From the NCBI RefSeq assembly GCF_000019605.1, contig NC_010482.1:900001-932000 (forward strand): DNA of 32,000 bases. Reading direction: 5' to 3'. A program made the position numbers and the translations under genes. Positions within the stretch are counted from its first letter, which is position 1, and each line of letters opens with the position of its first letter. The notes beneath the pieces were generated by a model, which was not told the origin of the DNA, made no database searches, and worked only from the letters and a program-made list of their open reading frames with translations. Shown piece by piece: positions 1 to 32,000 of the stretch. The stretch is from Candidatus Korarchaeum cryptofilum OPF8 (GTDB lineage: Archaea; Korarchaeota; Korarchaeia; Korarchaeales; Korarchaeaceae).

Positions 1-2
1 TT

Positions 3-167
3 GTGAAGGAGTTGAAAGAGGGAGAAGCTATCCTGCTCATTTTGGATGACTCTGCCTTCCCAGTGAAAGCTGCAGAGGCTTTAGCGAGGAAACTGGGACT
101 TGAATTCGAGCGATTGGGGAGGGAGGGGGATCTCGAGAGATGTATAGCATTCAAACCCGATAGATGA
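3..167 (+). CDS. 3-prime end (54 codons) of a gene running off the window start; tentatively a TusA/SirA-like small alpha/beta protein
   Basis: Frame 3 is open from the window edge to TGA at 165-167. It translates VKELKEGEAILLILDDSAFPVKAAEALARKLGLEFERLGREGDLERCIAFKPDR, which resembles the C-terminal half of TusA/SirA-type proteins. Too short to appear in the supplied ORF track. Confidence 0.4.
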   Translation: MKELKEGEAILLILDDSAFPVKAAEALARKLGLEFERLGREGDLERCIAFKPDR

Positions 168-430
168 AAAGATGAACGGGAAATCTATATGATTATTTTA
201 TATTATTTTCTTTTAAGTTAAAACATATCATTGGAGCATTCTGCATCAGTCTGGGACTTCTTGAGAACCTCCTAAGTTCATATAAGTGAAATATATTGAG
301 GTATATTCTCTGAATGGAATTAATGGCATATAAGGATTAATACACATAGATATTCAATGAAGCGAGTTCTATGGAAAATCTTTTGTCTTTTTTCTGAAAC
401 TTTCTCGATTTTATTTTTATTATAATGATT

Positions 431-444
431 AAGGAGATCTCCTT
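431..444. promoter_or_regulatory. Perfect 14-nt palindrome AAGGAGATCTCCTT upstream of the FtsZ-paralog operon promoter; candidate dimeric regulator site
   Basis: Read directly at 431-444. It lies about 30-40 nt upstream of the A/T-rich TATA-like block at 471-497. Confidence 0.3.
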
Positions 445-470
445 CCACTCCGCAAAAATGCCCCCATAGC

Positions 471-497
471 TTTACATAAAATATATATAAAAATTTC
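471..497 (+). promoter_or_regulatory. TATA/BRE-like A/T block, likely promoter of the FtsZ-paralog operon
   Basis: tttacataaaatatatataaaaattt is the strongest TATA-like element in the 430-nt A/T-rich intergenic region. It predicts a 5-prime UTR of about 75-100 nt ending at a GGAGGT Shine-Dalgarno site (583-588). Confidence 0.45.
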
Positions 498-512
498 GTC
501 AATCTTTGCGGT

Positions 513-534
513 GGTTGGTGGTCCCGCACCAACC
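513..534 (+). promoter_or_regulatory. GC-rich stem-loop in the predicted 5-prime leader of the FtsZ-paralog operon
   Basis: GGTTGGTG (513-520), loop gtcccg, then CACCAACC (527-534) give an 8-bp perfect stem. It is extendable by GC/GC across a 3-nt bulge. It forms a GC island inside an otherwise A/T-rich spacer. Confidence 0.4.
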
Positions 535-596
535 GCTGAGAGGGAGCGAGGCTATGAGCCGAAGTTTTCGTCCTATAAAATGGGAGGTAAGTGAAG

Positions 597-1610
597 ATGG
601 CTAGCAGTAGGGCCGGTCTTCCAACGAGATTTGAGGAAATACCAACTAAAATCACTGTTTTGGGCGTTGGAGGAGCAGGAATAAAGGCTATTGATAGCTT
701 AGCAAGATCTGGAATGGAATTGGCGAAATTAGTCGCTTTAGACTCTGATCTGAATGCCCTAAGGCAGGTCAAGGCACATGAGATCATCCAGGTCGGGGAG
801 AATACGCTTAGGGGGAGAGGAAGCGGAGGAGATATAAGCCTAGCCCAGAAAGCAGTCGATGAGGATTTAGACAAGGTTATAAGGACTCTAGATGTCTGCG
901 ACCTCCTCATAGCTGTAGCTGGACTTGGCGGAGGTATGGGAAGCGGTGGATTGCCATATCTCCTGAGGGCGATAAGGGATCAGTATGGGGATAAAGCCCC
1001 GGCTATGATATCTATCGTAACGATTCCCTTCAGGTATGAAGGGCAGACGAAGATGAAGAATGTCCAGTCGGGATTGAGGGAAATAGTTGTCGTGAACGAT
1101 AGTGTCGTGGTGAACATGAACGATGTCCTCCTTGAGAAATTCGGTGAGATGCCTGCTCAAGTTGCTTACTCGAGGATGGACAATATACTGAAGATGGCCA
1201 TAAATTACATAGTTGAGATGCTGGATCCCAGGGACACTTTGCAGAGGCTCGACTTCCCAGATCTCAAGGGGATGATAGAGAGATCCGGGATAGGGTTCAT
1301 AGGCATAGGTTCCCACAGGAGCGTCAGGAAAGCTGTTGAAAGCGCTATAGATACTAGGTTGCTAGACGCAGAGCCAACTTCAGCCTCAGGTTATCTCCTC
1401 TACATCAAGATACCGCCAACTGCGAGTCTTTCGGAGGTCATAGATGGGCCTAGGCTCATAACGGAGAAGTATGATGTCGAGAGAATTTCATTCGGGGCTA
1501 GATTGAACCCCATGCTCAGAACACCGGAGTCCTTCGTTTACGCTACTGGCGTCGACTCTCCCTTCGTGAAGGAGATGATAGGAGATGTTAAAGAGCTCTT
1601 GAGGGAGTGA
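597..1610 (+). CDS. FtsZ/tubulin-superfamily GTPase, paralog 1 (tail-less, divergent)
   Basis: ORF 591-1610. ATG 597 lies 8 nt after GGAGGT (583-588), and GTG 591 is also in frame. Ordered FtsZ motifs are GVGGAG (T1), ALDSDLNAL, GRGSGGDISLA (T3-like), GLGGGMGSGG (T4 tubulin signature), IVTIPFRYEG, T7 region RLDFPD (1245-1262) and GIGFIGIG at the C-domain start. Confidence 0.9.
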   Translation: MASSRAGLPTRFEEIPTKITVLGVGGAGIKAIDSLARSGMELAKLVALDSDLNALRQVKAHEIIQVGENTLRGRGSGGDISLAQKAVDEDLDKVIRTLDVCDLLIAVAGLGGGMGSGGLPYLLRAIRDQYGDKAPAMISIVTIPFRYEGQTKMKNVQSGLREIVVVNDSVVVNMNDVLLEKFGEMPAQVAYSRMDNILKMAINYIVEMLDPRDTLQRLDFPDLKGMIERSGIGFIGIGSHRSVRKAVESAIDTRLLDAEPTSASGYLLYIKIPPTASLSEVIDGPRLITEKYDVERISFGARLNPMLRTPESFVYATGVDSPFVKEMIGDVKELLRE

Positions 1611-2635
1611 TGAGAATGGCTATCAGGGGAAGGATGGTCGATAGAGGGTTGGAGAGTGTAGAGAAAGCGACCGAGGCCAAGATAAATATAGTGGGCATTG
1701 GAGGATGCGGCAATAACATAATAAGCGCATTTTACAAGAAGTTCCCGAAGAACGTAAAGACGATAGCTGTCAATACTGATTCCGCTGTACTGAAGAAGGC
1801 CGATGCCGATGAGAAGGTCTTAATAGGAAGGTATACTCACAAGGGAAGGGGAGCCCAGGGAGTACCTGATCTAGGGAGAGAGGCGATGGAGGAGGATATA
1901 GAAAGCGTATTAAGAGCTTTGGATGAGAACGTGGGCATCGTTATAGGCATAGCTGGGATGGGAGGCGGAACTGGTTCAGGAGGTCTCCCGGTGCTCATGA
2001 GGGAGATAGGCTTGAGGAAGAGAGAGGTGATAAAGATCTCGGTGGTCACATTACCAATGAGGGAAGAGGGAGAGGAGAGGAAGAGAAATGCCCAATTCTC
2101 ATTGAAGGAGACCTTAGAGGTTTCCGATGTGACTGTCGTAAATGCTAACGACTTAGCTATGGAGAAAGCGAAAAGCGTGGATCTCAACTATGCATTCTCA
2201 ATGGTCAATAGGAAGATAGAGAGGAGCATCTATGCTCTCGTTAAGATGCAGAGCTCAGAGACAGGACCTGGCTACGTTAACGTTGATCTGAGCAATTTCG
2301 CGAGGATATCCTATCAGTCTGGCTTGGGCTTCATAGGAGTGGGGAGAGGTCGCTATATATTCGAGGCTTTCGATGATGCCCTGCAGGATGATTATGCCAA
2401 GTGTGACTTAACGGAGGCCAAGGGAGCGATAATATACTTTGAGGGCAAATCCGTCGACCTGAGGGTGGATCAGATGAGGGAAGCGACTGATATATTGAGC
2501 AGAAGGTACAGGATTCCCACTGTGTTCATGGGAGTCAGGCCTACCTTCGAGTACCCTGATGTGAGGGTCAACCTCCTCGTGACTCAGGTGAGGTCTCACT
2601 ATGTGGATGATTTTTTAGCTGAGTTAGGTTTGTGA
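1607..2635 (+). CDS. FtsZ/tubulin-superfamily GTPase, paralog 2
   Basis: The start overlaps the paralog-1 stop. Candidate starts are GTG 1607, ATG 1610 and ATG 1616, and ATG 1616 has the best spacing to GGGAGTGAT. Motifs are GIGGCGNN, AVNTDSAVL, GRGAQGVPDLG, GMGGGTGSGG, VVTLPMREEG, T7 NVDLSN (2279-2296) and GLGFIGVG. Confidence 0.9.
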   Translation: MMRMAIRGRMVDRGLESVEKATEAKINIVGIGGCGNNIISAFYKKFPKNVKTIAVNTDSAVLKKADADEKVLIGRYTHKGRGAQGVPDLGREAMEEDIESVLRALDENVGIVIGIAGMGGGTGSGGLPVLMREIGLRKREVIKISVVTLPMREEGEERKRNAQFSLKETLEVSDVTVVNANDLAMEKAKSVDLNYAFSMVNRKIERSIYALVKMQSSETGPGYVNVDLSNFARISYQSGLGFIGVGRGRYIFEAFDDALQDDYAKCDLTEAKGAIIYFEGKSVDLRVDQMREATDILSRRYRIPTVFMGVRPTFEYPDVRVNLLVTQVRSHYVDDFLAELGL

Positions 2636-2644
2636 GTTGGGGGG

Positions 2645-2953
2645 ATGGATATGTTCCGTAGGAAGAAAGAGGAAGAGAAATCGCCTGCTCAACCTCCCGT
2701 TCAACCTCCTGTTCAGCCTGAGCCTCGAGTATCCGTTGCTGAGCTGGTTAACAGGTACTTAGATGAGAACAAGGGAGAGGTCTCACTCGCATGGTTCGCG
2801 AGGCAGGAGAAGTTCCCATATATACCTCCCCTATTAGCGGTCAAGGAATACGTTGAGGCGAAGGGAGGAAGCGTATCAGATATGGAAGAGCTGAGGAGGA
2901 CTTATATGAGGATACTGGAGTCCAAGATGGCATCTATGGGAAGCGCGCTATGA
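2645..2953 (+). CDS. Small operon-embedded protein (102 aa): basic N-terminus, QPPV repeat linker, about 65-aa helical C-terminal domain; function unknown
   Basis: ORF begins 9 nt after the paralog-2 stop and is preceded by GGGGGAT. No competing ORF, and codon usage matches its neighbours. Sequence begins MDMFRRKKEEEKSPAQPPVQPPVQPEP. Confidence 0.7.
   Translation: MDMFRRKKEEEKSPAQPPVQPPVQPEPRVSVAELVNRYLDENKGEVSLAWFARQEKFPYIPPLLAVKEYVEAKGGSVSDMEELRRTYMRILESKMASMGSAL
2690..2719 (+). repeat. In-frame tandem repeat encoding QPPV-QPPV-QP
   Basis: caacctcccgtt (2690-2701) and caacctcctgtt (2702-2713), followed by cagcct. Confidence 0.8.
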
Positions 2954-2964
2954 GGTGAGCTTCA

Positions 2965-3960
2965 ATGATGTCTAGGTCCGAGTTAGCTAGGGCTTCCGAG
3001 CTCTCCGCCCTCAAGATGGTGCTAGTGGGCGTTGGAGGATGCGGTAACAATACAGTGAACAATGTAAAGAGGTACGGTGTCAGAGTTCCAACTGTCGCGG
3101 TCAATACTGACGCTCCCACGCTGCAGAGGATAAGTGCTGACATAAAGATATTGATCGGGGAAGGCGCTCACAAGGGAAGGGGAGCCGCTGGTTCGCCAGA
3201 GCTAGGCAGGCAAATAGCGGAGCAGGATATGGACAAGATATTAGCCCCGCTGAGGGACAAGGAACTCATAATGATAACTGCAGGCATGGGAGGAGGTACA
3301 GGGACAGGAGCTGGACCGACGATAGCTGAAGCTATCAAGGAGAAGTTCCCGGACAAGATAGTCATAGGGATAGTCACTTTACCTTTCACATCTGAGGGGC
3401 CGACTAGGATAAGGAACGCCCAGTGGGGCCTCTCCAGGATGCTCGACTCCGCTGATATGACTGTAGTCAATGCTAACGATTTACTCAAGGAGAGGGCAGG
3501 TAACTTACCAGTTAGCCAGGCTTTCAGGGAAATGGACAAGCTCCTAGTCGATATAATAGATTCTATAGTGGGTCTCCAGGATATAGTACCGCAGCCGGGT
3601 CTCGTGAACATAGATTACAGCAATATGGAAGTCTTAGTGAGGGGCTCTGGCTTGGGCTTCATAGGTATAGGGAGAGGGAGAAGCTCGATGGAAGCTTTCA
3701 GAAATGCATTAGCTGCGAATTACAGCCAGGCAGATATAAGGAACGCTAAGGGAGCTATAGTCTACGTTGAGGGCAATCAATCGCAGCTGGTGATGAGGGA
3801 GCTCGACAGGATACCTCAAATGCTTTCGAGCGATTACAATATAATGAGCATATTCTGGGGAATAAAGCCGAACTGGAAGCTCTATGAACCCAAGATAATG
3901 CTTCTGGCGACTGGAGTTAGATCTGAGCTCGTCGATAGATGGTTACAAGGAGGGATATGA
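2965..3960 (+). CDS. FtsZ/tubulin-superfamily GTPase, paralog 3
   Basis: GAGGTGA precedes ATG 2965. Motifs are GVGGCGNN, AVNTDAPTL, GRGAAGSPELG, GMGGGTGTGAGP, IVTLPFTSEG, T7 NIDYSN (3607-3624) and GLGFIGIG. It is the closest relative of paralog 2, sharing a 19-nt identical stretch at 1837-1855 and 3168-3186. Confidence 0.9.
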   Translation: MMSRSELARASELSALKMVLVGVGGCGNNTVNNVKRYGVRVPTVAVNTDAPTLQRISADIKILIGEGAHKGRGAAGSPELGRQIAEQDMDKILAPLRDKELIMITAGMGGGTGTGAGPTIAEAIKEKFPDKIVIGIVTLPFTSEGPTRIRNAQWGLSRMLDSADMTVVNANDLLKERAGNLPVSQAFREMDKLLVDIIDSIVGLQDIVPQPGLVNIDYSNMEVLVRGSGLGFIGIGRGRSSMEAFRNALAANYSQADIRNAKGAIVYVEGNQSQLVMRELDRIPQMLSSDYNIMSIFWGIKPNWKLYEPKIMLLATGVRSELVDRWLQGGI

Positions 3961-4196
3961 TGATCAAGAGGGAGGAGGTAGTGGGAAAGGAGGTAATAGA
4001 TAGCTCAGGGAGGAGGGTAGGGGTAGTGGATGATGTCGTCATAGATCAGGAGGGAAAGGCTAGCCTCCTCGTCAGGGTGAAGATAGTTAGAGGAGGAAGT
4101 GAGAAAGTCCTGGAGTACACACTCCCCCCATCAAATATTTTAGCTGTTGGTGATGTTGTTTTAGTTAAAGGTATTGTGGAGGTGAGGAGGAAATGA
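3957..4196 (+). CDS. Stand-alone PRC-barrel domain protein (about 79 aa)
   Basis: ATG 3957 overlaps the paralog-3 stop (ATATGATG) and follows GGAGGGA. The longer track ORF starts at 3939. MMIKREEVVGKEVIDSSGRRVGVVDDVVIDQEGKASLLVRV...LPPSNILAVGDVVLV matches the PRC-barrel pattern (G-x-x-V-x-D-x-x-G-x-x-[IV]-G-x-V-x-D-[VL]-x-[IV]-D). Confidence 0.8.
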   Translation: MMIKREEVVGKEVIDSSGRRVGVVDDVVIDQEGKASLLVRVKIVRGGSEKVLEYTLPPSNILAVGDVVLVKGIVEVRRK

Positions 4197-5182
4197 GTTG
4201 GAGGAGAGGAGAGCCCACTTCCCAGCTCAAGCTGGCTGTGGTGGGCATAGGAGGAGCAGGTTGCAACATGATAACGAACATCAAGAGGACCGGCTTCTCG
4301 GATGCGAAGCTGATAGCGGTTAATACCGATGCCGCCTCTCTCAGTGCAACGAAAGCGGATCATAAGGTGCTCGCGGGCGAATCTTTCCTAGGAGGAAGGA
4401 GCGCCAGAACTATAGAGAATGGGAAGAAAGCCATGGAGGCTGTTAAGGAGAACCTGATATCTATGCTGAGCGATAGGGAGCTCATAGTACTCTTAGCTGG
4501 TTTGGGAGGAGGTGCGGGAACAGGAGGAATAGTTACGTTAGCTGAGACGATAAAGGAGAGCTTACCGAATGCCCTAACGATAAGCTACGTTGTTATACCA
4601 TTCGCGAGCGAGGGAGAGGTGAGGATAAACAATGCGAAGTACGGTCTCTCCGAGATAATAGATCTCTCCGATGTCACTTGGGTAGCTTTCAATGATGTGC
4701 TGAAGAGGAAGTTCACGAACATGCCGCTGACTAGGGCATATAAGATGATGGATGATAGGCTCTTCAACGTCATAAGAGGTCTGGCTTCCCTTCAGAACCT
4801 CTCACCGCTTCCGGGGATGCAGAATGTCGATTTTGCGATAATGAAGGAAATTGCCAAGGGATCTGGCTTAGGTTACGCTGGATTCGGGGAAGGGAGGACA
4901 GCAAGAGAGGCATTCGAGTCTTCCTTAGTTGATCCCTTCGGAGATGCTGATCACAAGGGAGCTAAGGGTGTAGTTGGGATACTTGAGTCCACTGAGACAG
5001 CTGTCTCGGTTGAGGGGATGACATACGTTCAGGATGTCCTAACGACTAACCTGGGAATACCTGAGGTCTACTTCGGTCTCAAGCCGAGCATAGAGATGAC
5101 CACTCCCAAGGTCACTGTCTACACATTCGGAGTTAAGTCAAGGATGGTGGAGGACTTCCTGAGTTCTATGGGAGGTGGCTAA
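4193..5182 (+). CDS. FtsZ/tubulin-superfamily GTPase, paralog 4 (most degenerate T3 region)
   Basis: ATGA overlap with the PRC-barrel gene stop. Motifs are GIGGAGCN, AVNTDAASL, GLGGGAGTGG, VVIPFASEG, T7 NVDFAI (4823-4840) and GLGYAGFG. The T3-equivalent reads GGRSARTIENG rather than G-x-G-x-G-x-x-P. Confidence 0.88.
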   Translation: MSWRRGEPTSQLKLAVVGIGGAGCNMITNIKRTGFSDAKLIAVNTDAASLSATKADHKVLAGESFLGGRSARTIENGKKAMEAVKENLISMLSDRELIVLLAGLGGGAGTGGIVTLAETIKESLPNALTISYVVIPFASEGEVRINNAKYGLSEIIDLSDVTWVAFNDVLKRKFTNMPLTRAYKMMDDRLFNVIRGLASLQNLSPLPGMQNVDFAIMKEIAKGSGLGYAGFGEGRTAREAFESSLVDPFGDADHKGAKGVVGILESTETAVSVEGMTYVQDVLTTNLGIPEVYFGLKPSIEMTTPKVTVYTFGVKSRMVEDFLSSMGGG

Positions 5183-5185
5183 GCA

Positions 5186-6157
5186 ATGTCAGGAGCTCCT
5201 GAGGGTGCCAGGGTAACGATGACGGTCGTAGGTGTAGGAGGGGCCGGTTGCAATACTTTAAACAGACTCAAGGAAGTAGGTGCGCCCGTAAAGACGATAG
5301 CAATACATACCGAAGCTAATCATCTAAAGGCGATCAAATCCGATGTCAAGCTTCTCGTCGGGGAAACAGTAACTGGCGGTTTCGGTAGCGGAGGCAACCC
5401 CAATGTGGGTGAGAGAGCTATAATGGCGGATCTGGATAGGATAATGGCAGCTATAGGTAGGCCGCACGTCCTCATAGTGACTGGAGGGCTAGGAGGAGGA
5501 ACCGCTTCGGGAGGAATTGCGCCTATACTCTCGGCAGTTAGGGACAGGTTCCCCGATGTCATAAGGATAGCTTTGGTCTCCTTCCCCTTCTCTTGGGAGG
5601 GGTTGGGAAAGGTAAATAACGCTAGATATGGCCTCTCGAGGATAATGGGGGTAGCGGATCTCACGATAGTGAACTTAAACGATATATTGAGCAGGAAGAT
5701 CGGGTACATACAGGTTCAATATGCATTCAAGTACGCTGACTCACTGCTAGCAGCTGTCATCTCAGATCTCGCTAACCTGTTCTACATGCCCCATGTGGTC
5801 AGCATAAGCTTCGCTGACTTCGAGGCTGTCGTTAGAGAGGCTGGCTTAGGTGCCGTAGGGCTTGGAGTCGGCGGAAGGGTTGCCGATGCAGCGAAGACAG
5901 CCCTAGGGAACATATTGCTCGACGCTGAGATAAAAGAAGCTGACTCCGCGCTAGTTTACTTGCAGGCGACTCCCAATACGAGCTTAGAGGAGGCTGGCTC
6001 TGCTACCAAGCTCCTAACTGAGGATTACCTCCTCGAGAGGGTCTACTGGGGATTCAGGATAGCTGAAGATCTCAACGAGCCCAGGATAACTATAATAGCC
6101 TCGGGCGTGAGGTCCCCAACGCTAGAAGGTCTGCTCGGGATCTCGGCCACTAGATAA
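5186..6157 (+). CDS. FtsZ/tubulin-superfamily GTPase, paralog 5
   Basis: Starts 3 nt after the paralog-4 stop, with GGAGGTGG upstream. Motifs are GVGGAGCN, AIHTEANHL, GGFGSGGNPNVG, GLGGGTASGG, VSFPFSWEG, T7 SISFAD (5801-5818) and GLGAVGLG. Confidence 0.88.
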   Translation: MSGAPEGARVTMTVVGVGGAGCNTLNRLKEVGAPVKTIAIHTEANHLKAIKSDVKLLVGETVTGGFGSGGNPNVGERAIMADLDRIMAAIGRPHVLIVTGGLGGGTASGGIAPILSAVRDRFPDVIRIALVSFPFSWEGLGKVNNARYGLSRIMGVADLTIVNLNDILSRKIGYIQVQYAFKYADSLLAAVISDLANLFYMPHVVSISFADFEAVVREAGLGAVGLGVGGRVADAAKTALGNILLDAEIKEADSALVYLQATPNTSLEEAGSATKLLTEDYLLERVYWGFRIAEDLNEPRITIIASGVRSPTLEGLLGISATR

Positions 6158-6162
6158 ACTAC

Positions 6163-6176
6163 TTTTTTTCTTTTTT
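6163..6176 (+). terminator. Oligo-T terminator of the FtsZ-paralog operon
   Basis: T7-C-T6 begins 6 nt after the TAA at 6155-6157. It is the first oligo-T tract after seven tightly packed genes. Confidence 0.65.
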
Positions 6177-6263
6177 GTCCGCAACTTTGGAAATTTTGCA
6201 GGAATCCTACCCGAAATTTGGAGCGAATATTTTTATCTCGGTCAGGCATTCTCATCCGGAATC

Positions 6264-7172
6264 ATGGCTTCGGATGAGGATTCCAGCAGGATTGAACTGA
6301 GCGTTAATAAGGCACCACCGCTCTACCCTGTGAAGCTTAGCCTCGAGATGAGGCAGGAACTTGTCGTTAGATCGCTTAAAGTGAGCAATTATATAAGCAT
6401 AGCTAAGGAGACAGGCATCCCCTTAGCTAAGGTAATGAAGATAATGTCGACGCCCAGCTCACCTATGCCCCTCGCCCTAGTTTTGAAACTAGCTGAACTC
6501 GCTAGAATAGATCTATGGGACGTCCTCCGATCTATCGAGGGCATGGGCATAAGGAAGTTCCTTAAGCCCAATTTCGATGTTGAAGCCGCGGCTTCCTTCA
6601 TAGGTTATGCCGTCTCGAGCAGCTCGAAGTTCAAGGTGGGAAGGGGAAATGTAACCGTATCCCTGAGGTACGATGATGATTTCCAGCTCTCACACATCAT
6701 AGATCTATCTAAGAGGATCCTGAACATAGAGGCGTCGGATATCTCCATCAATAGGAGGGAGAGGAAGGTCTATCTATTATCTCAGTTCGGCGTTATATTG
6801 CTCCTCTTTGGAGCTCCGACGAAGAGAGAGTTTTACGATGGCTGGGAGATCCCATGTTGGCTTGAGAGGTACCCATCCCATTTCCTGAAGACTTTCCAGA
6901 GCGGAAGGTTATTCAGGAGCGTGCCCTCTAGGGGATGCGCTAGGTTCTACTTCAAGACGTTCAACATGGAGGGGATGCTCAAGTTCATAGAGAGGCTCAG
7001 AGGCTTATACGCGAGGGTAGGGGTTAATATGGAGGAGAGGCCCAGGCTACTCTCAGATAACATAATATACATCGAGATATGCAGGAGAGCAGTCCTCGAG
7101 GCTCTGCTTTACTCGATAGGCTTCACGTCTCAAAGAAAAATAAGGGAGATTTCCCAGCTCCTGGGGAGATAG
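6264..7172 (+). CDS. Hypothetical protein with an N-terminal helix-turn-helix and a possible degenerate LAGLIDADG-like domain
   Basis: 302-aa ORF. A TATA-like atatttttatc lies about 27 nt upstream of the ATG, suggesting a leaderless transcript. The HTH-like segment is VSNYISIAKETGIPLAKVMKIM. AASFIGYAVSSSSKF resembles a LAGLIDADG helix but lacks the acidic residues. Confidence 0.6.
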   Translation: MASDEDSSRIELSVNKAPPLYPVKLSLEMRQELVVRSLKVSNYISIAKETGIPLAKVMKIMSTPSSPMPLALVLKLAELARIDLWDVLRSIEGMGIRKFLKPNFDVEAAASFIGYAVSSSSKFKVGRGNVTVSLRYDDDFQLSHIIDLSKRILNIEASDISINRRERKVYLLSQFGVILLLFGAPTKREFYDGWEIPCWLERYPSHFLKTFQSGRLFRSVPSRGCARFYFKTFNMEGMLKFIERLRGLYARVGVNMEERPRLLSDNIIYIEICRRAVLEALLYSIGFTSQRKIREISQLLGR

Positions 7173-7451
7173 TCACTTGATCTTATTCATTATTGATTGC
7201 TTAATCCCCTCTAAGTCCTGAACCAAGGCCTTTCTATCGTCTGGATCCAGCTCCTCTAGGCTTCCATAGTTCTGCTTGAGGTAATCTATCCAGGAGTTGG
7301 GTATCTCCTTGTCCTCCTCCTCAAGCATCTCATTCAGCCTCTGGAGCTCCCTTATCAGATCCGCTACTTTGGGCTTGGAGTAGATGAGCTTATCCTCAAC
7401 GGACTGAATGAACTCGCCGAGCTTGAAGGATAATCTGGGGTCTGAGTACAT
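7173..7451 (-). CDS. Small acidic helical hypothetical protein (92 aa)
   Basis: ORF lies 4 nt downstream of the 7456-8787 gene on the same strand. Its stop abuts the stop of the convergent 6264-7172 gene with no spacer. Confidence 0.6.
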   Translation of the reverse strand: MYSDPRLSFKLGEFIQSVEDKLIYSKPKVADLIRELQRLNEMLEEEDKEIPNSWIDYLKQNYGSLEELDPDDRKALVQDLEGIKQSIMNKIK

Positions 7452-7455
7452 CCTC

Positions 7456-8787
7456 TCACCCTGTTGGGGGCTTTATCACTATGCTAACCTCCTCCTTCTC
7501 CTTCCTCCTCTTGTATATCAGGAAGCCAGCTACAGCTATTACTACTATAACCACGGCTATCACAGCTATCATTATGTTCCTCTGCTTCTCTTCCTCCATC
7601 CTCTTGATCATCTCCTTCTGTTCAGTTACGTAAGACTTCGCCTCATTGCTCAGATTCTCTATGCTATTTAAGATGGAGTTGGCCGTCTGATTAGCCCCTG
7701 AAAGGTCTCCAGCTGACCACTTCTCATATACCGCTCTCTTCTCCGAGTTGAGCCTCGAGACCTCATTATAGAACTTATCCAAGGATATGTTGGGCTCGCT
7801 CTTCCTCGTCTCCTCGAGATATGATGCGAATTGAGATAACTTCGTCTCAACAACCACTAGCTTTGAAACGAAGCTCATGTAGTCGTTTATCTTCCTCTCA
7901 ATCGCTTCGAGCTGGCTTAAGGCTTCCTCACTAGCTCCCCTATCTATCATAGCCTTCACGCTCTCAAGGCTCTTGTTGATGCCACTCGCGACATTCAAGA
8001 GCGTTGATGAATCTCCTCCCACCCTATCTAAATCGCCTTTCATGTTCACGAAGCTGGAGAGCTTAGATCTGACTTCCTCATATTTCCTCTTCGCTAAGGA
8101 GGGAGATGAGAGCCAGGAGAAGAGTTCTTTAGTGAATAACTTGTTATCCTTCTGAGAGAGAAGAGCCCCGCTGAAGAAATCTACTGAGGATACGACTACC
8201 CTTCCCATCCCGTAGTTCTGTCCCACCATCAAGACTAGGTTACTCTGACGCGGGTCCGTCTCAGTGAACCTCCCATTCTTATCCCTATCTATCCATACTT
8301 CCTTACTGATCAGGAACCTCGGCAAGTTAGCTGAGAGGCTCAATGAACTCCCTTTGACTATCACTTCTCTTGAGTACTTGAAGTAAGTCGAGTTAACGGT
8401 GGCCTCGAATGGGTCGCAACCGCCTATGACCTTTATCGTGCACAGAGGATCGTCGGTAGACATAGCATTGAATACTGCGCTCACGGCGTTCCTGACTATT
8501 AGTAGGGAGTGACCAGCTCTCACATAAGAGTCCAGCTGGCTGATCTCACCCTCGCTCAATGGAGCAGTTTGGTTCACGATCACCAATATATCTATATCCT
8601 CGGATACGGTATCAACATCCTTAACTATGTAGCCCTCGCTCTCAAGTAGCTTCTTTAGCTCCGGGAACTTTGCAGAGGAAAGTCCGTGCTTCTTATCGAA
8701 TCCCACTGTAATGCTTCCTTGAGACTCGGCCATTACAGGTGCAAGTAGTATTAGAAGCGCTAATAGGACTACAATTCTTTCTCTCAT
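7456..8787 (-). CDS. Secreted, C-terminally membrane-anchored protein: signal peptide, alpha/beta domain (DUF4350/GldG-like by eye), long coiled coil, TM anchor
   Basis: ATG at 8787 is preceded by GGTGGAGGTGATC, a near-perfect anti-16S SD. The track ORF extends to 8886 without support. N-terminus MRERIVVLLALLILLAPVMAES is a signal peptide. C-terminus IMIAVIAVVIVVIAVAGFLIYKRRKEKE is a TM anchor followed by basic residues. Confidence 0.75.
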   Translation of the reverse strand: MRERIVVLLALLILLAPVMAESQGSITVGFDKKHGLSSAKFPELKKLLESEGYIVKDVDTVSEDIDILVIVNQTAPLSEGEISQLDSYVRAGHSLLIVRNAVSAVFNAMSTDDPLCTIKVIGGCDPFEATVNSTYFKYSREVIVKGSSLSLSANLPRFLISKEVWIDRDKNGRFTETDPRQSNLVLMVGQNYGMGRVVVSSVDFFSGALLSQKDNKLFTKELFSWLSSPSLAKRKYEEVRSKLSSFVNMKGDLDRVGGDSSTLLNVASGINKSLESVKAMIDRGASEEALSQLEAIERKINDYMSFVSKLVVVETKLSQFASYLEETRKSEPNISLDKFYNEVSRLNSEKRAVYEKWSAGDLSGANQTANSILNSIENLSNEAKSYVTEQKEMIKRMEEEKQRNIMIAVIAVVIVVIAVAGFLIYKRRKEKEEVSIVIKPPTG

Positions 8788-9226
8788 GATTAAGATCACC
8801 TCCACCCCGCGCACGGGTGGACATTTAGTTGCCCTAGTGAGGAATAATAAAAATGTTGATGGAGCTTCGTATACTCCCTCATTCAACTCAGTCCTGAGTC
8901 AAAGCTCTTATCATTATTGTAGCACATACCTTCGGATGGAGAGTATTCATCTTTGAAGGAGCTCATAAAGGGAGAGAGCCTCTAAATGGTTGAGGATGTC
9001 AAGATGAGGTTTCAAGATGAACAGCGAGGATCTGAAGATCTACTAAAGGCTGTATAAATGGCTTAAATAGAGCCCTTTGCATAAGGTTCCCTCCCGGACA
9101 ATTTTCTATTAGCTTAATGCGAACTAATTCTTTCATTCGGAGTTGAAAAATAGGTAGGACCTTCCGATTACCCCTCTATTATAATTCGATAGGTCCCTTT
9201 TTCTTGCAATCATTCCCATTAGAATC

Positions 9227-9457
9227 ATGCCAATGTATGAGTACATCCTATCCTGTGGAGAGATAGTGAACCTGAATGGGAAGCTGAGGAAGTCCTATAG
9301 TGGGGTGGAGGAGGAATACACTGTGGAGATAAAGGACTACGTTTGGCCTACCTGGGTTAGGGAGCCCAGGGGAGCGATAAAGTGGGAAGGGTATGAGGTC
9401 ACGATGAGGAGGGACTACTTGAGGAAGAGGATAGAAGTTAAAATGAAAAAATCATAA
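9227..9457 (+). CDS. Hypothetical small protein (76 aa)
   Basis: Only ORF in this interval. A TATA-like tattataatt lies about 40 nt upstream. No recognisable motif. Confidence 0.45.
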   Translation: MPMYEYILSCGEIVNLNGKLRKSYSGVEEEYTVEIKDYVWPTWVREPRGAIKWEGYEVTMRRDYLRKRIEVKMKKS

Positions 9458-9461
9458 TTTT

Positions 9462-10067
9462 TTAAGCTTTGACCTTAGCCTCGGCATATGATTGAATGGA
9501 TCTGCTCATTATGTCAGCTCTCACGGTCTTAAGGAAGTGAATGAATGCTTCTTGAACGCCATCCCCTCGTAAAGCTGAGATGGGGATAACTTCCGCTTCC
9601 ATCCCCAGGAGGCCCTTTATCACATCCGGGGGCTTAGCATCCGGGAGATCCTGTTTATTTGCCAGGACCAGGAATGGGAATCCCGGGGGGAGGACTTCTC
9701 TAGCTTCCTGATACTGGCCGAGAGCGTAGACCAGTTGAACGGGTTGAGTACTATCTACTATCATTATTACGCCATCCTTACCTTTCACCAGCGCCTTCCT
9801 GACGTAAGAGAACGCGATCTGCCCCGGAGTTCCCGTAAGCGTGACCTTCCATATCTCATTGAAGGGATCTAAATTCTCTATACTCTCCTTAGGGTAAAGC
9901 TCGTTCTTCGTAGCATCCCAGAAGATTATTCCGTAATCGAAACCAACGGTTGTGGATAGAGTACCTTTCTCATAATCCATCCTCACAGCAGAAGGATCCA
10001 GCTTCCTTATGAAAGTGCTCTTTCCCGCTTGATGAGGACCTATTATAGCTAGGGAGATCTTCCTCAT
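9462..10067 (-). CDS. MglA-type small Ras-superfamily GTPase
   Basis: G1 is GPHQAGKST and the switch-I Thr sits in STTVGFDYG. G3 is TGTPGQ, with Thr replacing the DxxGQ Asp as in the MglA family. G4 is NKQD and G5 is ISALRG. A 4-nt ATGA overlap joins it to the upstream 528-aa gene. Confidence 0.85.
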   Translation of the reverse strand: MRKISLAIIGPHQAGKSTFIRKLDPSAVRMDYEKGTLSTTVGFDYGIIFWDATKNELYPKESIENLDPFNEIWKVTLTGTPGQIAFSYVRKALVKGKDGVIMIVDSTQPVQLVYALGQYQEAREVLPPGFPFLVLANKQDLPDAKPPDVIKGLLGMEAEVIPISALRGDGVQEAFIHFLKTVRADIMSRSIQSYAEAKVKA

Positions 10068-11650
10068 CCCTTAGCACCTAGCTGCATCTTTACCTCATTC
10101 ACCCTAGATTTGAGCTGGGATATCAGCTCCCTGTACTCAGAGATCCTTCCCATCATGAATAAGGACTTCGCCCTCTCGAAGTCCTCTCTGATCCTCTTTA
10201 TGCCCATATCATCCAAATTTGGGAGCATTACTCCTAAATCAGATACCATATCCTCTATTACCTCTATTTCCATCTCCAATTTCCTCATGTCCTCAGGGAT
10301 TATCCTCATGGCTACCTTATCCTCGTTAACGACCACTATCCCCTCATCAGCTAGGTTCCTGAGGACCCAAGGCCTCCAGCTCCCGGGAATGAACTTCAAG
10401 TCTTGGAGAGATATTTCCCCTCTCTCCCTGAGAAGTGATATTATTTTTTCCCTCCATTTCGGATATAGCTCCAATATTTCACTCATTACCCCAGTATAGC
10501 CGACCGTCTCGGGCATCCCGTAAGAGAGCCTTGAGGCTCTGAGGCAGTTGTTGAGGCTATCCAAGAAAGACTCCGTTGAATCTAATGAGATCTTGCTTAG
10601 ATCTAGCTTTGCATCCTTAGGGATATACTCCAGCTCATCTATGACGCTCTTAATTAGCGAACTTATCCTGTTTAACCTTTCAACCTCCCTCCTCAGGGAT
10701 TCTATATGTATTCTAGATCTTATGAGGAGGGGTATCTTGGGGAAATCCAACCCTATATAGGGAATTATCTCCTTGAACCTTCTGAGCTCCGCTATCCCCT
10801 CCATCCTCTCTAAGAGATCTCCCTTCATCTCCTCAATACTAGCCTTCAGATCTATCAACTTTTGGGAAATTTGAATCAGCTTCTTGGAATCATTCTCAAC
10901 TTCTGCAAGCCTGGAGGTGATATTCTTCAAATATTTCTGCAGGATCCCTTCCTCGACCTCTTGAAGCCTCTCAATAAATCTCTCTCGCAATTCTAAATAA
11001 TGTGAGAGTCTTTCATATCTCACTCCCATCAGATCTAGCTCTTCTTCAATTGATCTCAATTTTTCGAATGCTTCGTTTAGAGATGATATAGCTTCCTCCT
11101 TTATCTTCCTCTGCTCCTCTTTAGGCTCAACTTTCTGCTCCTGGACTTCTTTATGAATCTCGGATTTCTTTAAGATCCTCAAGAAGCTCAGAGCTGCTGG
11201 TATCTCCTCATAACTCCTCAGTTCCTCTATATCTAGCCCCTTTTCACGTATATATGCATTTACTTTGGTGACGAGCTCCCTCTCCAGAGAGTTAACTTCC
11301 TCGAGCGTGACCTCCAGGATCCTCCTTACTTCCTTAATCTTCCCCTTATCCCTGAGGAAGGGCCTCATATAAGCCGGATCCCCTATTAGGCTTGTCACTA
11401 TCCCCTTCACGGACTGGAATAGCAGATTTGCTCTGTTCGATATATCCTCCCCGCTCCCTATTTCCTTTTCGACCTCCGGAGAGATTTCTCCCAGCTTCTT
11501 CACCTTCTCCAGTATTTTCTCGAGTAGGGGAAATAGTTCATCCTTCTTCATCAAGCTCTCAAGCTTATCTATCTTATCTAAGCCGTATCCAGCCTCCAGC
11601 AGAGAGGCCCTCAGCGCCTCCCATGGGTTCTCCGATTCCATACAATCCAT
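10064..11650 (-). CDS. Large coiled-coil protein (528 aa) with a C-terminal winged-helix-like module; function unknown
   Basis: Long heptad-rich E/K/L/I/R sequence. Near the C-terminus, ISLLRERGEISLQDLKFIPGSWRPWVLRNLADEGIVVVNEDKVAM looks like a wHTH. Translationally coupled to the MglA-type GTPase. The alternative start is ATG 11641. Confidence 0.75.
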   Translation of the reverse strand: MDCMESENPWEALRASLLEAGYGLDKIDKLESLMKKDELFPLLEKILEKVKKLGEISPEVEKEIGSGEDISNRANLLFQSVKGIVTSLIGDPAYMRPFLRDKGKIKEVRRILEVTLEEVNSLERELVTKVNAYIREKGLDIEELRSYEEIPAALSFLRILKKSEIHKEVQEQKVEPKEEQRKIKEEAISSLNEAFEKLRSIEEELDLMGVRYERLSHYLELRERFIERLQEVEEGILQKYLKNITSRLAEVENDSKKLIQISQKLIDLKASIEEMKGDLLERMEGIAELRRFKEIIPYIGLDFPKIPLLIRSRIHIESLRREVERLNRISSLIKSVIDELEYIPKDAKLDLSKISLDSTESFLDSLNNCLRASRLSYGMPETVGYTGVMSEILELYPKWREKIISLLRERGEISLQDLKFIPGSWRPWVLRNLADEGIVVVNEDKVAMRIIPEDMRKLEMEIEVIEDMVSDLGVMLPNLDDMGIKRIREDFERAKSLFMMGRISEYRELISQLKSRVNEVKMQLGAKG

Positions 11651-11662
11651 TCAGGCCAAGCA

Positions 11663-11677
11663 AATTTTATAAAAATT
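11663..11677. promoter_or_regulatory. Near-palindromic shared TATA element (AATTTTATAAAAATT) for two divergent, apparently leaderless genes
   Basis: It is the only A/T block in the spacer of 46 nt or less. Its centre lies about 27 nt from ATG 11697 (+) and 20-29 nt from ATG 11650/11641 (-). Confidence 0.5.
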
Positions 11678-11696
11678 GCAGGCCCGTTTCACCTAT

Positions 11697-12452
11697 ATGC
11701 TGGAGGAATTCTTCGAAGGTGAATTTGAAAGGCTTGAAGCCTCTTTATTTGAGATCTCAATGTATGAAGTAATAGAAGATATTGTAAATGAGTATAGATT
11801 CACTGAGAGGCTGCTAAAGGCATCTCTCCAGTTCTTAGATGGAGAAATCCTGACGGAGCTTAACTCAATCAAGAAGGATATATCCATGCTTGTAGATAAG
11901 CTTTCTAAGGAGGAAGTGCTTTACAGCAAAGCAATAGATCCTTCTGTAGTCTCTCCCATTCTGAAGAACAGATATCAGCCTCTAGTTAATGAGATAATGA
12001 AGGGGCTCAAGGAGATCAAAGTGAGATCTTTAAGCGAGTTGGAGATGTACATAAACACTCTGATAGAGGTAGTGAAGTACTGTGAGGATTGCCTCTCCGC
12101 GGTTTTCCTCTCAGGGCAACTTAAGGGCATGATAGGGAAGGTAGAGCTGCTGCCTCCGGAGCTCCTAGCATCAACTATAGAGCTGCTAGTTAAACATATA
12201 CCTCAGGAGGGATCTCCTGAGAGGGTTATCAAGGAGATAGGGAATATGAGAGTCGCTTTAAGGGAATTCTTCACGGATTTGAAGGAGGAAGATAGGGAAA
12301 GGATAAGGTCCGCTCTGGATACTCTGGATAGGGTGAAGTTCCTGGTCGAGAGATTCCCGGGGCTATCGGGGGCTTCAATTAGATATTTAGAGGATCTGAA
12401 GAGGAAGCTATTTGATGAGGTTATGAGCGGACTGAGCAAGGGGTCCCTCTGA
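11697..12452 (+). CDS. All-helical hypothetical protein (about 251 aa), divergent partner of the coiled-coil/GTPase operon
   Basis: The track ORF starts at TTG 11676, inside the TATA element. The first ATG (11697) sits at leaderless distance. No recognisable motif. Confidence 0.65.
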   Translation: MLEEFFEGEFERLEASLFEISMYEVIEDIVNEYRFTERLLKASLQFLDGEILTELNSIKKDISMLVDKLSKEEVLYSKAIDPSVVSPILKNRYQPLVNEIMKGLKEIKVRSLSELEMYINTLIEVVKYCEDCLSAVFLSGQLKGMIGKVELLPPELLASTIELLVKHIPQEGSPERVIKEIGNMRVALREFFTDLKEEDRERIRSALDTLDRVKFLVERFPGLSGASIRYLEDLKRKLFDEVMSGLSKGSL

Positions 12453-12480
12453 TCGATCCCTATCGAGCGAGACTTAAAGT

Positions 12481-13014
12481 CTAGGGGAGCTTCAGAGTCA
12501 CGCCAGTTATTTCCAACTCGCTACCTCCTGGTGTCGCGACAAGCATGGGTTCCGGAGGTATGAGCAGCTCTTTCCCATCCTTCGAGCGAAGTACGGCATG
12601 AGTTGGTGTTATGAGGAGATATACTCTGGGTTCCTGATTGTAGAGAGTCCTTATCCTAGCCCCCCTTCCCAGCTCTTGGAAGCTGTAGGTCACACCTCTA
12701 ACCCTGAGCATCCCCGGAAGTTCAGATACCGTCTCCGGAATTTTGTAAATAGTGCTACCGAATTTGACCTCGCATGGTTTATGTATGACCAACATTCTCG
12801 TCTTTCCCGTTTGGATGCCTAGATCCAATACATCGGAGCCGCAGAACTCGATACGACCCCTTGGCGGCATCAACATCTCAAATTCTATAAGAGTTACGCA
12901 CTTTTCTCCGCATCCAATATTAAAAATATTAGCTCTTAACCCGCCTAGGCTAATAACCTTTCCTCTTTCATCCCAAGAGAAGCTCACTCTCTCTATGAAG
13001 GATATCCCGCTCAT
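12481..13014 (-). CDS. All-beta hypothetical protein (177 aa)
   Basis: Clean ORF convergent with 11697-12452. An A/T-rich region lies upstream. No recognisable motif. Confidence 0.55.
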   Translation of the reverse strand: MSGISFIERVSFSWDERGKVISLGGLRANIFNIGCGEKCVTLIEFEMLMPPRGRIEFCGSDVLDLGIQTGKTRMLVIHKPCEVKFGSTIYKIPETVSELPGMLRVRGVTYSFQELGRGARIRTLYNQEPRVYLLITPTHAVLRSKDGKELLIPPEPMLVATPGGSELEITGVTLKLP

Positions 13015-13205
13015 GGGCCTCCCTAATAGACGCGATCTTCATTAAAAAGCTCTCAAGCATATCTGAATATGAATTACATATCTTCAGTCATTTTTCCTTT
13101 AAACCACAATTTGTTAAAAGTATAACTAAGAATAGAGAAAATATATTGGTAATTTATGGTAATGCCTGATTTTCAATAATTGTTACCCCATATGCCTCCC
13201 GAAAC

Positions 13206-13217
13206 AGCTTTAAAGCT
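13206..13217 (+). promoter_or_regulatory. Palindromic AGCTTTAAAGCT centred on a TTTAAA TATA-variant; likely promoter of the Roadblock gene
   Basis: Perfect 12-nt palindrome. Its centre is 26 nt upstream of ATG 13238, which is leaderless spacing. Confidence 0.4.
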
Positions 13218-13237
13218 TCCCTTCGGACCTGAGGACG

Positions 13238-13600
13238 ATGGAACCGTCGGGGGAGTTCGAGTCACTCATAAATGATGTAAAGAATTCGCTAGGAGATTCC
13301 CTTATATCAATGAAGATATTTACATCGGACGGCATAATCTTATATTCCGATTCCAAGCAATCACCGGGAGAGGATTTTCTTGTCGCCTCATTCTCAGCCA
13401 TGGCGGAGATCTCCAAGAGTATCTCAGCTCACCTCAGCCTCAAGGAGCCGAGCATCCTCCTCCTAGAGGAGGGGCATTTCATATTGATTAGGAGGGTGAT
13501 CAGGGACGTTATATTGATGGTGAACGTTAAAGGATCCTATGAAGATCATTTAGAAGCGATAGCTGGGATCCTGCGTAGATTGAGCGAATTCTTCCATTGA
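13238..13600 (+). CDS. Roadblock/LC7 (MglB-like) domain protein
   Basis: 120 aa. The predicted order alpha-beta-beta-alpha-beta-beta fits FESLINDVKNSLGDSLISMKIFTSDGIILYSD...EDFLVASFSAMAEISKSI...ILLLEEGHFILIRRV...ILMVNV, which is the typical Robl/LC7 pattern. Confidence 0.75.
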   Translation: MEPSGEFESLINDVKNSLGDSLISMKIFTSDGIILYSDSKQSPGEDFLVASFSAMAEISKSISAHLSLKEPSILLLEEGHFILIRRVIRDVILMVNVKGSYEDHLEAIAGILRRLSEFFH

Positions 13601-13610
13601 TTGAGTGAGT

Positions 13611-13624
13611 AAAATTTATATTTT
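13611..13624 (+). promoter_or_regulatory. TATA-like AAAATTTATATTTT upstream of the Arf-like GTPase gene
   Basis: Its centre is about 27 nt upstream of the GTG start at 13644. It could be an internal promoter or simply spacer within a Roadblock-GTPase operon. Confidence 0.35.
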
Positions 13625-13643
13625 GAAGTGAAGCTGAATTCAT

Positions 13644-14546
13644 GTGTCGTTCAAGAGGCTCGTTTCAAGTGTATTCGGGCTCTTTAAGAAGCCGACTACT
13701 CTAGTCATTTTAGGATTGGATGGCGCCGGGAAAACGACGATGCTGAATTACTTGCTCACAGGGGAGCCAGGGGTAACCGCACCGACAGTCGGAGCCAATT
13801 TCGAGAAGTTCAAGGTCAAGGAGCTTGAGTTCAACGTATGGGATCTCGGAGGTCAGAAGGCCCTAAGGGGTATGTGGGAGGAGTACGCTGAGAAGGCTGA
13901 TGCGGTAATTTTCGTTCTGGACTCAGCTGATAGGGAGAGATTCCCTGAGGCTAAGGAGGAGCTCTGGAGGATAGTCTCCGTGATAAGGAAGAGTAAGCCT
14001 CTACTCATAATCGCGAATAAGGCTGATCTTGAGAATGCTGCGACAGTAATGGAAGTTATAGAAGCATTGGAATTGACGAAGTTAGAGGGGATGACTTGGC
14101 AGATAGTCTGGGCTAGCGCTTTAACGGGCTTCGGCTTATTCGAGGCCTTCGCATGGATCTATGAGAGGCTGACAGGCAAGGAAGTTTCGCACCCCCTCAG
14201 GATAGAGGATCTGATCGTTTTAGATGATAAAGGGAACCCAATAATTTCAACGAGTTCGACAACTAGCTTGACGCTCAGCGCCTTCGTTTCATTAGTGAGG
14301 AATTATACGACGGAATCTCTCAAAGATATCCCGCAGACGATAGAGATGAGGGACAAGAGATTGATAATAGCGATCAGGGAGGGCCTGATAGGCGCTGCTT
14401 TGGTCCCCCGTTACTCCTCCGAGAGTAAGGTGAAAGCGCTCCTAGTGGATGTCCTCAATAACATAGCGAGGGTCAAGGATAAGGAGAGGGCTAGGGAGGC
14501 CCTCATGGAAGTAATAGAAAAGTACGTTGAGAACGTAGGGACTTGA
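13644..14546 (+). CDS. Arf/Arl/Sar-family-like small GTPase with N-terminal amphipathic helix, fused to a C-terminal Roadblock/longin-type domain (300 aa)
   Basis: GTG start. The nearby ATG at 13642 is out of frame and terminates quickly. N-terminus is MSFKRLVSSVFGLFKK. G1 is GLDGAGKTT, switch I is PTVGANFE, and the interswitch/G3 is FNVWDLGGQ. These are followed by VLDSADRERFPEAKEEL, G4 ANKADLENA and G5 ASALTGFGLFEAFAWI. Residues about 185-300 read as beta-beta-alpha-beta-beta-beta-alpha (IEDLIVLDDKGNPIIST...). Confidence 0.85.
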   Translation: MSFKRLVSSVFGLFKKPTTLVILGLDGAGKTTMLNYLLTGEPGVTAPTVGANFEKFKVKELEFNVWDLGGQKALRGMWEEYAEKADAVIFVLDSADRERFPEAKEELWRIVSVIRKSKPLLIIANKADLENAATVMEVIEALELTKLEGMTWQIVWASALTGFGLFEAFAWIYERLTGKEVSHPLRIEDLIVLDDKGNPIISTSSTTSLTLSAFVSLVRNYTTESLKDIPQTIEMRDKRLIIAIREGLIGAALVPRYSSESKVKALLVDVLNNIARVKDKERAREALMEVIEKYVENVGT

Positions 14547-14558
14547 TGGGGGGATCAG

Positions 14559-15014
14559 ATGACTCTAATAAAGTTACTCCTCTCAATACTCGACAAGGAG
14601 GGTTTCTCACTGATAGGCTTCTATCCCCCGGGGGAGATAGACGAGGAGATCAAGAAGCTAGTGGTGAAGGCTTTCCCGATGTCGGCATCCGGAGGAGAGG
14701 TCGTCAAGTTCAAGCAGATGAATCTGAACTTCGTAGGCTGTACGGTCAGATTGGCTGGGGAGAAGCCGAGGCAGGGGATGGCAGCTCTCGTAGCTATAAC
14801 CGATGATGAGGGGGAAGTTAGCAGAGTGGAATCAGGGATGTTGAGGGTGGCTGAGAGCATATCATCGAGCGATATGACTTCCGATAAGTTGAAGGATCTT
14901 CTGCCGGATGTTTTTAAGTTCCTCTCAGCGTATAGGGGCAAGGAGAGTGAAGCTGAGGGGAAGGATAAGGGAGCCTTAGATAAGGCCGTTGAGAGGGCCA
15001 GGGGTTTCTTCTAG
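14559..15014 (+). CDS. Hypothetical protein (151 aa), longin/Roadblock-like fold candidate with an acidic/lysine-rich tail
   Basis: Starts 12 nt after the GTPase stop and is preceded by GGGGGGAT. LIKLLLSILDKEGFSLIGFYPPGEIDEEIKKLVVKAF...NLNFVGCTVRL...AALVAITDD...MLRVAESI reads as beta-beta-alpha-beta-beta-beta-alpha. Preferred over the overlapping 14543-14806 ORF. Confidence 0.6.
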   Translation: MTLIKLLLSILDKEGFSLIGFYPPGEIDEEIKKLVVKAFPMSASGGEVVKFKQMNLNFVGCTVRLAGEKPRQGMAALVAITDDEGEVSRVESGMLRVAESISSSDMTSDKLKDLLPDVFKFLSAYRGKESEAEGKDKGALDKAVERARGFF

Positions 15015-15034
15015 GGGGTGGTATCATTCAGGCG

Positions 15035-15856
15035 ATGGGAATCGATCCATATGTCCTCGCTCATACGACTTCTCTCCTCTTGATGGCAGCTGCAGCGATA
15101 TACCACCTCATAACTCTCCTCAGGCTGAGGGGCTCAGGCACTTCATGGCTCAGGGGAGCTGGGCCTACGATTGCATGGCTCATATTATTCGCATTATGGG
15201 CAGTAACTGAGTACTTCCTCCTCTCATATTATGAGAAAGTGGGATTCCCCTTCACAATCCTCCCGCCGAGGCTCATACTCAATGTGGACCTCTGGTTCTA
15301 CGCTTTCGTAACACTGCTCATCTCTTTCGCATTCGTAATCACGGTGAGCTTCTATCTACTTGAGCTCAAAGTCCTCTATATTTTACCAGCTGTTGGAGTT
15401 TCCTTCAGCCTCTACATAGTTTACTTGACCTATAGGCTCTACGGGATCACCCTCTTCACATACTTCGAGATTAATGAGGTATTATCGGGAATGATCGCCC
15501 TATTAATAGGTATGACTCAGCTCTTCGGTCTCATTTCAGTGATCCTGTTCCTCTACATTTACATGAGGACCAAGAGTATGAGGGCTCTCTCCTTCGCGAT
15601 AGCTAGCTTCATAATGGGTCTTCTCCTGTTAGGTATAGATTACACTCTTTCCATTCTTCCATTGGCCTTAACAAGACAGATTCTTCCTTGGAGGGATGAA
15701 TTCCTGAAGATGCTCGTCGACTGGCCTCTGAACGTTATATACATAATAGCGGCCCTCCTGATGTTCCTAGGGCAGATAAGGGTTCTGGATGCTATATTCA
15801 AGCCTTCAGCTAAGAAAGAAGCTCCCTGGATAGAGAAGATGATGGAGAAGAGCTGA
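15035..15856 (+). CDS. Polytopic membrane protein (273 aa, about 7-8 TM helices), last gene of the GTPase operon
   Basis: Starts 20 nt after the previous stop. Hydrophobic segments continue throughout. An oligo-T block follows it. Confidence 0.7.
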
Positions 15857-15862
15857 GTACAC

Positions 15863-15883
15863 TTTTTATTTTTTTACCTTTTT
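15863..15883 (+). terminator. T-rich block (T5-A-T7-ACC-T5): terminator of the GTPase/membrane operon, doubling as the A/T promoter element for ilvD
   Basis: Begins 7 nt after the stop at 15856 and ends 12 nt before ATG 15895. Confidence 0.5.
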
Positions 15884-15894
15884 CGAGTATCCTT

Positions 15895-17559
15895 ATGGAT
15901 TTGAGGTGGAGGAGCAGATACGTCACTGAGGGACCTGAGAGGGCCCCTCAGAGATCTCTATTCAAGGCAGCAGGTCTTGATGATGAGGATCTCAAGAGAC
16001 CGATAATAGGAATAGCCAATTCCTGGAACGAGATAGTGCCGGGGCACGTTCACCTCGATAAAGTAGCTAAAGCAGTTAAGGAGGGAGTCAGGGAGGCTGG
16101 AGGAACTCCGTTGGAGTTCGACACTATAGCTATATGCGACGGGATAGCTATGGGTCACGAGGGGATGAAAGCTCCCCTCCCCAGTAGGGAAGTAATAGCT
16201 GCGAGCGTGGAGCTCATGGCGAAGGCCCATGCTTTCGATGCTCTCGTCCTGATAACTTCATGCGATAAGATAACTCCTGGAATGCTCATGGCCGCAGCGA
16301 GGCTGAACATACCAGCTGTAATGGTTAACGGGGGCTGCATGCTCCCGGGAATTCACGAGGGGAAGGAGGTAGCGATAAGCCAGTTGTTCGAAGCAGTCGG
16401 CCAGTACGCCTCGGGGAAGATTAGCGAGGAGGAACTTAGGAGGATGGAATCTCTAGCTGTCCCAGGCCCGGGGTCTTGCGCGGGGCTTTACACAGCTAAT
16501 ACGATGGCTATAGCCGGCGAGGCTCTCGGCATGATCCCTCCAAACACTTCCACTATACCAGCAGTATCGGCTGACAGGATAAGGGCTGGAAGGCTCGCTG
16601 GGAGATTGGTCATGAGGATGCTCGAGATAGGGCTGAAGCCGAGGGATATAATGACTTATGAGGCATTCGAAAATGCCATAAGAGTGGATGTAGCTCTGGG
16701 AGGATCTACTAATGCTGTACTGCATCTCATGGCGATAGCTAGGGAAGCTGGCATAGAGCTGCCCCTGGAACTGTTCGATAGGATAAGCAGGGAGACCCCT
16801 CACTTAGCCAATATAAATCCGGCTGGCCCCCATTACGTCAAGGATCTGCATTACGCAGGGGGAGTGCCCGCCATATTCAAGGAGCTCTCCGATATGATGC
16901 ACCTCGACGCCATTACAGTGTCAGGGGAGAGGTGGAGGAGCATAATCGAGAGAGCTGAGGTTAAGGATAGGAGAGTCATAAGGCCCAAGAGCGACCCTTA
17001 CCATAAGGAGGGTGGTCTAGCGATTCTCTGGGGCAGTTTGGCTCCTAGAGGAGCTGTAGTGAAGCAGACAGCTGTGGATCCGGAGATGCATGTCTTCAGG
17101 GGTAAGGCTAAGCCGTTCAACTCCGAGGAGGAAGCTGTTAAAGCTCTATTCGATGGTAAGATAGGGGAAGGCGATGTCGTAGTAATAAGGTACGAGGGCC
17201 CGAAGGGAGGGCCTGGGATGAGGGAGATGCTCACAGCTACCGCTACCATAACTGGAATGGGTCTGAGGAGAGTCGCACTGATAACTGATGGTAGATTCTC
17301 CGGAGCCACTAGAGGACCTGCTATAGGCCATGTCTCCCCTGAGGCAGCCGAGGGAGGGCCCATAGCTTTAGTGGAGGAAGGCGATGAGATACTGATAGAT
17401 ATACCGGGGAGGAAGCTCGAGCTATTAGTGAGCGAGGAGGAGCTGGATGAGAGGAGGAAGAATTGGAAACCGATGAAAAAGGAGGAGTCAGGATTCCTGA
17501 GGATATTCTCGATGCTAGCTGAGTCAGCTGATAGGGGGGCTGTACTGAGATATCAGTAG
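15895..17559 (+). CDS. ilvD: Dihydroxy-acid dehydratase
   Basis: 554 aa. IlvD/Edd family motifs include [14 protein letters not shown], the Fe-S cysteines in [13 protein letters not shown] and [23 protein letters not shown] and [23 protein letters not shown]. Confidence 0.93.
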
Positions 17560-18011
17560 AATTCCTCCGGCAGGGCTCCCTTACTCAATTTCCTCCTCAC
17601 GTAAATCCTGAGGAGTACCATGTAAGCTGTGTAGAAGAACACCCCATAAACAGCCCCTAGGAAGAGCATAGCTAACAGCGCTCTCCCATCGATGTTAATA
17701 GTGCTTCCTATGAGCCTAGCTAAGATGGGCTCCGATATGCCGAGCCTCGCTATTGGGAAGGCTATTATCCAGGATATCCAGACCTTGGGGAAGGGGTGCC
17801 TTATCCTCTCCGGCATGGGTATGAGCCTGATCAGGAGATCGAGGTAGTAGGAGAAGAGGAGGAGCGGAGCTATGACAACGATGGAATACATGAGGCCCTC
17901 CAGAGGCGCTGGGGAGAACAAGTATAGTATTAGGAGAGCTGACATAGGGATTAATGTCGCTAGGAGCCCTATCCATCTAACGTAAACGAACTTAGGGGGA
18001 GGCCTGAGCAT
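17553..18011 (-). CDS. Small integral membrane protein (152 aa, about 4 TM)
   Basis: Hydrophobic ORF. Its 3-prime end overlaps the convergent ilvD stop by 7 nt. Confidence 0.55.
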
Positions 18012-18039
18012 ATGATAGAGCTCCTCCTCAAAATAAAAG

Positions 18040-18447
18040 CTACTCCATTATCTCGTAGGGGGATTCCGTGGGCCACTTGGGTATCAGGGGGACGAACATT
18101 ATCCCTCCGACGACGACGTACCTCAAAACGCTCTCTCCCTTGTTGAATATCCTGTGCCTAACTCCCTCTGGGAGGAAGACCCCATATCCTCTCTTAATTT
18201 CGTACCTCTCACCCTCTATCTCGACTTCCCCCTCACCCTCCAGTATGTAGTAGACCTCCTCGCACTTGTGCCTGTGGAGGGGGGTGTGATGCCCGGGATC
18301 CACTTCAACTACCCCCAGTATCAGGGACTTAGGTGGAGGATCCACTGTCTCCGGGTAAATTACTTTGAGATCCCTCACGTTCTTCCTCTCCATCGGGGCC
18401 CCTCCTACTACCTCATCCGGCTTCACCACATACTTGGGCATGATCAC
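18040..18447 (-). CDS. Cupin-domain protein
   Basis: Cupin motif 1 is GHHTPLHRHKCEEVYYILEGEG. Motif 2 is GVFLPEGVRHRIFN. Confidence 0.8.
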   Translation of the reverse strand: MIMPKYVVKPDEVVGGAPMERKNVRDLKVIYPETVDPPPKSLILGVVEVDPGHHTPLHRHKCEEVYYILEGEGEVEIEGERYEIKRGYGVFLPEGVRHRIFNKGESVLRYVVVGGIMFVPLIPKWPTESPYEIME

Positions 18448-18785
18448 ACCTCCAGATCCCTCTTAAATAGCTCGTGGGGAGGGGAGAACACTTCAACCAC
18501 TACAGAATCCTCTATCGCCTCCGTCTCATGATCCACGTTCCCCGGGATCACGTAAGCATCCCCCTGGCTTAAATAGTGGACCTCCTCACCTATCCTGAGC
18601 TTTATCTTTCCCCTCACTACGTAACCTATCTGCTCATTCCCATGGGAATGGGGTTTCGAGACAGCTCCGGCCTTCAAGCTCACCTCGAGAAGGAGAGTCC
18701 TCTCCCCGAGCGCCAGAGTCTTCCTCCTGATCCCCGGCCAAGTCTCCACGACTCTCGCTTCCTCTCCCCTGAGCATCTTGAACAT
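18444..18785 (-). CDS. Cupin-domain protein
   Basis: Cupin motifs are SKPHSHGNEQIGYVVRGKIKL and GDAYVIPGNVDHETEA. A 4-nt overlap joins it to the downstream cupin gene. Confidence 0.8.
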   Translation of the reverse strand: MFKMLRGEEARVVETWPGIRRKTLALGERTLLLEVSLKAGAVSKPHSHGNEQIGYVVRGKIKLRIGEEVHYLSQGDAYVIPGNVDHETEAIEDSVVVEVFSPPHELFKRDLEV

Positions 18786-18888
18786 ATGCTACCGTGGGTC
18801 AATAAAATAAAAAATTTTCCGGAGGGGATCGATACCGTATTTCGTCGAATGTGGAAACATAAAATTTATATTAAAGGCAGCCGTCGGT

Positions 18889-20382
18889 ATGGCCACAAAG
18901 GTGATGGGCATGGAGAAGGAGAGCCTCATTCTAGGGAGGTTCAAGAAGCCCTTCGACATCAAGGAACTGCCGAAGTTCCCAGGATACGCTGCTATGATAG
19001 GTCCCGGGATAGTCTGGGCGGGGCTCTCCCAGGGGAGCGGGGAGCTCATATGGTGGCCCTACATGGTCGCGAAATACGGAGTTTTCTTCCTCAGCTGGCT
19101 CATATTCTACGCTAGCCTCCAGTACTGGATAAACCTGGAGATAGCTAGGTACACTATGGCCACTGGCGAGGGGATATTCGAGGGGTTCCACAGGGTCCAC
19201 AGGATATACGGATGGGCCATGTTCATCATGTCCATGATAGTCATGCTCTGGGTCGGAGGGTACGTCTCGAGCGGTGCGACCGCTCTCGCAGCCTTGACTA
19301 AATTCCCGGCCGGCTGGGATGCCGCTGGGCAGACCAGGTTCTGGGCTGAAGTAGCTATAATCGTCATATGGATAATATTCATACTGGGGCCCGTCGCTTA
19401 CAAGGTGGTGGAATACGTCGAGATCCTGGCGGCTTTCATCTCATTCGGAGGTATGCTCATAGCTGTCCTCCTCTCACCGGCCGTAGCGAAAGTAGCTGGC
19501 GAGTACTTCCCTGCCCTGATTCCCTGGTACGCTAGCGGTTTCAACATGCTACCTCAGAACTTCGATGCCAAGGATATGAATATATTCATCACGCTGATAG
19601 CTTACACCGGAGCCGGCGGTTTCTGGAACCTCCTATACAGCTACTGGGTCAGGGATAAGAACGCTGCGATGGCAGCTCACATAGGGCGTGTGACGAGTCC
19701 TATAACAGGGGAACCCGAGCCCATACCGGGTGTGGGAGTAGCTTTCACAGCGAGCCCAGAGGCCCATGAGGAGTGGAAGAAGTGGATGACTTGGCAGTGG
19801 ATTGAGAACTTGATAGGGGTTGTGATGAACACTCTCACGATAGTTCTGACGACCCTACTCACTTACGCAATCCTCAGGCCCGAGTACTTAGCGACGGGGA
19901 AGCTGCCCTCCGGATTCAAGCTAGTGGTATATCAAGCCGAGTGGTTCGGCCACCTGTGGGGAGATGTTGGAAGGGGGATACTGTACATAGTGGGCTTCTT
20001 CTTCCTAGTCGATGCATATATAACTGCCTTAGACGGTGCAGGGAGGACTGTAGCCAGCAACCTGTACACGGTACCTGGGATACCCGAGAGAGTCGAGTAC
20101 CGCAAGATATACTACTGGGTCGTGACAATATTCACAGTGATCGGGATGATAACTGTCCTGCTGGAGCAGCCCGGCGTACTAGTTCTACTGACCGGCGTGA
20201 CCAATATGCTGATAATGGTCATATTCACGTGGGTCTTCTTCTACCAGAACTTCGTGCTTCTGCCTAAGATACACCCAGCCGGGAAGATAGTGAGGCCCTC
20301 TTGGATAGTCCTCATATTCCTCTTGATAAGCGCGATATTCTTCACGTACTCCTTCGCTCTCTACCTCGATGTGACCTTCTAA
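18889..20382 (+). CDS. Polytopic membrane transporter, distantly Nramp/MntH-like (about 11-12 TM)
   Basis: 497 aa. The N-terminal GPGIVWAGLSQGSGELIWWPYMVAKYG....LQYWINLEIARYTMATGEGI parallels the Nramp GPG...G...YG...Q...ARLG.VTG layout, but the canonical DPGN motif is absent. Confidence 0.5.
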   Translation: MATKVMGMEKESLILGRFKKPFDIKELPKFPGYAAMIGPGIVWAGLSQGSGELIWWPYMVAKYGVFFLSWLIFYASLQYWINLEIARYTMATGEGIFEGFHRVHRIYGWAMFIMSMIVMLWVGGYVSSGATALAALTKFPAGWDAAGQTRFWAEVAIIVIWIIFILGPVAYKVVEYVEILAAFISFGGMLIAVLLSPAVAKVAGEYFPALIPWYASGFNMLPQNFDAKDMNIFITLIAYTGAGGFWNLLYSYWVRDKNAAMAAHIGRVTSPITGEPEPIPGVGVAFTASPEAHEEWKKWMTWQWIENLIGVVMNTLTIVLTTLLTYAILRPEYLATGKLPSGFKLVVYQAEWFGHLWGDVGRGILYIVGFFFLVDAYITALDGAGRTVASNLYTVPGIPERVEYRKIYYWVVTIFTVIGMITVLLEQPGVLVLLTGVTNMLIMVIFTWVFFYQNFVLLPKIHPAGKIVRPSWIVLIFLLISAIFFTYSFALYLDVTF

Positions 20383-20387
20383 ATTTA

Positions 20388-20438
20388 GTGCCCCCCTAAC
20401 TTTCAATAATTTTTTCATTTTGTGCCGAGGGGGGTCAC
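20388..20438 (+). terminator. Inverted repeat (GTGCCCCCC ... GGGGGGTCAC) enclosing T-runs after the transporter gene; possible terminator
   Basis: A C6 run (20391-20396) pairs with a G6 run (20429-20434). The 32-nt A/T loop contains T5 and T4 runs. Confidence 0.3.
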
Positions 20439-20481
20439 CAAAGATTTTTATTGTTTACTAGAATTATCAGCTGGCGATAGC

Positions 20482-21045
20482 ATGGCCAAGAGGGTATTGA
20501 TAGTAGCTGGTGATGCTGTCGAAGCCCAGGAGCTCTTTTACCCGTATTGGAGGTTGAAGGAGGAGGGCTTCGAGGTCCATGTGGCTGCACCAACTAAGAA
20601 AGTCCTGATGACAGTTGTGCACGACTTCGAGCCAGGCTGGGAGACTTACACGGAGAAGCCCGGGTACAGGTTCGTTTGGGTGGATAAGGAGTTCAAGGAA
20701 GTGAAACCTGAGGATTACGATGGTTTGGTGATACCCGGAGGGAGGGCGCCTGAGTACATCAGACTCAACGAGGACCTTGAGAGGATAGTGAGGCATTTCA
20801 TGGAGAAGAGAAAGCCCTTAGCTGCTATATGCCATGGCCCTCTTGTCCTCACTGGTTACAAGCTCATAGAACCTGGTATGAATGTGACTTCATATGCAGC
20901 GGTTGCTCCGGACCTGAAGGCCCACGGAGCCAATTGGCACGATAAGGAGGTAGTGATATGCAGGGGCCACATCGTCACAGCTAGGGCCTGGCCGGATCTA
21001 CCTTACTGGATGAGGGAGTTCATAAGGATCCTGAAGGAGAAGTGA
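20482..21045 (+). CDS. pfpI: DJ-1/PfpI-family intracellular protease / deglycase
   Basis: ATG 20482 gives MAKRVLIVAGDAVEAQELFYPYWRLKEEGFEV, which is colinear with Pyrococcus PfpI/PH1704-type proteins as I recall them. The nucleophile elbow is AAICHGPLVL, followed by VIPGGRAPEY and a C-terminal WMREFIRILK. The track GTG 20422 start adds 20 unsupported residues. Confidence 0.9.
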   Translation: MAKRVLIVAGDAVEAQELFYPYWRLKEEGFEVHVAAPTKKVLMTVVHDFEPGWETYTEKPGYRFVWVDKEFKEVKPEDYDGLVIPGGRAPEYIRLNEDLERIVRHFMEKRKPLAAICHGPLVLTGYKLIEPGMNVTSYAAVAPDLKAHGANWHDKEVVICRGHIVTARAWPDLPYWMREFIRILKEK

Positions 21046-21115
21046 CCCCGACCCCATATTTTATATCTGTGAAATCTCGGAAAAGGTAATAAGGAATTTA
21101 CCCCTCAATCTTAGG

Positions 21116-23875
21116 ATGCATATGAGGAAGCTGGTCTATACCTACGATGAATCCGATCCTGAGGATGTCAAGCTCCTCGGGGGTAAAGGCGCCGGTCTAG
21201 TTCTCATGTATAAACAGGGTCTCCCAGTACCTCCCGGGATAACGATAACTACGGAGGCATGCAAGCTCTTCTACTCGAATGGTGAGAGGCTGCCGGATGG
21301 CCTCATGGATGAAGTTAGGGAAGCGATGAGGTGGCTGGAGGAGAGGACCGGGAGGAAATTCGGGGATCCGAGAAATCCGCTCCTAGTCTCCGTGAGGAGC
21401 GGGGCCCCCGTTTCAATGCCGGGGATGATGGATACCGTTCTCAACTTAGGGCTGAACGATGATACTCTCAGGGGCTTGATCGAGCTCACTGGGAATGAGA
21501 GGTTCGCGTACGATGCTTACAGACGCTTCCTCCAGATGTTCGGTAGCATAGTGCTGGGGATAGATAAGAAGGTCTTCGATGATATATTCGAGGAGATAAA
21601 GAGGGAGAGAGGAGCTAAATATGATTCAGAGCTCAGCGCTGATGATCTCAAGGAAGTGGTCAGGAGATTTAAGGAAGTTCTAGGGGATAAGTTCCCTCAG
21701 GATCCATGGAAACAATTGGAGCTAGCTATAATGGCTGTATTTAGATCTTGGAACTCTCCGAGGGCTGTATTCTACAGGAAGGCCAATAACATAACTCCAG
21801 ATGTAGCAGACGGAACTGCTGTGAACATAGTGGCTATGGTCTTCGGTAACATGGGCTTCGATTCCGGGACCGGAGTATTATTCACGAGGGACCCAGCTAC
21901 TGGCGAGAACGTCCTCTACGGTGAGTTCCTCCCGAACGCTCAGGGGGAGGATGTGGTAGCTGGGATAAGGACCCCTAAGAGCATAGAGGAGCTGAAGAAC
22001 GAGAGACCGGATCTCTACAAGCAGATATACGATATGGCTAAGAAACTGGAGAGGGTGAAGAAGGAAGTTCAGGACATAGAGTTCACGATCGAGAGAGGGA
22101 AGGTATTTCTCCTGCAGACTAGGAACGCTAAGATGACCCCTCTAGCTAGAGTGAAGACTGTCGTAGATATGTACGAGGAGGGGCTCGTCACTAAGGAGGA
22201 AGCTCTAGCTAGAGTCAAGCCTGAGCACATAATAGGCTTGCTCTACCCTAGGTTGGATGAATCCTACTTGAAGAAGCACGGGATAAGCCCTATAGCTGAG
22301 GGATTGAACGCATCCCCTGGAGCTGCCACTGGCAGAGTGGTTTTCGATGCTGATACAGCTGTGGAGTGGAGGAACAGGGGTGAGAGGGTAATATTAGTGA
22401 GGGAGGAGACGAGGCCGGATGATGTCCACGGTTTCTACGCATCCGAAGGGATACTGACGAGCAGGGGAGGTATGACTAGCCATGCTTCAGTCGTAGCCAG
22501 GGCAATAGGGAAGCCGGCTGTAGTGGGGGTTGAGAAGATAAAGATAGACTACGATAAGAGGGAGTTCAGGGTAGATGGGATAACTGTGAGGGAGGGGGAT
22601 GTTATAACTATAGATGGCTTCACCGGGAAGGTTTACCTGGGCGAGATACCAACAGCAAAAGCTGAGCTCCCCAGAGAGTTCTTCGAGATACTGAGGATGG
22701 CTGATGAAGTGAGGAGCCTGGGAGTTAGAGCTAACGCTGATACTCCTGAGGATGCTGAGATAGCTAGGAGATTTGGTGCTGAGGGAATAGGTCTTCTGAG
22801 GACGGAGAGGATGTTCAGGAGGCCTGAGAGACTCTCTATATTCCAGCAGGTCATAATGGCAAGGGACAGTGAGGAGAGAAGAGAGGCAATGAATAAGCTA
22901 GTCCCGTTCCTGAGAAACGACTTCTTGGAGATATTCAGAGTGATGGAAGGGCTGAAGGTGACAGTTAGGCTCTTCGATCCTCCGCTCCACGAGTTCCTCC
23001 CGAGCTCGGATGAGCTATTGGAGAAGTTATGCGAAGCTAGGATGAGAGGGGACTCCGATGAAGTGAGCAAGCTAGAATCTCTCTTGAGGAGGGTGAGGGA
23101 GCTGAGGGAAGCGAATCCGATGATGGGGCACAGGGGTGTGAGAGTGGGTGTTACATACCCTGAGATATATGAAGCTCAGGTCAGGGCTATAGTTGAAGCC
23201 TACCTGCAGCTCAGGAAGGAGGGGAAGGACTTGCAAGTTCAGATAATGATACCTCAGGTCGCGGATTACAGGGAGATAAAGTACGTGAAGGAGAAAGCCA
23301 TAGAACCCGTATTTAAGGAGTACGGGGTCAGGATGCCAGTTGGAACAATGATAGAAGTTGTTAGGGCTTGCATAACAGCCGATAAGATAGCTAAGGAGGC
23401 AGATTTCTTCAGCTTCGGGACCAACGACTTGACTCAGGGGGTATTCACTTTCAGCAGGGATGATGTCGAGAACAAGTTCATGCACGATTACCTGGAGAAA
23501 GGGATACTAGATTTCGATGTCTTCCAGAGCTTGGACACTGAGGGAGTAGGGGAGCTCATGAGGATAGCTGTTGAGAAGGGCAGGGCTGCGAATCCCAACC
23601 TGGAGATAGGGATATGCGGGGAGCACGGAGGGGATCCGAAGAGCATAGAGTTCTGCCATAGGATAAAGCTTGATTATGTAAGTGCATCCGCTTTCAGGGT
23701 TCCAGTAGCGAGGCTAGCTGCTGCTCACGCAGCCCTGAGGGAGGGGAGTGGAGTTCCCAATCTACTGATTTTTTACAATCAAGCCTCTCCCTTGAGGAAC
23801 CTCATCGTGAGCTCGTGCTTCGGGTTCAGAGCTATCTCTTGCGTCAACCCGAACTCGATTAGCTCCCCCATGTAG
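21116..23875 (+). CDS. ppdK: Pyruvate, phosphate dikinase, with a C-terminal read-through extension of about 40 aa
   Basis: 919 aa. The N-terminus LLGGKGAGL...TTEACKLFY...PLLVSVRSGAPVSMPGMMDTVLNLGLND matches PPDK. The phosphohistidine motif is TSRGGMTSHASVVARA, followed by FFSFGTNDLTQ and ICGEHGGDP. A homology-type end (RVPVARLAAAHAAL) falls at about residue 873. Confidence 0.93.
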   Translation: MHMRKLVYTYDESDPEDVKLLGGKGAGLVLMYKQGLPVPPGITITTEACKLFYSNGERLPDGLMDEVREAMRWLEERTGRKFGDPRNPLLVSVRSGAPVSMPGMMDTVLNLGLNDDTLRGLIELTGNERFAYDAYRRFLQMFGSIVLGIDKKVFDDIFEEIKRERGAKYDSELSADDLKEVVRRFKEVLGDKFPQDPWKQLELAIMAVFRSWNSPRAVFYRKANNITPDVADGTAVNIVAMVFGNMGFDSGTGVLFTRDPATGENVLYGEFLPNAQGEDVVAGIRTPKSIEELKNERPDLYKQIYDMAKKLERVKKEVQDIEFTIERGKVFLLQTRNAKMTPLARVKTVVDMYEEGLVTKEEALARVKPEHIIGLLYPRLDESYLKKHGISPIAEGLNASPGAATGRVVFDADTAVEWRNRGERVILVREETRPDDVHGFYASEGILTSRGGMTSHASVVARAIGKPAVVGVEKIKIDYDKREFRVDGITVREGDVITIDGFTGKVYLGEIPTAKAELPREFFEILRMADEVRSLGVRANADTPEDAEIARRFGAEGIGLLRTERMFRRPERLSIFQQVIMARDSEERREAMNKLVPFLRNDFLEIFRVMEGLKVTVRLFDPPLHEFLPSSDELLEKLCEARMRGDSDEVSKLESLLRRVRELREANPMMGHRGVRVGVTYPEIYEAQVRAIVEAYLQLRKEGKDLQVQIMIPQVADYREIKYVKEKAIEPVFKEYGVRMPVGTMIEVVRACITADKIAKEADFFSFGTNDLTQGVFTFSRDDVENKFMHDYLEKGILDFDVFQSLDTEGVGELMRIAVEKGRAANPNLEIGICGEHGGDPKSIEFCHRIKLDYVSASAFRVPVARLAAAHAALREGSGVPNLLIFYNQASPLRNLIVSSCFGFRAISCVNPNSISSPM

Positions 23876-24540
23876 AGGAATGCCACGTAATCTGAGATCC
23901 TGACCGCTTGATATGGAGTATGCGTGACGAATACTACCGTTATATCATGGCTCTCGACTAGTCCTCTCAACGCTTCCTCTATCTTAGAGGCATTTATAGG
24001 GTCTACATTGGCTGTAGGCTCATCTAGGAGTAGGAGCTTCGGCCTCAGAGCTAGAGCTCTAGCTAGGCAGAGTCTCTGCTGCTGCCCACCGCTCAGCTTA
24101 TTGGGAGGATCCTTGAGCCTATCCTTGACCTCATCCCAGAGCATAGCTCTCTCAAGGGCCCACCTGACGAGATCATCTAGCTCCCTCTTATCCTTCACGA
24201 GTCCATTCATCTTAGGGCCTACGGCAACGTTATCGTATATGCTCATGTTCGGGAATGGATTCGGCACCTGGAAGACCATGCCAGTGAGCCTCCTAACTTT
24301 ATAGGGATCTGATGAGTAGACCTCGGTATCGTATATCCTTACCCTCCCGCTCACCTCGCATCCGGGGACTAGATCTAGCAGCCTGTTTATCGCTCTCAGT
24401 AGCGTGGACTTACCGGAGCCCGAGGGTCCCATAACAGCTAGTATCCTCCTCTCCGGAATTTCAATATTTATCCTCTTAAGTATCTCCTTCCCTCCAATTT
24501 TTACCGTTAGATCGCTTATAGATAGGGCGACTCTCCTCAT
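23779..24540 (-). CDS. pstB: Phosphate ABC transporter ATP-binding protein
   Basis: Walker A is GPSGSGKST, the signature is LSGGQQQRL and Walker B is LLLDEPT. The PstB-type MVFQVPNPFP and the C-terminal TMRFLKGE tail are present. Confidence 0.92.
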   Translation of the reverse strand: MRRVALSISDLTVKIGGKEILKRINIEIPERRILAVMGPSGSGKSTLLRAINRLLDLVPGCEVSGRVRIYDTEVYSSDPYKVRRLTGMVFQVPNPFPNMSIYDNVAVGPKMNGLVKDKRELDDLVRWALERAMLWDEVKDRLKDPPNKLSGGQQQRLCLARALALRPKLLLLDEPTANVDPINASKIEEALRGLVESHDITVVFVTHTPYQAVRISDYVAFLYMGELIEFGLTQEIALNPKHELTMRFLKGEA

Positions 24541-25379
24541 AAGACCACCCTCCTAGTCAAACTCCTAGTAGCGAGGAATATCAAGAGGAATATCGATGTG
24601 AGGACTAAGGCAGAACCCCAGGCGACTCTATGCCAGTTAGCGTATGGAGTCTGTATGAAGTCGAATATCAGGAGCGATATCGAGTCCGTGTAGCCCAAGG
24701 GATCTAATGATATCATTTGCCTCTGCTTCCCGACTGTGAAGAGGAGGGGAGCAGTCTCCCCGGTGACTTTCGCGAATCCCATCAGTACCCCCGTGAGTAT
24801 GCCCCTCTTAGCTATACTCACGCTTATCTTAAATACTACTTTCGTCCTCGAGAGCCCGAGGGCATAACCAGCCTCCCTATAAGTTTTCGGCACATTTTCC
24901 AGGGCTTCCTCAACGTAAGTAGTAACATAAGGGATCATCATTATGGCCAAGGCTAAAGAGCCAGCTAGCATTGAGAATTTTCCCATGGGAACTACCATTA
25001 TTGTATATACGAGCATCCCAACTAAGATGGATGGTATCTGAAGGAGAGCTTTGCTGAGGACCCTCACTCCCCTGGATATTACGTTATCGGGGAACTCCAC
25101 GGAGAACAGAGCTGAGGCGAAGGATAGGGGGATCCCTACTAGGGAGGATATGAAGGCGAGCATGAAAGTGCCCACTAAGGAGGGGCCTATACCACCCAAT
25201 CCCCCTCCTGGAGGGGGAGGGGAGTCCACCAGGAAATCGACTCCCGCTGAGATGAGGACGGGCAATCCATTGTAGAAGATGGAGAGGAGTATGTGGAAAA
25301 TAGGGAGTATCGCTAATGCCGCTAGCGATAGGGAAGTTATCAAGAATAGCTTCTCCTTCAATTCCCTCAGCTCAGCCAT
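24537..25379 (-). CDS. pstA: Phosphate ABC transporter permease PstA
   Basis: 280 aa, 6 TM. The EAA loop is YREAGYALGLSRTKVVFKISVSIAKRGILTG...GETAPLLFT. A 4-nt overlap joins it to pstB. Confidence 0.88.
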   Translation of the reverse strand: MAELRELKEKLFLITSLSLAALAILPIFHILLSIFYNGLPVLISAGVDFLVDSPPPPGGGLGGIGPSLVGTFMLAFISSLVGIPLSFASALFSVEFPDNVISRGVRVLSKALLQIPSILVGMLVYTIMVVPMGKFSMLAGSLALAIMMIPYVTTYVEEALENVPKTYREAGYALGLSRTKVVFKISVSIAKRGILTGVLMGFAKVTGETAPLLFTVGKQRQMISLDPLGYTDSISLLIFDFIQTPYANWHRVAWGSALVLTSIFLLIFLATRSLTRRVVL

Positions 25380-26331
25380 ATAATTTCCTCACCTTCCTCA
25401 TCATCAAGAGGGCTAAAGCGCTGAAGAGAGCGCCTACGATGAGCAGAACTAAACCGCCTGCATAAAGAGTGCTCTGCATATATGGGTAGAAGTTGGACTC
25501 CGAGAATTGATTAGCTATCAGCGAGGGTATCGTATATCCCGGGGCGAATATGCAGAAGGATATGTTGAATGCATTCCCTATCACTAACGTAACCGCGACA
25601 GTTTCGCTCGACGCCCTCCCTATGCCCAAGAGGAGGGAGCCGAATACAGCGGGCTTTATGAGGGAGATCATCATCTTATAGTACTCGTACCTATTAGCCC
25701 CTATCGAGAGTATCGCCTCCCTGTAAATCCATGGGACGCTCCTGTAGGCATCCTGTATCAGACTGTGCATGAAAGGTATTATCATTATGGCCAATAGAAT
25801 GCCGGCGGAGAGTATCGAGGCCCCGCTCAATGGTTCGCAGGAGAAGAGAGGTAGCCAGGGGAGGGCTGAGTGTAGTGGCTTCATTAAATTCTCCCTGAGG
25901 AAAGGTATCATGACATCCAATCCCCAGAGCCCGTATAAGACAGTCGGGAGTCCTGCCATGAGATCTATAGCTGTCGATAGCAATTCCTTCACTCTAGAGT
26001 TCGTCATCTCCTCGACTAAGTAAACAGTGGATAGGGAGAGGGGAAGCGCTATTATAGCAGCTAGAGAGGAGGTAATTACGGTCCCATAGAGGGGAGCTAA
26101 TAATCCGTACCTCACGAACTCCTCCCCCATTTCCGATGGGCTCCAGACGTTCTCGGTGAAGAGCTTAACGCCGAACTTGGATATCGAGGGGTATGAGGCT
26201 GAAGCTATCACGTATGTGAGCGCTAAGAATATTGCGAAAATGAGGGAGGCGAAGGGCAATAGTGATAAGTAGAAGCCCCTGTCATATTTAGGGAGTGAGA
26301 TAGAGGACCATCGCGATCCCATAGATGACAT
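25372..26331 (-). CDS. pstC: Phosphate ABC transporter permease PstC
   Basis: The EAA loop is YREAILSIGANRYEYYKMMISLIKPAVFGSLLLGIGRASSETVAVTLVIGN. An 8-nt overlap joins it to pstA. The first ATG (26331) lies about 30 nt downstream of TTTTTACTTTTAA. The track ORF extends to a TTG at 26391. Confidence 0.85.
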   Translation of the reverse strand: MSSMGSRWSSISLPKYDRGFYLSLLPFASLIFAIFLALTYVIASASYPSISKFGVKLFTENVWSPSEMGEEFVRYGLLAPLYGTVITSSLAAIIALPLSLSTVYLVEEMTNSRVKELLSTAIDLMAGLPTVLYGLWGLDVMIPFLRENLMKPLHSALPWLPLFSCEPLSGASILSAGILLAIMIIPFMHSLIQDAYRSVPWIYREAILSIGANRYEYYKMMISLIKPAVFGSLLLGIGRASSETVAVTLVIGNAFNISFCIFAPGYTIPSLIANQFSESNFYPYMQSTLYAGGLVLLIVGALFSALALLMMRKVRKLYG

Positions 26332-26405
26332 TCCCCGTACCTTCGGGCCCCCCTTAAAAGTAAAAACTATAAACTTAATCGATTTAGACAAAATAGCTAT
26401 AAGTT

Positions 26406-26423
26406 ATCTATATAATCTATATA
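26406..26423. repeat. Perfect tandem duplication ATCTATATA x2 in the divergent pstC/aor promoter region
   Basis: atctatata (26406-14) is directly followed by atctatata (26415-23). The repeat is TATA-rich and could be twin TATA boxes or a regulator site. Confidence 0.6.
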
Positions 26424-26478
26424 GGCAACTGGATGAGGGATCGTAACATTTTTATCAATCCGGCCCCTCAGCATTTGG

Positions 26479-28275
26479 ATGATCATGAGGGGATATGGCC
26501 TCATTCATTGGATAGATCTCAGTAAGAGGAGCATAAGGAGTGAGCAAGTTCCAGATGATCTAGCGTGGAATTTCATAGGGGGGAAGGGTCTAGGGGCTAG
26601 GATACTTTACGATATGACCGATGAGAAAACAAATCCTCTAGGTCCGGAGAATCCTCTCATATTCGCTATAGGCCCCTTCACGGGAACTGCTGTTCCATAT
26701 TCCGGAAAGGGGACTTTCGTCTTCAAATCGCCTCAGACTGGCATACTGGGGGAGTCCGTGATAGGCGGCACCCTAGGGGCTGCGACGAGATGGGTGGGCA
26801 CTACTGCCCTAGTAATAATGAACAGAGCTGATAGACCGACTTACCTGGTCCTCAGTGAGAACGGCGTCGAGCTGAGGGATGCTAGCCACTTGTGGGGGAA
26901 GGACATATATGAGACTGAGGAGGAGCTCAAGAGAGAACATGGAAGATGCTCGGTAGCTTCTATAGGGCCCGCTGGAGAGAACTTGGTTAAGTTCGCTGCT
27001 ATAGGGAATGAGAAGTGGAGGCAAGGCGGTAGGACAGGTGGAGGAGCTGTCATGGGATCCAAGAAGCTGAAAGCGATAGTGGTGGAGTACGATAAGCAGG
27101 AGTGGGACGCTCACGATCCTGATGGAGTGAGGAAGTACTCAGCGGAGGAGATAGTCCCAAGAGCTAAGGAGGAGTTGAAGTCCTACTTTGAGAGGGGCAC
27201 CCCCGGGACGGTCGAGCTAGCTAACCTCTGGGGGTTCTTCCCCAGCTACTACTGGTCCAAGGGCTCCGTCGATGGATGGGAGAACATAGCTTGGGATGCG
27301 ATAAAGAGGGAGGTCTTCGTGCATCCCAGGGCTTGTTTCGGCTGCCCAACTCCTTGCGGGAGGTACAGCAGGGTGAGGGAAGGTAAGTACGCTGGTAGCG
27401 AGGTAGAGCTCGAGTACGAGACTATATATTCGATAGGGGGCCTCAATGCCATAACTGATATTAAAGCGATAGTATGGCTCAACGATCAAGCCGATAGGCT
27501 CGGGATGGATACTATAACGCTAGGTAACGTTTTCGGTTTCGCTATAGAGGCTTATAAGAGGGGTAAGCTGGATCCGGGCTTCAAGCTAGATTACGGGGAC
27601 CCTGAATCCTTGCATAGGCTCGCGGAGATGATAGCTAGAAGGGAAGGTGTGGGGAACATCTTAGCTGAGGGAGTGGCTGGAGCATCCAAGGCTCTGGGAT
27701 TGGAGGAAATAGCTATTCATGTCAAGGGTCTGGAGCCAGCTGGATACGATCCAAGGACCCTGAAGAGCATGATACTCGGCTACGGTGTCTCCTCCAGGGG
27801 AGCTTGCCACCTCAGGATAACTGGCTACTACGCCGATATAAGGGGATTGGGAGGGGACAGGAAGACGATAGACATGGAGAAGACTAAGGTTTTAGCGAAT
27901 TTAGAGGAGCTAGCTGCTATAGGAGATTCCCTAGTCCTCTGCAGGTTCTCAACTAGGACTCTGATAGCCTGGGAGCAGATGGCTAAGTACTACTCCATGA
28001 TCACTGGGAGGAACGCTACTGCCGATGATATGATCAAGGCGGCTAGGAGGATAATAAACCTGACTAGAATGTATAATGTGAGGCTGGGATTGAGGAGGAA
28101 GGATGACAGGCTTCCCAGGAGGCTCCTCAAGGAGTCATTCATCCACGATGGTGAGGAGAGGAGGATAACTGAGGAGGAGCAGGAGAGATTCCTGGACCTC
28201 TACTACGAGCTCAGGGGATGGGATAAGGAGGGAGTACCTAAGCAGGAGACCCTCAGGGATCTGAATCTCATCTAA
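26479..28275 (+). CDS. aor: Aldehyde:ferredoxin oxidoreductase family (tungstopterin/4Fe-4S) enzyme
   Basis: 598 aa. The N-terminal pattern is WIDLSKRSI....DLAWNFIGGKGLGARILYD, followed by GPFTGT. The Fe-S cysteines lie in RACFGCPTPCGR, and LCRF appears later. Confidence 0.9.
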   Translation: MIMRGYGLIHWIDLSKRSIRSEQVPDDLAWNFIGGKGLGARILYDMTDEKTNPLGPENPLIFAIGPFTGTAVPYSGKGTFVFKSPQTGILGESVIGGTLGAATRWVGTTALVIMNRADRPTYLVLSENGVELRDASHLWGKDIYETEEELKREHGRCSVASIGPAGENLVKFAAIGNEKWRQGGRTGGGAVMGSKKLKAIVVEYDKQEWDAHDPDGVRKYSAEEIVPRAKEELKSYFERGTPGTVELANLWGFFPSYYWSKGSVDGWENIAWDAIKREVFVHPRACFGCPTPCGRYSRVREGKYAGSEVELEYETIYSIGGLNAITDIKAIVWLNDQADRLGMDTITLGNVFGFAIEAYKRGKLDPGFKLDYGDPESLHRLAEMIARREGVGNILAEGVAGASKALGLEEIAIHVKGLEPAGYDPRTLKSMILGYGVSSRGACHLRITGYYADIRGLGGDRKTIDMEKTKVLANLEELAAIGDSLVLCRFSTRTLIAWEQMAKYYSMITGRNATADDMIKAARRIINLTRMYNVRLGLRRKDDRLPRRLLKESFIHDGEERRITEEEQERFLDLYYELRGWDKEGVPKQETLRDLNLI

Positions 28276-29423
28276 CCGAATACAGCCCTGCAGAAGTCCT
28301 CCCTGGGCCTCAGCAACCTGAACCTCCCTCCCTCTATACCTACGACCGCCGGAAGGGGCCTCAGGTTGTACCTGCTAGCCATCGAGAAGCCGTAAGCTCC
28401 AGCGTTCTTGAAGGCTATCAGATCCCCTTCCTTCAGCTTCGGCAGCTCATATTCGCCGAAGAAGTCGGATGATTCGCATACCGGACCCGCAACTAGCACT
28501 CTCTCCCTCCCCTCCCCCTCGCAGATTATCTCGTGCCTCGCTCCATATAGAGCTGGCCTTATCAGATCGTTCATACCGGCATCTATTAGGAGCCACTTCT
28601 CCCCTCCGACTTCCTTCACATAATTCACCCTGCTCAATAGATAGCCGGCGTCAGCCACTATGTATCTACCGGTCTCCAGGAATAGCTTCGTCCCCATCTC
28701 CCTAACTCTCTCGCAAACGAGCTCGGCATATTCCTCCAGGGGGAAGGGACTCTCATTGGAGTAGGGGACCCCCAGGCCTCCGCCCAAGTCCACTATCTCA
28801 ACTCCACCCACCCTCTCAGCTAGCCCCTTTATCACATCCAAAGCTGCCCTGAATGGATCCGTCGAGAATATCTGGCTCCCTATATGGGTGTGGAACCCTA
28901 GGGCACGCATATCCTTTTTTAGGGAATTGAAGAGGCTCAATGCCTCCTCTGGAGGTAATCCGAACTTACTCCTCTTCCCCCCGGTCACTAAGCCCGGATA
29001 AGCCCCAGCCCCTACACCCGGATTGACTCTAACCATCACATTAGCTCTCCCTATGCTCCTCAAAGCATTAGCTTGTGAATGGCTCTCGATGGATATTATT
29101 GCCCCGAAGTCCATCGCCTCTATCAAATCTCCTCTGGATGGGCTGGGCCCAACTAAGACAGTCTTCTCCGGAGGTACTCCGGAGATCCTAGCTAATATCA
29201 CACCGAAGGCAGATGGTACGGTAGCTCCTGAACCCAATTTAGCTAAAAGCTTAACTAATTCTGGCTCATGATTCGCCTTATAAGCGTATGCTATGACATG
29301 AGGGCATTTAATAGCTTTATCGAGTCTAAGGTAGTTCTCCTTCACTCTATCCAGATCTATCACATACGTGGGAGTGCCGAAGAGTTCAGCTATCTCACTG
29401 AGATCCACTCCATTTACCCTCAT
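28272..29423 (-). CDS. lysA: PLP-dependent Orn/DAP/Arg decarboxylase family, most like diaminopimelate decarboxylase
   Basis: The PLP lysine sits in YAYKANHEP. Other motifs are FHTHIGSQI, DLGGGLGVPY, IDAGMNDLIRPALYGARHEI, GPVCESSDFF and GAYGFSMASRYNLRPLP. It is shorter (383 aa) than typical LysA, and the S-x-GE motif is not evident. Confidence 0.7.
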   Translation of the reverse strand: MRVNGVDLSEIAELFGTPTYVIDLDRVKENYLRLDKAIKCPHVIAYAYKANHEPELVKLLAKLGSGATVPSAFGVILARISGVPPEKTVLVGPSPSRGDLIEAMDFGAIISIESHSQANALRSIGRANVMVRVNPGVGAGAYPGLVTGGKRSKFGLPPEEALSLFNSLKKDMRALGFHTHIGSQIFSTDPFRAALDVIKGLAERVGGVEIVDLGGGLGVPYSNESPFPLEEYAELVCERVREMGTKLFLETGRYIVADAGYLLSRVNYVKEVGGEKWLLIDAGMNDLIRPALYGARHEIICEGEGRERVLVAGPVCESSDFFGEYELPKLKEGDLIAFKNAGAYGFSMASRYNLRPLPAVVGIEGGRFRLLRPREDFCRAVFG

Positions 29424-29438
29424 AATCTCACCAGAGGC

Positions 29439-30059
29439 CTAGGACATCCTCAATACTTCTTCCGCTATCATGACAGCATGGTCAGCGATCCTCTCCAAGT
29501 ACCTGAGTATGAGGGTGTTGGCTACTGCACAGACAGCCCTCTTCTCCTCACCCCTTATCACTCCCATTAGGAAGCTGCTGTAGGCGTTATCCACCTTATC
29601 ATCCATCCCTATGACCTTTCTAGCTAGCTCCTCATTCCCCTCCTCGACAGCCTTCAGGGCTTCCTTGACCATATTCTCAGTTATCTCAGCTGTATCAATG
29701 AGCCTCGAGATATCGCAATCGCTCAAGTTCTCGAAGAGCACTAATGTTTGGGCTATGTTCCTAGTGTACCTCCCCAACCTTAGCAAGCCGTAGGATATCT
29801 CGAGGAGGGAGATCAGTTTCCTGAGATCAGCGCCCATGGGCTGGAATCTAGCTAAGATCTCGCTGACCTTCATTCTGACTTGATCGTGGGAGAATGAGAG
29901 TATCTCAGCTCCCTTCTCTATCTCCTTCAAGGTCTCTTCCGGGTTCCTCTTGCCGAGGAAGGTATCTATACATCCTCTCATCAGCTGGAGTGAGAGCTCA
30001 CTCGATTTAGCTATCTCGTAAAACAATGATTTGATCTCCCTATCTAGCAGGGCTGACAT
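29439..30059 (-). CDS. phoU: PhoU-family phosphate signalling/regulatory protein
   Basis: 206 aa with a two-repeat helical layout. D-x-x-[VI]-D and ERI[AG]DHA-type motifs are present (MDDKVDNAY and LERIADHAVMIAE). Confidence 0.8.
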   Translation of the reverse strand: MSALLDREIKSLFYEIAKSSELSLQLMRGCIDTFLGKRNPEETLKEIEKGAEILSFSHDQVRMKVSEILARFQPMGADLRKLISLLEISYGLLRLGRYTRNIAQTLVLFENLSDCDISRLIDTAEITENMVKEALKAVEEGNEELARKVIGMDDKVDNAYSSFLMGVIRGEEKRAVCAVANTLILRYLERIADHAVMIAEEVLRMS

Positions 30060-30279
30060 CTTCCATCGGGCTAAGCTGATAGATCCATATATAACTCTTC
30101 CTCCCGTGAATATCTGTAGATTATTTTATAGTTAATTTTACTCTGACTCGCCAGCTCTCGCTATCCCTAGAGGGGCATATTGAGTTGAGTAACCGAGGCA
30201 GTATAGCTTTTATAGTCTGAGGAGATGGAGAGGAGGTGATAGCCTGAGATCCTGGAGGCTCATCCTCCCCGCAGCGTTG

Positions 30280-30801
30280 ATGATAAGCTTAATGCTCCTA
30301 GGGGCGCTCATTTACTTAATCCCGCAACCCGGGGCCAGTGAGGAATGGCCCCTTCCACCTGAGAACCTTCCCTTCACGGATCTCACCTCCAGACTGAACT
30401 CCACATCCTTCTCAAATCACGGATTCTTCCTGCTCAACTACCAGCCGATCTTCAGCTTGGGATCGGGATTCGATTTGCCCGCTGGGAGCAACGCATATCT
30501 TTACTCCGCAGGTTACGGGAATGACACCTACCTCCTCCTAGTCGTAGCTAAGCTACCGAGTACTCAGAGCTCTTTGCAGTTCGGGGCCAGAGCTGTAAAT
30601 CAGTTGAGAGATGAGCTCCCGCCAGAGAAGACCAAGTACTTATTCACAGATGAGATGGGCTTCCTCTCCTATACCGAGGGGAATCAGAGCTTATCCCTAT
30701 GGTACGGGAGATCCTGGTTCTTCGAGGTCCTAGCATCCGGCCCCAAGTCGGAGGATTCGATAGACTCCGTGAAGAAGCTGATAAATAGTTTTAGGGGATG
30801 A
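30280..30801 (+). CDS. Secreted or membrane-anchored hypothetical protein (about 173 aa)
   Basis: The N-terminal hydrophobic segment is MISLMLLGALIYLIPQPGASEE. Several N-x-[ST] sequons are present. A TATA-like gcttttatagtc lies about 65 nt upstream. Confidence 0.6.
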   Translation: MISLMLLGALIYLIPQPGASEEWPLPPENLPFTDLTSRLNSTSFSNHGFFLLNYQPIFSLGSGFDLPAGSNAYLYSAGYGNDTYLLLVVAKLPSTQSSLQFGARAVNQLRDELPPEKTKYLFTDEMGFLSYTEGNQSLSLWYGRSWFFEVLASGPKSEDSIDSVKKLINSFRG

Positions 30802-30841
30802 CTCATTAAAGTTTATCAGGTCGCTAGAGGAAGTGTGCAAG

Positions 30842-31912
30842 ATGGCTGAGGGTTGCCCGGATGGAGCGCCCCATCGGGTCAGGGCGAAGCTTCAAGTCCA
30901 GCTGGAGGGAGGAGCTGTAAGGTGCCTCGCCTGCCCCAGGAAATGCTTTATCCCTGAGGGAAGGTATGGGTTATGCAGATCCAAGGTAAACGTTAGGGGC
31001 ATGCTCTGCGAGGTCAATTATGGGATGATGAGTAGCGTAGCCCTCGATCCTATAGAGAAGAAGCCCCTCTTCCACTTCATGCCCGGGAGCAGGACTTACA
31101 GCATAGGCACAGTTGGTTGCAATATGTTCTGCGATCACTGCCAGAACTGGATAATAAGCCAGTCAGATCCAGAGAAATTCCAGGATCTCATTTACTTACC
31201 TCCAGAGGAGGCTGTGAGGGAGGCTATGAGCTATGGAGCTAAGAGCATAGCTTTCACATACAACGAGCCCACTATAGTGAGCATGGAGTGGGTAGTTGAG
31301 ACAGCTGAACTCGCTAAGAGAGCGGGGCTCGCTACTATAAGCGTGACCAATGGATATTGGAGCGAGGAAGCCAGGGAGAGGCTGATACCTGTTATAGATG
31401 CAGCTAATGTCGATGTTAAGGCCTTCACAGACCAGTTCTACAGGAAAGTAGCTAAAGTTCCCTTCTTGAAGCCTATTTTGGATACTGTGATCGAGTTGAA
31501 GAGGGCCGGGAGGCACGTGGAGCTCACCTACCTTATAATACCGGGATACAACGATGGGGAGGATGAGATAAGATCATTCTCCAGATGGGTCTCAGAGGAG
31601 GTAAGCGCTGACACTCCGGTGCATTTCTCCAGGTTCTTCCCACACTATAAGATGAAGAGCATACCTCCCACACCCATCCAGACGATGGAGAGGGCCCTCT
31701 CTATAGCGAGGGAAGAGGGCTTGAAGTACGTTTACTCTGGGAACGTTCCAGGGGACCCCAGCGAGAATACTTACTGCCCTAAGTGTGGGACCCTCTTGAT
31801 AAAGAGGTACGGGTTCTACGTTGAGAGGTGCAATTTAACGGATGGCAGATGCCCAAAATGCGGTGAGGAGATACCTATAGTCGGTAGATGTTCTAAGAGC
31901 GGATTCTTCTGA
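30842..31912 (+). CDS. amrS: AmmeMemoRadiSam-system radical SAM enzyme (PFL-activase-like)
   Basis: The radical SAM cluster is GCNMFCDHCQNW. The family-typical N-terminus is CLACPRKCFIPEGRYGLCRSKVNVRG, followed by DPIEKKPLFHFMPGS. A C-terminal Cys4 motif (CPKCG...CPKCG) is present. GTG 30833 is an alternative start. Confidence 0.85.
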   Translation: MAEGCPDGAPHRVRAKLQVQLEGGAVRCLACPRKCFIPEGRYGLCRSKVNVRGMLCEVNYGMMSSVALDPIEKKPLFHFMPGSRTYSIGTVGCNMFCDHCQNWIISQSDPEKFQDLIYLPPEEAVREAMSYGAKSIAFTYNEPTIVSMEWVVETAELAKRAGLATISVTNGYWSEEARERLIPVIDAANVDVKAFTDQFYRKVAKVPFLKPILDTVIELKRAGRHVELTYLIIPGYNDGEDEIRSFSRWVSEEVSADTPVHFSRFFPHYKMKSIPPTPIQTMERALSIAREEGLKYVYSGNVPGDPSENTYCPKCGTLLIKRYGFYVERCNLTDGRCPKCGEEIPIVGRCSKSGFF

Positions 31913-31921
31913 GGTTTTATT

Positions 31922-32000
31922 ATGAGGGTACTTCAGATCTGCCACAGATTCCCGCCCCATCCGGGTGGCATCGAGTACCATGTGAAGAGGCTCTCCAGAT
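31922..32000 (+). CDS. 5-prime end of a GT-B (GT4-like) glycosyltransferase gene, truncated by the window edge
   Basis: GAGGT lies 6 nt upstream of ATG 31922. MRVLQICHRFPPHPGGIEYHVKRLSR matches the common GT4 N-terminal pattern (M-[KR]-[IV]-L-x-[IV]-x-x-x-x-P-P-x-x-G-G-x-E). Confidence 0.55.
   Translation, partial: MRVLQICHRFPPHPGGIEYHVKRLSR

What the first reader, a model, noticed from the sequence alone, without database searches (positions are those of the whole stretch)
597..6157. One transcript, seven proteins: five divergent tail-less FtsZ/tubulin paralogs in a translationally coupled operon
Five consecutive same-strand ORFs (339, 342, 331, 329 and 323 aa) each carry the full ordered FtsZ motif set. 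That set is T1 G-[VI]-G-G-[AC]-G, the NTD..L segment, a T3-like Gly-rich loop, the T4 tubulin signature G-[LM]-G-G-G-x-x-[ST]-G, [IV]-P-[FM]-x-x-E-G, a T7 region and the G-[IL]-G-x-x-G-x-G C-domain start. Gene junctions are overlaps of 1-4 nt (1607/1610, 3957/3960, 4193/4196) or gaps of 3-11 nt, with GGAGG-type SD sites inside the preceding gene. The only promoter-like block lies upstream of 597, and the first oligo-T tract follows 6157. None of the five has a disordered linker or conserved C-terminal peptide after the globular C-domain. Canonical FtsZ uses that element to dock onto SepF/FtsA-type membrane anchors. As far as I know, archaea normally carry one or two ftsZ genes plus dispersed cetZ genes. 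Five paralogs with coupled, probably stoichiometric, translation look like the subunits of a dedicated multi-component filament or sheet. Paralogs 2 and 3 are the most recent pair, sharing an identical 19-mer at 1837-1855 and 3168-3186. The others are much more diverged, so the array is old and maintained. I have a vague recollection that multiple FtsZ paralogs were noted in korarchaeal genome papers. I cannot verify that, and I know of no functional description.
Basis: partly seen in the sequence, partly recalled or inferred. Interest (0 to 1): 0.9.

Follow-up and report, generated by a model that had tools for sequence, protein, structure and literature searches.

The report
Korarchaeal five-FtsZ paralog operon
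This is the already published seven-gene cluster of Candidatus Korarchaeum cryptofilum, holding five FtsZ cell-skeleton paralogs plus two small partner proteins; it is real, ancient and conserved, its function has never been tested, and only one of the five paralogs keeps the intact catalytic loop that triggers GTP hydrolysis in a neighbouring subunit.

Summary
Window 597-6157 holds seven tightly packed same-strand genes: FtsZ paralogs ZA, ZB, ZC, ZD and ZE, an 85/79-aa PRC-barrel protein, and a 100-aa orphan protein (S102). The window is Ca. Korarchaeum cryptofilum OPF8 (ACB07638-ACB07644). The cluster is not new: it is attributed to Elkins et al. 2008 and was cited in 2011 and 2023 as a "seven-gene cluster ... 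five ftsZ paralogs" with a PRC-barrel gene. I found no functional study. The genome also has two canonical FtsZ and a SepF elsewhere (Pende 2021), so the array is supernumerary. New here: (1) gene order and 1:1 orthology hold in arrays down to ~45-55% identity; (2) the five paralogs form one clade, FtsZ-like and not CetZ-like; (3) N233, D235 and D238 of the T7 loop are invariant in 108 canonical archaeal FtsZ, yet only ZA keeps both Asp, with paralog-specific substitutions conserved across lineages; (4) all five lack the linker and GID tail; (5) S102 always sits between ZB and ZC and matches no known fold; (6) three neighbouring genes co-occur with the array. Best reading: a co-assembling, mostly GTP-locked FtsZ-derived polymer with trans-acting adaptors. 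This is inferred, not shown.

The parts
476..496 (+). A/T-rich TATA-like block (ATAAAATATATATAAAAATTT), candidate archaeal promoter about 100 nt upstream of ZA
   Evidence: Longest A/T-only run upstream of the array. Promoter function is inferred, not tested.
597..1610 (+). ZA: FtsZ paralog 1 (337 aa, ACB07638). The only paralog with both T7 Asp (RLDFPD, nt 1245-1262). 16-aa tail.
   Evidence: PF00091 E 1.4e-29. TIGR00065 177.9 bits, below the 295 cutoff. M. jannaschii FtsZ1 150 bits against CetZ 44. T7 [R/H]xDxxD in all ZA orthologs.
1607..2635 (+). ZB: FtsZ paralog 2 (342 aa). Canonical nucleotide pocket. T7 NVDLSN (nt 2279-2296): second catalytic Asp replaced by Asn.
   Evidence: PF00091 E 5.4e-34. 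Start overlaps the ZA stop by 4 nt. T7 NVD[LF][SH]N conserved in orthologs.
2651..2953 (+). S102: 100-aa orphan protein with an N-terminal M-x-x-F-R-R-K-K motif, a Pro-rich variable linker and a four-helix C-domain.
   Evidence: No Pfam or NCBIfam hit. Only 10 clusters among 1.84e9 representatives. AF2 pLDDT 81, C-domain above 90. No Foldseek PDB hit with E<1. Lies between ZB-type and ZC-type genes in every array that carries it.
2965..3960 (+). ZC: FtsZ paralog 3 (331 aa, ACB07641), the most FtsZ-like. T7 NIDYSN (nt 3607-3624): second Asp replaced by Asn.
   Evidence: PF00091 E 3e-41. TIGR00065 230.6 bits. M. jannaschii FtsZ1 200 bits against CetZ 61. Exact match to ACB07641.
3957..4196 (+). 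PRC-barrel protein (79 aa from ATG 3957), MTH1859/CdpB type.
   Evidence: PF05239 E 4.7e-7, 30.2 bits against cutoff 21.2. 1PM3 MTH1859 E 4e-5; 8ONW/8QZO PRC-barrel chains E ~0.005. Chain lengths 92 and 76 match the A. fulgidus CdpB1:CdpB2 crystal. Same slot in L005, L009, L011 and L014.
4193..5182 (+). ZD: FtsZ paralog 4 (329 aa, ACB07643). Degenerate T3 (GR-SARTI), T4 GGGAGTG. T7 NVDFAI (nt 4823-4840): second Asp replaced by Ile.
   Evidence: PF00091 E 5.6e-29. Exact match to ACB07643. T7 [N/H]VDFx[I/V/S] in orthologs.
5186..6157 (+). ZE: FtsZ paralog 5 (323 aa, ACB07644). T2 HTE, T4 GGGTASG. T7 SISFAD (nt 5801-5818): Asn and first Asp lost, second Asp kept.
   Evidence: PF00091 E 1.5e-27 and FtsZ_C 38.4 bits. 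M. jannaschii FtsZ1 169 bits against CetZ 35. T7 S[I/V][S/G]xxD and T4 GGGTASG conserved.
6163..6176 (+). Oligo-T tract TTTTTTTCTTTTTT, a candidate archaeal terminator 6 nt after the ZE stop.
   Evidence: Only one other T5+ run lies inside the array (2611-2616).
6264..7172 (+). W302: 302-aa protein of unknown function, a conserved neighbour of the array.
   Evidence: No Pfam hit. Homolog (29% identity, E 2e-29) lies divergently upstream of ZA in L005/L011.
7173..7451 (-). W92: 92-aa helical protein, a conserved neighbour.
   Evidence: Homologs directly downstream of ZE in L009 and in the L011 operon, and next to a divergent tubulin-like gene in L014. No Pfam hit above threshold.
7456..8886 (-). 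W476: membrane protein (N-terminal hydrophobic segment, weak DUF4350/ABC_transp_aux-like domain, coiled-coil region, C-terminal TM segment plus basic tail), a conserved neighbour.
   Evidence: Homolog (26% identity, E 1e-38) follows ZE by 10 nt on the same strand in L011. Weak sub-threshold Pfam hits only.

Best explanation
The locus is a conserved korarchaeal operon for a specialised FtsZ-derived cytoskeletal module that exists alongside the canonical FtsZ/SepF division genes. Five ancient FtsZ paralogs are co-expressed from tightly coupled genes with a CdpB/MTH1859-type PRC-barrel protein and a lineage-specific small protein (S102). The paralogs most likely co-assemble head-to-tail into mixed protofilaments or finite hetero-oligomers. 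In FtsZ and tubulin, the T7 loop of one subunit completes the GTPase site of the subunit below it. Here only ZA keeps both catalytic Asp, ZE keeps one, and ZB, ZC and ZD have lost the key one. Most longitudinal interfaces would therefore hold GTP without hydrolysing it, like the tubulin N-site, which would give a stable polymer with hydrolysis confined to interfaces capped by ZA (and perhaps ZE). All five lack the linker and GID peptide that canonical archaeal FtsZ use to dock on SepF. Attachment would therefore be supplied in trans, by the PRC-barrel (whose relatives bind SepF and polymerise) and/or by S102 (hydrophobic-polybasic N-terminus, flexible linker, helical domain). Shown: gene content, conservation, orthology, residue patterns, absence of tails. 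Inferred: co-transcription, co-assembly, GTPase asymmetry, adaptor roles, cellular function.
For: The five are FtsZ-family proteins scoring below the FtsZ equivalog cutoff. They form one clade (100% bootstrap) with five monophyletic orthogroups (78-100%). Gene order and junctions of -8 to +15 nt are conserved in arrays at 45-68% identity. N233, D235 and D238 are invariant in 108/108 canonical archaeal FtsZ clusters, whereas the array shows slot-specific patterns conserved across about six lineages: ZA [R/H]xDxxD, ZB NVDx[S/H]N, ZC Nx[D/N]x[S/A]N, ZD [N/H]VDFx[I/V/S], ZE S[I/V][S/G]xxD. That pattern indicates selection for specialised bottom faces rather than decay. The T7 split matches the phylogenetic split: ZA+ZE 90.5%, ZB+ZC+ZD 100%. 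E. coli D212A retains 7% GTPase activity. Tails are 11-16 aa against a median of 28 aa, with no GID motif. The PRC-barrel is related to MTH1859/CdpB, and CdpB1 binds SepF and forms filaments with CdpB2. S102 is always found between ZB and ZC. Canonical FtsZ x2 and SepF are encoded elsewhere. Precedents for FtsZ heteropolymers are chloroplast FtsZ1/FtsZ2.
Against: There is no direct evidence of any protein-protein interaction, polymerisation, GTPase activity or transcript structure. No multimer prediction could be run. Array composition varies: L016 lacks ZD and PRC, L007/L008 carry only ZC-ZD-ZE, and L010 has ZB-ZC without S102. A fixed five-subunit stoichiometric repeat is therefore not universal. 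T7 mutants of E. coli FtsZ can fail to polymerise, so some paralogs may not polymerise at all. An internal T6 run (2611-2616) and several A/T-rich octamers inside the array leave room for sub-operonic transcription. The tree lacked FtsZ2, CetZ and the genome's own canonical FtsZ as references.
Confidence: 0.45

Rival explanations
1. Five independent homopolymer-forming cytoskeletal proteins with separate jobs (shape, division, positioning), as in the CetZ1-6 radiation of haloarchaea. On this view they sit together only because they arose by tandem duplication.
For: The paralogs are only 27-41% identical, which is enough for functional divergence. Array composition varies between lineages, so subsets can evidently function without the rest. 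CetZ paralogs in Haloferax have distinct or opposing roles (titles and abstracts).
Against: Order, tight coupling and slot-specific T7 chemistry are conserved over deep divergence. A homopolymer of ZB, ZC or ZD would have no catalytic Asp238-equivalent at any interface, which is unlike any canonical FtsZ (0/108 deviate). CetZ genes are dispersed, not in one operon.
Confidence: 0.25
2. The array encodes accessory modulators of the canonical Z ring rather than a separate filament. T7-defective paralogs would cap or stabilise FtsZ1/FtsZ2 protofilaments, and the PRC-barrel would link them to SepF. The module would then be a lineage-specific elaboration of the divisome, suited to very thin filamentous cells.
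For: The genome has canonical FtsZ x2 and SepF and no ESCRT-III. PRC-barrel CdpB proteins organise SepF/FtsZ rings. Bottom-face T7 mutants of FtsZ are known to affect assembly. The cell is an ultrathin filament.
Against: Five distinct modulators plus a private small protein is elaborate for capping. The paralogs keep complete two-domain FtsZ bodies, and ZB and ZC keep near-canonical nucleotide pockets, consistent with their being polymer subunits. There is no evidence that they contact canonical FtsZ.
Confidence: 0.2
3. The paralogs are non-polymerising or decaying FtsZ pseudo-GTPases retained by chance or for an unrelated non-cytoskeletal role, like the thaumarchaeal FtsZ that does not polymerise.
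For: Four of the five paralogs lack an invariant T7 catalytic residue, and some have deviant T1, T3 or T4 loops. N. maritimus FtsZ lacks the T7 motif and does not form filaments.
Against: The substitutions are fixed per orthogroup across lineages ~50% identical, reading frames are intact everywhere, and T4 GGGxGxG, T5 PFxxEG and T6 ND are retained. The array occurs in many Korarchaeum MAGs. This pattern is purifying selection, not decay.
Confidence: 0.05

Closest known systems
The same locus as attributed to Elkins et al. 2008 (PNAS 105:8102), cited by Moriscot et al. 2011 (PMC3132758) and Nussbaum et al. 2023 (bioRxiv 10.1101/2023.03.28.534543)
   Same: [quoted passage not shown]
   Different: As far as the held papers show, these papers only note the cluster. 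They give no conservation analysis, T7 analysis, tail analysis or functional data. Elkins 2008 itself could not be read.
Archaeal FtsZ1/FtsZ2-SepF-CdpB1/CdpB2 divisome (Haloferax volcanii, Archaeoglobus fulgidus)
   Same: FtsZ-family GTPases work together with a small all-PRC-barrel protein. The array proteins are closest to archaeal FtsZ1 in sequence.
   Different: Canonical FtsZ have an invariant NxDxxD T7, a 25-30 aa linker and a GID C-terminal domain that binds SepF. The array paralogs have neither the tail nor, in four of five, the full T7. Haloarchaeal cdpB genes are not in operons with ftsZ. Here there is one PRC gene, not a B1/B2 pair, inside the array.
Alpha/beta-tubulin (and bacterial BtubA/B): heterodimeric polymer with one catalytic and one non-catalytic T7
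   Same: Paralogous subunits in which only some bottom faces carry the catalytic carboxylate. In tubulin, alpha-E254 is catalytic and beta has Lys at the equivalent site, giving a non-hydrolysing N-site (my own knowledge of tubulin biochemistry, not checked in a paper here). The array shows the same kind of asymmetry.
   Different: The array has five paralogs, not two, and belongs to the FtsZ lineage: ~24-37 bits to tubulins against 150-200 to FtsZ. Co-assembly is not demonstrated.
Chloroplast FtsZ1/FtsZ2 (FtsZA/FtsZB) heteropolymers
   Same: Diverged FtsZ paralogs that co-polymerise, with division of labour between stability and dynamics.
   Different: Plant paralogs keep the catalytic T7 Asp; D275A is an engineered mutant. 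At least FtsZ2 keeps a C-terminal docking peptide, and the genes are dispersed nuclear genes.
CetZ family (haloarchaeal tubulin-like shape and motility proteins)
   Same: Multiple extra tubulin-superfamily paralogs in one archaeon, some without FtsZ-like tails, with non-division roles.
   Different: In sequence the array proteins are far from CetZ: 35-61 bits against 150-200 bits to FtsZ. CetZ genes are dispersed.
CdpC / SepF-type membrane anchors (N-terminal membrane motif, disordered linker, C-terminal FtsZ-binding domain)
   Same: S102 has the same three-part layout: a short hydrophobic-basic N-terminus, a variable Pro-rich linker and a folded C-domain.
   Different: S102 has no sequence or fold similarity to SepF or any PDB entry and no zinc fingers, and its N-terminal motif is too short for a classical amphipathic helix. 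The anchor role is a guess from architecture only.

Membership tests
Tubulin/FtsZ superfamily | GTPase domain PF00091 above the gathering score | tested here: met
   All five score 97.5-142.2 bits against a cutoff of 33.
Tubulin/FtsZ superfamily | Ordered T1, T4 (GGGTGxG), T5, T6 nucleotide-binding loops | tested here: met
   All present in the alignment. Deviations: ZA GGGMGSG, ZD GGGAGTG with degenerate T3, ZE GGGTASG.
Canonical cell-division FtsZ (TIGR00065 equivalog; archaeal FtsZ1/FtsZ2) | Score at or above the curated equivalog cutoff (295.2 bits) | tested here: not met
   166.4-230.6 bits for the five. Pende et al. list only ACB08186 and ACB08089 as FtsZ for this genome.
Canonical cell-division FtsZ (TIGR00065 equivalog; archaeal FtsZ1/FtsZ2) | Invariant T7 synergy loop N-x-D-x-x-D | tested here: not met
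   108/108 canonical archaeal FtsZ keep N, D and D. ZA lacks the Asn. ZB, ZC and ZD lack the second Asp. ZE lacks the Asn and the first Asp.
Canonical cell-division FtsZ (TIGR00065 equivalog; archaeal FtsZ1/FtsZ2) | Disordered linker plus conserved C-terminal peptide (archaeal GID motif) that binds SepF | tested here: not met
   Tails are 11-16 aa against a median of 28 aa, with no GID. A short conserved x-hydrophobic-V-D/E-x-F/W-L segment remains, of unknown role.
CetZ | Closer in sequence to CetZ structures (4B45, 4B46, 3ZID) than to FtsZ | tested here: not met
   ZC 61 against 200 bits, ZA 44 against 150, ZE 35 against 169. ZB and ZD were not searched separately but fall within the same clade.
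PRC-barrel / CdpB-MTH1859 type (the 79-aa ORF) | Stand-alone PF05239 domain above the gathering score, similar to MTH1859/CdpB structures | tested here: met
   30.2 bits against 21.2. 1PM3 E 4e-5; 8ONW chains E 0.004-0.006.
PRC-barrel / CdpB-MTH1859 type (the 79-aa ORF) | Binds SepF and forms filaments at the division site | not testable with these tools
   Requires biochemistry. Known only for Haloferax and Archaeoglobus proteins.
SepF (candidate identity of S102) | SepF domain and alpha/beta fold | tested here: not met
   No Pfam or NCBIfam hit at E<=0.01. The AF2 model is an all-helical four-helix domain with no PDB match. The genome's SepF is ACB08158.
Tubulin-like obligate heteropolymer | Paralogs differ in T7 catalytic competence | tested here: met
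   Slot-specific, conserved T7 patterns.
Tubulin-like obligate heteropolymer | Paralogs physically co-assemble through heterotypic longitudinal contacts | not testable with these tools
   No multimer prediction or biochemistry was available.
Single operon | One transcript spans all seven genes | not testable with these tools
   Only sequence proxies exist: junctions of -4 to +15 nt, SD sites, an upstream A/T box and a downstream oligo-T. An internal T6 lies at 2611-2616.

The most novel reading that the evidence does not exclude
The five paralogs are obligate subunits of one ordered heteropolymer in which only the interface(s) capped by ZA (and perhaps ZE) hydrolyse GTP, and the other interfaces are permanently GTP-locked. 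That would be an independent prokaryotic invention of tubulin's catalytic/non-catalytic subunit logic, extended to five subunits. Its membrane or divisome attachment would be outsourced to a PRC-barrel and a private small protein instead of a C-terminal tail.
Probability: 0.3. Interest if true: 0.8.

Novelty: already known. Interest (0 to 1): 0.45.

Why it matters
The cluster is already on record, so finding it is not a discovery. It does remain one of the few natural cases in which several FtsZ paralogs are locked together in one conserved operon with dedicated partner proteins, and nobody has tested what it builds. The conserved, paralog-specific loss of T7 catalytic residues gives a concrete, testable prediction: mixed polymers with few hydrolytic interfaces. 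That bears on how heteromeric tubulin-like polymers with non-exchangeable, non-hydrolysing sites can evolve from a homopolymeric FtsZ. The genetic linkage of a PRC-barrel gene to ftsZ genes is also independent support for the recently established PRC-barrel role in FtsZ systems. The module is a candidate determinant of the ultrathin filamentous shape of Korarchaeum.

Tried and rejected
(1) Reading Elkins et al. 2008 directly: not held by DOI or PMC id, so I rely on two papers that cite it. (2) CetZ membership: rejected on scores. (3) S102 as SepF or any known family: no Pfam or NCBIfam hit. The first AF2 model was poor (pLDDT 65), the second was good (81), and neither gave a Foldseek PDB hit with E<1. 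An exhaustive profile search found only 10 small clusters and one spurious repeat protein. (4) The first bootstrap tree with Biopython timed out. It was redone with vectorised distances. Only NJ was available, and no FtsZ2, CetZ or K. cryptofilum canonical FtsZ sequences could be obtained as outgroups, so affinity to FtsZ1 versus FtsZ2 is unresolved. (5) A literature search for functional work on the korarchaeal array or FtsZ heteropolymers in Korarchaeota found nothing relevant. (6) tRNA scan of the window: none found. (7) NCBI organism labels of MAG contigs proved unreliable: L001 is 98% identical to Korarchaeum proteins yet labelled Nitrososphaerota. Placing L011 through its flanking TyrRS gave 89% identity to a 'Candidatus Korarchaeota' protein. 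The other distant loci remain unplaced. (8) The idea that ZA's own nucleotide pocket is universally degenerate was dropped: the T1, T2 and T4 deviations are specific to the genus Korarchaeum. (9) The sigma-70 promoter scanner was not used because the organism is an archaeon.

Full report
WHAT IS THERE. ORF listing confirms seven consecutive plus-strand ORFs between 591/597 and 6157. I call them ZA (597-1610), ZB (1607-2635), S102 (2645 or 2651-2953), ZC (2965-3960), PRC (3939 or 3957-4196), ZD (4193-5182) and ZE (5186-6157). All five large ORFs hit the tubulin/FtsZ GTPase domain PF00091 (E 1e-27 to 3e-41), and three also hit FtsZ_C weakly. All hit the NCBIfam ftsZ equivalog at 166-231 bits, below its 295-bit cutoff. 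The 85-aa ORF is a PRC-barrel (PF05239, 30.2 bits against cutoff 21.2). S102 and the next gene downstream have no family hit. Exact-sequence look-up identifies the window as Candidatus Korarchaeum cryptofilum OPF8: ZC, ZD and ZE equal ACB07641, ACB07643 and ACB07644, and ACB07638 (337 aa) falls in ZA's 90% cluster. Each protein has 90%-identity clusters of 28-36 members from Korarchaeum MAGs.

ANATOMY CHECK. The junctions are -4 (GTGA), +9 (+15 if S102 starts at its conserved Met, 2651), +11, -4 (with the PRC start at 3957, which matches the 78-79 aa orthologs), -4 and +3 nt. GGAGG/GAGGTGA-type Shine-Dalgarno sequences lie 5-15 nt upstream of six of the seven starts (S102 has only a G-run). 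None precedes the next gene at 6264. The longest A/T block upstream is at 476-496, and T7-C-T6 follows the ZE stop at 6163-6176. Internal termination or initiation therefore cannot be excluded from sequence alone. The shared 19-mer is real; it is actually a 20-mer and encodes the T3 motif HKGRGA. Pairwise identities among the five are 27-41%, with ZB/ZC highest at 40.7%.

ALREADY PUBLISHED. [quoted passage not shown] 2008. Moriscot et al. [quoted passage not shown] I could not read Elkins 2008 itself. Searches for functional or structural work on the array found none. The existence of the cluster is therefore known, and its function is not.

GENOMIC STATUS. Pende et al. 2021 (Supplementary Data 1) list ACB08186 and ACB08089 as FtsZ and ACB08158 as SepF for K. 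cryptofilum, with no ESCRT-III. None of these is in the array, so the five paralogs come on top of a canonical division set. The same table lists 4-5 FtsZ, some with adjacent accession numbers, in certain Altiarchaeales and Micrarchaeota. Multi-copy FtsZ is therefore not unique to this organism.

WHAT KIND OF FtsZ. Against solved structures, ZC, ZA and ZE score 200, 150 and 169 bits to M. jannaschii FtsZ1. They score 61, 44 and 35 bits to CetZ, and at most 37, 25 and no hit (at E 0.001) to tubulins. Beyond its orthologs, the nearest database relatives of ZC are ordinary archaeal FtsZ at about 38% identity, including P. abyssi FtsZ1. A neighbour-joining tree (320 columns, 200 bootstraps) recovers each orthogroup as a clade: ZA 100, ZB 100, ZC 78, ZD 99.5, ZE 100. 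All array paralogs form one clade separate from canonical archaeal FtsZ references (100). Inside that clade are two subclades, ZB+ZC+ZD (100) and ZA+ZE (90.5). The caveat is that no FtsZ2, CetZ or korarchaeal canonical FtsZ sequences were available as references.

CONSERVATION. A scan of one genome per species, plus contig look-ups, recovered arrays from several lineages:
- The full ZA-ZB-S102-ZC-PRC-ZD-ZE order occurs in Korarchaeum relatives (L001-L004, 90-98% identity).
- It also occurs in the L005/L011/L012 lineage (53-68%) and in L009 (47-54%, with a 79-aa PRC that BLAST missed).
- L014 has ZA-like-ZB-S102-ZC-PRC-ZD plus two very divergent tubulin-like genes on the other strand.
- L016 has ZA-ZB-S102-ZC-ZE, without ZD or PRC.
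- L007 and L008 have only ZC-ZD-ZE, and L008 comes from the same MAG as the full array L009.
- L010 has ZB-ZC with no S102 between them.
Intergenic distances stay between -8 and +15 nt. A tyrosyl-tRNA synthetase flanking L011 is 89% identical to a protein labelled Candidatus Korarchaeota. Other MAG labels are unreliable: L001, at 98% identity to Korarchaeum, is labelled Nitrososphaerota. The array is thus ancient and under selection, but its composition is not rigid.

T7 ASYMMETRY (new here). In FtsZ and tubulin, the T7 loop of one subunit inserts into the nucleotide pocket of the next and supplies the catalytic acidic residues. The conserved motif is NVDFAD, and E. coli D212A retains 7% GTPase activity. 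In 108 canonical archaeal FtsZ clusters, the positions equivalent to M. jannaschii N233, D235 and D238 are 100% invariant. In the array:
- ZA has [R/H]-x-D-x-x-D, with both Asp kept in every lineage.
- ZB has N-V-D-x-[S/H]-N.
- ZC has N-x-[D/N]-x-[S/A]-N.
- ZD has [N/H]-V-D-F-x-[I/V/S].
- ZE has S-[I/V]-[S/G]-x-x-D.
These patterns hold across all lineages sampled. They follow the phylogenetic split: ZA and ZE keep the D238-equivalent carboxylate, and ZB, ZC and ZD have lost it. ZB and ZC otherwise keep near-canonical T1-T6 pockets. ZD has a degenerate T3, and ZE has conserved T2 (HTE) and T4 (GGGTASG) variants. ZA's pocket deviations (T1 GGAGIK, T2 LDSD, T4 GGGMGSG) are specific to the genus Korarchaeum. 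Fixed, slot-specific substitutions at otherwise invariant catalytic positions argue for specialised bottom faces rather than decay. They are what one would expect if most longitudinal interfaces are meant not to hydrolyse GTP, as at the tubulin N-site. That comparison rests on my own knowledge of tubulin, not on a paper checked here.

TAILS. Canonical archaeal FtsZ carry a median of 28 residues after the GVxS end of the globular domain, and many end in an LGIEF or IDIPEL-type motif. Pende et al. define the archaeal C-terminal domain by an almost invariant GID. The array paralogs end 11-16 residues after GVxS (9-16 in orthologs), with a short conserved pattern x-hydrophobic-V-[D/E]-x-[F/W]-L and no GID. 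'Tail-less' is therefore correct for the linker and the SepF-binding peptide.

THE TWO SMALL PROTEINS. The PRC-barrel is most similar to MTH1859 (1PM3, E 4e-5). It also matches two PRC-barrel chains of 92 and 76 residues (8ONW), the lengths reported for the A. fulgidus CdpB1:CdpB2 crystal. CdpB1 binds SepF, CdpB1 and CdpB2 form alternating filaments, and both are needed for an ordered FtsZ/SepF ring in Haloferax.

S102 has homologs only inside such arrays. There are 17 close ones and 10 clusters among 1.84 billion representatives, and in every locus that has it, it lies between ZB-type and ZC-type genes. Its alignment shows a conserved N-terminal M-x-[F/L]-[F/W]-R-R-K-K motif, a variable Pro-rich linker and a C-domain with invariant E, A, W, P, P and G. 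AlphaFold gives a confident four-helix C-domain (pLDDT above 90) and a disordered N-terminal region of about 27 residues. No PDB fold matches at E<1. The layout resembles membrane anchors such as SepF or the newly described CdpC, but that is an analogy of architecture only.

WIDER NEIGHBOURHOOD. Three adjacent genes co-occur with the array in distant lineages:
- W302 (6264-7172) has a homolog divergently upstream of ZA in L005/L011 (E 2e-29).
- W476 (7456-8886, minus strand; membrane protein with weak DUF4350-like hits) has a homolog that follows ZE by 10 nt on the same strand in L011 (E 1e-38).
- W92 (7173-7451, minus strand) has homologs after ZE in L009, in the L011 operon, and next to a divergent tubulin-like gene in L014.
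The functional unit may therefore be larger than the seven genes.

INTERPRETATION. The best-supported reading (confidence about 0.45) is a co-expressed, co-assembling FtsZ-derived polymer. Hydrolysis would be confined to interfaces capped by ZA (and perhaps ZE), and attachment would be provided in trans by the PRC-barrel and/or S102. It would operate alongside the canonical divisome, possibly in shaping or dividing the ultrathin filamentous cell. The rivals are independent homopolymers with separate roles (0.25), accessory modulators of the canonical Z ring (0.2) and non-polymerising relics (0.05). Variable array composition argues against a strict five-subunit stoichiometric repeat. No interaction, assembly, GTPase or transcript data exist.

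VERDICT. The cluster itself is already known, and the conserved T7 asymmetry, the constant S102 partner and the extended neighbourhood are, as far as I could find, unreported. They make the heteropolymer hypothesis directly testable.

Noticed in passing
window 13644-14546 (+): A 300-aa protein with a strong Arf-family small-GTPase domain (PF00025, E 1.6e-49, 168 bits) plus ~125 extra C-terminal residues. This eukaryote-like small GTPase sits about 7 kb from the FtsZ array.
   Followed up: no
window 9462-10067 (-) and 10064-11650 (-): A second small GTPase (weak GTP_EFTU/Arf/Ras hits) overlaps by 4 nt the end of a 528-aa protein with no Pfam hit. This is a possible two-gene GTPase module.
   Followed up: no
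window 6264-7172 (+), 7173-7451 (-), 7456-8886 (-): Three uncharacterised genes (W302, W92, and the membrane/coiled-coil protein W476) have homologs adjacent to FtsZ arrays in distant lineages. In L011 the W476 and W92 homologs continue the operon directly after ZE.
   Followed up: partly
L008:7941-10840 and L009:5632-11141: One MAG carries both a full seven-gene array and a second ZC-ZD-ZE mini-array without PRC or S102. The two ZE copies share long identical N-terminal stretches, which suggests recent duplication, gene conversion or an assembly artefact.
   Followed up: partly
L014:5469-6407 (-) and 7029-7958 (-): Two extremely divergent tubulin-like genes (23-31% identity to array paralogs, with T4 motifs GLGKGTGGG and a lost motif) lie on the opposite strand next to an array, one of them beside a W92 homolog.
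   Followed up: no
window 2611-2616 (+): The only T5+ run inside the array (TTTTTT) lies ~20 nt before the ZB stop, at the boundary between the ZA-ZB pair and the rest. It could be a partial internal terminator.
   Followed up: no
literature: Zhao et al. state that only one genome (a Micrarchaeota archaeon) had a PRC-barrel gene next to FtsZ-division genes. Yet the Korarchaeum array has a PRC-barrel flanked by ftsZ paralogs, and their figure highlights korarchaeal PRC sequences. The discrepancy probably reflects how they classified these non-canonical FtsZ.
   Followed up: no
window 888-1316, 1837-2187, 3168-3611, 5320-5709 (-): Long antisense ORFs (116-147 aa) run opposite the FtsZ genes. They are consistent with the strong purine and GC skew of the coding strand (GC skew ~0.16-0.28) and are most likely not genes.
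   Followed up: no
L001 record title: A contig whose array proteins are 81-98% identical to K. cryptofilum is labelled 'uncultured Nitrososphaerota archaeon', and L006 is labelled Thermofilaceae. The taxonomic labels of these MAGs are unreliable.
   Followed up: partly

Follow-up and report, generated by a model that had tools for sequence, protein, structure and literature searches.

Five co-inherited FtsZ paralogs of Candidatus Korarchaeum cryptofilum retain different subsets of the T7 catalytic residues

Results

Five FtsZ-family proteins (P1–P5) encoded together in Candidatus Korarchaeum cryptofilum OPF8 keep different parts of the T7/H8 motif N-x-D-x-x-D. The pattern across the five exceeds chance and, as far as the sequences can tell, suggests that the proteins build mixed filaments in which most joints do not hydrolyse GTP, with some likeness to alpha/beta-tubulin. 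As the seven-gene cluster of five ftsZ genes with a PRC-barrel/MTH1859-like gene has been on record since Elkins et al. 2008, only the T7 pattern appears to be new; the descriptions cited here are limited to gene content. A literature search joining Korarchaeota, FtsZ and the T7 loop, which did not extend to the text of Elkins et al. 2008, found no report.

Organisation of the Locus

The window, i.e., the whole 32,000-nucleotide stretch of DNA analysed, belongs to Ca. K. cryptofilum OPF8 itself, with five proteins 100% identical to ACB07638/39/41/43/44 on a 1,590,757-bp contig. The five tandem ORFs, located like all features described here on the + strand, matched Pfam PF00091 (Tubulin/FtsZ) with E-values of 1e-27 to 3e-41. 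P1 (597–1610; 337 aa from ATG 597; PF00091 E 1.4e-29) is identical to ACB07638.1, and its ORF opens at GTG 591, upstream of this ATG. The TATAAAA (574–580) and GGGAGGT (582–588) elements 5' of P1 constitute a candidate promoter/ribosome-binding region (574–588). The start of P2 (1610–2635; 341 aa; E 5.4e-34) overlaps the stop codon of P1, with alternative starts at 1607 and 1616; the protein is identical to ACB07639.1/WP_083758174.1. P3 (2965–3960; 331 aa; E 3e-41; identical to ACB07641.1) is the nearest of the five to canonical FtsZ. P4 (4193–5182; 329 aa; E 5.6e-29) and P5 (5186–6157; 323 aa; E 1.5e-27, FtsZ_C 1.6e-9) are identical to ACB07643.1 and ACB07644.1, respectively.

Two further genes are interspersed among the paralogs. 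The first, located between P2 and P3 (2645–2953), encodes a 102-aa orphan protein (s102) conserved in every full cluster and composed of an N-terminal basic motif M-x-[LF]-[FW]-[RG]-R-K-K, a low-complexity linker and a four-helix domain; a Pfam search of s102 gave no domain and a structure search no match. The second (3939–4196) overlaps the P3 end and the P4 start and encodes a PRC-barrel protein of the MTH1859/CdpB type (85 aa, or 78 aa from ATG 3960; PF05239 E 4.7e-7), which matched the PRC-barrel structures deposited as 8onw and 8qzo and also 1pm3. With overlaps of -4, -22 and -4 nt and gaps of 3–11 nt, P1–P5, the PRC-barrel gene and s102 form a single tightly coupled operon. The oligo-T tract TTTTTTTCTTTTTT directly 3' of the P5 stop (6163–6176) is a candidate archaeal terminator and would close this seven-gene unit.

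T7/H8 Residues of the Five Paralogs

Translation reproduced the five hexapeptides proposed in the initial annotation exactly, in frame and one per ORF. As it had claimed, both acidic positions are kept by P1 alone (RLDFPD, 1245–1262), which additionally lacks the T7 Asn, replaced by Arg (R/H at this position in the orthologues). When aligned to FtsZ N-x-D-x-x-D, the second Asp is absent from P2 (NVDLSN, 2279–2296) and P3 (NIDYSN, 3607–3624), where Asn takes its place, and from P4 (NVDFAI, 4823–4840), where Ile is present. P5 (SISFAD, 5801–5818) keeps the second Asp and has Ser at the positions of both the Asn and the first Asp, as seen in the alignment and in its AlphaFold2 model.

The T7 register relative to Methanocaldococcus jannaschii FtsZ (MjFtsZ) held by phmmer, MAFFT and the P5 model. 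In the phmmer comparison of P3 with MjFtsZ (1w58/1fsz; E 6e-58), NIDYSN stands opposite N233-V-D235-F-A-D238. In the MAFFT alignment with MjFtsZ and other archaeal FtsZs, the five hexapeptides share one column block, ungapped through G-L-x-x-x-G-x-G. The model of P5, the paralog with the most divergent T7, has a pLDDT of 93.3 and the full FtsZ fold, superposes on MjFtsZ with a TM of 0.87–0.89 and an rmsd of 1.8 Å, and places SISFAD (residues 206–211) where the H7-H8 loop passes into the first turn of H8. The five hexapeptides are the true T7/H8 equivalents of N-x-D-x-x-D. In the alignment, no compensating acidic residue was conserved near T7.

Nucleotide Pocket and the Bottom-Subunit Half-Site

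In Staphylococcus aureus FtsZ, the catalytic water is held by D210 and D213 of the top subunit and G72 of the bottom-subunit T3, N208 contacts K+/Mg2+, and D46, Q48 and R143 are further bottom-subunit contributors; the Q48A and R143K substitutions lower GTPase activity about 6-fold and stabilise the polymers (PMC8936486). The mutation of T7 Asp residues in canonical FtsZ removes GTPase activity (PMC8936486; PMC8456036), and the single mutants N208L, D210N and D213N of the S. aureus protein abolish assembly, an effect reaching beyond hydrolysis alone (PMC8936486).

The T3 Gly (Mj G98, Sa G72) is kept in P1 (GRGSGGDI, 813–836) and P5 (GFGSGGNP, 5378–5401) and is replaced by Gln in P2 (GRGAQGVP, 1844–1867) and Ala in P3 (GRGAAGSP, 3175–3198). 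The T3 of P4 (GRSARTIE, 4394–4417), described earlier as degenerate, is indeed so, with Ser at the G96 and Arg at the G98 equivalent. The two residues that hold the catalytic water from the two sides of the interface, the T3 Gly and the H8 Asp (Ec D212, Sa D213), are kept in one group of paralogs (P1 and P5; clade A) and both lost in the other (P2, P3 and P4; clade B), most simply by one event in the stem of clade B.

The suggestion that all five have a plausible T1/T4 set stood only for a part of the family. The GGGTG[ST]G signature is retained in P2 and P3 only; T4 departs from it in P1 (GGGMGSG, 927–947; Thr to Met), P4 (GGGAGTG, 4505–4525; Thr to Ala) and P5 (GGGTASG, 5492–5512; Gly to Ala, invariant in 8/8 P5 orthologues), and the invariant Asn of T1 is missing from P1. 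In P5, where neither the T7 Asn nor the first, swinging Asp (Sa D210) is retained, T2 is also changed, with H-T-E (IHTEAN, 5303–5320) replacing the invariant N-T-D. R169 is replaced by Lys in the OPF8 copies of P1 and P5. GTP binding is uncertain for P1, P4 and P5, whose pocket motifs are off the tubulin signature. None of the top/bottom pairings of P1–P5 rebuilds a fully canonical active site.

Conservation and Phylogeny of the Cluster

The T7 substitutions are fixed within each of the five orthogroups, down to about 45–55% identity. The P1 orthologues have [R/H]-x-D-F-x-D in 7/8 cases, the remaining one (L013) carrying Asn at the second acidic position. All nine P2 orthologues (9/9) have N-V-D-[L/F]-[S/H]-N, and N-x-D-[Y/F]-S-N is found in P3 (11/11), [N/H]-V-D-F-x-[V/I/M/S] in P4 (8/8) and S-I-[S/G]-[F/Y]-A-D in P5 (7/7). 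Unlike P1–P5, canonical archaeal FtsZ matches have N233, D235 and D238 invariant (108/108), and N-D-D at T7/H8 was found in 123 of the 139 diverse FtsZ-family cluster representatives. The dN/dS values of 0.017–0.049 across all five genes show that P1–P5 are under strong purifying selection.

In the paralog tree, built by neighbour-joining only, P2+P3+P4 (bootstrap 99), P1+P5 (97) and all five together (100) were recovered as groups, and the five orthogroups had bootstraps of 90–100. The T7 asymmetry traces to one early duplication separating clades A and B, and the five paralogs are older than the split among the sampled related lineages. Pairwise identity among them is 27–40%, making them as distant mutually as from MjFtsZ; to canonical FtsZ it is about 32–37%.

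The order P1-P2-s102-P3-PRC-P4-P5 is common to the window and L004, L005, L012, L013, L016 and L018. In L015, the order from P1 to P4 is kept and a P5-like fragment lies upstream on the opposite strand. All five orthogroups are present in every sampled lineage with a long enough contig; together with the translational coupling and fixed order, this co-recurrence is as predicted for a hetero-oligomer. Partial clusters were seen in L011 (P3-P4-P5, in a MAG that also has a full cluster) and L014 (P2-P3 alone), indicating that subsets of the paralogs may work independently.

Discussion

The initial annotation likened the T7 pattern to the division of labour in tubulin. Beta-tubulin keeps N-x-D but has K254 at the catalytic position, which leaves the alpha/beta pair with one hydrolysing and one GTP-locked interface. 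In alpha-tubulin, E254 has, with D251, a catalytic role (PMC10319017). The likeness is partly supported and compatible with the paralog sequences: the asymmetry among these paralogous superfamily GTPases is real, ancient and selected (dN/dS 0.02–0.05), it goes back, as in tubulin, to a single early duplication, and P2, P3 and P4 resemble beta-tubulin in retaining N-x-D without the last acidic residue, which P1 and P5 keep. However, P1–P5 belong to the FtsZ clade (PDB FtsZ matches with E 1e-58 versus about 1e-8 for tubulins), they are five rather than two, and divergence extends to the part of the composite active site supplied by the bottom subunit. Because no pairing is canonical, the predicted clean split into hydrolysis-competent and locked interfaces simplifies matters; every interface may be slow or dead.

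The best explanation overall, preferred tentatively, is that the T7-altered paralogs form mixed, slow or static filaments with a probably accessory function. P1–P5 would join head to tail in mixed FtsZ-like filaments or oligomers, in which most longitudinal interfaces would lack a competent catalytic-water site and therefore hold GTP stably. Hydrolysis would be possible only where P1, and perhaps weakly P5, tops the interface, and the product would be a slow or static polymer, unlike the treadmilling Z-ring. Adaptor roles are envisaged for the PRC-barrel protein and s102, the latter possibly anchored to the membrane by its basic N-terminus.

Other systems offer partial parallels. The T7 residues altered here are the same positions hit in the E. 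coli (N207/D209/D212) and S. aureus (N208/D210/D213) mutants, but the engineered proteins mostly fail to assemble, whereas the korarchaeal changes are natural, ancient, group-specific and selected. Haloarchaeal FtsZ1 and FtsZ2, accompanied by CdpB1/CdpB2 and SepF, likewise combine several FtsZ paralogs with small PRC-barrel proteins; the catalytic T7 residues of both are intact and their genes are not known to share one operon with a PRC gene. Superfamily paralogs also occur as bacterial BtubA/BtubB, a co-assembling pair of tubulin-clade proteins whose structures were among the PDB matches, and as chloroplast FtsZ1 and FtsZ2, both of which retain the catalytic T7 aspartates. Both pairs co-assemble and tune polymer stability (for the chloroplast proteins, see PMC8142252).

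Alternatively, the paralogs might be sub-functionalised and form independent homopolymers, each with its own dynamics, the T7 differences tuning turnover rather than heterotypic interfaces; the P1 filament would then be dynamic, and those of P2, P3 and P4 stable, GTP-bound and hydrolysis-dead. This is a rather unlikely but serious candidate. At 27–40% identity, the paralog surfaces have had time to acquire self-specificity, subsets persist in L011 and L014, and haloarchaeal FtsZ1 and FtsZ2 reportedly play distinct roles (Liao et al. 2021). Nevertheless, the five orthogroups co-recur in fixed order in every lineage with a long enough contig and their genes are translationally coupled. Furthermore, a homopolymer of P2, P3 or P4 would lack the water-site contributions of both subunits (D238 and G98), and D213N by itself halts S. 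aureus FtsZ assembly (PMC8936486).

A modulation or capping of the canonical FtsZ1/FtsZ2 polymer is less probable still. Here, the two other FtsZ proteins of the genome would take up P1–P5 in sub-stoichiometric amounts, the intact faces of the paralogs binding, their defective T7 faces blocking hydrolysis or elongation and the PRC-barrel protein providing a link to SepF. A published survey does list two further FtsZ homologues (ACB08186.1 and ACB08089.1) outside the five-gene cluster and SepF (ACB08158.1) elsewhere in the K. cryptofilum genome, CdpB1/2 of Haloferax, likewise PRC-barrel proteins, function at the division ring via SepF, and E. coli FtsZ with bottom-face T7 mutations is reportedly dominant-negative (Redick et al. 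2005). Against this, five conserved, co-ordered paralogs exceed the needs of a capper, their identity to canonical FtsZ is only about 32–37%, and their tails are short (10–18 aa versus a median of 30), with no SepF-binding peptide evident in them.

It is more doubtful that P1–P5 are non-polymerising GTP-binding proteins in another role, a fate proposed for the thaumarchaeal FtsZ homologue, in which case the T7 changes reflect a lost polymer GTPase. The FtsZ homologue of Nitrosopumilus maritimus, also TACK-archaeal and departed in T7, has neither the NVDFAD motif nor the GTP-binding signature and fails to polymerise (PMC3684127). Given this and the arrest of S. aureus assembly by single T7 mutations, some korarchaeal paralogs may not polymerise, and the T1, T2, T3 and T4 departures among P1, P4 and P5 point the same way. 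N. maritimus FtsZ is, however, a single gene, whereas K. cryptofilum has five co-inherited paralogs with complementary conserved variants. In addition, the P5 model shows that the FtsZ fold is complete, the T7 variants are strictly conserved per group, which implies that the surface is still in use, dN/dS is very low, and the PRC-barrel link points towards FtsZ-type biology. An alignment artefact hiding an intact N-x-D-x-x-D, or decaying duplicates, is hardly credible: no support for either was found, the ungapped T7-to-G-L-x-x-x-G-x-G alignment and the structural placement of P5 effectively refute a register shift, and dN/dS of 0.02–0.05 with ORFs intact in many genomes effectively refutes decay.

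With two other FtsZ proteins and SepF listed elsewhere in the genome, the five paralogs are probably an accessory of the divisome. The mixed, slow or static filaments favoured here are accordingly more likely to serve as an accessory cytoskeleton or a division modulator than as the core division polymer, and the five paralogs may not be a division polymer at all.

The Operon of Five FtsZ Paralogs

Five tandem ORFs of 323–342 aa, all located on the forward strand, span positions 591–6157 and encode the FtsZ-family paralogs P1–P5. All five products scored 97.5–142.2 bits against the Pfam tubulin/FtsZ GTPase domain (PF00091, curated cut-off 33), and FtsZ_C (PF12327) was above its cut-off in P5 only. 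Two smaller genes are interspersed: that of a 102-aa orphan protein (s102) separates P2 from P3, and that of an 85-aa PRC-barrel protein (PRC) separates P3 from P4. Overlaps were found for P1/P2 (4 nt), P3/PRC (22 nt) and PRC/P4 (4 nt), the remaining gaps are 3–11 nt long and an oligo-T tract (6163–6176) is present after the P5 stop codon.

P1, P2, P3, P4 and P5 are identical to ACB07638.1, ACB07639.1, ACB07641.1, ACB07643.1 and ACB07644.1 of Candidatus Korarchaeum cryptofilum OPF8, respectively, and the locus is therefore the seven-gene cluster already published, which comprises five ftsZ paralogs and an MTH1859-like PRC-barrel gene and is attributed to Elkins et al. 2008 in the citing text (bioRxiv 10.1101/2023.03.28.534543; PMC3132758). 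The gene content (five contiguous ftsZ paralogs, the PRC-barrel gene and one further gene) agrees with this assignment.

Sequence comparison and structure prediction both place P1–P5 in the FtsZ clade and not with tubulin, TubZ or CetZ. P3 matched M. jannaschii FtsZ (MjFtsZ) with an E-value of 6e-58 versus about 1e-8 for tubulins, and the AlphaFold2 model of P5 (pLDDT 93.3, pTM 0.91) was superimposed on MjFtsZ structures with TM scores of 0.87–0.89 and an rmsd of 1.8 Å. The tails following the core have 10–18 aa in the five paralogs, the median for canonical archaeal FtsZ proteins being 30.

At about 430 nt, the intergenic region 5' of P1 (169–596) is unusually long. It contains A/T-rich TATA-like stretches at ~481–493 and 574–580, and two short sequences, GGTTGGTG at 513–520 and CACCAACC at 527–534, form an inverted repeat. 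No Rfam family or tRNA was found in the window, the region upstream of P1 included.

Altered T7/H8 Hexapeptides Are Fixed in Each Orthogroup

The catalytic hexapeptide N-x-D-x-x-D (T7/H8), which one FtsZ subunit inserts into the nucleotide pocket of the next, carries N207, D209 and D212 in E. coli (PMC8456036) and N208, D210 and D213 in S. aureus (PMC8936486). The corresponding residues of MjFtsZ, N233, D235 and D238, were invariant in the canonical archaeal FtsZ proteins found by searching with P3 (108/108), and N-D-D was present in 123 of 139 diverse FtsZ-family cluster representatives. Translation of the five genes gave exactly the hexapeptides listed in the initial annotation: RLDFPD in P1 (1245–1262), NVDLSN in P2 (2279–2296), NIDYSN in P3 (3607–3624), NVDFAI in P4 (4823–4840) and SISFAD in P5 (5801–5818). 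Unlike the canonical FtsZ1/FtsZ2 type, all five Korarchaeal proteins depart from the motif, none of them having all three residues.

The register of these hexapeptides was confirmed in three ways. The phmmer alignment set P3 NIDYSN opposite N233-V-D235-F-A-D238 of MjFtsZ, MAFFT aligned P1–P5 column for column, with no gap up to and including the G-L-x-x-x-G-x-G motif that comes next, and in the P5 model SISFAD (residues 206–211) occupies the H7–H8 loop and the initial turn of H8. The gap-free alignment together with the model excluded a register artefact. Gene decay was excluded by the dN/dS values of 0.017–0.049 obtained for all five paralogs against close relatives, which indicate that P1–P5 are working genes and not relics.

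Orthologous clusters were collected from related metagenome-assembled genomes (MAGs) labelled Korarchaeum, Thermoproteota or Thermoprotei, and each T7 variant proved to be fixed in its orthogroup in relatives down to ~45–55% identity. The hexapeptide was [R/H]-x-D-F-x-D in seven of eight P1 orthologues, N-V-D-[L/F]-[S/H]-N in P2 (9/9), N-x-D-[Y/F]-S-N in P3 (11/11), [N/H]-V-D-F-x-[V/I/M/S] in P4 (8/8) and S-I-[S/G]-[F/Y]-A-D in P5 (7/7). P1 had been described as keeping both acidic positions; both Asp residues are indeed present, but the preceding Asn is replaced by Arg, or by His in the deepest lineage. As in alpha/beta-tubulin, the paralogs are complementary with respect to the T7/H8 acid, which P1 and P5 retain, whereas P2 and P3 have Asn and P4 has Ile, Val, Met or Ser instead. 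No conserved compensating acidic residue near T7 was found in the orthologue alignment.

Residues of the Composite Active Site

In S. aureus FtsZ, the active site is a composite of two subunits, the top one providing N208, D210 and D213 and the bottom one D46 and Q48 (T2), G72 (T3) and R143 (H5), with the catalytic water held jointly by D210, D213 and G72 (Ruiz et al. 2022, PMC8936486). The R143K and Q48A substitutions each lower the GTPase activity about 6-fold and stabilise polymers, and N208L, D210N and D213N abolish assembly (PMC8936486), so that not only hydrolysis but also polymerisation may be lost through a change in T7.

The T3 glycine (G98 in M. jannaschii, G72 in S. aureus) was present in 108 of 108 canonical proteins. 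Its equivalent is kept in P1 and P5 only, being replaced by Gln, Arg or Tyr in P2, Ala in P3 and Ala, Arg or Val in P4, and its loss splits the paralogs exactly as does the loss of the H8 Asp. The degenerate T3 ascribed to P4 was confirmed by the mapping of T3 residues.

Only P2 and P3 have an intact T4 signature GGGTG[ST]G; the sequence is GGGMGSG in P1, GGGAGTG in P4 and GGGTASG in P5, the last change being invariant in all P5 orthologues. The T1 loop of P1 is devoid of the invariant Asn in K. cryptofilum, and in the majority of the other lineages its third Gly is replaced by Asp or Asn. The proposal that all five paralogs keep a plausible T1/T4 set thus holds strictly for P2 and P3, whereas P1, P4 and P5 are altered in T4 and P1 also in T1. 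In contrast to the canonical FtsZ1/FtsZ2 type, which combines GGGTG[ST]G with a T3 of G-x-G-A-G, no Korarchaeal paralog keeps both the T4 signature and G98. Furthermore, the T2 loop of P5 reads H-T-E where canonical FtsZ has the invariant N-T-D, R169 (R143 in S. aureus) is replaced by Lys in P1 and P5 of K. cryptofilum and Gln does not occur at the Q48 position in any of the five paralogs.

When ten key positions, three from the top and seven from the bottom subunit, were counted for the K. cryptofilum residues, the best top/bottom pairing of P1–P5 had at most eight canonical residues. Each paralog has lost 22–30 of 89 near-invariant FtsZ columns. A rule by which T7-competent paralogs would have a derived pocket and T7-dead paralogs a canonical one was considered and rejected, because all five show these column losses and because it is the T7-dead clade that lacks the T3 Gly. 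As judged from the sequences, the picture is one of a general dismantling of fast hydrolysis, with the tubulin analogy apt for T7, and P1 would offer the only plausible activator face.

A separate change was noticed in helix H7 of P2 (FSMVNRK, region 2189–2191), in which the invariant Asp (D212 in M. jannaschii), which contacts the guanine base, is replaced by Asn. The Asn was found in the three Korarchaeum-like sequences that were sampled (3/9 P2 orthologues), and the other lineages have Asp.

Orthogroups and Their Relatives

Neighbour-joining analysis with bootstrap resolved five clean orthogroups (bootstrap 90–100) with the topology ((P2,P3,P4),(P1,P5)), supported by values of 99 and 97. 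All five orthogroups were found again in each sampled lineage whose contig was of sufficient length, and the gene order was conserved across deep divergence; identity between paralogs was only 27–40%. The simplest history suggested by the sequences would be one early duplication, after which the P2/P3/P4 stem lost both catalytic-water ligands, one acting from the bottom face and the other from the top face.

Some clusters had a different composition. One Thermoprotei MAG (CBDUKN01) carries a full P1–P5 cluster (L012) and a second, partial one with P3-P4-P5 (L011), and contig L014 carries the P2-P3 pair only; these partial clusters give hints of sub-modules. In the deepest-branching lineage (L015), two extra very divergent tubulin-like genes adjoin the cluster at 5472–6407 and 7032–7970 of that locus, both on the reverse strand, one without a recognisable T4 (DLEEREGK) and the other with the T7 sequence R-L-G-V-E-D. 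The arrangement is different in a more distant lineage (L019, 1–2653), where an s102-like gene (82 aa) comes after an FtsZ-like gene whose NIDFSD is intact. Next are a paralog of 305 aa, in which T7 reads K-P-D-F-P-L and T4 GIGKGMGS, and a P5-like gene with G-I-S-Y-A-D.

The search of FtsZ-family representatives also returned three high-scoring proteins of 744–840 aa (P0141–P0143) with two complete tandem FtsZ domains, each half carrying canonical T1/T4/T7. They were considered as natural fusions of paralogs, but with their canonical T7 loops they belong to another family, not related to the Korarchaeal one, and are uninformative for the five-paralog system. Either genuine fusion or an artefact of gene calling may account for them.

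The PRC-Barrel Protein, s102 and Neighboring Genes

The PRC protein is a small single-domain PRC-barrel protein (PF05239, E-value 4.7e-7, 30.2 bits versus a cut-off of 21.2), as in the CdpB/MTH1859 type. Its matches in PDB were 1pm3 (1e-5) and 8onw/8qzo (3e-3 to 8e-3).

In the s102 protein (2645–2953, forward strand) and its orthologues in L004–L018, related loci from other genomes, the motif M-x-[LF]-[FW]-[RG]-R-K-K-K-E-E is conserved at the N-terminus. It is followed by a low-complexity linker rich in Pro and Glu and by a four-helix domain with invariant A-W and P-x-x-x-P, which was predicted with confidence (AlphaFold2 pLDDT 80.8). No Pfam family and no PDB sequence match was found for s102, nor any significant Foldseek match of its model in PDB (best E-value 1.3), and its family has 26 members in a set of 5.8 billion proteins, with relatives confined to these lineages. 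The predicted layout might be that of a membrane tether, although such a role is a guess.

After the operon, a 302-aa protein without a Pfam match is encoded (6264–7172, forward strand), which adjoins the cluster in related genomes as well, there from the opposite side in the case of L008/L018. Next to it lie a 92-aa ORF (7173–7451, reverse strand) and a 476-aa ORF (7456–8886, reverse strand) with weak ABC_transp_aux/DUF4350 matches and a C-terminus which, judged by eye from the translation, is hydrophobic and probably membrane-anchoring. A divergent small-GTPase-like ORF of 201 aa (9462–10067, reverse strand) with weak GTP_EFTU/Arf/Ras matches is overlapped by 4 nt by a 528-aa ORF without a Pfam family (10064–11650, reverse strand). 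A few kb 3' of the cluster, a 300-aa protein (13644–14546, forward strand) contains an Arf-family small-GTPase domain (PF00025, E-value 1.6e-49, residues 9–175) and a C-terminal extension of about 125 aa.

Possible Organization and Role of the Paralogs

The most likely reading of the sequence data is that the five paralogs form a hetero-oligomeric or mixed polymer. We infer this from the translational coupling, the conserved gene order, the recurrence of all five orthogroups and the strictly conserved altered T7 loops; the strict conservation of each altered T7 indicates that the surface is still in use. Most interfaces of such a polymer would hold GTP without hydrolysing it, and the PRC-barrel protein could serve as an adaptor, similarly to CdpB1 and CdpB2, which act as adaptors at the Haloferax division ring through SepF (bioRxiv 10.1101/2023.03.28.534543).

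Less probable than a mixed polymer, independent homopolymers with different dynamics would be consistent with the low identity between paralogs and with the partial clusters in L011 and L014; the recurrence of the complete set and its coupling speak against them. It is less likely still that P1–P5 are GTP-binding proteins that do not polymerise, by analogy with the T7-less Nitrosopumilus FtsZ, which does not polymerise (PMC3684127); the strict conservation of the T7 variants argues against this.

In K. cryptofilum, ACB08186.1 and ACB08089.1 have been reported as FtsZ and ACB08158.1 as SepF, with no ESCRT-III (Pende et al. 2021, supplementary table, PMC8178401). Neither FtsZ protein belongs to the five-paralog cluster or was among the best 120 matches of P3. 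With two FtsZ proteins and SepF encoded outside the cluster, a conventional FtsZ–SepF divisome is probably present as well, and the five paralogs, with their short tails, more probably constitute an accessory cytoskeleton or modulate division. That they cap or modulate the canonical FtsZ polymer appears less likely than their own mixed polymer. As K. cryptofilum grows as ultrathin filaments (PMC7613921), a role of the paralogs in cell shape is conceivable.

A more specific proposal, advanced tentatively and judged rather unlikely, is that of an ordered FtsZ-clade heteropolymer with structural GTP at most interfaces and catalytic P1-topped (possibly also P5-topped) ones. It would represent an independent prokaryotic reinvention of alpha/beta-tubulin logic, in which a single duplication split "activator" P1/P5 from "non-activator" P2/P3/P4, with its own adaptors, the PRC-barrel protein and a new small protein that is possibly membrane-targeted.

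The cluster itself is already known. The literature on Korarchaeota FtsZ, compared apart from the original genome paper, yielded no discussion of these T7 loops, and the complementary T7/H8 and T3 losses, fixed by orthogroup and assigned to a single early duplication, appear to be novel. Everything beyond this sequence pattern, including its functional meaning, is what we infer from it. The pattern and its tubulin parallel would merit an experiment in the eyes of a specialist. The proteins are easy to express, and the residues compared (T7 N/D/D, T3 G98, T2, R169, T4) point to specific mutants and pairings. If the paralogs act separately, they would just be well-documented sub-functionalised FtsZ-like proteins of a known cluster. 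If they co-assemble, they would constitute a natural FtsZ-clade case of partitioned catalytic and structural nucleotide sites, found otherwise, among the systems compared here, only in tubulin-clade heterodimers. Co-assembly would provide a tractable, thermostable system for the evolution of an obligate heteromeric, partly GTP-locked polymer from a homopolymer, and would reveal the function of multi-paralog FtsZ cytoskeletons in an archaeon that forms ultrathin filaments and has no ESCRT-III.

Follow-up and report, generated by a model that had tools for sequence, protein, structure and literature searches.

The window, as we call the whole 32,000-nt stretch of Candidatus Korarchaeum cryptofilum DNA analysed here, carries seven genes on one strand: five FtsZ-like paralogs (Z1–Z5), a small orphan gene (S) and a gene for a PRC-barrel protein (Table 1). 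The cluster of five ftsZ paralogs, a PRC gene and a small ORF was described by Elkins 2008 (cited through Moriscot 2011 and Nussbaum 2023), and along the same line of citation an FtsZ-adaptor role for the PRC protein has already been proposed; Nussbaum et al. presented the Korarchaeum cluster as the first hint of a PRC–FtsZ link. Both the PRC gene in the array and the adaptor idea are known from papers of 2008 to 2023. What is added here is comparative: the deep conservation of the array, the joint loss of PRC and Z4, and additional conserved partners.

The seven genes are separated by gaps of at most 11 nt in the window and at most 20 nt in related loci, and Shine–Dalgarno motifs precede every one of them. 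An AT-rich region with TATA-like elements lies upstream of Z1 and contains a GGGAGG that is itself Shine–Dalgarno-like; the GC content is 0.36 over positions 1–500, compared with 0.49 for the whole window. From these features we infer that the region holds the promoter. Because oligo-T tracts have a known role in archaeal transcription termination, the tracts just past the Z5 stop are likely to be the terminator and to mark the end of the operon. Scans of the window for Rfam elements and tRNAs gave no hits, and neither cdvB nor cdvC was found in it.

Table 1 Features of the array and its surroundings (positions in the window)
Feature	Position	Strand	Description	T7 loop	Family scores and clade support
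AT-rich region upstream of operon	471–590	+	TATA-like elements 471–496, 574–580; GGGAGG 582–587
Z1, FtsZ-like paralog 1	591–1610	+	339 aa; true start possibly ATG 597	LQRLDFPDL, 1239–1265	Pfam Tubulin 104 bits; TIGR00065 178 bits; ortholog clade bootstrap 100
Z2, FtsZ-like paralog 2	1607–2635	+	342 aa; 4-nt overlap with Z1	YVNVDLSNF, 2273–2299	Pfam Tubulin 119 bits; clade bootstrap 100
S, orphan protein	2645–2953	+	102 aa
Z3, FtsZ-like paralog 3	2965–3960	+	331 aa	LVNIDYSNM, 3601–3627	Pfam Tubulin 142 bits; TIGR00065 231 bits; clade bootstrap 83
PRC-barrel gene	3957–4196	+	79 aa (78 aa if start 3960); PF05239, AF2, Foldseek, dN/dS
Z4, FtsZ-like paralog 4	4193–5182	+	329 aa; start overlapping PRC stop	MQNVDFAIM, 4817–4843	Pfam Tubulin 102 bits; clade bootstrap 100
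Z5, FtsZ-like paralog 5	5186–6157	+	323 aa	VVSISFADF, 5795–5821	Pfam Tubulin 97.5 bits, FtsZ_C 38 bits; TIGR00065 194 bits; clade bootstrap 100
Oligo-T tracts	6163–6176	+	T7-C-T6; 6 nt past Z5 stop
302-aa protein, conserved array neighbour	6264–7172	+	Homologs at other arrays
92-aa protein, conserved neighbour	7173–7451	−	Homologs at other arrays
Type-I membrane protein	7456–8886	−	ORF 476 aa; likely start ATG 8787, giving 443 aa

The PRC gene encodes a 79-aa product, MMIKREEVVGKEVIDSSGRRVGVVDDVVIDQEGKASLLVRVKIVRGGSEKVLEYTLPPSNILAVGDVVLVKGIVEVRRK, in which both peptide strings quoted by the earlier note are found. Its frame offers three in-frame ATGs as candidate starts (3939, 3957 and 3960). 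A Shine–Dalgarno-like AAGGAGGG at 3947–3954 lies 3–10 nt upstream of the latter two and downstream of the first, and the orthologs start at the equivalent of 3960, which gives 78 aa and abuts the upstream stop. The 85-aa version from ATG 3939, used in some MAG annotations, was rejected because its Shine–Dalgarno motif would lie downstream of the start and the orthologs start later. Depending on whether 3957 or 3960 is used, the gene overlaps or abuts paralog 3, with practically no difference. The overlaps with both neighbouring paralogs described earlier are present as ATGA on either side, the PRC ATG (3957–3959) with the Z3 TGA (3958–3960) and the PRC TGA (4194–4196) with the Z4 ATG (4193–4195), and translation of PRC is coupled through them to that of paralogs 3 and 4. 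The reading frame is not a chance one, given a dN/dS of 0.11–0.15 against two Korarchaeum orthologs and the orthologs at the same position in related loci; the antisense ORF that overlaps it (4046–4363, minus strand) lacks dN/dS or ortholog support of this kind.

Almost the whole product is one domain. Pfam PF05239 matches it at 30.3 bits (E = 4.1e-7), above the gathering cut-off of 21.2 bits, with residues 3–73 of 79 aligned to model positions 4–74 of 78, and only six residues follow the end of the barrel. The AF2 model (pLDDT 84.4, six strands) has the all-beta bent-sheet barrel fold of RC-H, RimM-C and MTH1859. In a Foldseek search of the PDB with this model, the best matches were 8ONW, 1PM3 and 8QZO, and ranks 1–48 held PRC-barrel structures only, namely these three, RimM (ranks 7, 14 and 38), 3HTR and RC-H subunits. 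Agreement with Archaeoglobus fulgidus CdpB1/CdpB2 (8ONW, 8QZO) reached a TM of about 0.7. By sequence profile, the strongest relationship in the PDB was to MTH1859 (1PM3; 42 bits, E = 5e-10; 35–38% identity in the structural alignment), followed by A. fulgidus CdpB1 (27 bits, E = 3e-5) and CdpB2 (23 bits). The Pfam match, the model and the PDB matches together bear out the description of the protein as a stand-alone single PRC barrel. The top PDB sequence match, 8FRE 'RBL4', was discarded as spurious, being a designed repeat protein matched via a low-complexity stretch. NCBIfam, searched at E ≤ 0.01, gave no family for the protein, YlmC/YmxH and RimM included. RNA-processing proteins, RimM for one, can contain PRC barrels too; RimM is among the fold matches, and this counts against an adaptor role. 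The 79 residues include no hydrophobic or amphipathic segment, so the earlier suggestion of an anchor, if taken as direct membrane binding, is unlikely.

By sequence, Z1–Z5 are FtsZ-family paralogs and not FtsZ equivalogs; the scores of Z1, Z3 and Z5 for TIGR00065, the FtsZ equivalog model, all fall below its cut-off of 295.2 bits. In a bootstrap tree built with a distance method, each paralog forms its own clade (bootstrap 83–100). The second T7-loop aspartate is kept only in Z1 and Z5 and is missing from Z2, Z3 and Z4. That the paralogs lack the C-terminal tail used for anchoring, as had been proposed, holds in so far as all five end 15–22 residues past the last core strand, without the linker and C-terminal peptide that extend beyond the core in Pyrococcus and Archaeoglobus FtsZ; a caveat is that in Z1 a short tail, D-V-x-x-L-[LMI]-[KR]-E, is conserved. 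TACK lineages including Korarchaeia have been reported to carry canonical FtsZ in addition to non-canonical FtsZ-like sequences, and for K. cryptofilum Pende et al. (Supplementary Data 1) list two FtsZ (ACB08186.1 and ACB08089.1), one SepF (ACB08158.1), which is encoded outside the window, and no ESCRT-III. With SepF and two FtsZ listed elsewhere, the array need not be the division ring.

In the S protein, a conserved N-terminal peptide, MxFRRKKEE, is joined by a Pro-rich disordered linker to a four-helix domain that AF2 models with a pLDDT above 94 at residues 31–100. It has no match in Pfam or NCBIfam, and a fold search against the PDB gave none at E < 1; its relatives form 28 protein clusters in 5.8 billion sequences, always annotated as hypothetical. 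We considered S as a SepF-like anchor and rejected this because the confident model is all-helical and without a PDB match.

Three further genes lie beyond the oligo-T tracts and have homologs at other arrays. The 302-aa protein matches nothing in Pfam or NCBIfam; its homologs lie in divergent orientation just upstream of Z1 in the loci L009 (E = 2.5e-28) and L051 (E = 3.6e-25). The 92-aa protein is probably a coiled-coil protein, as judged from weak, below-cut-off Pfam matches, and its homologs directly follow the membrane protein in L009 (E = 1e-10) and L051 (E = 1.4e-11). In the type-I membrane protein, a signal peptide is followed by a DUF4350-like ectodomain and a long conserved stretch, possibly helical; then come a C-terminal transmembrane helix and a cytoplasmic tail. 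Its Pfam matches to DUF4350 and ABC_transp_aux are both below cut-off. The tail is conserved (KRRKEKEEVSIVIKP; pattern EVxVV[LI][RK]P), and the last 18 residues of the protein read KRRKEKEEVSIVIKPPTG. In three distant lineages, represented by L009 (E = 1.5e-47), L051 (E = 5.5e-51) and L006 (E = 2e-29), its homologs are co-directional and directly downstream of Z5. We regard it as a candidate membrane partner of the array system.

At least eight lineage-level loci, with flanks that differ, conserve the order Z1-Z2-S-Z3-PRC-Z4-Z5, and the orthologs correspond one to one; PRC orthologs with 35–85% identity occupy the same array position in eight lineage-level loci besides that of the window. The earlier note had asked whether PRC-barrel genes accompany such arrays in related genomes; all five-paralog arrays found have PRC between Z3 and Z4. 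In the divergent lineage L049/L050, PRC and Z4 are both absent, the array reads Z1-Z2-S-Z3-Z5 and Z5 starts directly at the Z3 stop. This shows that the remaining genes can persist without the PRC protein, and S is kept here as in every other array. Because PRC and Z4 are adjacent, one deletion explains their co-loss without functional coupling; this explanation and the PRC-less array itself count against an adaptor role. The PRC stop overlaps the Z4 start in six of nine loci. In a comparison of pairwise distances, PRC correlates best with Z4 (r = 0.93; 21 non-independent pairs from seven lineages), and the partial correlation is 0.72 for PRC–Z4 against at most 0.44 for the other genes, again with only seven lineages.

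On balance, we lean towards the view that the PRC protein is a self-associating adaptor subunit, of the CdpB/MTH1859 type, in a lineage-specific FtsZ-like filament system. A seven-gene transcript would yield it together with five non-canonical FtsZ-like paralogs and the small orphan helical S. It would bind the polymer, most probably via Z4, which is made right after it, and its two-fold barrel interfaces would link filaments to one another or to a membrane-attached partner; candidates for this partner are SepF, whose gene lies elsewhere, and the conserved type-I membrane protein. PRC-barrel proteins have been recognized as archaeal division factors only in 2023–24, and only in the Korarchaeum cluster is a PRC-barrel gene an integral part of a tubulin-family operon. 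Mapping the partners of this PRC protein would reveal the mode of contact between a PRC barrel and FtsZ-family polymers, and also the purpose of an array of five FtsZ-like paralogs whose catalytic loops are degenerate to different degrees. K. cryptofilum is not genetically tractable, and in the literature we found no report of midcell localization of the PRC protein or of a division defect upon its loss.

It is possible, if unlikely, that the PRC protein is instead the CdpB ortholog of the division ring, binding SepF and organizing a ring of the two FtsZ encoded outside the array, in the manner of CdpB1 in Haloferax and Archaeoglobus, and that its place in the operon reflects co-regulation and not binding to the paralogs themselves. 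The listing of two FtsZ and SepF without ESCRT-III (Pende et al.) and the canonical FtsZ reported in Korarchaeia beside the non-canonical ones speak for such a ring, as do the best structural matches, CdpB1 and CdpB2, of which CdpB1 binds SepF directly. However, the PRC gene is fixed between Z3 and Z4 over deep lineages and is lost with Z4, the characterized cdpB genes are unlinked to ftsZ or sepF, and the profile places the protein nearer to MTH1859 than to either CdpB.

We think it quite unlikely that the array forms a Korarchaeia-specific cytoskeleton apart from the division ring, built as an ordered five-subunit heteropolymer that PRC docks, via Z4, to the membrane-protein tail. Since only Z1 and Z5 have the second T7-loop aspartate, some Z interfaces would be GTPase-dead in such a polymer, as in alpha/beta-tubulin, and PRC may be a dedicated Z4 partner that docks the polymer on the EVxVV[LI][RK]P tail. 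If true, such a cytoskeleton would connect a tubulin-family filament inside the cell with a domain outside it, and it might account for the ultrathin filamentous shape that has been reported for Korarchaeum cells.

The close pairing with Z4 could also mean that PRC is an assembly factor or chaperone for Z4, acting at the ribosome or transiently and not as a stable part of the polymer. The stop–start overlap found in most lineages, the shared absence of the two genes and the fact that the PRC rate correlates best with that of Z4 all suit this idea, but the same evidence would follow from a stable pairing and fits both readings alike. CdpB and MTH1859 are structural oligomers, and we know of no PRC barrel that acts as a chaperone; we consider this explanation very unlikely. 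Least credible, and to our mind highly improbable, is a RimM-type RNA-binding barrel that influences ribosome function, or the translation or stability of the operon mRNA, and has no direct role in filaments: PRC barrels were first linked to RNA metabolism, many archaeal PRC genes adjoin translation or RNA-processing genes and RimM appears among the fold matches, but the top matches are CdpB and MTH1859, the RimM N-terminal domain and any NCBIfam match are lacking, and neither an RNA-related gene in the conserved neighbourhood nor an Rfam element in the window was found.

The reading of PRC as a filament adaptor can be set against the known PRC systems; Zhao et al. are said to have obtained a PRC tree with three branches. 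RimM combines an N-terminal RimM domain with a PRC barrel, whereas the array protein is a single domain with no RimM match in Pfam or NCBIfam. In Bacillus, the PRC-barrel proteins YlmC/YmxH (COG1873) are associated with the dcw/sepF region. YlmC has been reported, from an AF2 model, to form a CdpB-like filament, and JGI annotates close homologs of the array protein as 'sporulation protein YlmC with PRC-barrel domain'; the array protein differs in having no NCBIfam match to them, an archaeal host and the context of an FtsZ-paralog operon. CdvA of Thermoproteota joins an N-terminal PRC barrel to a coiled coil and an ESCRT-III (CdvB)-binding tail, and its gene shares an operon with genes of the division polymer that it recruits. 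At only 79 aa, the array protein has neither the coiled coil nor the ESCRT-III-binding region and shows no linkage to cdvB or cdvC within the window, and Korarchaeota are listed without ESCRT-III. The earlier note's summary of the literature on the CdvA N terminus, and on CdpB1/2 with SepF and FtsZ, is accurate.

MTH1859 of Methanothermobacter, labelled a 'putative adapter protein' in PDB 1PM3, is the nearest solved relative by sequence profile and is of similar length. Outside the array, the closest homologs of its PRC protein are Bathyarchaeia and Methanobacteriaceae proteins of this type, whose genes, unlike the array gene, have no FtsZ within 8 kb; the loci checked belong to close relatives of the array PRC and not to MTH1859 itself.

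The characterized CdpB1 and CdpB2 act with SepF and FtsZ in division, and both assemble into filaments by way of two-fold interfaces, as MTH1859 does in its crystal. The characterized CdpB filament is a B1:B2 heteropolymer, whereas the array operon has one PRC gene only, and the cdpB genes of Haloferax are not linked to ftsZ or sepF; both points count against an adaptor role. CdpB1, CdpB2 and CdpB3 of Haloferax volcanii and A. fulgidus are likewise stand-alone single PRC barrels of about 75–95 aa (the type being a single PRC domain of about 10 kDa), they are likewise functionally tied to FtsZ-family proteins, and they include the best structural matches to the array protein. Whereas cdpB genes are scattered, the array PRC gene keeps its place in an operon with five non-canonical FtsZ paralogs.

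The PRC-barrel ORF comprises 79 codons, and its product contains both peptide strings quoted in the earlier note. Its ATG (3957–3959) overlaps the TGA stop (3958–3960) of the upstream FtsZ-like gene Z3, and its own TGA (4194–4196) overlaps the ATG (4193–4195) of the next, Z4, just as that note had placed it. A ribosome-binding-type motif, AAGGAGGG, lies 5′ of the start at 3947–3954; ATG 3939 is an unlikely start because it is upstream of this motif. The alternative ATG 3960, which is the start in orthologs, would give a 78-aa product abutting the upstream stop. With a dN/dS of 0.11–0.15 against two congeneric orthologs, the ORF is a genuine gene under purifying selection, albeit less constrained than the flanking paralogs (0.01–0.04). 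The intergenic gaps from Z1 to Z5 are, in order, −4, 9, 11, −4, −4 and 3 nt, and a Shine–Dalgarno-like motif precedes each of the seven genes. An AT-rich stretch with TATA-like elements lies 5′ of the array (GC 0.36 in window 1–500), and a T7-C-T6 tract lies 3′ of the Z5 stop.

Features of the FtsZ-like array and nearby genes (window coordinates)
Feature	Position	Strand	Description
Z1	591–1610	+	FtsZ-like paralog
Z1 T7 loop	1239–1265	+	R-x-D-F-x-D
Z2	1607–2635	+	FtsZ-like paralog
Z2 T7 loop	2273–2299	+	N-x-D-x-S-N
S	2645–2953	+	102-aa ORF
Z3	2965–3960	+	FtsZ-like paralog
Z3 T7 loop	3601–3627	+	N-x-D-x-S-N
PRC	3957–4196	+	PRC-barrel gene
Z4	4193–5182	+	FtsZ-like paralog
Z4 T7 loop	4817–4843	+	N-V-D-F-[AS]-[IMSV]
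Z5	5186–6157	+	FtsZ-like paralog
Z5 T7 loop	5795–5821	+	S-I-S-F-A-D
302-aa ORF	6264–7172	+	conserved neighbour in L009 and L051
92-aa ORF	7173–7451	−	conserved neighbour in L009 and L051
476-aa ORF	7456–8886	−	type-I membrane protein: signal peptide, DUF4350-like domain, C-terminal TM helix
Small GTPase	9462–10067	−	201 aa, eukaryote-like, Ras/Arf-like
528-aa protein	10064–11650	−	no Pfam match; charged, repetitive by eye
Arf-family GTPase	13644–14546	+	Pfam Arf 168 bits; C-terminal extension ~125 aa

The identification of the product as a PRC barrel held up against Pfam PF05239 (PRC), which matched residues 3–73 at 30.3 bits (cut-off 21.2 bits). An AlphaFold2 model based on an alignment of 12 orthologs contained six strands (mean pLDDT 84); its best PDB matches were the A. 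fulgidus complex of the PRC-barrel division proteins CdpB1 and CdpB2 (8ONW, 8QZO; TM about 0.7) and the Methanothermobacter protein MTH1859 (1PM3), with RimM and reaction-centre H subunits ranking behind them. With a profile of six PRC sequences, the scores were 42 bits for 1PM3, 27 for CdpB1 and 23 for CdpB2. Such matches would also suit a CdpB ortholog that binds SepF and shares only its regulation with the array, a reading that we consider unlikely when set beside the joint absence of PRC and Z4 described below.

The complete order Z1-Z2-S-Z3-PRC-Z4-Z5 was found in Korarchaeum spp. (loci L001–L005, L011–L014) and in L006, L007/L008/L020, L009/L010/L015, L051 and L052, with 51–66% identity among Z3 orthologs and 35–85% among PRC orthologs. 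The co-occurrence of PRC genes with paralog arrays, a check proposed in the earlier note, thus extends at the same position across L001–L015, L020, L051 and L052, and the flanking genes vary between lineages. Each array gene of the window is closest to its positional counterpart in the other loci. In a neighbour-joining tree the paralogs fall into five separate clades, one for each (bootstrap 100, 100, 83, 100 and 100 for Z1–Z5), with support of 100 for (Z2,Z3,Z4) and 95 for (Z1,Z5), and canonical FtsZ stands apart from all; the seven-gene unit as a whole is therefore older than the divergence of the array-bearing lineages. No FtsZ-like gene was found within 8 kb of the nearest non-array PRC relatives (Bathyarchaeia, Methanobacteriaceae); the linkage is specific to the array-bearing clade.

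A Guaymas MAG that NCBI labels Bathyarchaeota archaeon DRO48 carries a variant array, Z1-Z2-S-Z3-Z5 (L049 1434–5661, L050 7000–11207). Both PRC and Z4 are absent, Z5 starts immediately after the Z3 stop, and S is kept despite the absence. Because Z3 of L049 falls within the Z3 clade and Z4 forms a separate clade, this is most simply read as secondary loss of the adjacent pair. In six of nine loci the stop codon of PRC and the start codon of Z4 overlap, and PRC pairwise distances correlate best with those of Z4 (r 0.93; partial r 0.72 versus ≤0.44 for the others), a tracking that, across seven lineages, is only suggestive. This pairing could equally be expected of a Z4 assembly factor, which we regard as quite improbable; an RNA-binding PRC barrel, for all the RimM match, is the least likely of these readings and very improbable.

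All five Z proteins contain a tubulin/FtsZ GTPase domain (97–142 bits, Pfam), and the three scored against TIGR00065 (Z1, Z3 and Z5) reached 178–231 bits, under the cut-off of 295 bits. An alignment that includes FtsZ of Pyrococcus and Archaeoglobus shows that the paralogs stop 15–22 residues past the last core strand and, unlike those proteins, have neither linker nor C-terminal peptide; the claim that they lack the C-terminal tail used for anchoring stands to that extent, with the caveat that Z1, alone among the five, has a short conserved tail. Each paralog has its own degenerate version of the T7 'synergy' loop, for which N-x-D-F-x-D is canonical, and keeps that version across lineages. 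The second Asp, presumably the catalytic residue that corresponds to E. coli D212, is present only in Z5 and Z1 (for Z1, in four of five lineages aligned). These patterns hint that the paralogs assemble into an ordered heteropolymer in which, as in alpha/beta-tubulin, some interfaces are GTPase-dead.

S begins with an invariant, basic MxFRRKKEE-type peptide, from which a variable linker rich in Pro leads to a four-helix domain (modelled pLDDT >94) for which the PDB gave no fold match; the family comprises just 28 sequence clusters, each annotated as hypothetical. A SepF-like identity for S was rejected on this confident four-helix model without a PDB match. The 476-aa membrane protein also has a long conserved segment and a cytoplasmic tail, KRRKEKEEVSIVIKP, with a conserved EVxVV[LI][RK]P motif, and its homologs lie on the same strand immediately 3′ of Z5 in L009, L051 and L006. 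Together with the conserved 92-aa and 302-aa neighbours, this makes the conserved unit about ten genes rather than seven.

Two eukaryote-like small GTPases lie near the array amid several ORFs without Pfam matches; the 201-aa one overlaps the 528-aa protein, and these two were found beside the array only in Korarchaeum-genus loci. Going by ORF translations, the remainder of the window appears to hold ordinary housekeeping genes (ORFs at 15895–17559, 21116–23875, 23779–26391, 26479–28275 and 28272–29423), with apparent dihydroxy-acid dehydratase-, pyruvate phosphate dikinase-, aldehyde:ferredoxin oxidoreductase- and diaminopimelate decarboxylase-like genes, an apparent phosphate ABC transporter (pstB/A/C-like) and a PhoU-like gene. 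No tRNA or Rfam match was found across the whole window.

Nussbaum et al. 2023 describe a cluster of seven genes in which five ftsZ paralogs accompany a PRC-barrel gene, for which they cite Elkins et al. 2008, as do Moriscot et al. 2011; the observation is thus already in print, and so is the adaptor hypothesis. Only one genome, a Micrarchaeota, has a PRC gene close to ftsZ/sepF according to Zhao et al. (10.1101/2023.03.28.534520), who highlight Korarchaeal sequences in their PRC tree; their neighbourhood analysis appears to have overlooked the Korarchaeum array, perhaps because the paralogs were not classed as FtsZ. In Supplementary Data 1 of Pende et al. 2021, K. cryptofilum has two FtsZ (ACB08186.1, ACB08089.1), one SepF (ACB08158.1) and no ESCRT-III; the accession numbers of the two FtsZ differ by 97, which leaves room for no more than one of them within the array. 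Another paper reports canonical FtsZ plus non-canonical FtsZ-like sequences in Korarchaeia and leaves the role of the latter undecided. From these published listings, the array is probably not the core division ring.

Taken together, the directly observed fold, operon, conservation and co-absence with Z4 lead us to favour, with moderate confidence, the PRC protein as a small self-associating adaptor subunit of a lineage-specific FtsZ-like filament system, although we infer every physical interaction. The earlier note was right in its observation and reasonable in its interpretation as adaptor, bundler or anchor; the adaptor role gains here from comparative evidence only, and we found no experimental test of it in the literature. 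Deep conservation, PRC–Z4 co-loss, the tail-bearing neighbouring membrane protein and paralog-specific T7-loop degeneracy offer possible leads that we did not find in the searchable literature, although prior publication is possible. The PRC protein has no membrane-binding element and is thus unlikely to serve as an anchor by binding the membrane directly; none of the seven array proteins contains a hydrophobic segment. As an adaptor, it would most likely contact the polymer through Z4 and may join filaments to one another or to a membrane-attached partner, probably oligomerizing with two-fold symmetry as do CdpB and MTH1859, which its modelled fold resembles.

Follow-up and report, generated by a model that had tools for sequence, protein, structure and literature searches.

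The four same-strand genes described here, found in the 32-kb window (the whole 32,000-nt stretch of DNA analysed), raise the question of whether an archaeal Arf-type GTPase is encoded together with its own regulators and a membrane partner. One Asgard Arf studied hydrolyses GTP very slowly by itself, and a proteome-wide fold search turned up no native Arf GAP (PMC11914678); since the ArfR of this locus (gene 2) also keeps its catalytic glutamine, a GAP would be needed. It seems somewhat better than an even prospect that the locus encodes a longin GAP for ArfR, the product of gene 3, in the same operon and held at a membrane partner. Because the Korarchaeum cluster, conserved in Asgard archaea as well, links an ArfR fusion, a longin protein with an invariant arginine (R71) and a 7-TM protein, no genomic candidate so far is better than the gene 3 longin for the GAP that archaeal Arf GTPases have seemed to lack. 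The original prediction, a GTPase switch with longin/Roadblock regulators and a membrane partner, is still the best description of the locus, with its observations partly confirmed and its interpretation partly supported.

Table 1. Features of the locus and its surroundings (positions in the window)
Feature	Position	Strand	Description
MglA-like small GTPase	9462-10067	-	Divergent from the gene 1 unit
528-aa helical protein	10064-11650	-	Paired with the MglA-like GTPase
258-aa helical protein	11676-12452	+	Neighbour of gene 1 in relatives, forming a five-gene unit there
177-aa protein	12481-13014	-	Flanked in the window by the 258-aa gene and gene 1
TATA-like box of gene 1	13206-13217	+	AGCTTTAAAGCT; core TTTAAA at 13209-13214
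Gene 1	13238-13600	+	120 aa, divergent Roadblock/LC7 (MglB-fold)
Second TATA-like box	13615-13620	+	TTTATA between genes 1 and 2, 29 nt upstream of the gene 2 start codon (GTG, 13644)
Gene 2	13644-14546	+	300 aa, GTG start, ArfR fusion
Gene 2, G domain	13644-14186	+	Residues 1-181, Arf family (ArfR), N-terminal amphipathic helix
Gene 2, fused C-terminal domain	14187-14546	+	Residues 182-300 plus stop, longin-order (predicted)
Gene 3	14559-15014	+	151 aa, stand-alone longin
Gene 4	15035-15856	+	273 aa, ~7 TM helices (predicted)
Oligo-T block	15863-15883	+	17 T in 21 nt

The open reading frame coordinates bear out the predicted spacers of 43, 12 and 20 nt, and all four are real genes, since conserved homologues of each exist outside the window. 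The unit had also been described as bracketed by a palindromic TATA variant and a T-rich terminator block; both elements do flank the genes, but a second TATA-like box lies inside, so the unit is not simply enclosed by a single promoter. The upstream box, AGCTTTAAAGCT, is a perfect 12-bp palindrome with a TTTAAA core; however, palindromy is not above chance (19 such 12-mers in the window versus 7.7 expected), and in the related loci L014 and L015 the core is kept but the arms are not. This core, one of three in the whole window, lies 29 nt 5' of the gene 1 ATG, a distance that would imply a leaderless mRNA. An A/T-rich TATA-like element stands at an equal distance before gene 2 in all of the type-A loci (one of two korarchaeal paralogues of the module) examined for it (L005, L006, L007, L014, L015, L018, L019, L021 and L026), and the TTTATA of the window is likely an internal promoter driving genes 2-4. 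Genes 3 and 4 are each preceded by an SD-like G-rich motif, and their upstream spacers contain no TATA. The predicted oligo-T block is present and has the highest T content of any 21-mer in the window; it is likely the archaeal terminator of the unit. The ilvD gene begins just 3' of the block, at 15895, and its TATA region may also lie within the T-rich stretch.

Gene 2 is a korarchaeal ArfR GTPase of a kind already published, ArfR having been reported in Korarchaeia by Vargova et al. (bioRxiv 10.1101/2024.02.28.582541). The Pfam Arf family (PF00025) matched residues 9-175 with 168 bits (E 1.6e-49; cutoff 22.3), compared to 28 bits (E 1.5e-6) for Gtr1_RagA. The G motifs (GLDGAGKTT, PTVGAN, WDLGGQ, NKAD and SALTG) are invariant in the family alignment, and the catalytic glutamine is kept in all family members. 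Foldseek matched the gene 2 model to Arf1-GDP (E 3e-17) and HodArfR1 (8oul, E 4e-16), and homologues with 87% and 78% identity (P0002 and P0004) carry the NCBI name 'Arf family protein' (Candidatus Korarchaeum). An N-terminal helix spans residues 3-11 in the AF2 model, and residues 3-16 (FKRLVSSVFGLFKK) have a hydrophobic moment of 0.67.

The C-terminal part of gene 2 had been read as a Roadblock domain. Although the Arf fusion itself stands, the fused domain is predicted to be longin-ordered and MON1/FUZ-like. Its elements in the AF2 model (E189-193, E199-202, H206-225, E232-234, E238-245, E248-255, H260-276 and H280-295) follow the order ββαβββαα, which is longin order rather than Roadblock order; because Foldseek on the whole gene 2 model saw just the Arf domain, the fold is judged from this order only. 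The best PDB match of the fused-domain profile was the first longin domain of MON1A (E 0.046), while Pfam searches with 13 members gave Fuz_longin_1 for three and Robl_LC7 for three. In addition, the fused domain aligned with the N-terminal longin domain of a 250-aa Asgard protein (hhalign probability 81%, E 1.3e-5). A Rag GTPase architecture was also considered for gene 2 and rejected, the G domain being of Arf type and the C-terminal domain longin-ordered, not Roadblock.

The longin fold predicted for the 151-aa product of gene 3 was borne out by AF2 and Foldseek. The AF2 model (pLDDT 73, pTM 0.71), built on a shallow alignment of 14 close sequences, shows the anticipated order ββαβββαα (E3-12, E15-22, H29-38, E48-53, E56-64, E74-81, H84-102 and H108-124), and each of the 16 Foldseek matches at E<=0.001 was to a longin-containing protein: Npr2 (the best, 8adl_S, E 3.3e-5), NPRL2, NPRL3 or a longin domain from Lokiarchaeota (8yqg). 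Lst4 and FLCN were also among the top matches. Npr2, NPRL2 and NPRL3 are longin subunits of GATOR1, and the non-catalytic NPRL3 matches gene 3 about as well as NPRL2 does. Searches at the sequence level gave gene 3 no Pfam or PDB match and no link to any known longin or GAP family; among 21 family members, Pfam and NCBIfam gave scattered single matches only, no two of them to the same Pfam family (best E 0.0038), with uDENN appearing one time (E 0.086). An hhalign comparison with NPRL2 placed G15, P23 and R71 on G20, P28 and R78, collinear but insignificant (E 0.21). The protein consists of the longin domain and a charged tail, with no DENN-type or other C-terminal domain.

Conservation within the gene 3 family centres on a few residues. 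R71 (codon 14769-14771), in the loop between β4 and β5, is its one invariant charged residue, found in 46 of 46 distinct members, including some with only 11-20% identity to the window copy (alignment A6). G46 is likewise invariant (46/46) and P23 nearly so (45/46). At the β1-β2 turn, the position of the GP motif described for longin GAPs (PMC12290439), the family has [G/N]-[P/L/F], with P in 24 of 46 members and G-F in the window copy. The C-terminal end carries a conserved RGFF, with (K/R)G(S)FF invariant across the family. The arginine finger of candidate Arf-family DENN GAPs also lies between longin strands β4 and β5 (Avl9 preprint, 10.64898/2026.01.05.697756), and gene 3 is a candidate arginine-finger GAP. 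It is also noted that an invariant arginine such as R71 could be structural.

Gene 3 and the fused longin domain could instead form a Mon1-Ccz1- or TRAPP-like heterodimer, serving as a GEF or activating platform for ArfR or another GTPase such as the MglA-like one encoded 3.2 kb away. Most characterised longin/DENN/TRAPP assemblies are GEFs (PMC12290439), and the best sequence matches of the fused domain, to MON1A and Fuz_longin_1, fit this arrangement; that most known longin complexes are GEFs and that these weak matches are to MON1, a GEF subunit, also counts against the GAP reading. However, the β4-β5 arginine, a hallmark of longin GAPs and not of GEFs, is the only charged residue that never varies in gene 3, and GATOR1/FLCN-type longins, rather than Mon1/Ccz1 or TRAPP, head the list of its structural matches. 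Moreover, the second GTPase is absent from Asgard modules and from those of the second korarchaeal paralogue (type B), which retain gene 3. A GEF function is thus considered rather unlikely.

Synteny in other genomes had been predicted, and it was found in many, including those of a different phylum, the Asgard archaea. A gene 3 relative was present within 5 kb (fetched flank) in 48 of 52 fusion-type ArfR loci, 25 of the 27 Asgard species loci among them, the other four all being cut by contig ends. Of the 32 loci that lack the fused domain (28 with an Arf-type GTPase), just 3 had such a relative. The architecture of gene 2 (G plus C-terminal domain) aligns end to end with that of 27 Asgard species loci (31-37% identity), of which 25 contain a core of gene 3-like, TM, TM and fusion genes; in L045 the Asgard gene order is as in Korarchaeia. 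The second korarchaeal paralogue comprises an ArfR of 289 aa with its own versions of genes 3 and 4, and shares a genome with the first in one case (loci L009 and L012). The conserved core is therefore three genes (2, 3 and 4), linked across Korarchaeia and Asgard archaea; of the proposed four-gene module, gene 1 falls outside it. In the compact genomes of archaea many genes lie close together, with short spacers, so the genes might be chance neighbours or adjacent for reasons apart from shared function; this is very improbable, however, as the three-gene linkage has survived gene-order rearrangement, paralogue duplication and transfer between phyla.

Gene 4 had been expected to encode about 7-8 TM helices, and its hydropathy profile has seven peaks. 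It matched no Pfam or NCBIfam family, and it is best described from its sequence as a putative 7-TM protein of no known family, with weak homology to an Asgard TM229 protein (hmmsearch E 8.6e-5; hhalign E 7e-4). A conserved cytosolic tail carries the motif E..(S/P)WIEKMMEE, in which E262 and W265 are invariant in an eight-member alignment. SRX, the partner of SRβ, has a longin-like fold, and by analogy gene 3 might be an effector or adaptor that binds GTP-loaded ArfR and couples it to gene 4 as output. Genes 3 and 4 are indeed the tightest pair, adjacent in all loci except L001 and, in L010, found together beside a different small GTPase; both carry conserved terminal motifs (RGFF in gene 3 and SWIEKMMEE in gene 4), and SRβ falls inside the Arf/ArfR clade in published trees (bioRxiv 10.1101/2024.02.28.582541). 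Nevertheless, no SRX structure was among the top 50 Foldseek matches of gene 3, which GAP-type longins dominate, and an adaptor role alone would leave the invariance of the β4-β5 arginine across two phyla unexplained, making this alternative an improbable one.

Gene 1 had been called a canonical Roadblock/LC7 protein. It is Roadblock by family profile but divergent: the window copy has no Pfam match even at E<=10, while 8 of 12 orthologues match Robl_LC7 (best E 1.1e-6), every PDB chain matched by the family profile is Roadblock/LC7 (best 9jue_D, E 0.0026), and homologues bear the JGI label 'Roadblock/LC7/MglB family'. On this evidence the assignment holds at the family level only. Gene 1 is restricted to type-A loci: type-B loci lack it, and no Asgard version of the module has it as a gene by itself. 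It is a divergent, lineage-restricted add-on.

The surroundings of gene 1 are also conserved. The MglA-like GTPase and the 528-aa gene keep their synteny with gene 1 throughout the type-A loci, and every type-A locus with enough flank holds both together with the 258-aa gene. The GTPase has the G3 motif LTGTPGQ, of the TxPGQ type, and its best PDB match is MglA (3t12_A, E 6.4e-8); motif and closest PDB similarity both identify it as MglA-like. The 258-aa protein, without a Pfam or NCBIfam match, is encoded next to gene 1 in relatives (4-nt gap in L006, overlap in L018, L007-9 also syntenic), and the transcription unit thus differs among genomes. The 177-aa gene, whose family is unassigned, belongs to the same korarchaeal neighbourhood, lying as in the window in L014/L015 and with homologues 3' of the MglA-like GTPase in L006, L007-9, L018, L019 and L026. 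Because of this constant co-occurrence, gene 1 may serve the MglA-like GTPase instead, as an MglB-type partner that is a passenger in the ArfR operon, with two modules side by side. MglB itself belongs to the Roadblock proteins (PMC9481161), and a separate, conserved TATA box serves gene 2, 3' of gene 1. On the other hand, gene 1 is co-directional with ArfR, 43 nt from gene 2, and does not adjoin the MglA-like gene. In addition, many Asgard versions (15 loci) have an upstream gene for a longin+Roadblock protein, and since the Roadblock part of this protein is similar to gene 1 (hhalign E 5.5e-4), a Roadblock partner for the ArfR module is also plausible. The passenger arrangement is a serious possibility that falls a little short of even.

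For the preferred reading, gene 3 as a GAP for ArfR, the following mechanism is proposed. Since the glutamine of WDLGGQ and the N-terminal amphipathic helix are kept, ArfR would be expected to cycle between cytosol and membrane and to hydrolyse GTP poorly alone. Gene 3 would dock on gene 2, most simply edge-to-edge with the fused longin domain, on the model of the longin pairing in NPRL2-NPRL3, FLCN-FNIP2 and C9orf72-SMCR8, and R71 would be inserted from the β4-β5 loop into the nucleotide pocket of the GTPase. Gene 4, with its seven putative TM helices and cytosolic tail, would anchor or receive the complex at the membrane, and gene 3 may dock there through its C-terminal (K/R)G(S)FF. What the analysis shows is the predicted folds, the invariant residues, the three-gene linkage and the promoter/SD layout; we infer the physical complex and the GAP activity, as well as this role of gene 4. 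Gene 1 would be a lineage-specific accessory, either supporting the fused domain as a platform or working with the MglA-like GTPase as its MglB-type partner.

Several known systems share features with this locus. As in the MglA-MglB switch, a protein with an MglB-family (Roadblock) signature and an MglA-like GTPase (TxPGQ) occur in the same conserved neighbourhood; unlike that switch, the two genes are non-adjacent and divergently transcribed, and gene 1 sits in the ArfR unit. In MglA an arginine precedes the switch-I threonine, and the sequence of the MglA-like GTPase is without it. Rag/Gtr GTPases with Ragulator are similar in layout: a C-terminal α/β dimerisation domain with the longin/Roadblock superfold follows their small G domain, Roadblock proteins of small size are their platforms, longin GAPs (GATOR1 and FLCN) regulate them, and the setting is membrane-associated; however, the G domain of gene 2 is Arf-type, its fused domain has longin order, and there is no sign of a GTPase heterodimer.

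The eukaryotic longin GAPs for Arf/Rag-family GTPases (GATOR1 NPRL2-NPRL3, FLCN-FNIP2, C9orf72-SMCR8 and Avl9/DENND6A) share with gene 3 the longin fold and the β4-β5 arginine; at the β1-β2 turn the gene 3 family has G or N, followed by P in 24 of 46 members. The longin fused to the GTPase offers a second domain with which gene 3 could pair, and the proposed substrate, gene 2, is an Arf-family GTPase with a catalytic glutamine. As in CSW with PQLC2 (PMC12290439), the module includes a polytopic membrane protein. Unlike these GAPs, gene 3 is a stand-alone protein of 151 aa with no DENN or other C-terminal domains and no detectable sequence homology to them, its partner longin is covalently fused to the proposed substrate, and the module is archaeal and operon-encoded; gene 3 may work like longin GAPs, but neither its architecture nor its sequence makes it one of them.

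Gene 2 shares its Arf Pfam domain, motifs and amphipathic helix with the Asgard and korarchaeal ArfRs (Vargova et al.; Kcr_0908). The text of that study (10.1101/2024.02.28.582541) mentions no Roadblock, neighbourhood, synteny or C-terminal extension and uses 'longin' once, and ArfRs with large flanking domains were left out of its helix analysis (bioRxiv 10.1101/2024.02.28.582541); the present results add a fusion subfamily with conserved gene 3 and gene 4 partners. The Asgard GTPase-longin/Roadblock fusions and 'FLCN/SMCR8-type' longins (PMC10933270; PMC12290439) are kindred building blocks in the same organisms, and it has been asked whether ArfR or Rag GTPases partner the Arg-finger Asgard longins (Traffic 2025, PMC12290439). 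In MK-D1 the GTPase genes as a rule do not share operons with those for longin/Roadblock proteins, so that such partners could not be matched (Tran et al. 2024, PMC10933270). Unlike in MK-D1, a specific GTPase-longin pairing is fixed here by conserved gene order.

A search for synteny in other genomes, proposed as a check on the original prediction, found linkage of gene 2 (an ArfR GTPase fusion), gene 3 (a longin protein) and gene 4 (a membrane protein) in other Korarchaeia and in Asgard archaea. In a pattern scan that took one genome per species and was not an exhaustive survey, a gene-3 relative flanked 48 of the 52 loci with a fusion-type ArfR (an Arf-family G domain with a fused C-terminal domain; the 52 include some duplicate fetches of one contig), and the other four loci were truncated. 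Among the 32 loci that lack the fused domain, only 3 had a gene-3 relative in the flank; an Arf-type GTPase was encoded in 28 of the 32. Two paralogous korarchaeal locus types were distinguished. Type A (L005-9, L014-21 and L026) comprises gene 1 (a probable Roadblock protein), ArfR (296-303 aa), gene 3 and gene 4, always with a 258-aa gene upstream, along with a divergent pair that encodes a small GTPase and a 528-aa protein; type B (L002, L003, L012 and L023-25) comprises ArfR (288-289 aa) and counterparts of genes 3 and 4, without the Roadblock gene. Both types occur together in one genome (L009 and L012), while another korarchaeal locus, L001, has its gene-3 relative upstream of ArfR and lacks gene 4. 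Scanning GTDB species genomes with the gene-2 alignment yielded 27 Asgard loci (Promethearchaeota, Hermod- and Hodarchaeota), whose products align to gene-2 residues 13-298, fused domain included. The order in 25 of these 27 is a gene-3-like gene (165 aa), two transmembrane protein genes (217 and 229 aa) and the ArfR fusion, the remaining two being interrupted by contig ends; the korarchaeal order (ArfR, gene 3, then two transmembrane proteins) was seen in L045. The two Asgard membrane proteins are mutual paralogues (hhalign probability 90%). Weak homology to gene 4 was found for the second one (hmmsearch E 8.6e-5; hhalign E 7e-4), in a match that takes in the tail (TWIAKIV versus SWIEKMM). 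In a rough neighbour-joining tree, all korarchaeal fusions formed a single clade whose sister group was the Asgard fusions, with plain ArfRs branching separately.

Several loci showed further arrangements (see table). Upstream of the core, a 250-aa longin-plus-Roadblock protein was found in 15 Asgard loci and an FAD-dependent oxidoreductase in 19; in L040 (and 14 to 18 other Asgard loci) the 250-aa protein and a 424-aa oxidoreductase lie on the same strand. Of the two halves of the 250-aa protein, the N-terminal one is longin-like and has a relationship to the C-terminal domain of ArfR, and the C-terminal one is Roadblock-like and has a relationship to gene 1. From the oxidoreductase there is a hint of a possible connection with the chemistry of membrane lipids. 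One Asgard contig (L033) carries two divergently oriented copies of the module, the minus strand encoding a second ArfR fusion and a second gene-3-like gene. In one korarchaeal lineage (L007-L009), two genes without Pfam hits (262 aa, +; 514 aa, -) stand between the ArfR gene and gene 3, and thus split an otherwise tight unit. The L001 genome has, at L010, a second paralogue of gene 3 (P0131), which carries a G-P motif, together with a 264-aa membrane protein resembling gene 4; the pair adjoins a prepilin peptidase (Peptidase_A24), and a plain 154-aa small GTPase lies on the opposite strand, an arrangement indicating that the longin and membrane-protein pair can associate with a GTPase lacking the fused domain. 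Finally, a contig labelled Aminicenantes bacterium (L066) ends in a fragment corresponding to the C-terminal two-thirds of an Asgard-type ArfR fusion; it is probably a mis-binned Asgard contig.

Coordinates of the features discussed, in the window and in related loci
Sequence	Feature	Coordinates	Strand	Product or remark
Window	FtsZ/tubulin paralogue	591-1610	+	
Window	FtsZ/tubulin paralogue	1607-2635	+	
Window	FtsZ/tubulin paralogue	2965-3960	+	
Window	FtsZ/tubulin paralogue	4193-5182	+	
Window	FtsZ/tubulin paralogue	5186-6157	+	
Window	Conserved neighbourhood	9462-13014		
Window	MglA-like small GTPase	9462-10067		
Window	258-aa gene	11676-12452		
Window	Palindrome	13206-13217		AGCTTTAAAGCT
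Window	Gene 1	13238-13600	+	120 aa
Window	TATA-like box	13615-13620		TTTATA
Window	Gene 2	13644-14546	+	300 aa, GTG start
Window	Gene 3	14559-15014	+	151 aa
Window	Gene 4	15035-15856	+	273 aa
Window	Gene-4 stop to ilvD start	15857-15894		38 nt
Window	T-rich block	15863-15883		17 T in 21 nt
L007-L009	Two-gene insertion	7891-10786	+ and -	262 aa, 514 aa
L010	Gene-3 and gene-4-like pair	3698-6271		
L033	Module copy	1-2761	-	
L033	Module copy	3077-5900	+	
L040	250-aa protein and oxidoreductase	532-2689		
L066	ArfR fusion fragment	81-584		Contig end

In the window, all four open reading frames were present as predicted, with the claimed spacers of 43, 12 and 20 nt, and each is considered a real gene because it has conserved homologues. 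The nearest relatives are annotated as Candidatus Korarchaeum, and a 96% identical gene-2 product occurs in GTDB species representatives labelled as Thermoproteota MAGs. The original prediction bracketed the four genes between one palindromic promoter and one terminator. The palindrome is indeed perfect, but 19 perfect 12-mers occur in the window compared to 7.7 expected, and a special regulatory role was rejected since such sequences are common there. Its TTTAAA core, found only three times in the 32 kb, lies 29 nt upstream of the gene-1 ATG, a distance that fits a leaderless archaeal mRNA; the core is conserved in L014 and L015, but L015 does not preserve the arms of the palindrome. The T-rich block stood as the most T-rich 21-mer in the whole window. 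A second TATA-like box had been overlooked, however, in the spacer between genes 1 and 2, 29 nt before the gene-2 GTG, and an equivalent A/T-rich box occupies the same position in every type-A relative examined. No TATA-like box of that kind was present upstream of genes 3 and 4, which are preceded by Shine-Dalgarno-like motifs (GGGGGGAT and GGGGGTGG). Because of this distribution of motifs, the layout is likely a gene 2-3-4 unit, with gene 1 transcribed from its own upstream promoter and possibly reading through. Given the short distance to the downstream neighbour ilvD, the oligo-T block may serve as both terminator and ilvD promoter region, or else ilvD is co-transcribed.

The G domain of gene 2 (residues 9-175) matched Pfam Arf (E 1.6e-49), and the Arf signatures GLDGAGKTT, PTVGAN, WDLGGQ, NKAD and SALTG are invariant in 14 korarchaeal homologues. 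The AlphaFold2 model (pLDDT 77), which like that of gene 3 used 14 close sequences, has an N-terminal helix at residues 3-11 (hydrophobic moment of residues 3-16, 0.67), and in Foldseek the modelled G domain superposed on Arf1-GDP (E 3e-17) and on the Asgard HodArfR1. The korarchaeal ArfR (Kcr_0908) has been published as confined to a terminal korarchaeal branch and read as a transfer from Asgard archaea; in the text of that preprint, 'roadblock', 'neighbo*', 'synten*' and 'C-terminal extension' do not occur and 'longin' occurs once (Vargova et al., 10.1101/2024.02.28.582541). The GTPase itself was already known; the conserved operon around it was not found in the searchable literature.

The fused C-terminal domain of gene 2 had been predicted to be of Roadblock type, which holds for the superfold but not for the subtype. 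The modelled elements (E189-193, E199-202, H206-225, E232-234, E238-245, E248-255, H260-276 and H280-295) follow the longin order ββαβββαα, and the N-terminal helix of the Roadblock type is absent from the model. Foldseek with the whole gene-2 model returned Arf structures only. When Asgard homologues were included, the sole non-trivial PDB matches of the fused-domain profile were to the first longin domain of MON1A (E 0.046-0.075); Pfam Fuz_longin_1 was touched by three members and Robl_LC7 likewise by three, and the domain aligned to the N-terminal half of the 250-aa protein from the same Asgard cluster (hhalign probability 81%, E 1.3e-5). On the strength of the modelled element order together with the MON1A, Pfam and hhalign evidence, the fused domain is read as belonging to the longin/Roadblock superfold, with the element order of a longin.

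The longin order of gene 3, predicted from the raw sequence, agrees with its AlphaFold2 model (pLDDT 73, pTM 0.71), which contains strands at residues 3-12, 15-22, 48-53, 56-64 and 74-81 and helices at 29-38, 84-102 and 108-124, after which come a charged, disordered segment and a short helix at the terminus. The suggested fold comparison, carried out with Foldseek against the PDB, gave 16 matches at E <= 1e-3, all to longin-containing proteins, including yeast Npr2 (8adl_S, E 3.3e-5, chain identity confirmed), human NPRL2 and NPRL3 as present in several GATOR1 structures, and a Lokiarchaeota Roadblock-Longin protein through its longin domain (8yqg). At E 2e-3 to 1e-2, weaker matches followed to the Commander/DENND10 entry 8p0v, Lst4, FLCN, Ykt6 and VAMP7. 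By sequence, gene 3 matched no family in Pfam, NCBIfam or the PDB, even with a 21-member profile, and a HMMER search against 1.84 billion cluster representatives returned only 7 clusters; the Asgard relatives were recovered only via synteny and a broader profile. Single-sequence and shallow-profile searches of Pfam, NCBIfam and the PDB found nothing for genes 1, 3 and 4, and adding Asgard homologues to the profiles rescued gene 1 and, weakly, the fused domain, but no others. Comparing gene 1, the fused domain and gene 3 with one another by hhalign revealed no significant relationship. As modelled, gene 3 is a longin-fold protein and not a member of the FLCN, NPRL2 or SMCR8 families, because it has neither a DENN-type region nor sequence homology to them.

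Among 46 distinct gene-3 family members from Korarchaeia and Asgard archaea, with identity to the window protein as low as 11-20% in the family alignment (A6), the only essentially invariant positions are P23, G46 and R71, the last two each present in 46/46. R71 lies in the β4-β5 loop of the model, and the family has a conserved (K/R)G(S)FF at its C-terminal end. A local hhalign alignment of the family with human NPRL2 (sequence verified against 6ces_N) was not significant (E 0.21) but ran collinearly across 131 columns, setting G15 against G20 of the GP motif, P23 against P28, and R71 against R78, which we take to be the arginine finger of NPRL2. The GP-motif position is [G/N]-P in 24 of the 46 members and G-F in the window copy. 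An arginine finger between longin β4 and β5 has been described for candidate Arf-family DENN GAPs (Avl9 preprint, 10.64898/2026.01.05.697756), and the catalytic arginines of FLCN, NPRL2 and SMCR8 have been assigned to their longin domains (PMC12290439). Gene 4, predicted to be a polytopic membrane protein, has seven transmembrane segments by hydropathy. It matched no curated family in Pfam or NCBIfam and aligns throughout with eight homologues (24-35% identity to the window protein), which share the cytosolic tail E..(S/P)WIEKMMEE with E262 and W265 invariant.

Gene 1 probably belongs to the Roadblock family, but is not the canonical Roadblock/LC7 protein originally described. The window copy had zero Pfam matches; close homologues are named 'Roadblock/LC7/MglB' by JGI, Robl_LC7 was matched by 8 of 12 members once more distant orthologues were added (best E 1.1e-6), and the PDB matches of the profile were Roadblock/LC7 chains only. 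Judged by these comparisons, it is probably a divergent Roadblock protein. MglB, a Roadblock protein, regulates MglA, and the neighbouring small GTPase in the window carries the MglA signature TGTPGQ and has MglA as its closest solved relative. Gene 1 could well be an MglB-type partner of this GTPase, although we lean slightly against it: gene 1 was found only where the MglA-like cluster was found, and gene 2 has its own TATA box, but genes 1 and 2 are co-oriented and only 43 nt apart, and a Roadblock-containing protein often lies upstream in Asgard clusters, its Roadblock half being similar to gene 1 (E 5.5e-4).

The MglA-like GTPase is part of a conserved korarchaeal neighbourhood with 528-aa helical, 258-aa helical and 177-aa proteins, a set that keeps its synteny with gene 1 and ArfR in every type-A locus. 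The position of the 177-aa gene in the lineage of the window, L014 and L015 differs from that in other lineages; in the window this gene lies on the opposite strand between the 258-aa gene and gene 1, and in L006, L007-9 and L018 the 258-aa homologue abuts or overlaps gene 1. None of the three proteins matched a known family, with weak unrelated Pfam matches at most at E <= 1. The ArvA/ArvB/ArvC vesiculation operon (PMC10927574) was set aside, DUF2072 and DUF2073 being absent from these neighbours. A defence-system or mobile-element reading of the locus was also rejected, since PADLOC gave no meaningful hits and neither tRNA nor Rfam features were detected. Five tandem FtsZ/tubulin-family paralogues (~330 aa each; Pfam Tubulin E 1.5e-27 to 3e-41) lie ~3.3 kb from the MglA-like cluster, placing cytoskeletal and small-GTPase genes within one 16-kb stretch.

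On balance, we favour by a modest degree the reading that gene 3 is a GAP for ArfR; fold, conservation and linkage are observed, and from them we infer the rest of the mechanism. ArfR retains the catalytic Gln and, by analogy with a measured Asgard Arf (PMC11914678), would have very low intrinsic GTPase activity. R71 of gene 3 would be the key residue, as the one invariant arginine in the module, positioned on the same loop that longin GAPs use. Longin domains form dimers by edge-to-edge pairing, and gene 3 may pair with the longin fused to the GTPase, its obvious partner, in which case half of the GAP platform would be built into the switch itself and the catalytic half would come from gene 3. 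Gene 4 always adjoins gene 3 and may hold the reaction at the membrane, into which ArfR-GTP would insert its amphipathic helix; the terminal RGFF of gene 3 and SWIEKMMEE of gene 4 are candidate contacts. The same pairing of gene 3 with the fused domain could instead form a GEF or platform, which seems unlikely, or gene 3 could be a pure effector or adaptor, which seems about as unlikely.

Archaeal Arf-family GTPases are now central to ideas on the origin of eukaryotic endomembranes. A proteome-wide fold search in Asgard archaea found no convincing native Arf GAP or GEF (Zhu et al., PMC11914678). Asgard GTPase-longin and GTPase-Roadblock fusions are already known, but in MK-D1 the genes for GTPases are reported as a rule not to share operons with longin or Roadblock genes, so that partners could not be matched (Tran et al., PMC10933270). 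A 2025 study noted Arg-finger 'FLCN/SMCR8-type' Asgard longins and posed as an open question whether their partner is ArfR or Rag (PMC12290439). Genomic context suggests an answer to this partner question, with one ArfR subfamily locked to one Arg-bearing longin and dedicated membrane proteins in ~37 species loci (12 korarchaeal, 25 Asgard) from two phyla. With products of 300, 151 and 273 aa, these genes offer a compact, expressible system of three proteins in which to ask whether control of Arf GTPases by longin GAPs at membranes arose before eukaryotes.

Among eukaryotic lysosomal assemblies, FLCN with SLC38A9 is a case analogous to CSW with PQLC2. CSW is recruited by the transporter PQLC2 (PMC12290439). 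By analogy, the three proteins might be a prokaryotic, operon-encoded counterpart of such longin-GAP assemblies, in which a transporter-like protein signals its state via a longin GAP to an Arf/Rag-type switch; we regard this as a long shot. If true, the wiring 'membrane protein - longin GAP - Arf-family GTPase' would be older than eukaryotes and could be reconstituted from three small archaeal proteins. The module resembles longin GAPs for Arf-family GTPases; unlike the known examples, gene 3 is stand-alone and operon-encoded, its putative partner longin is fused to the candidate substrate, and it is accompanied by dedicated membrane proteins.
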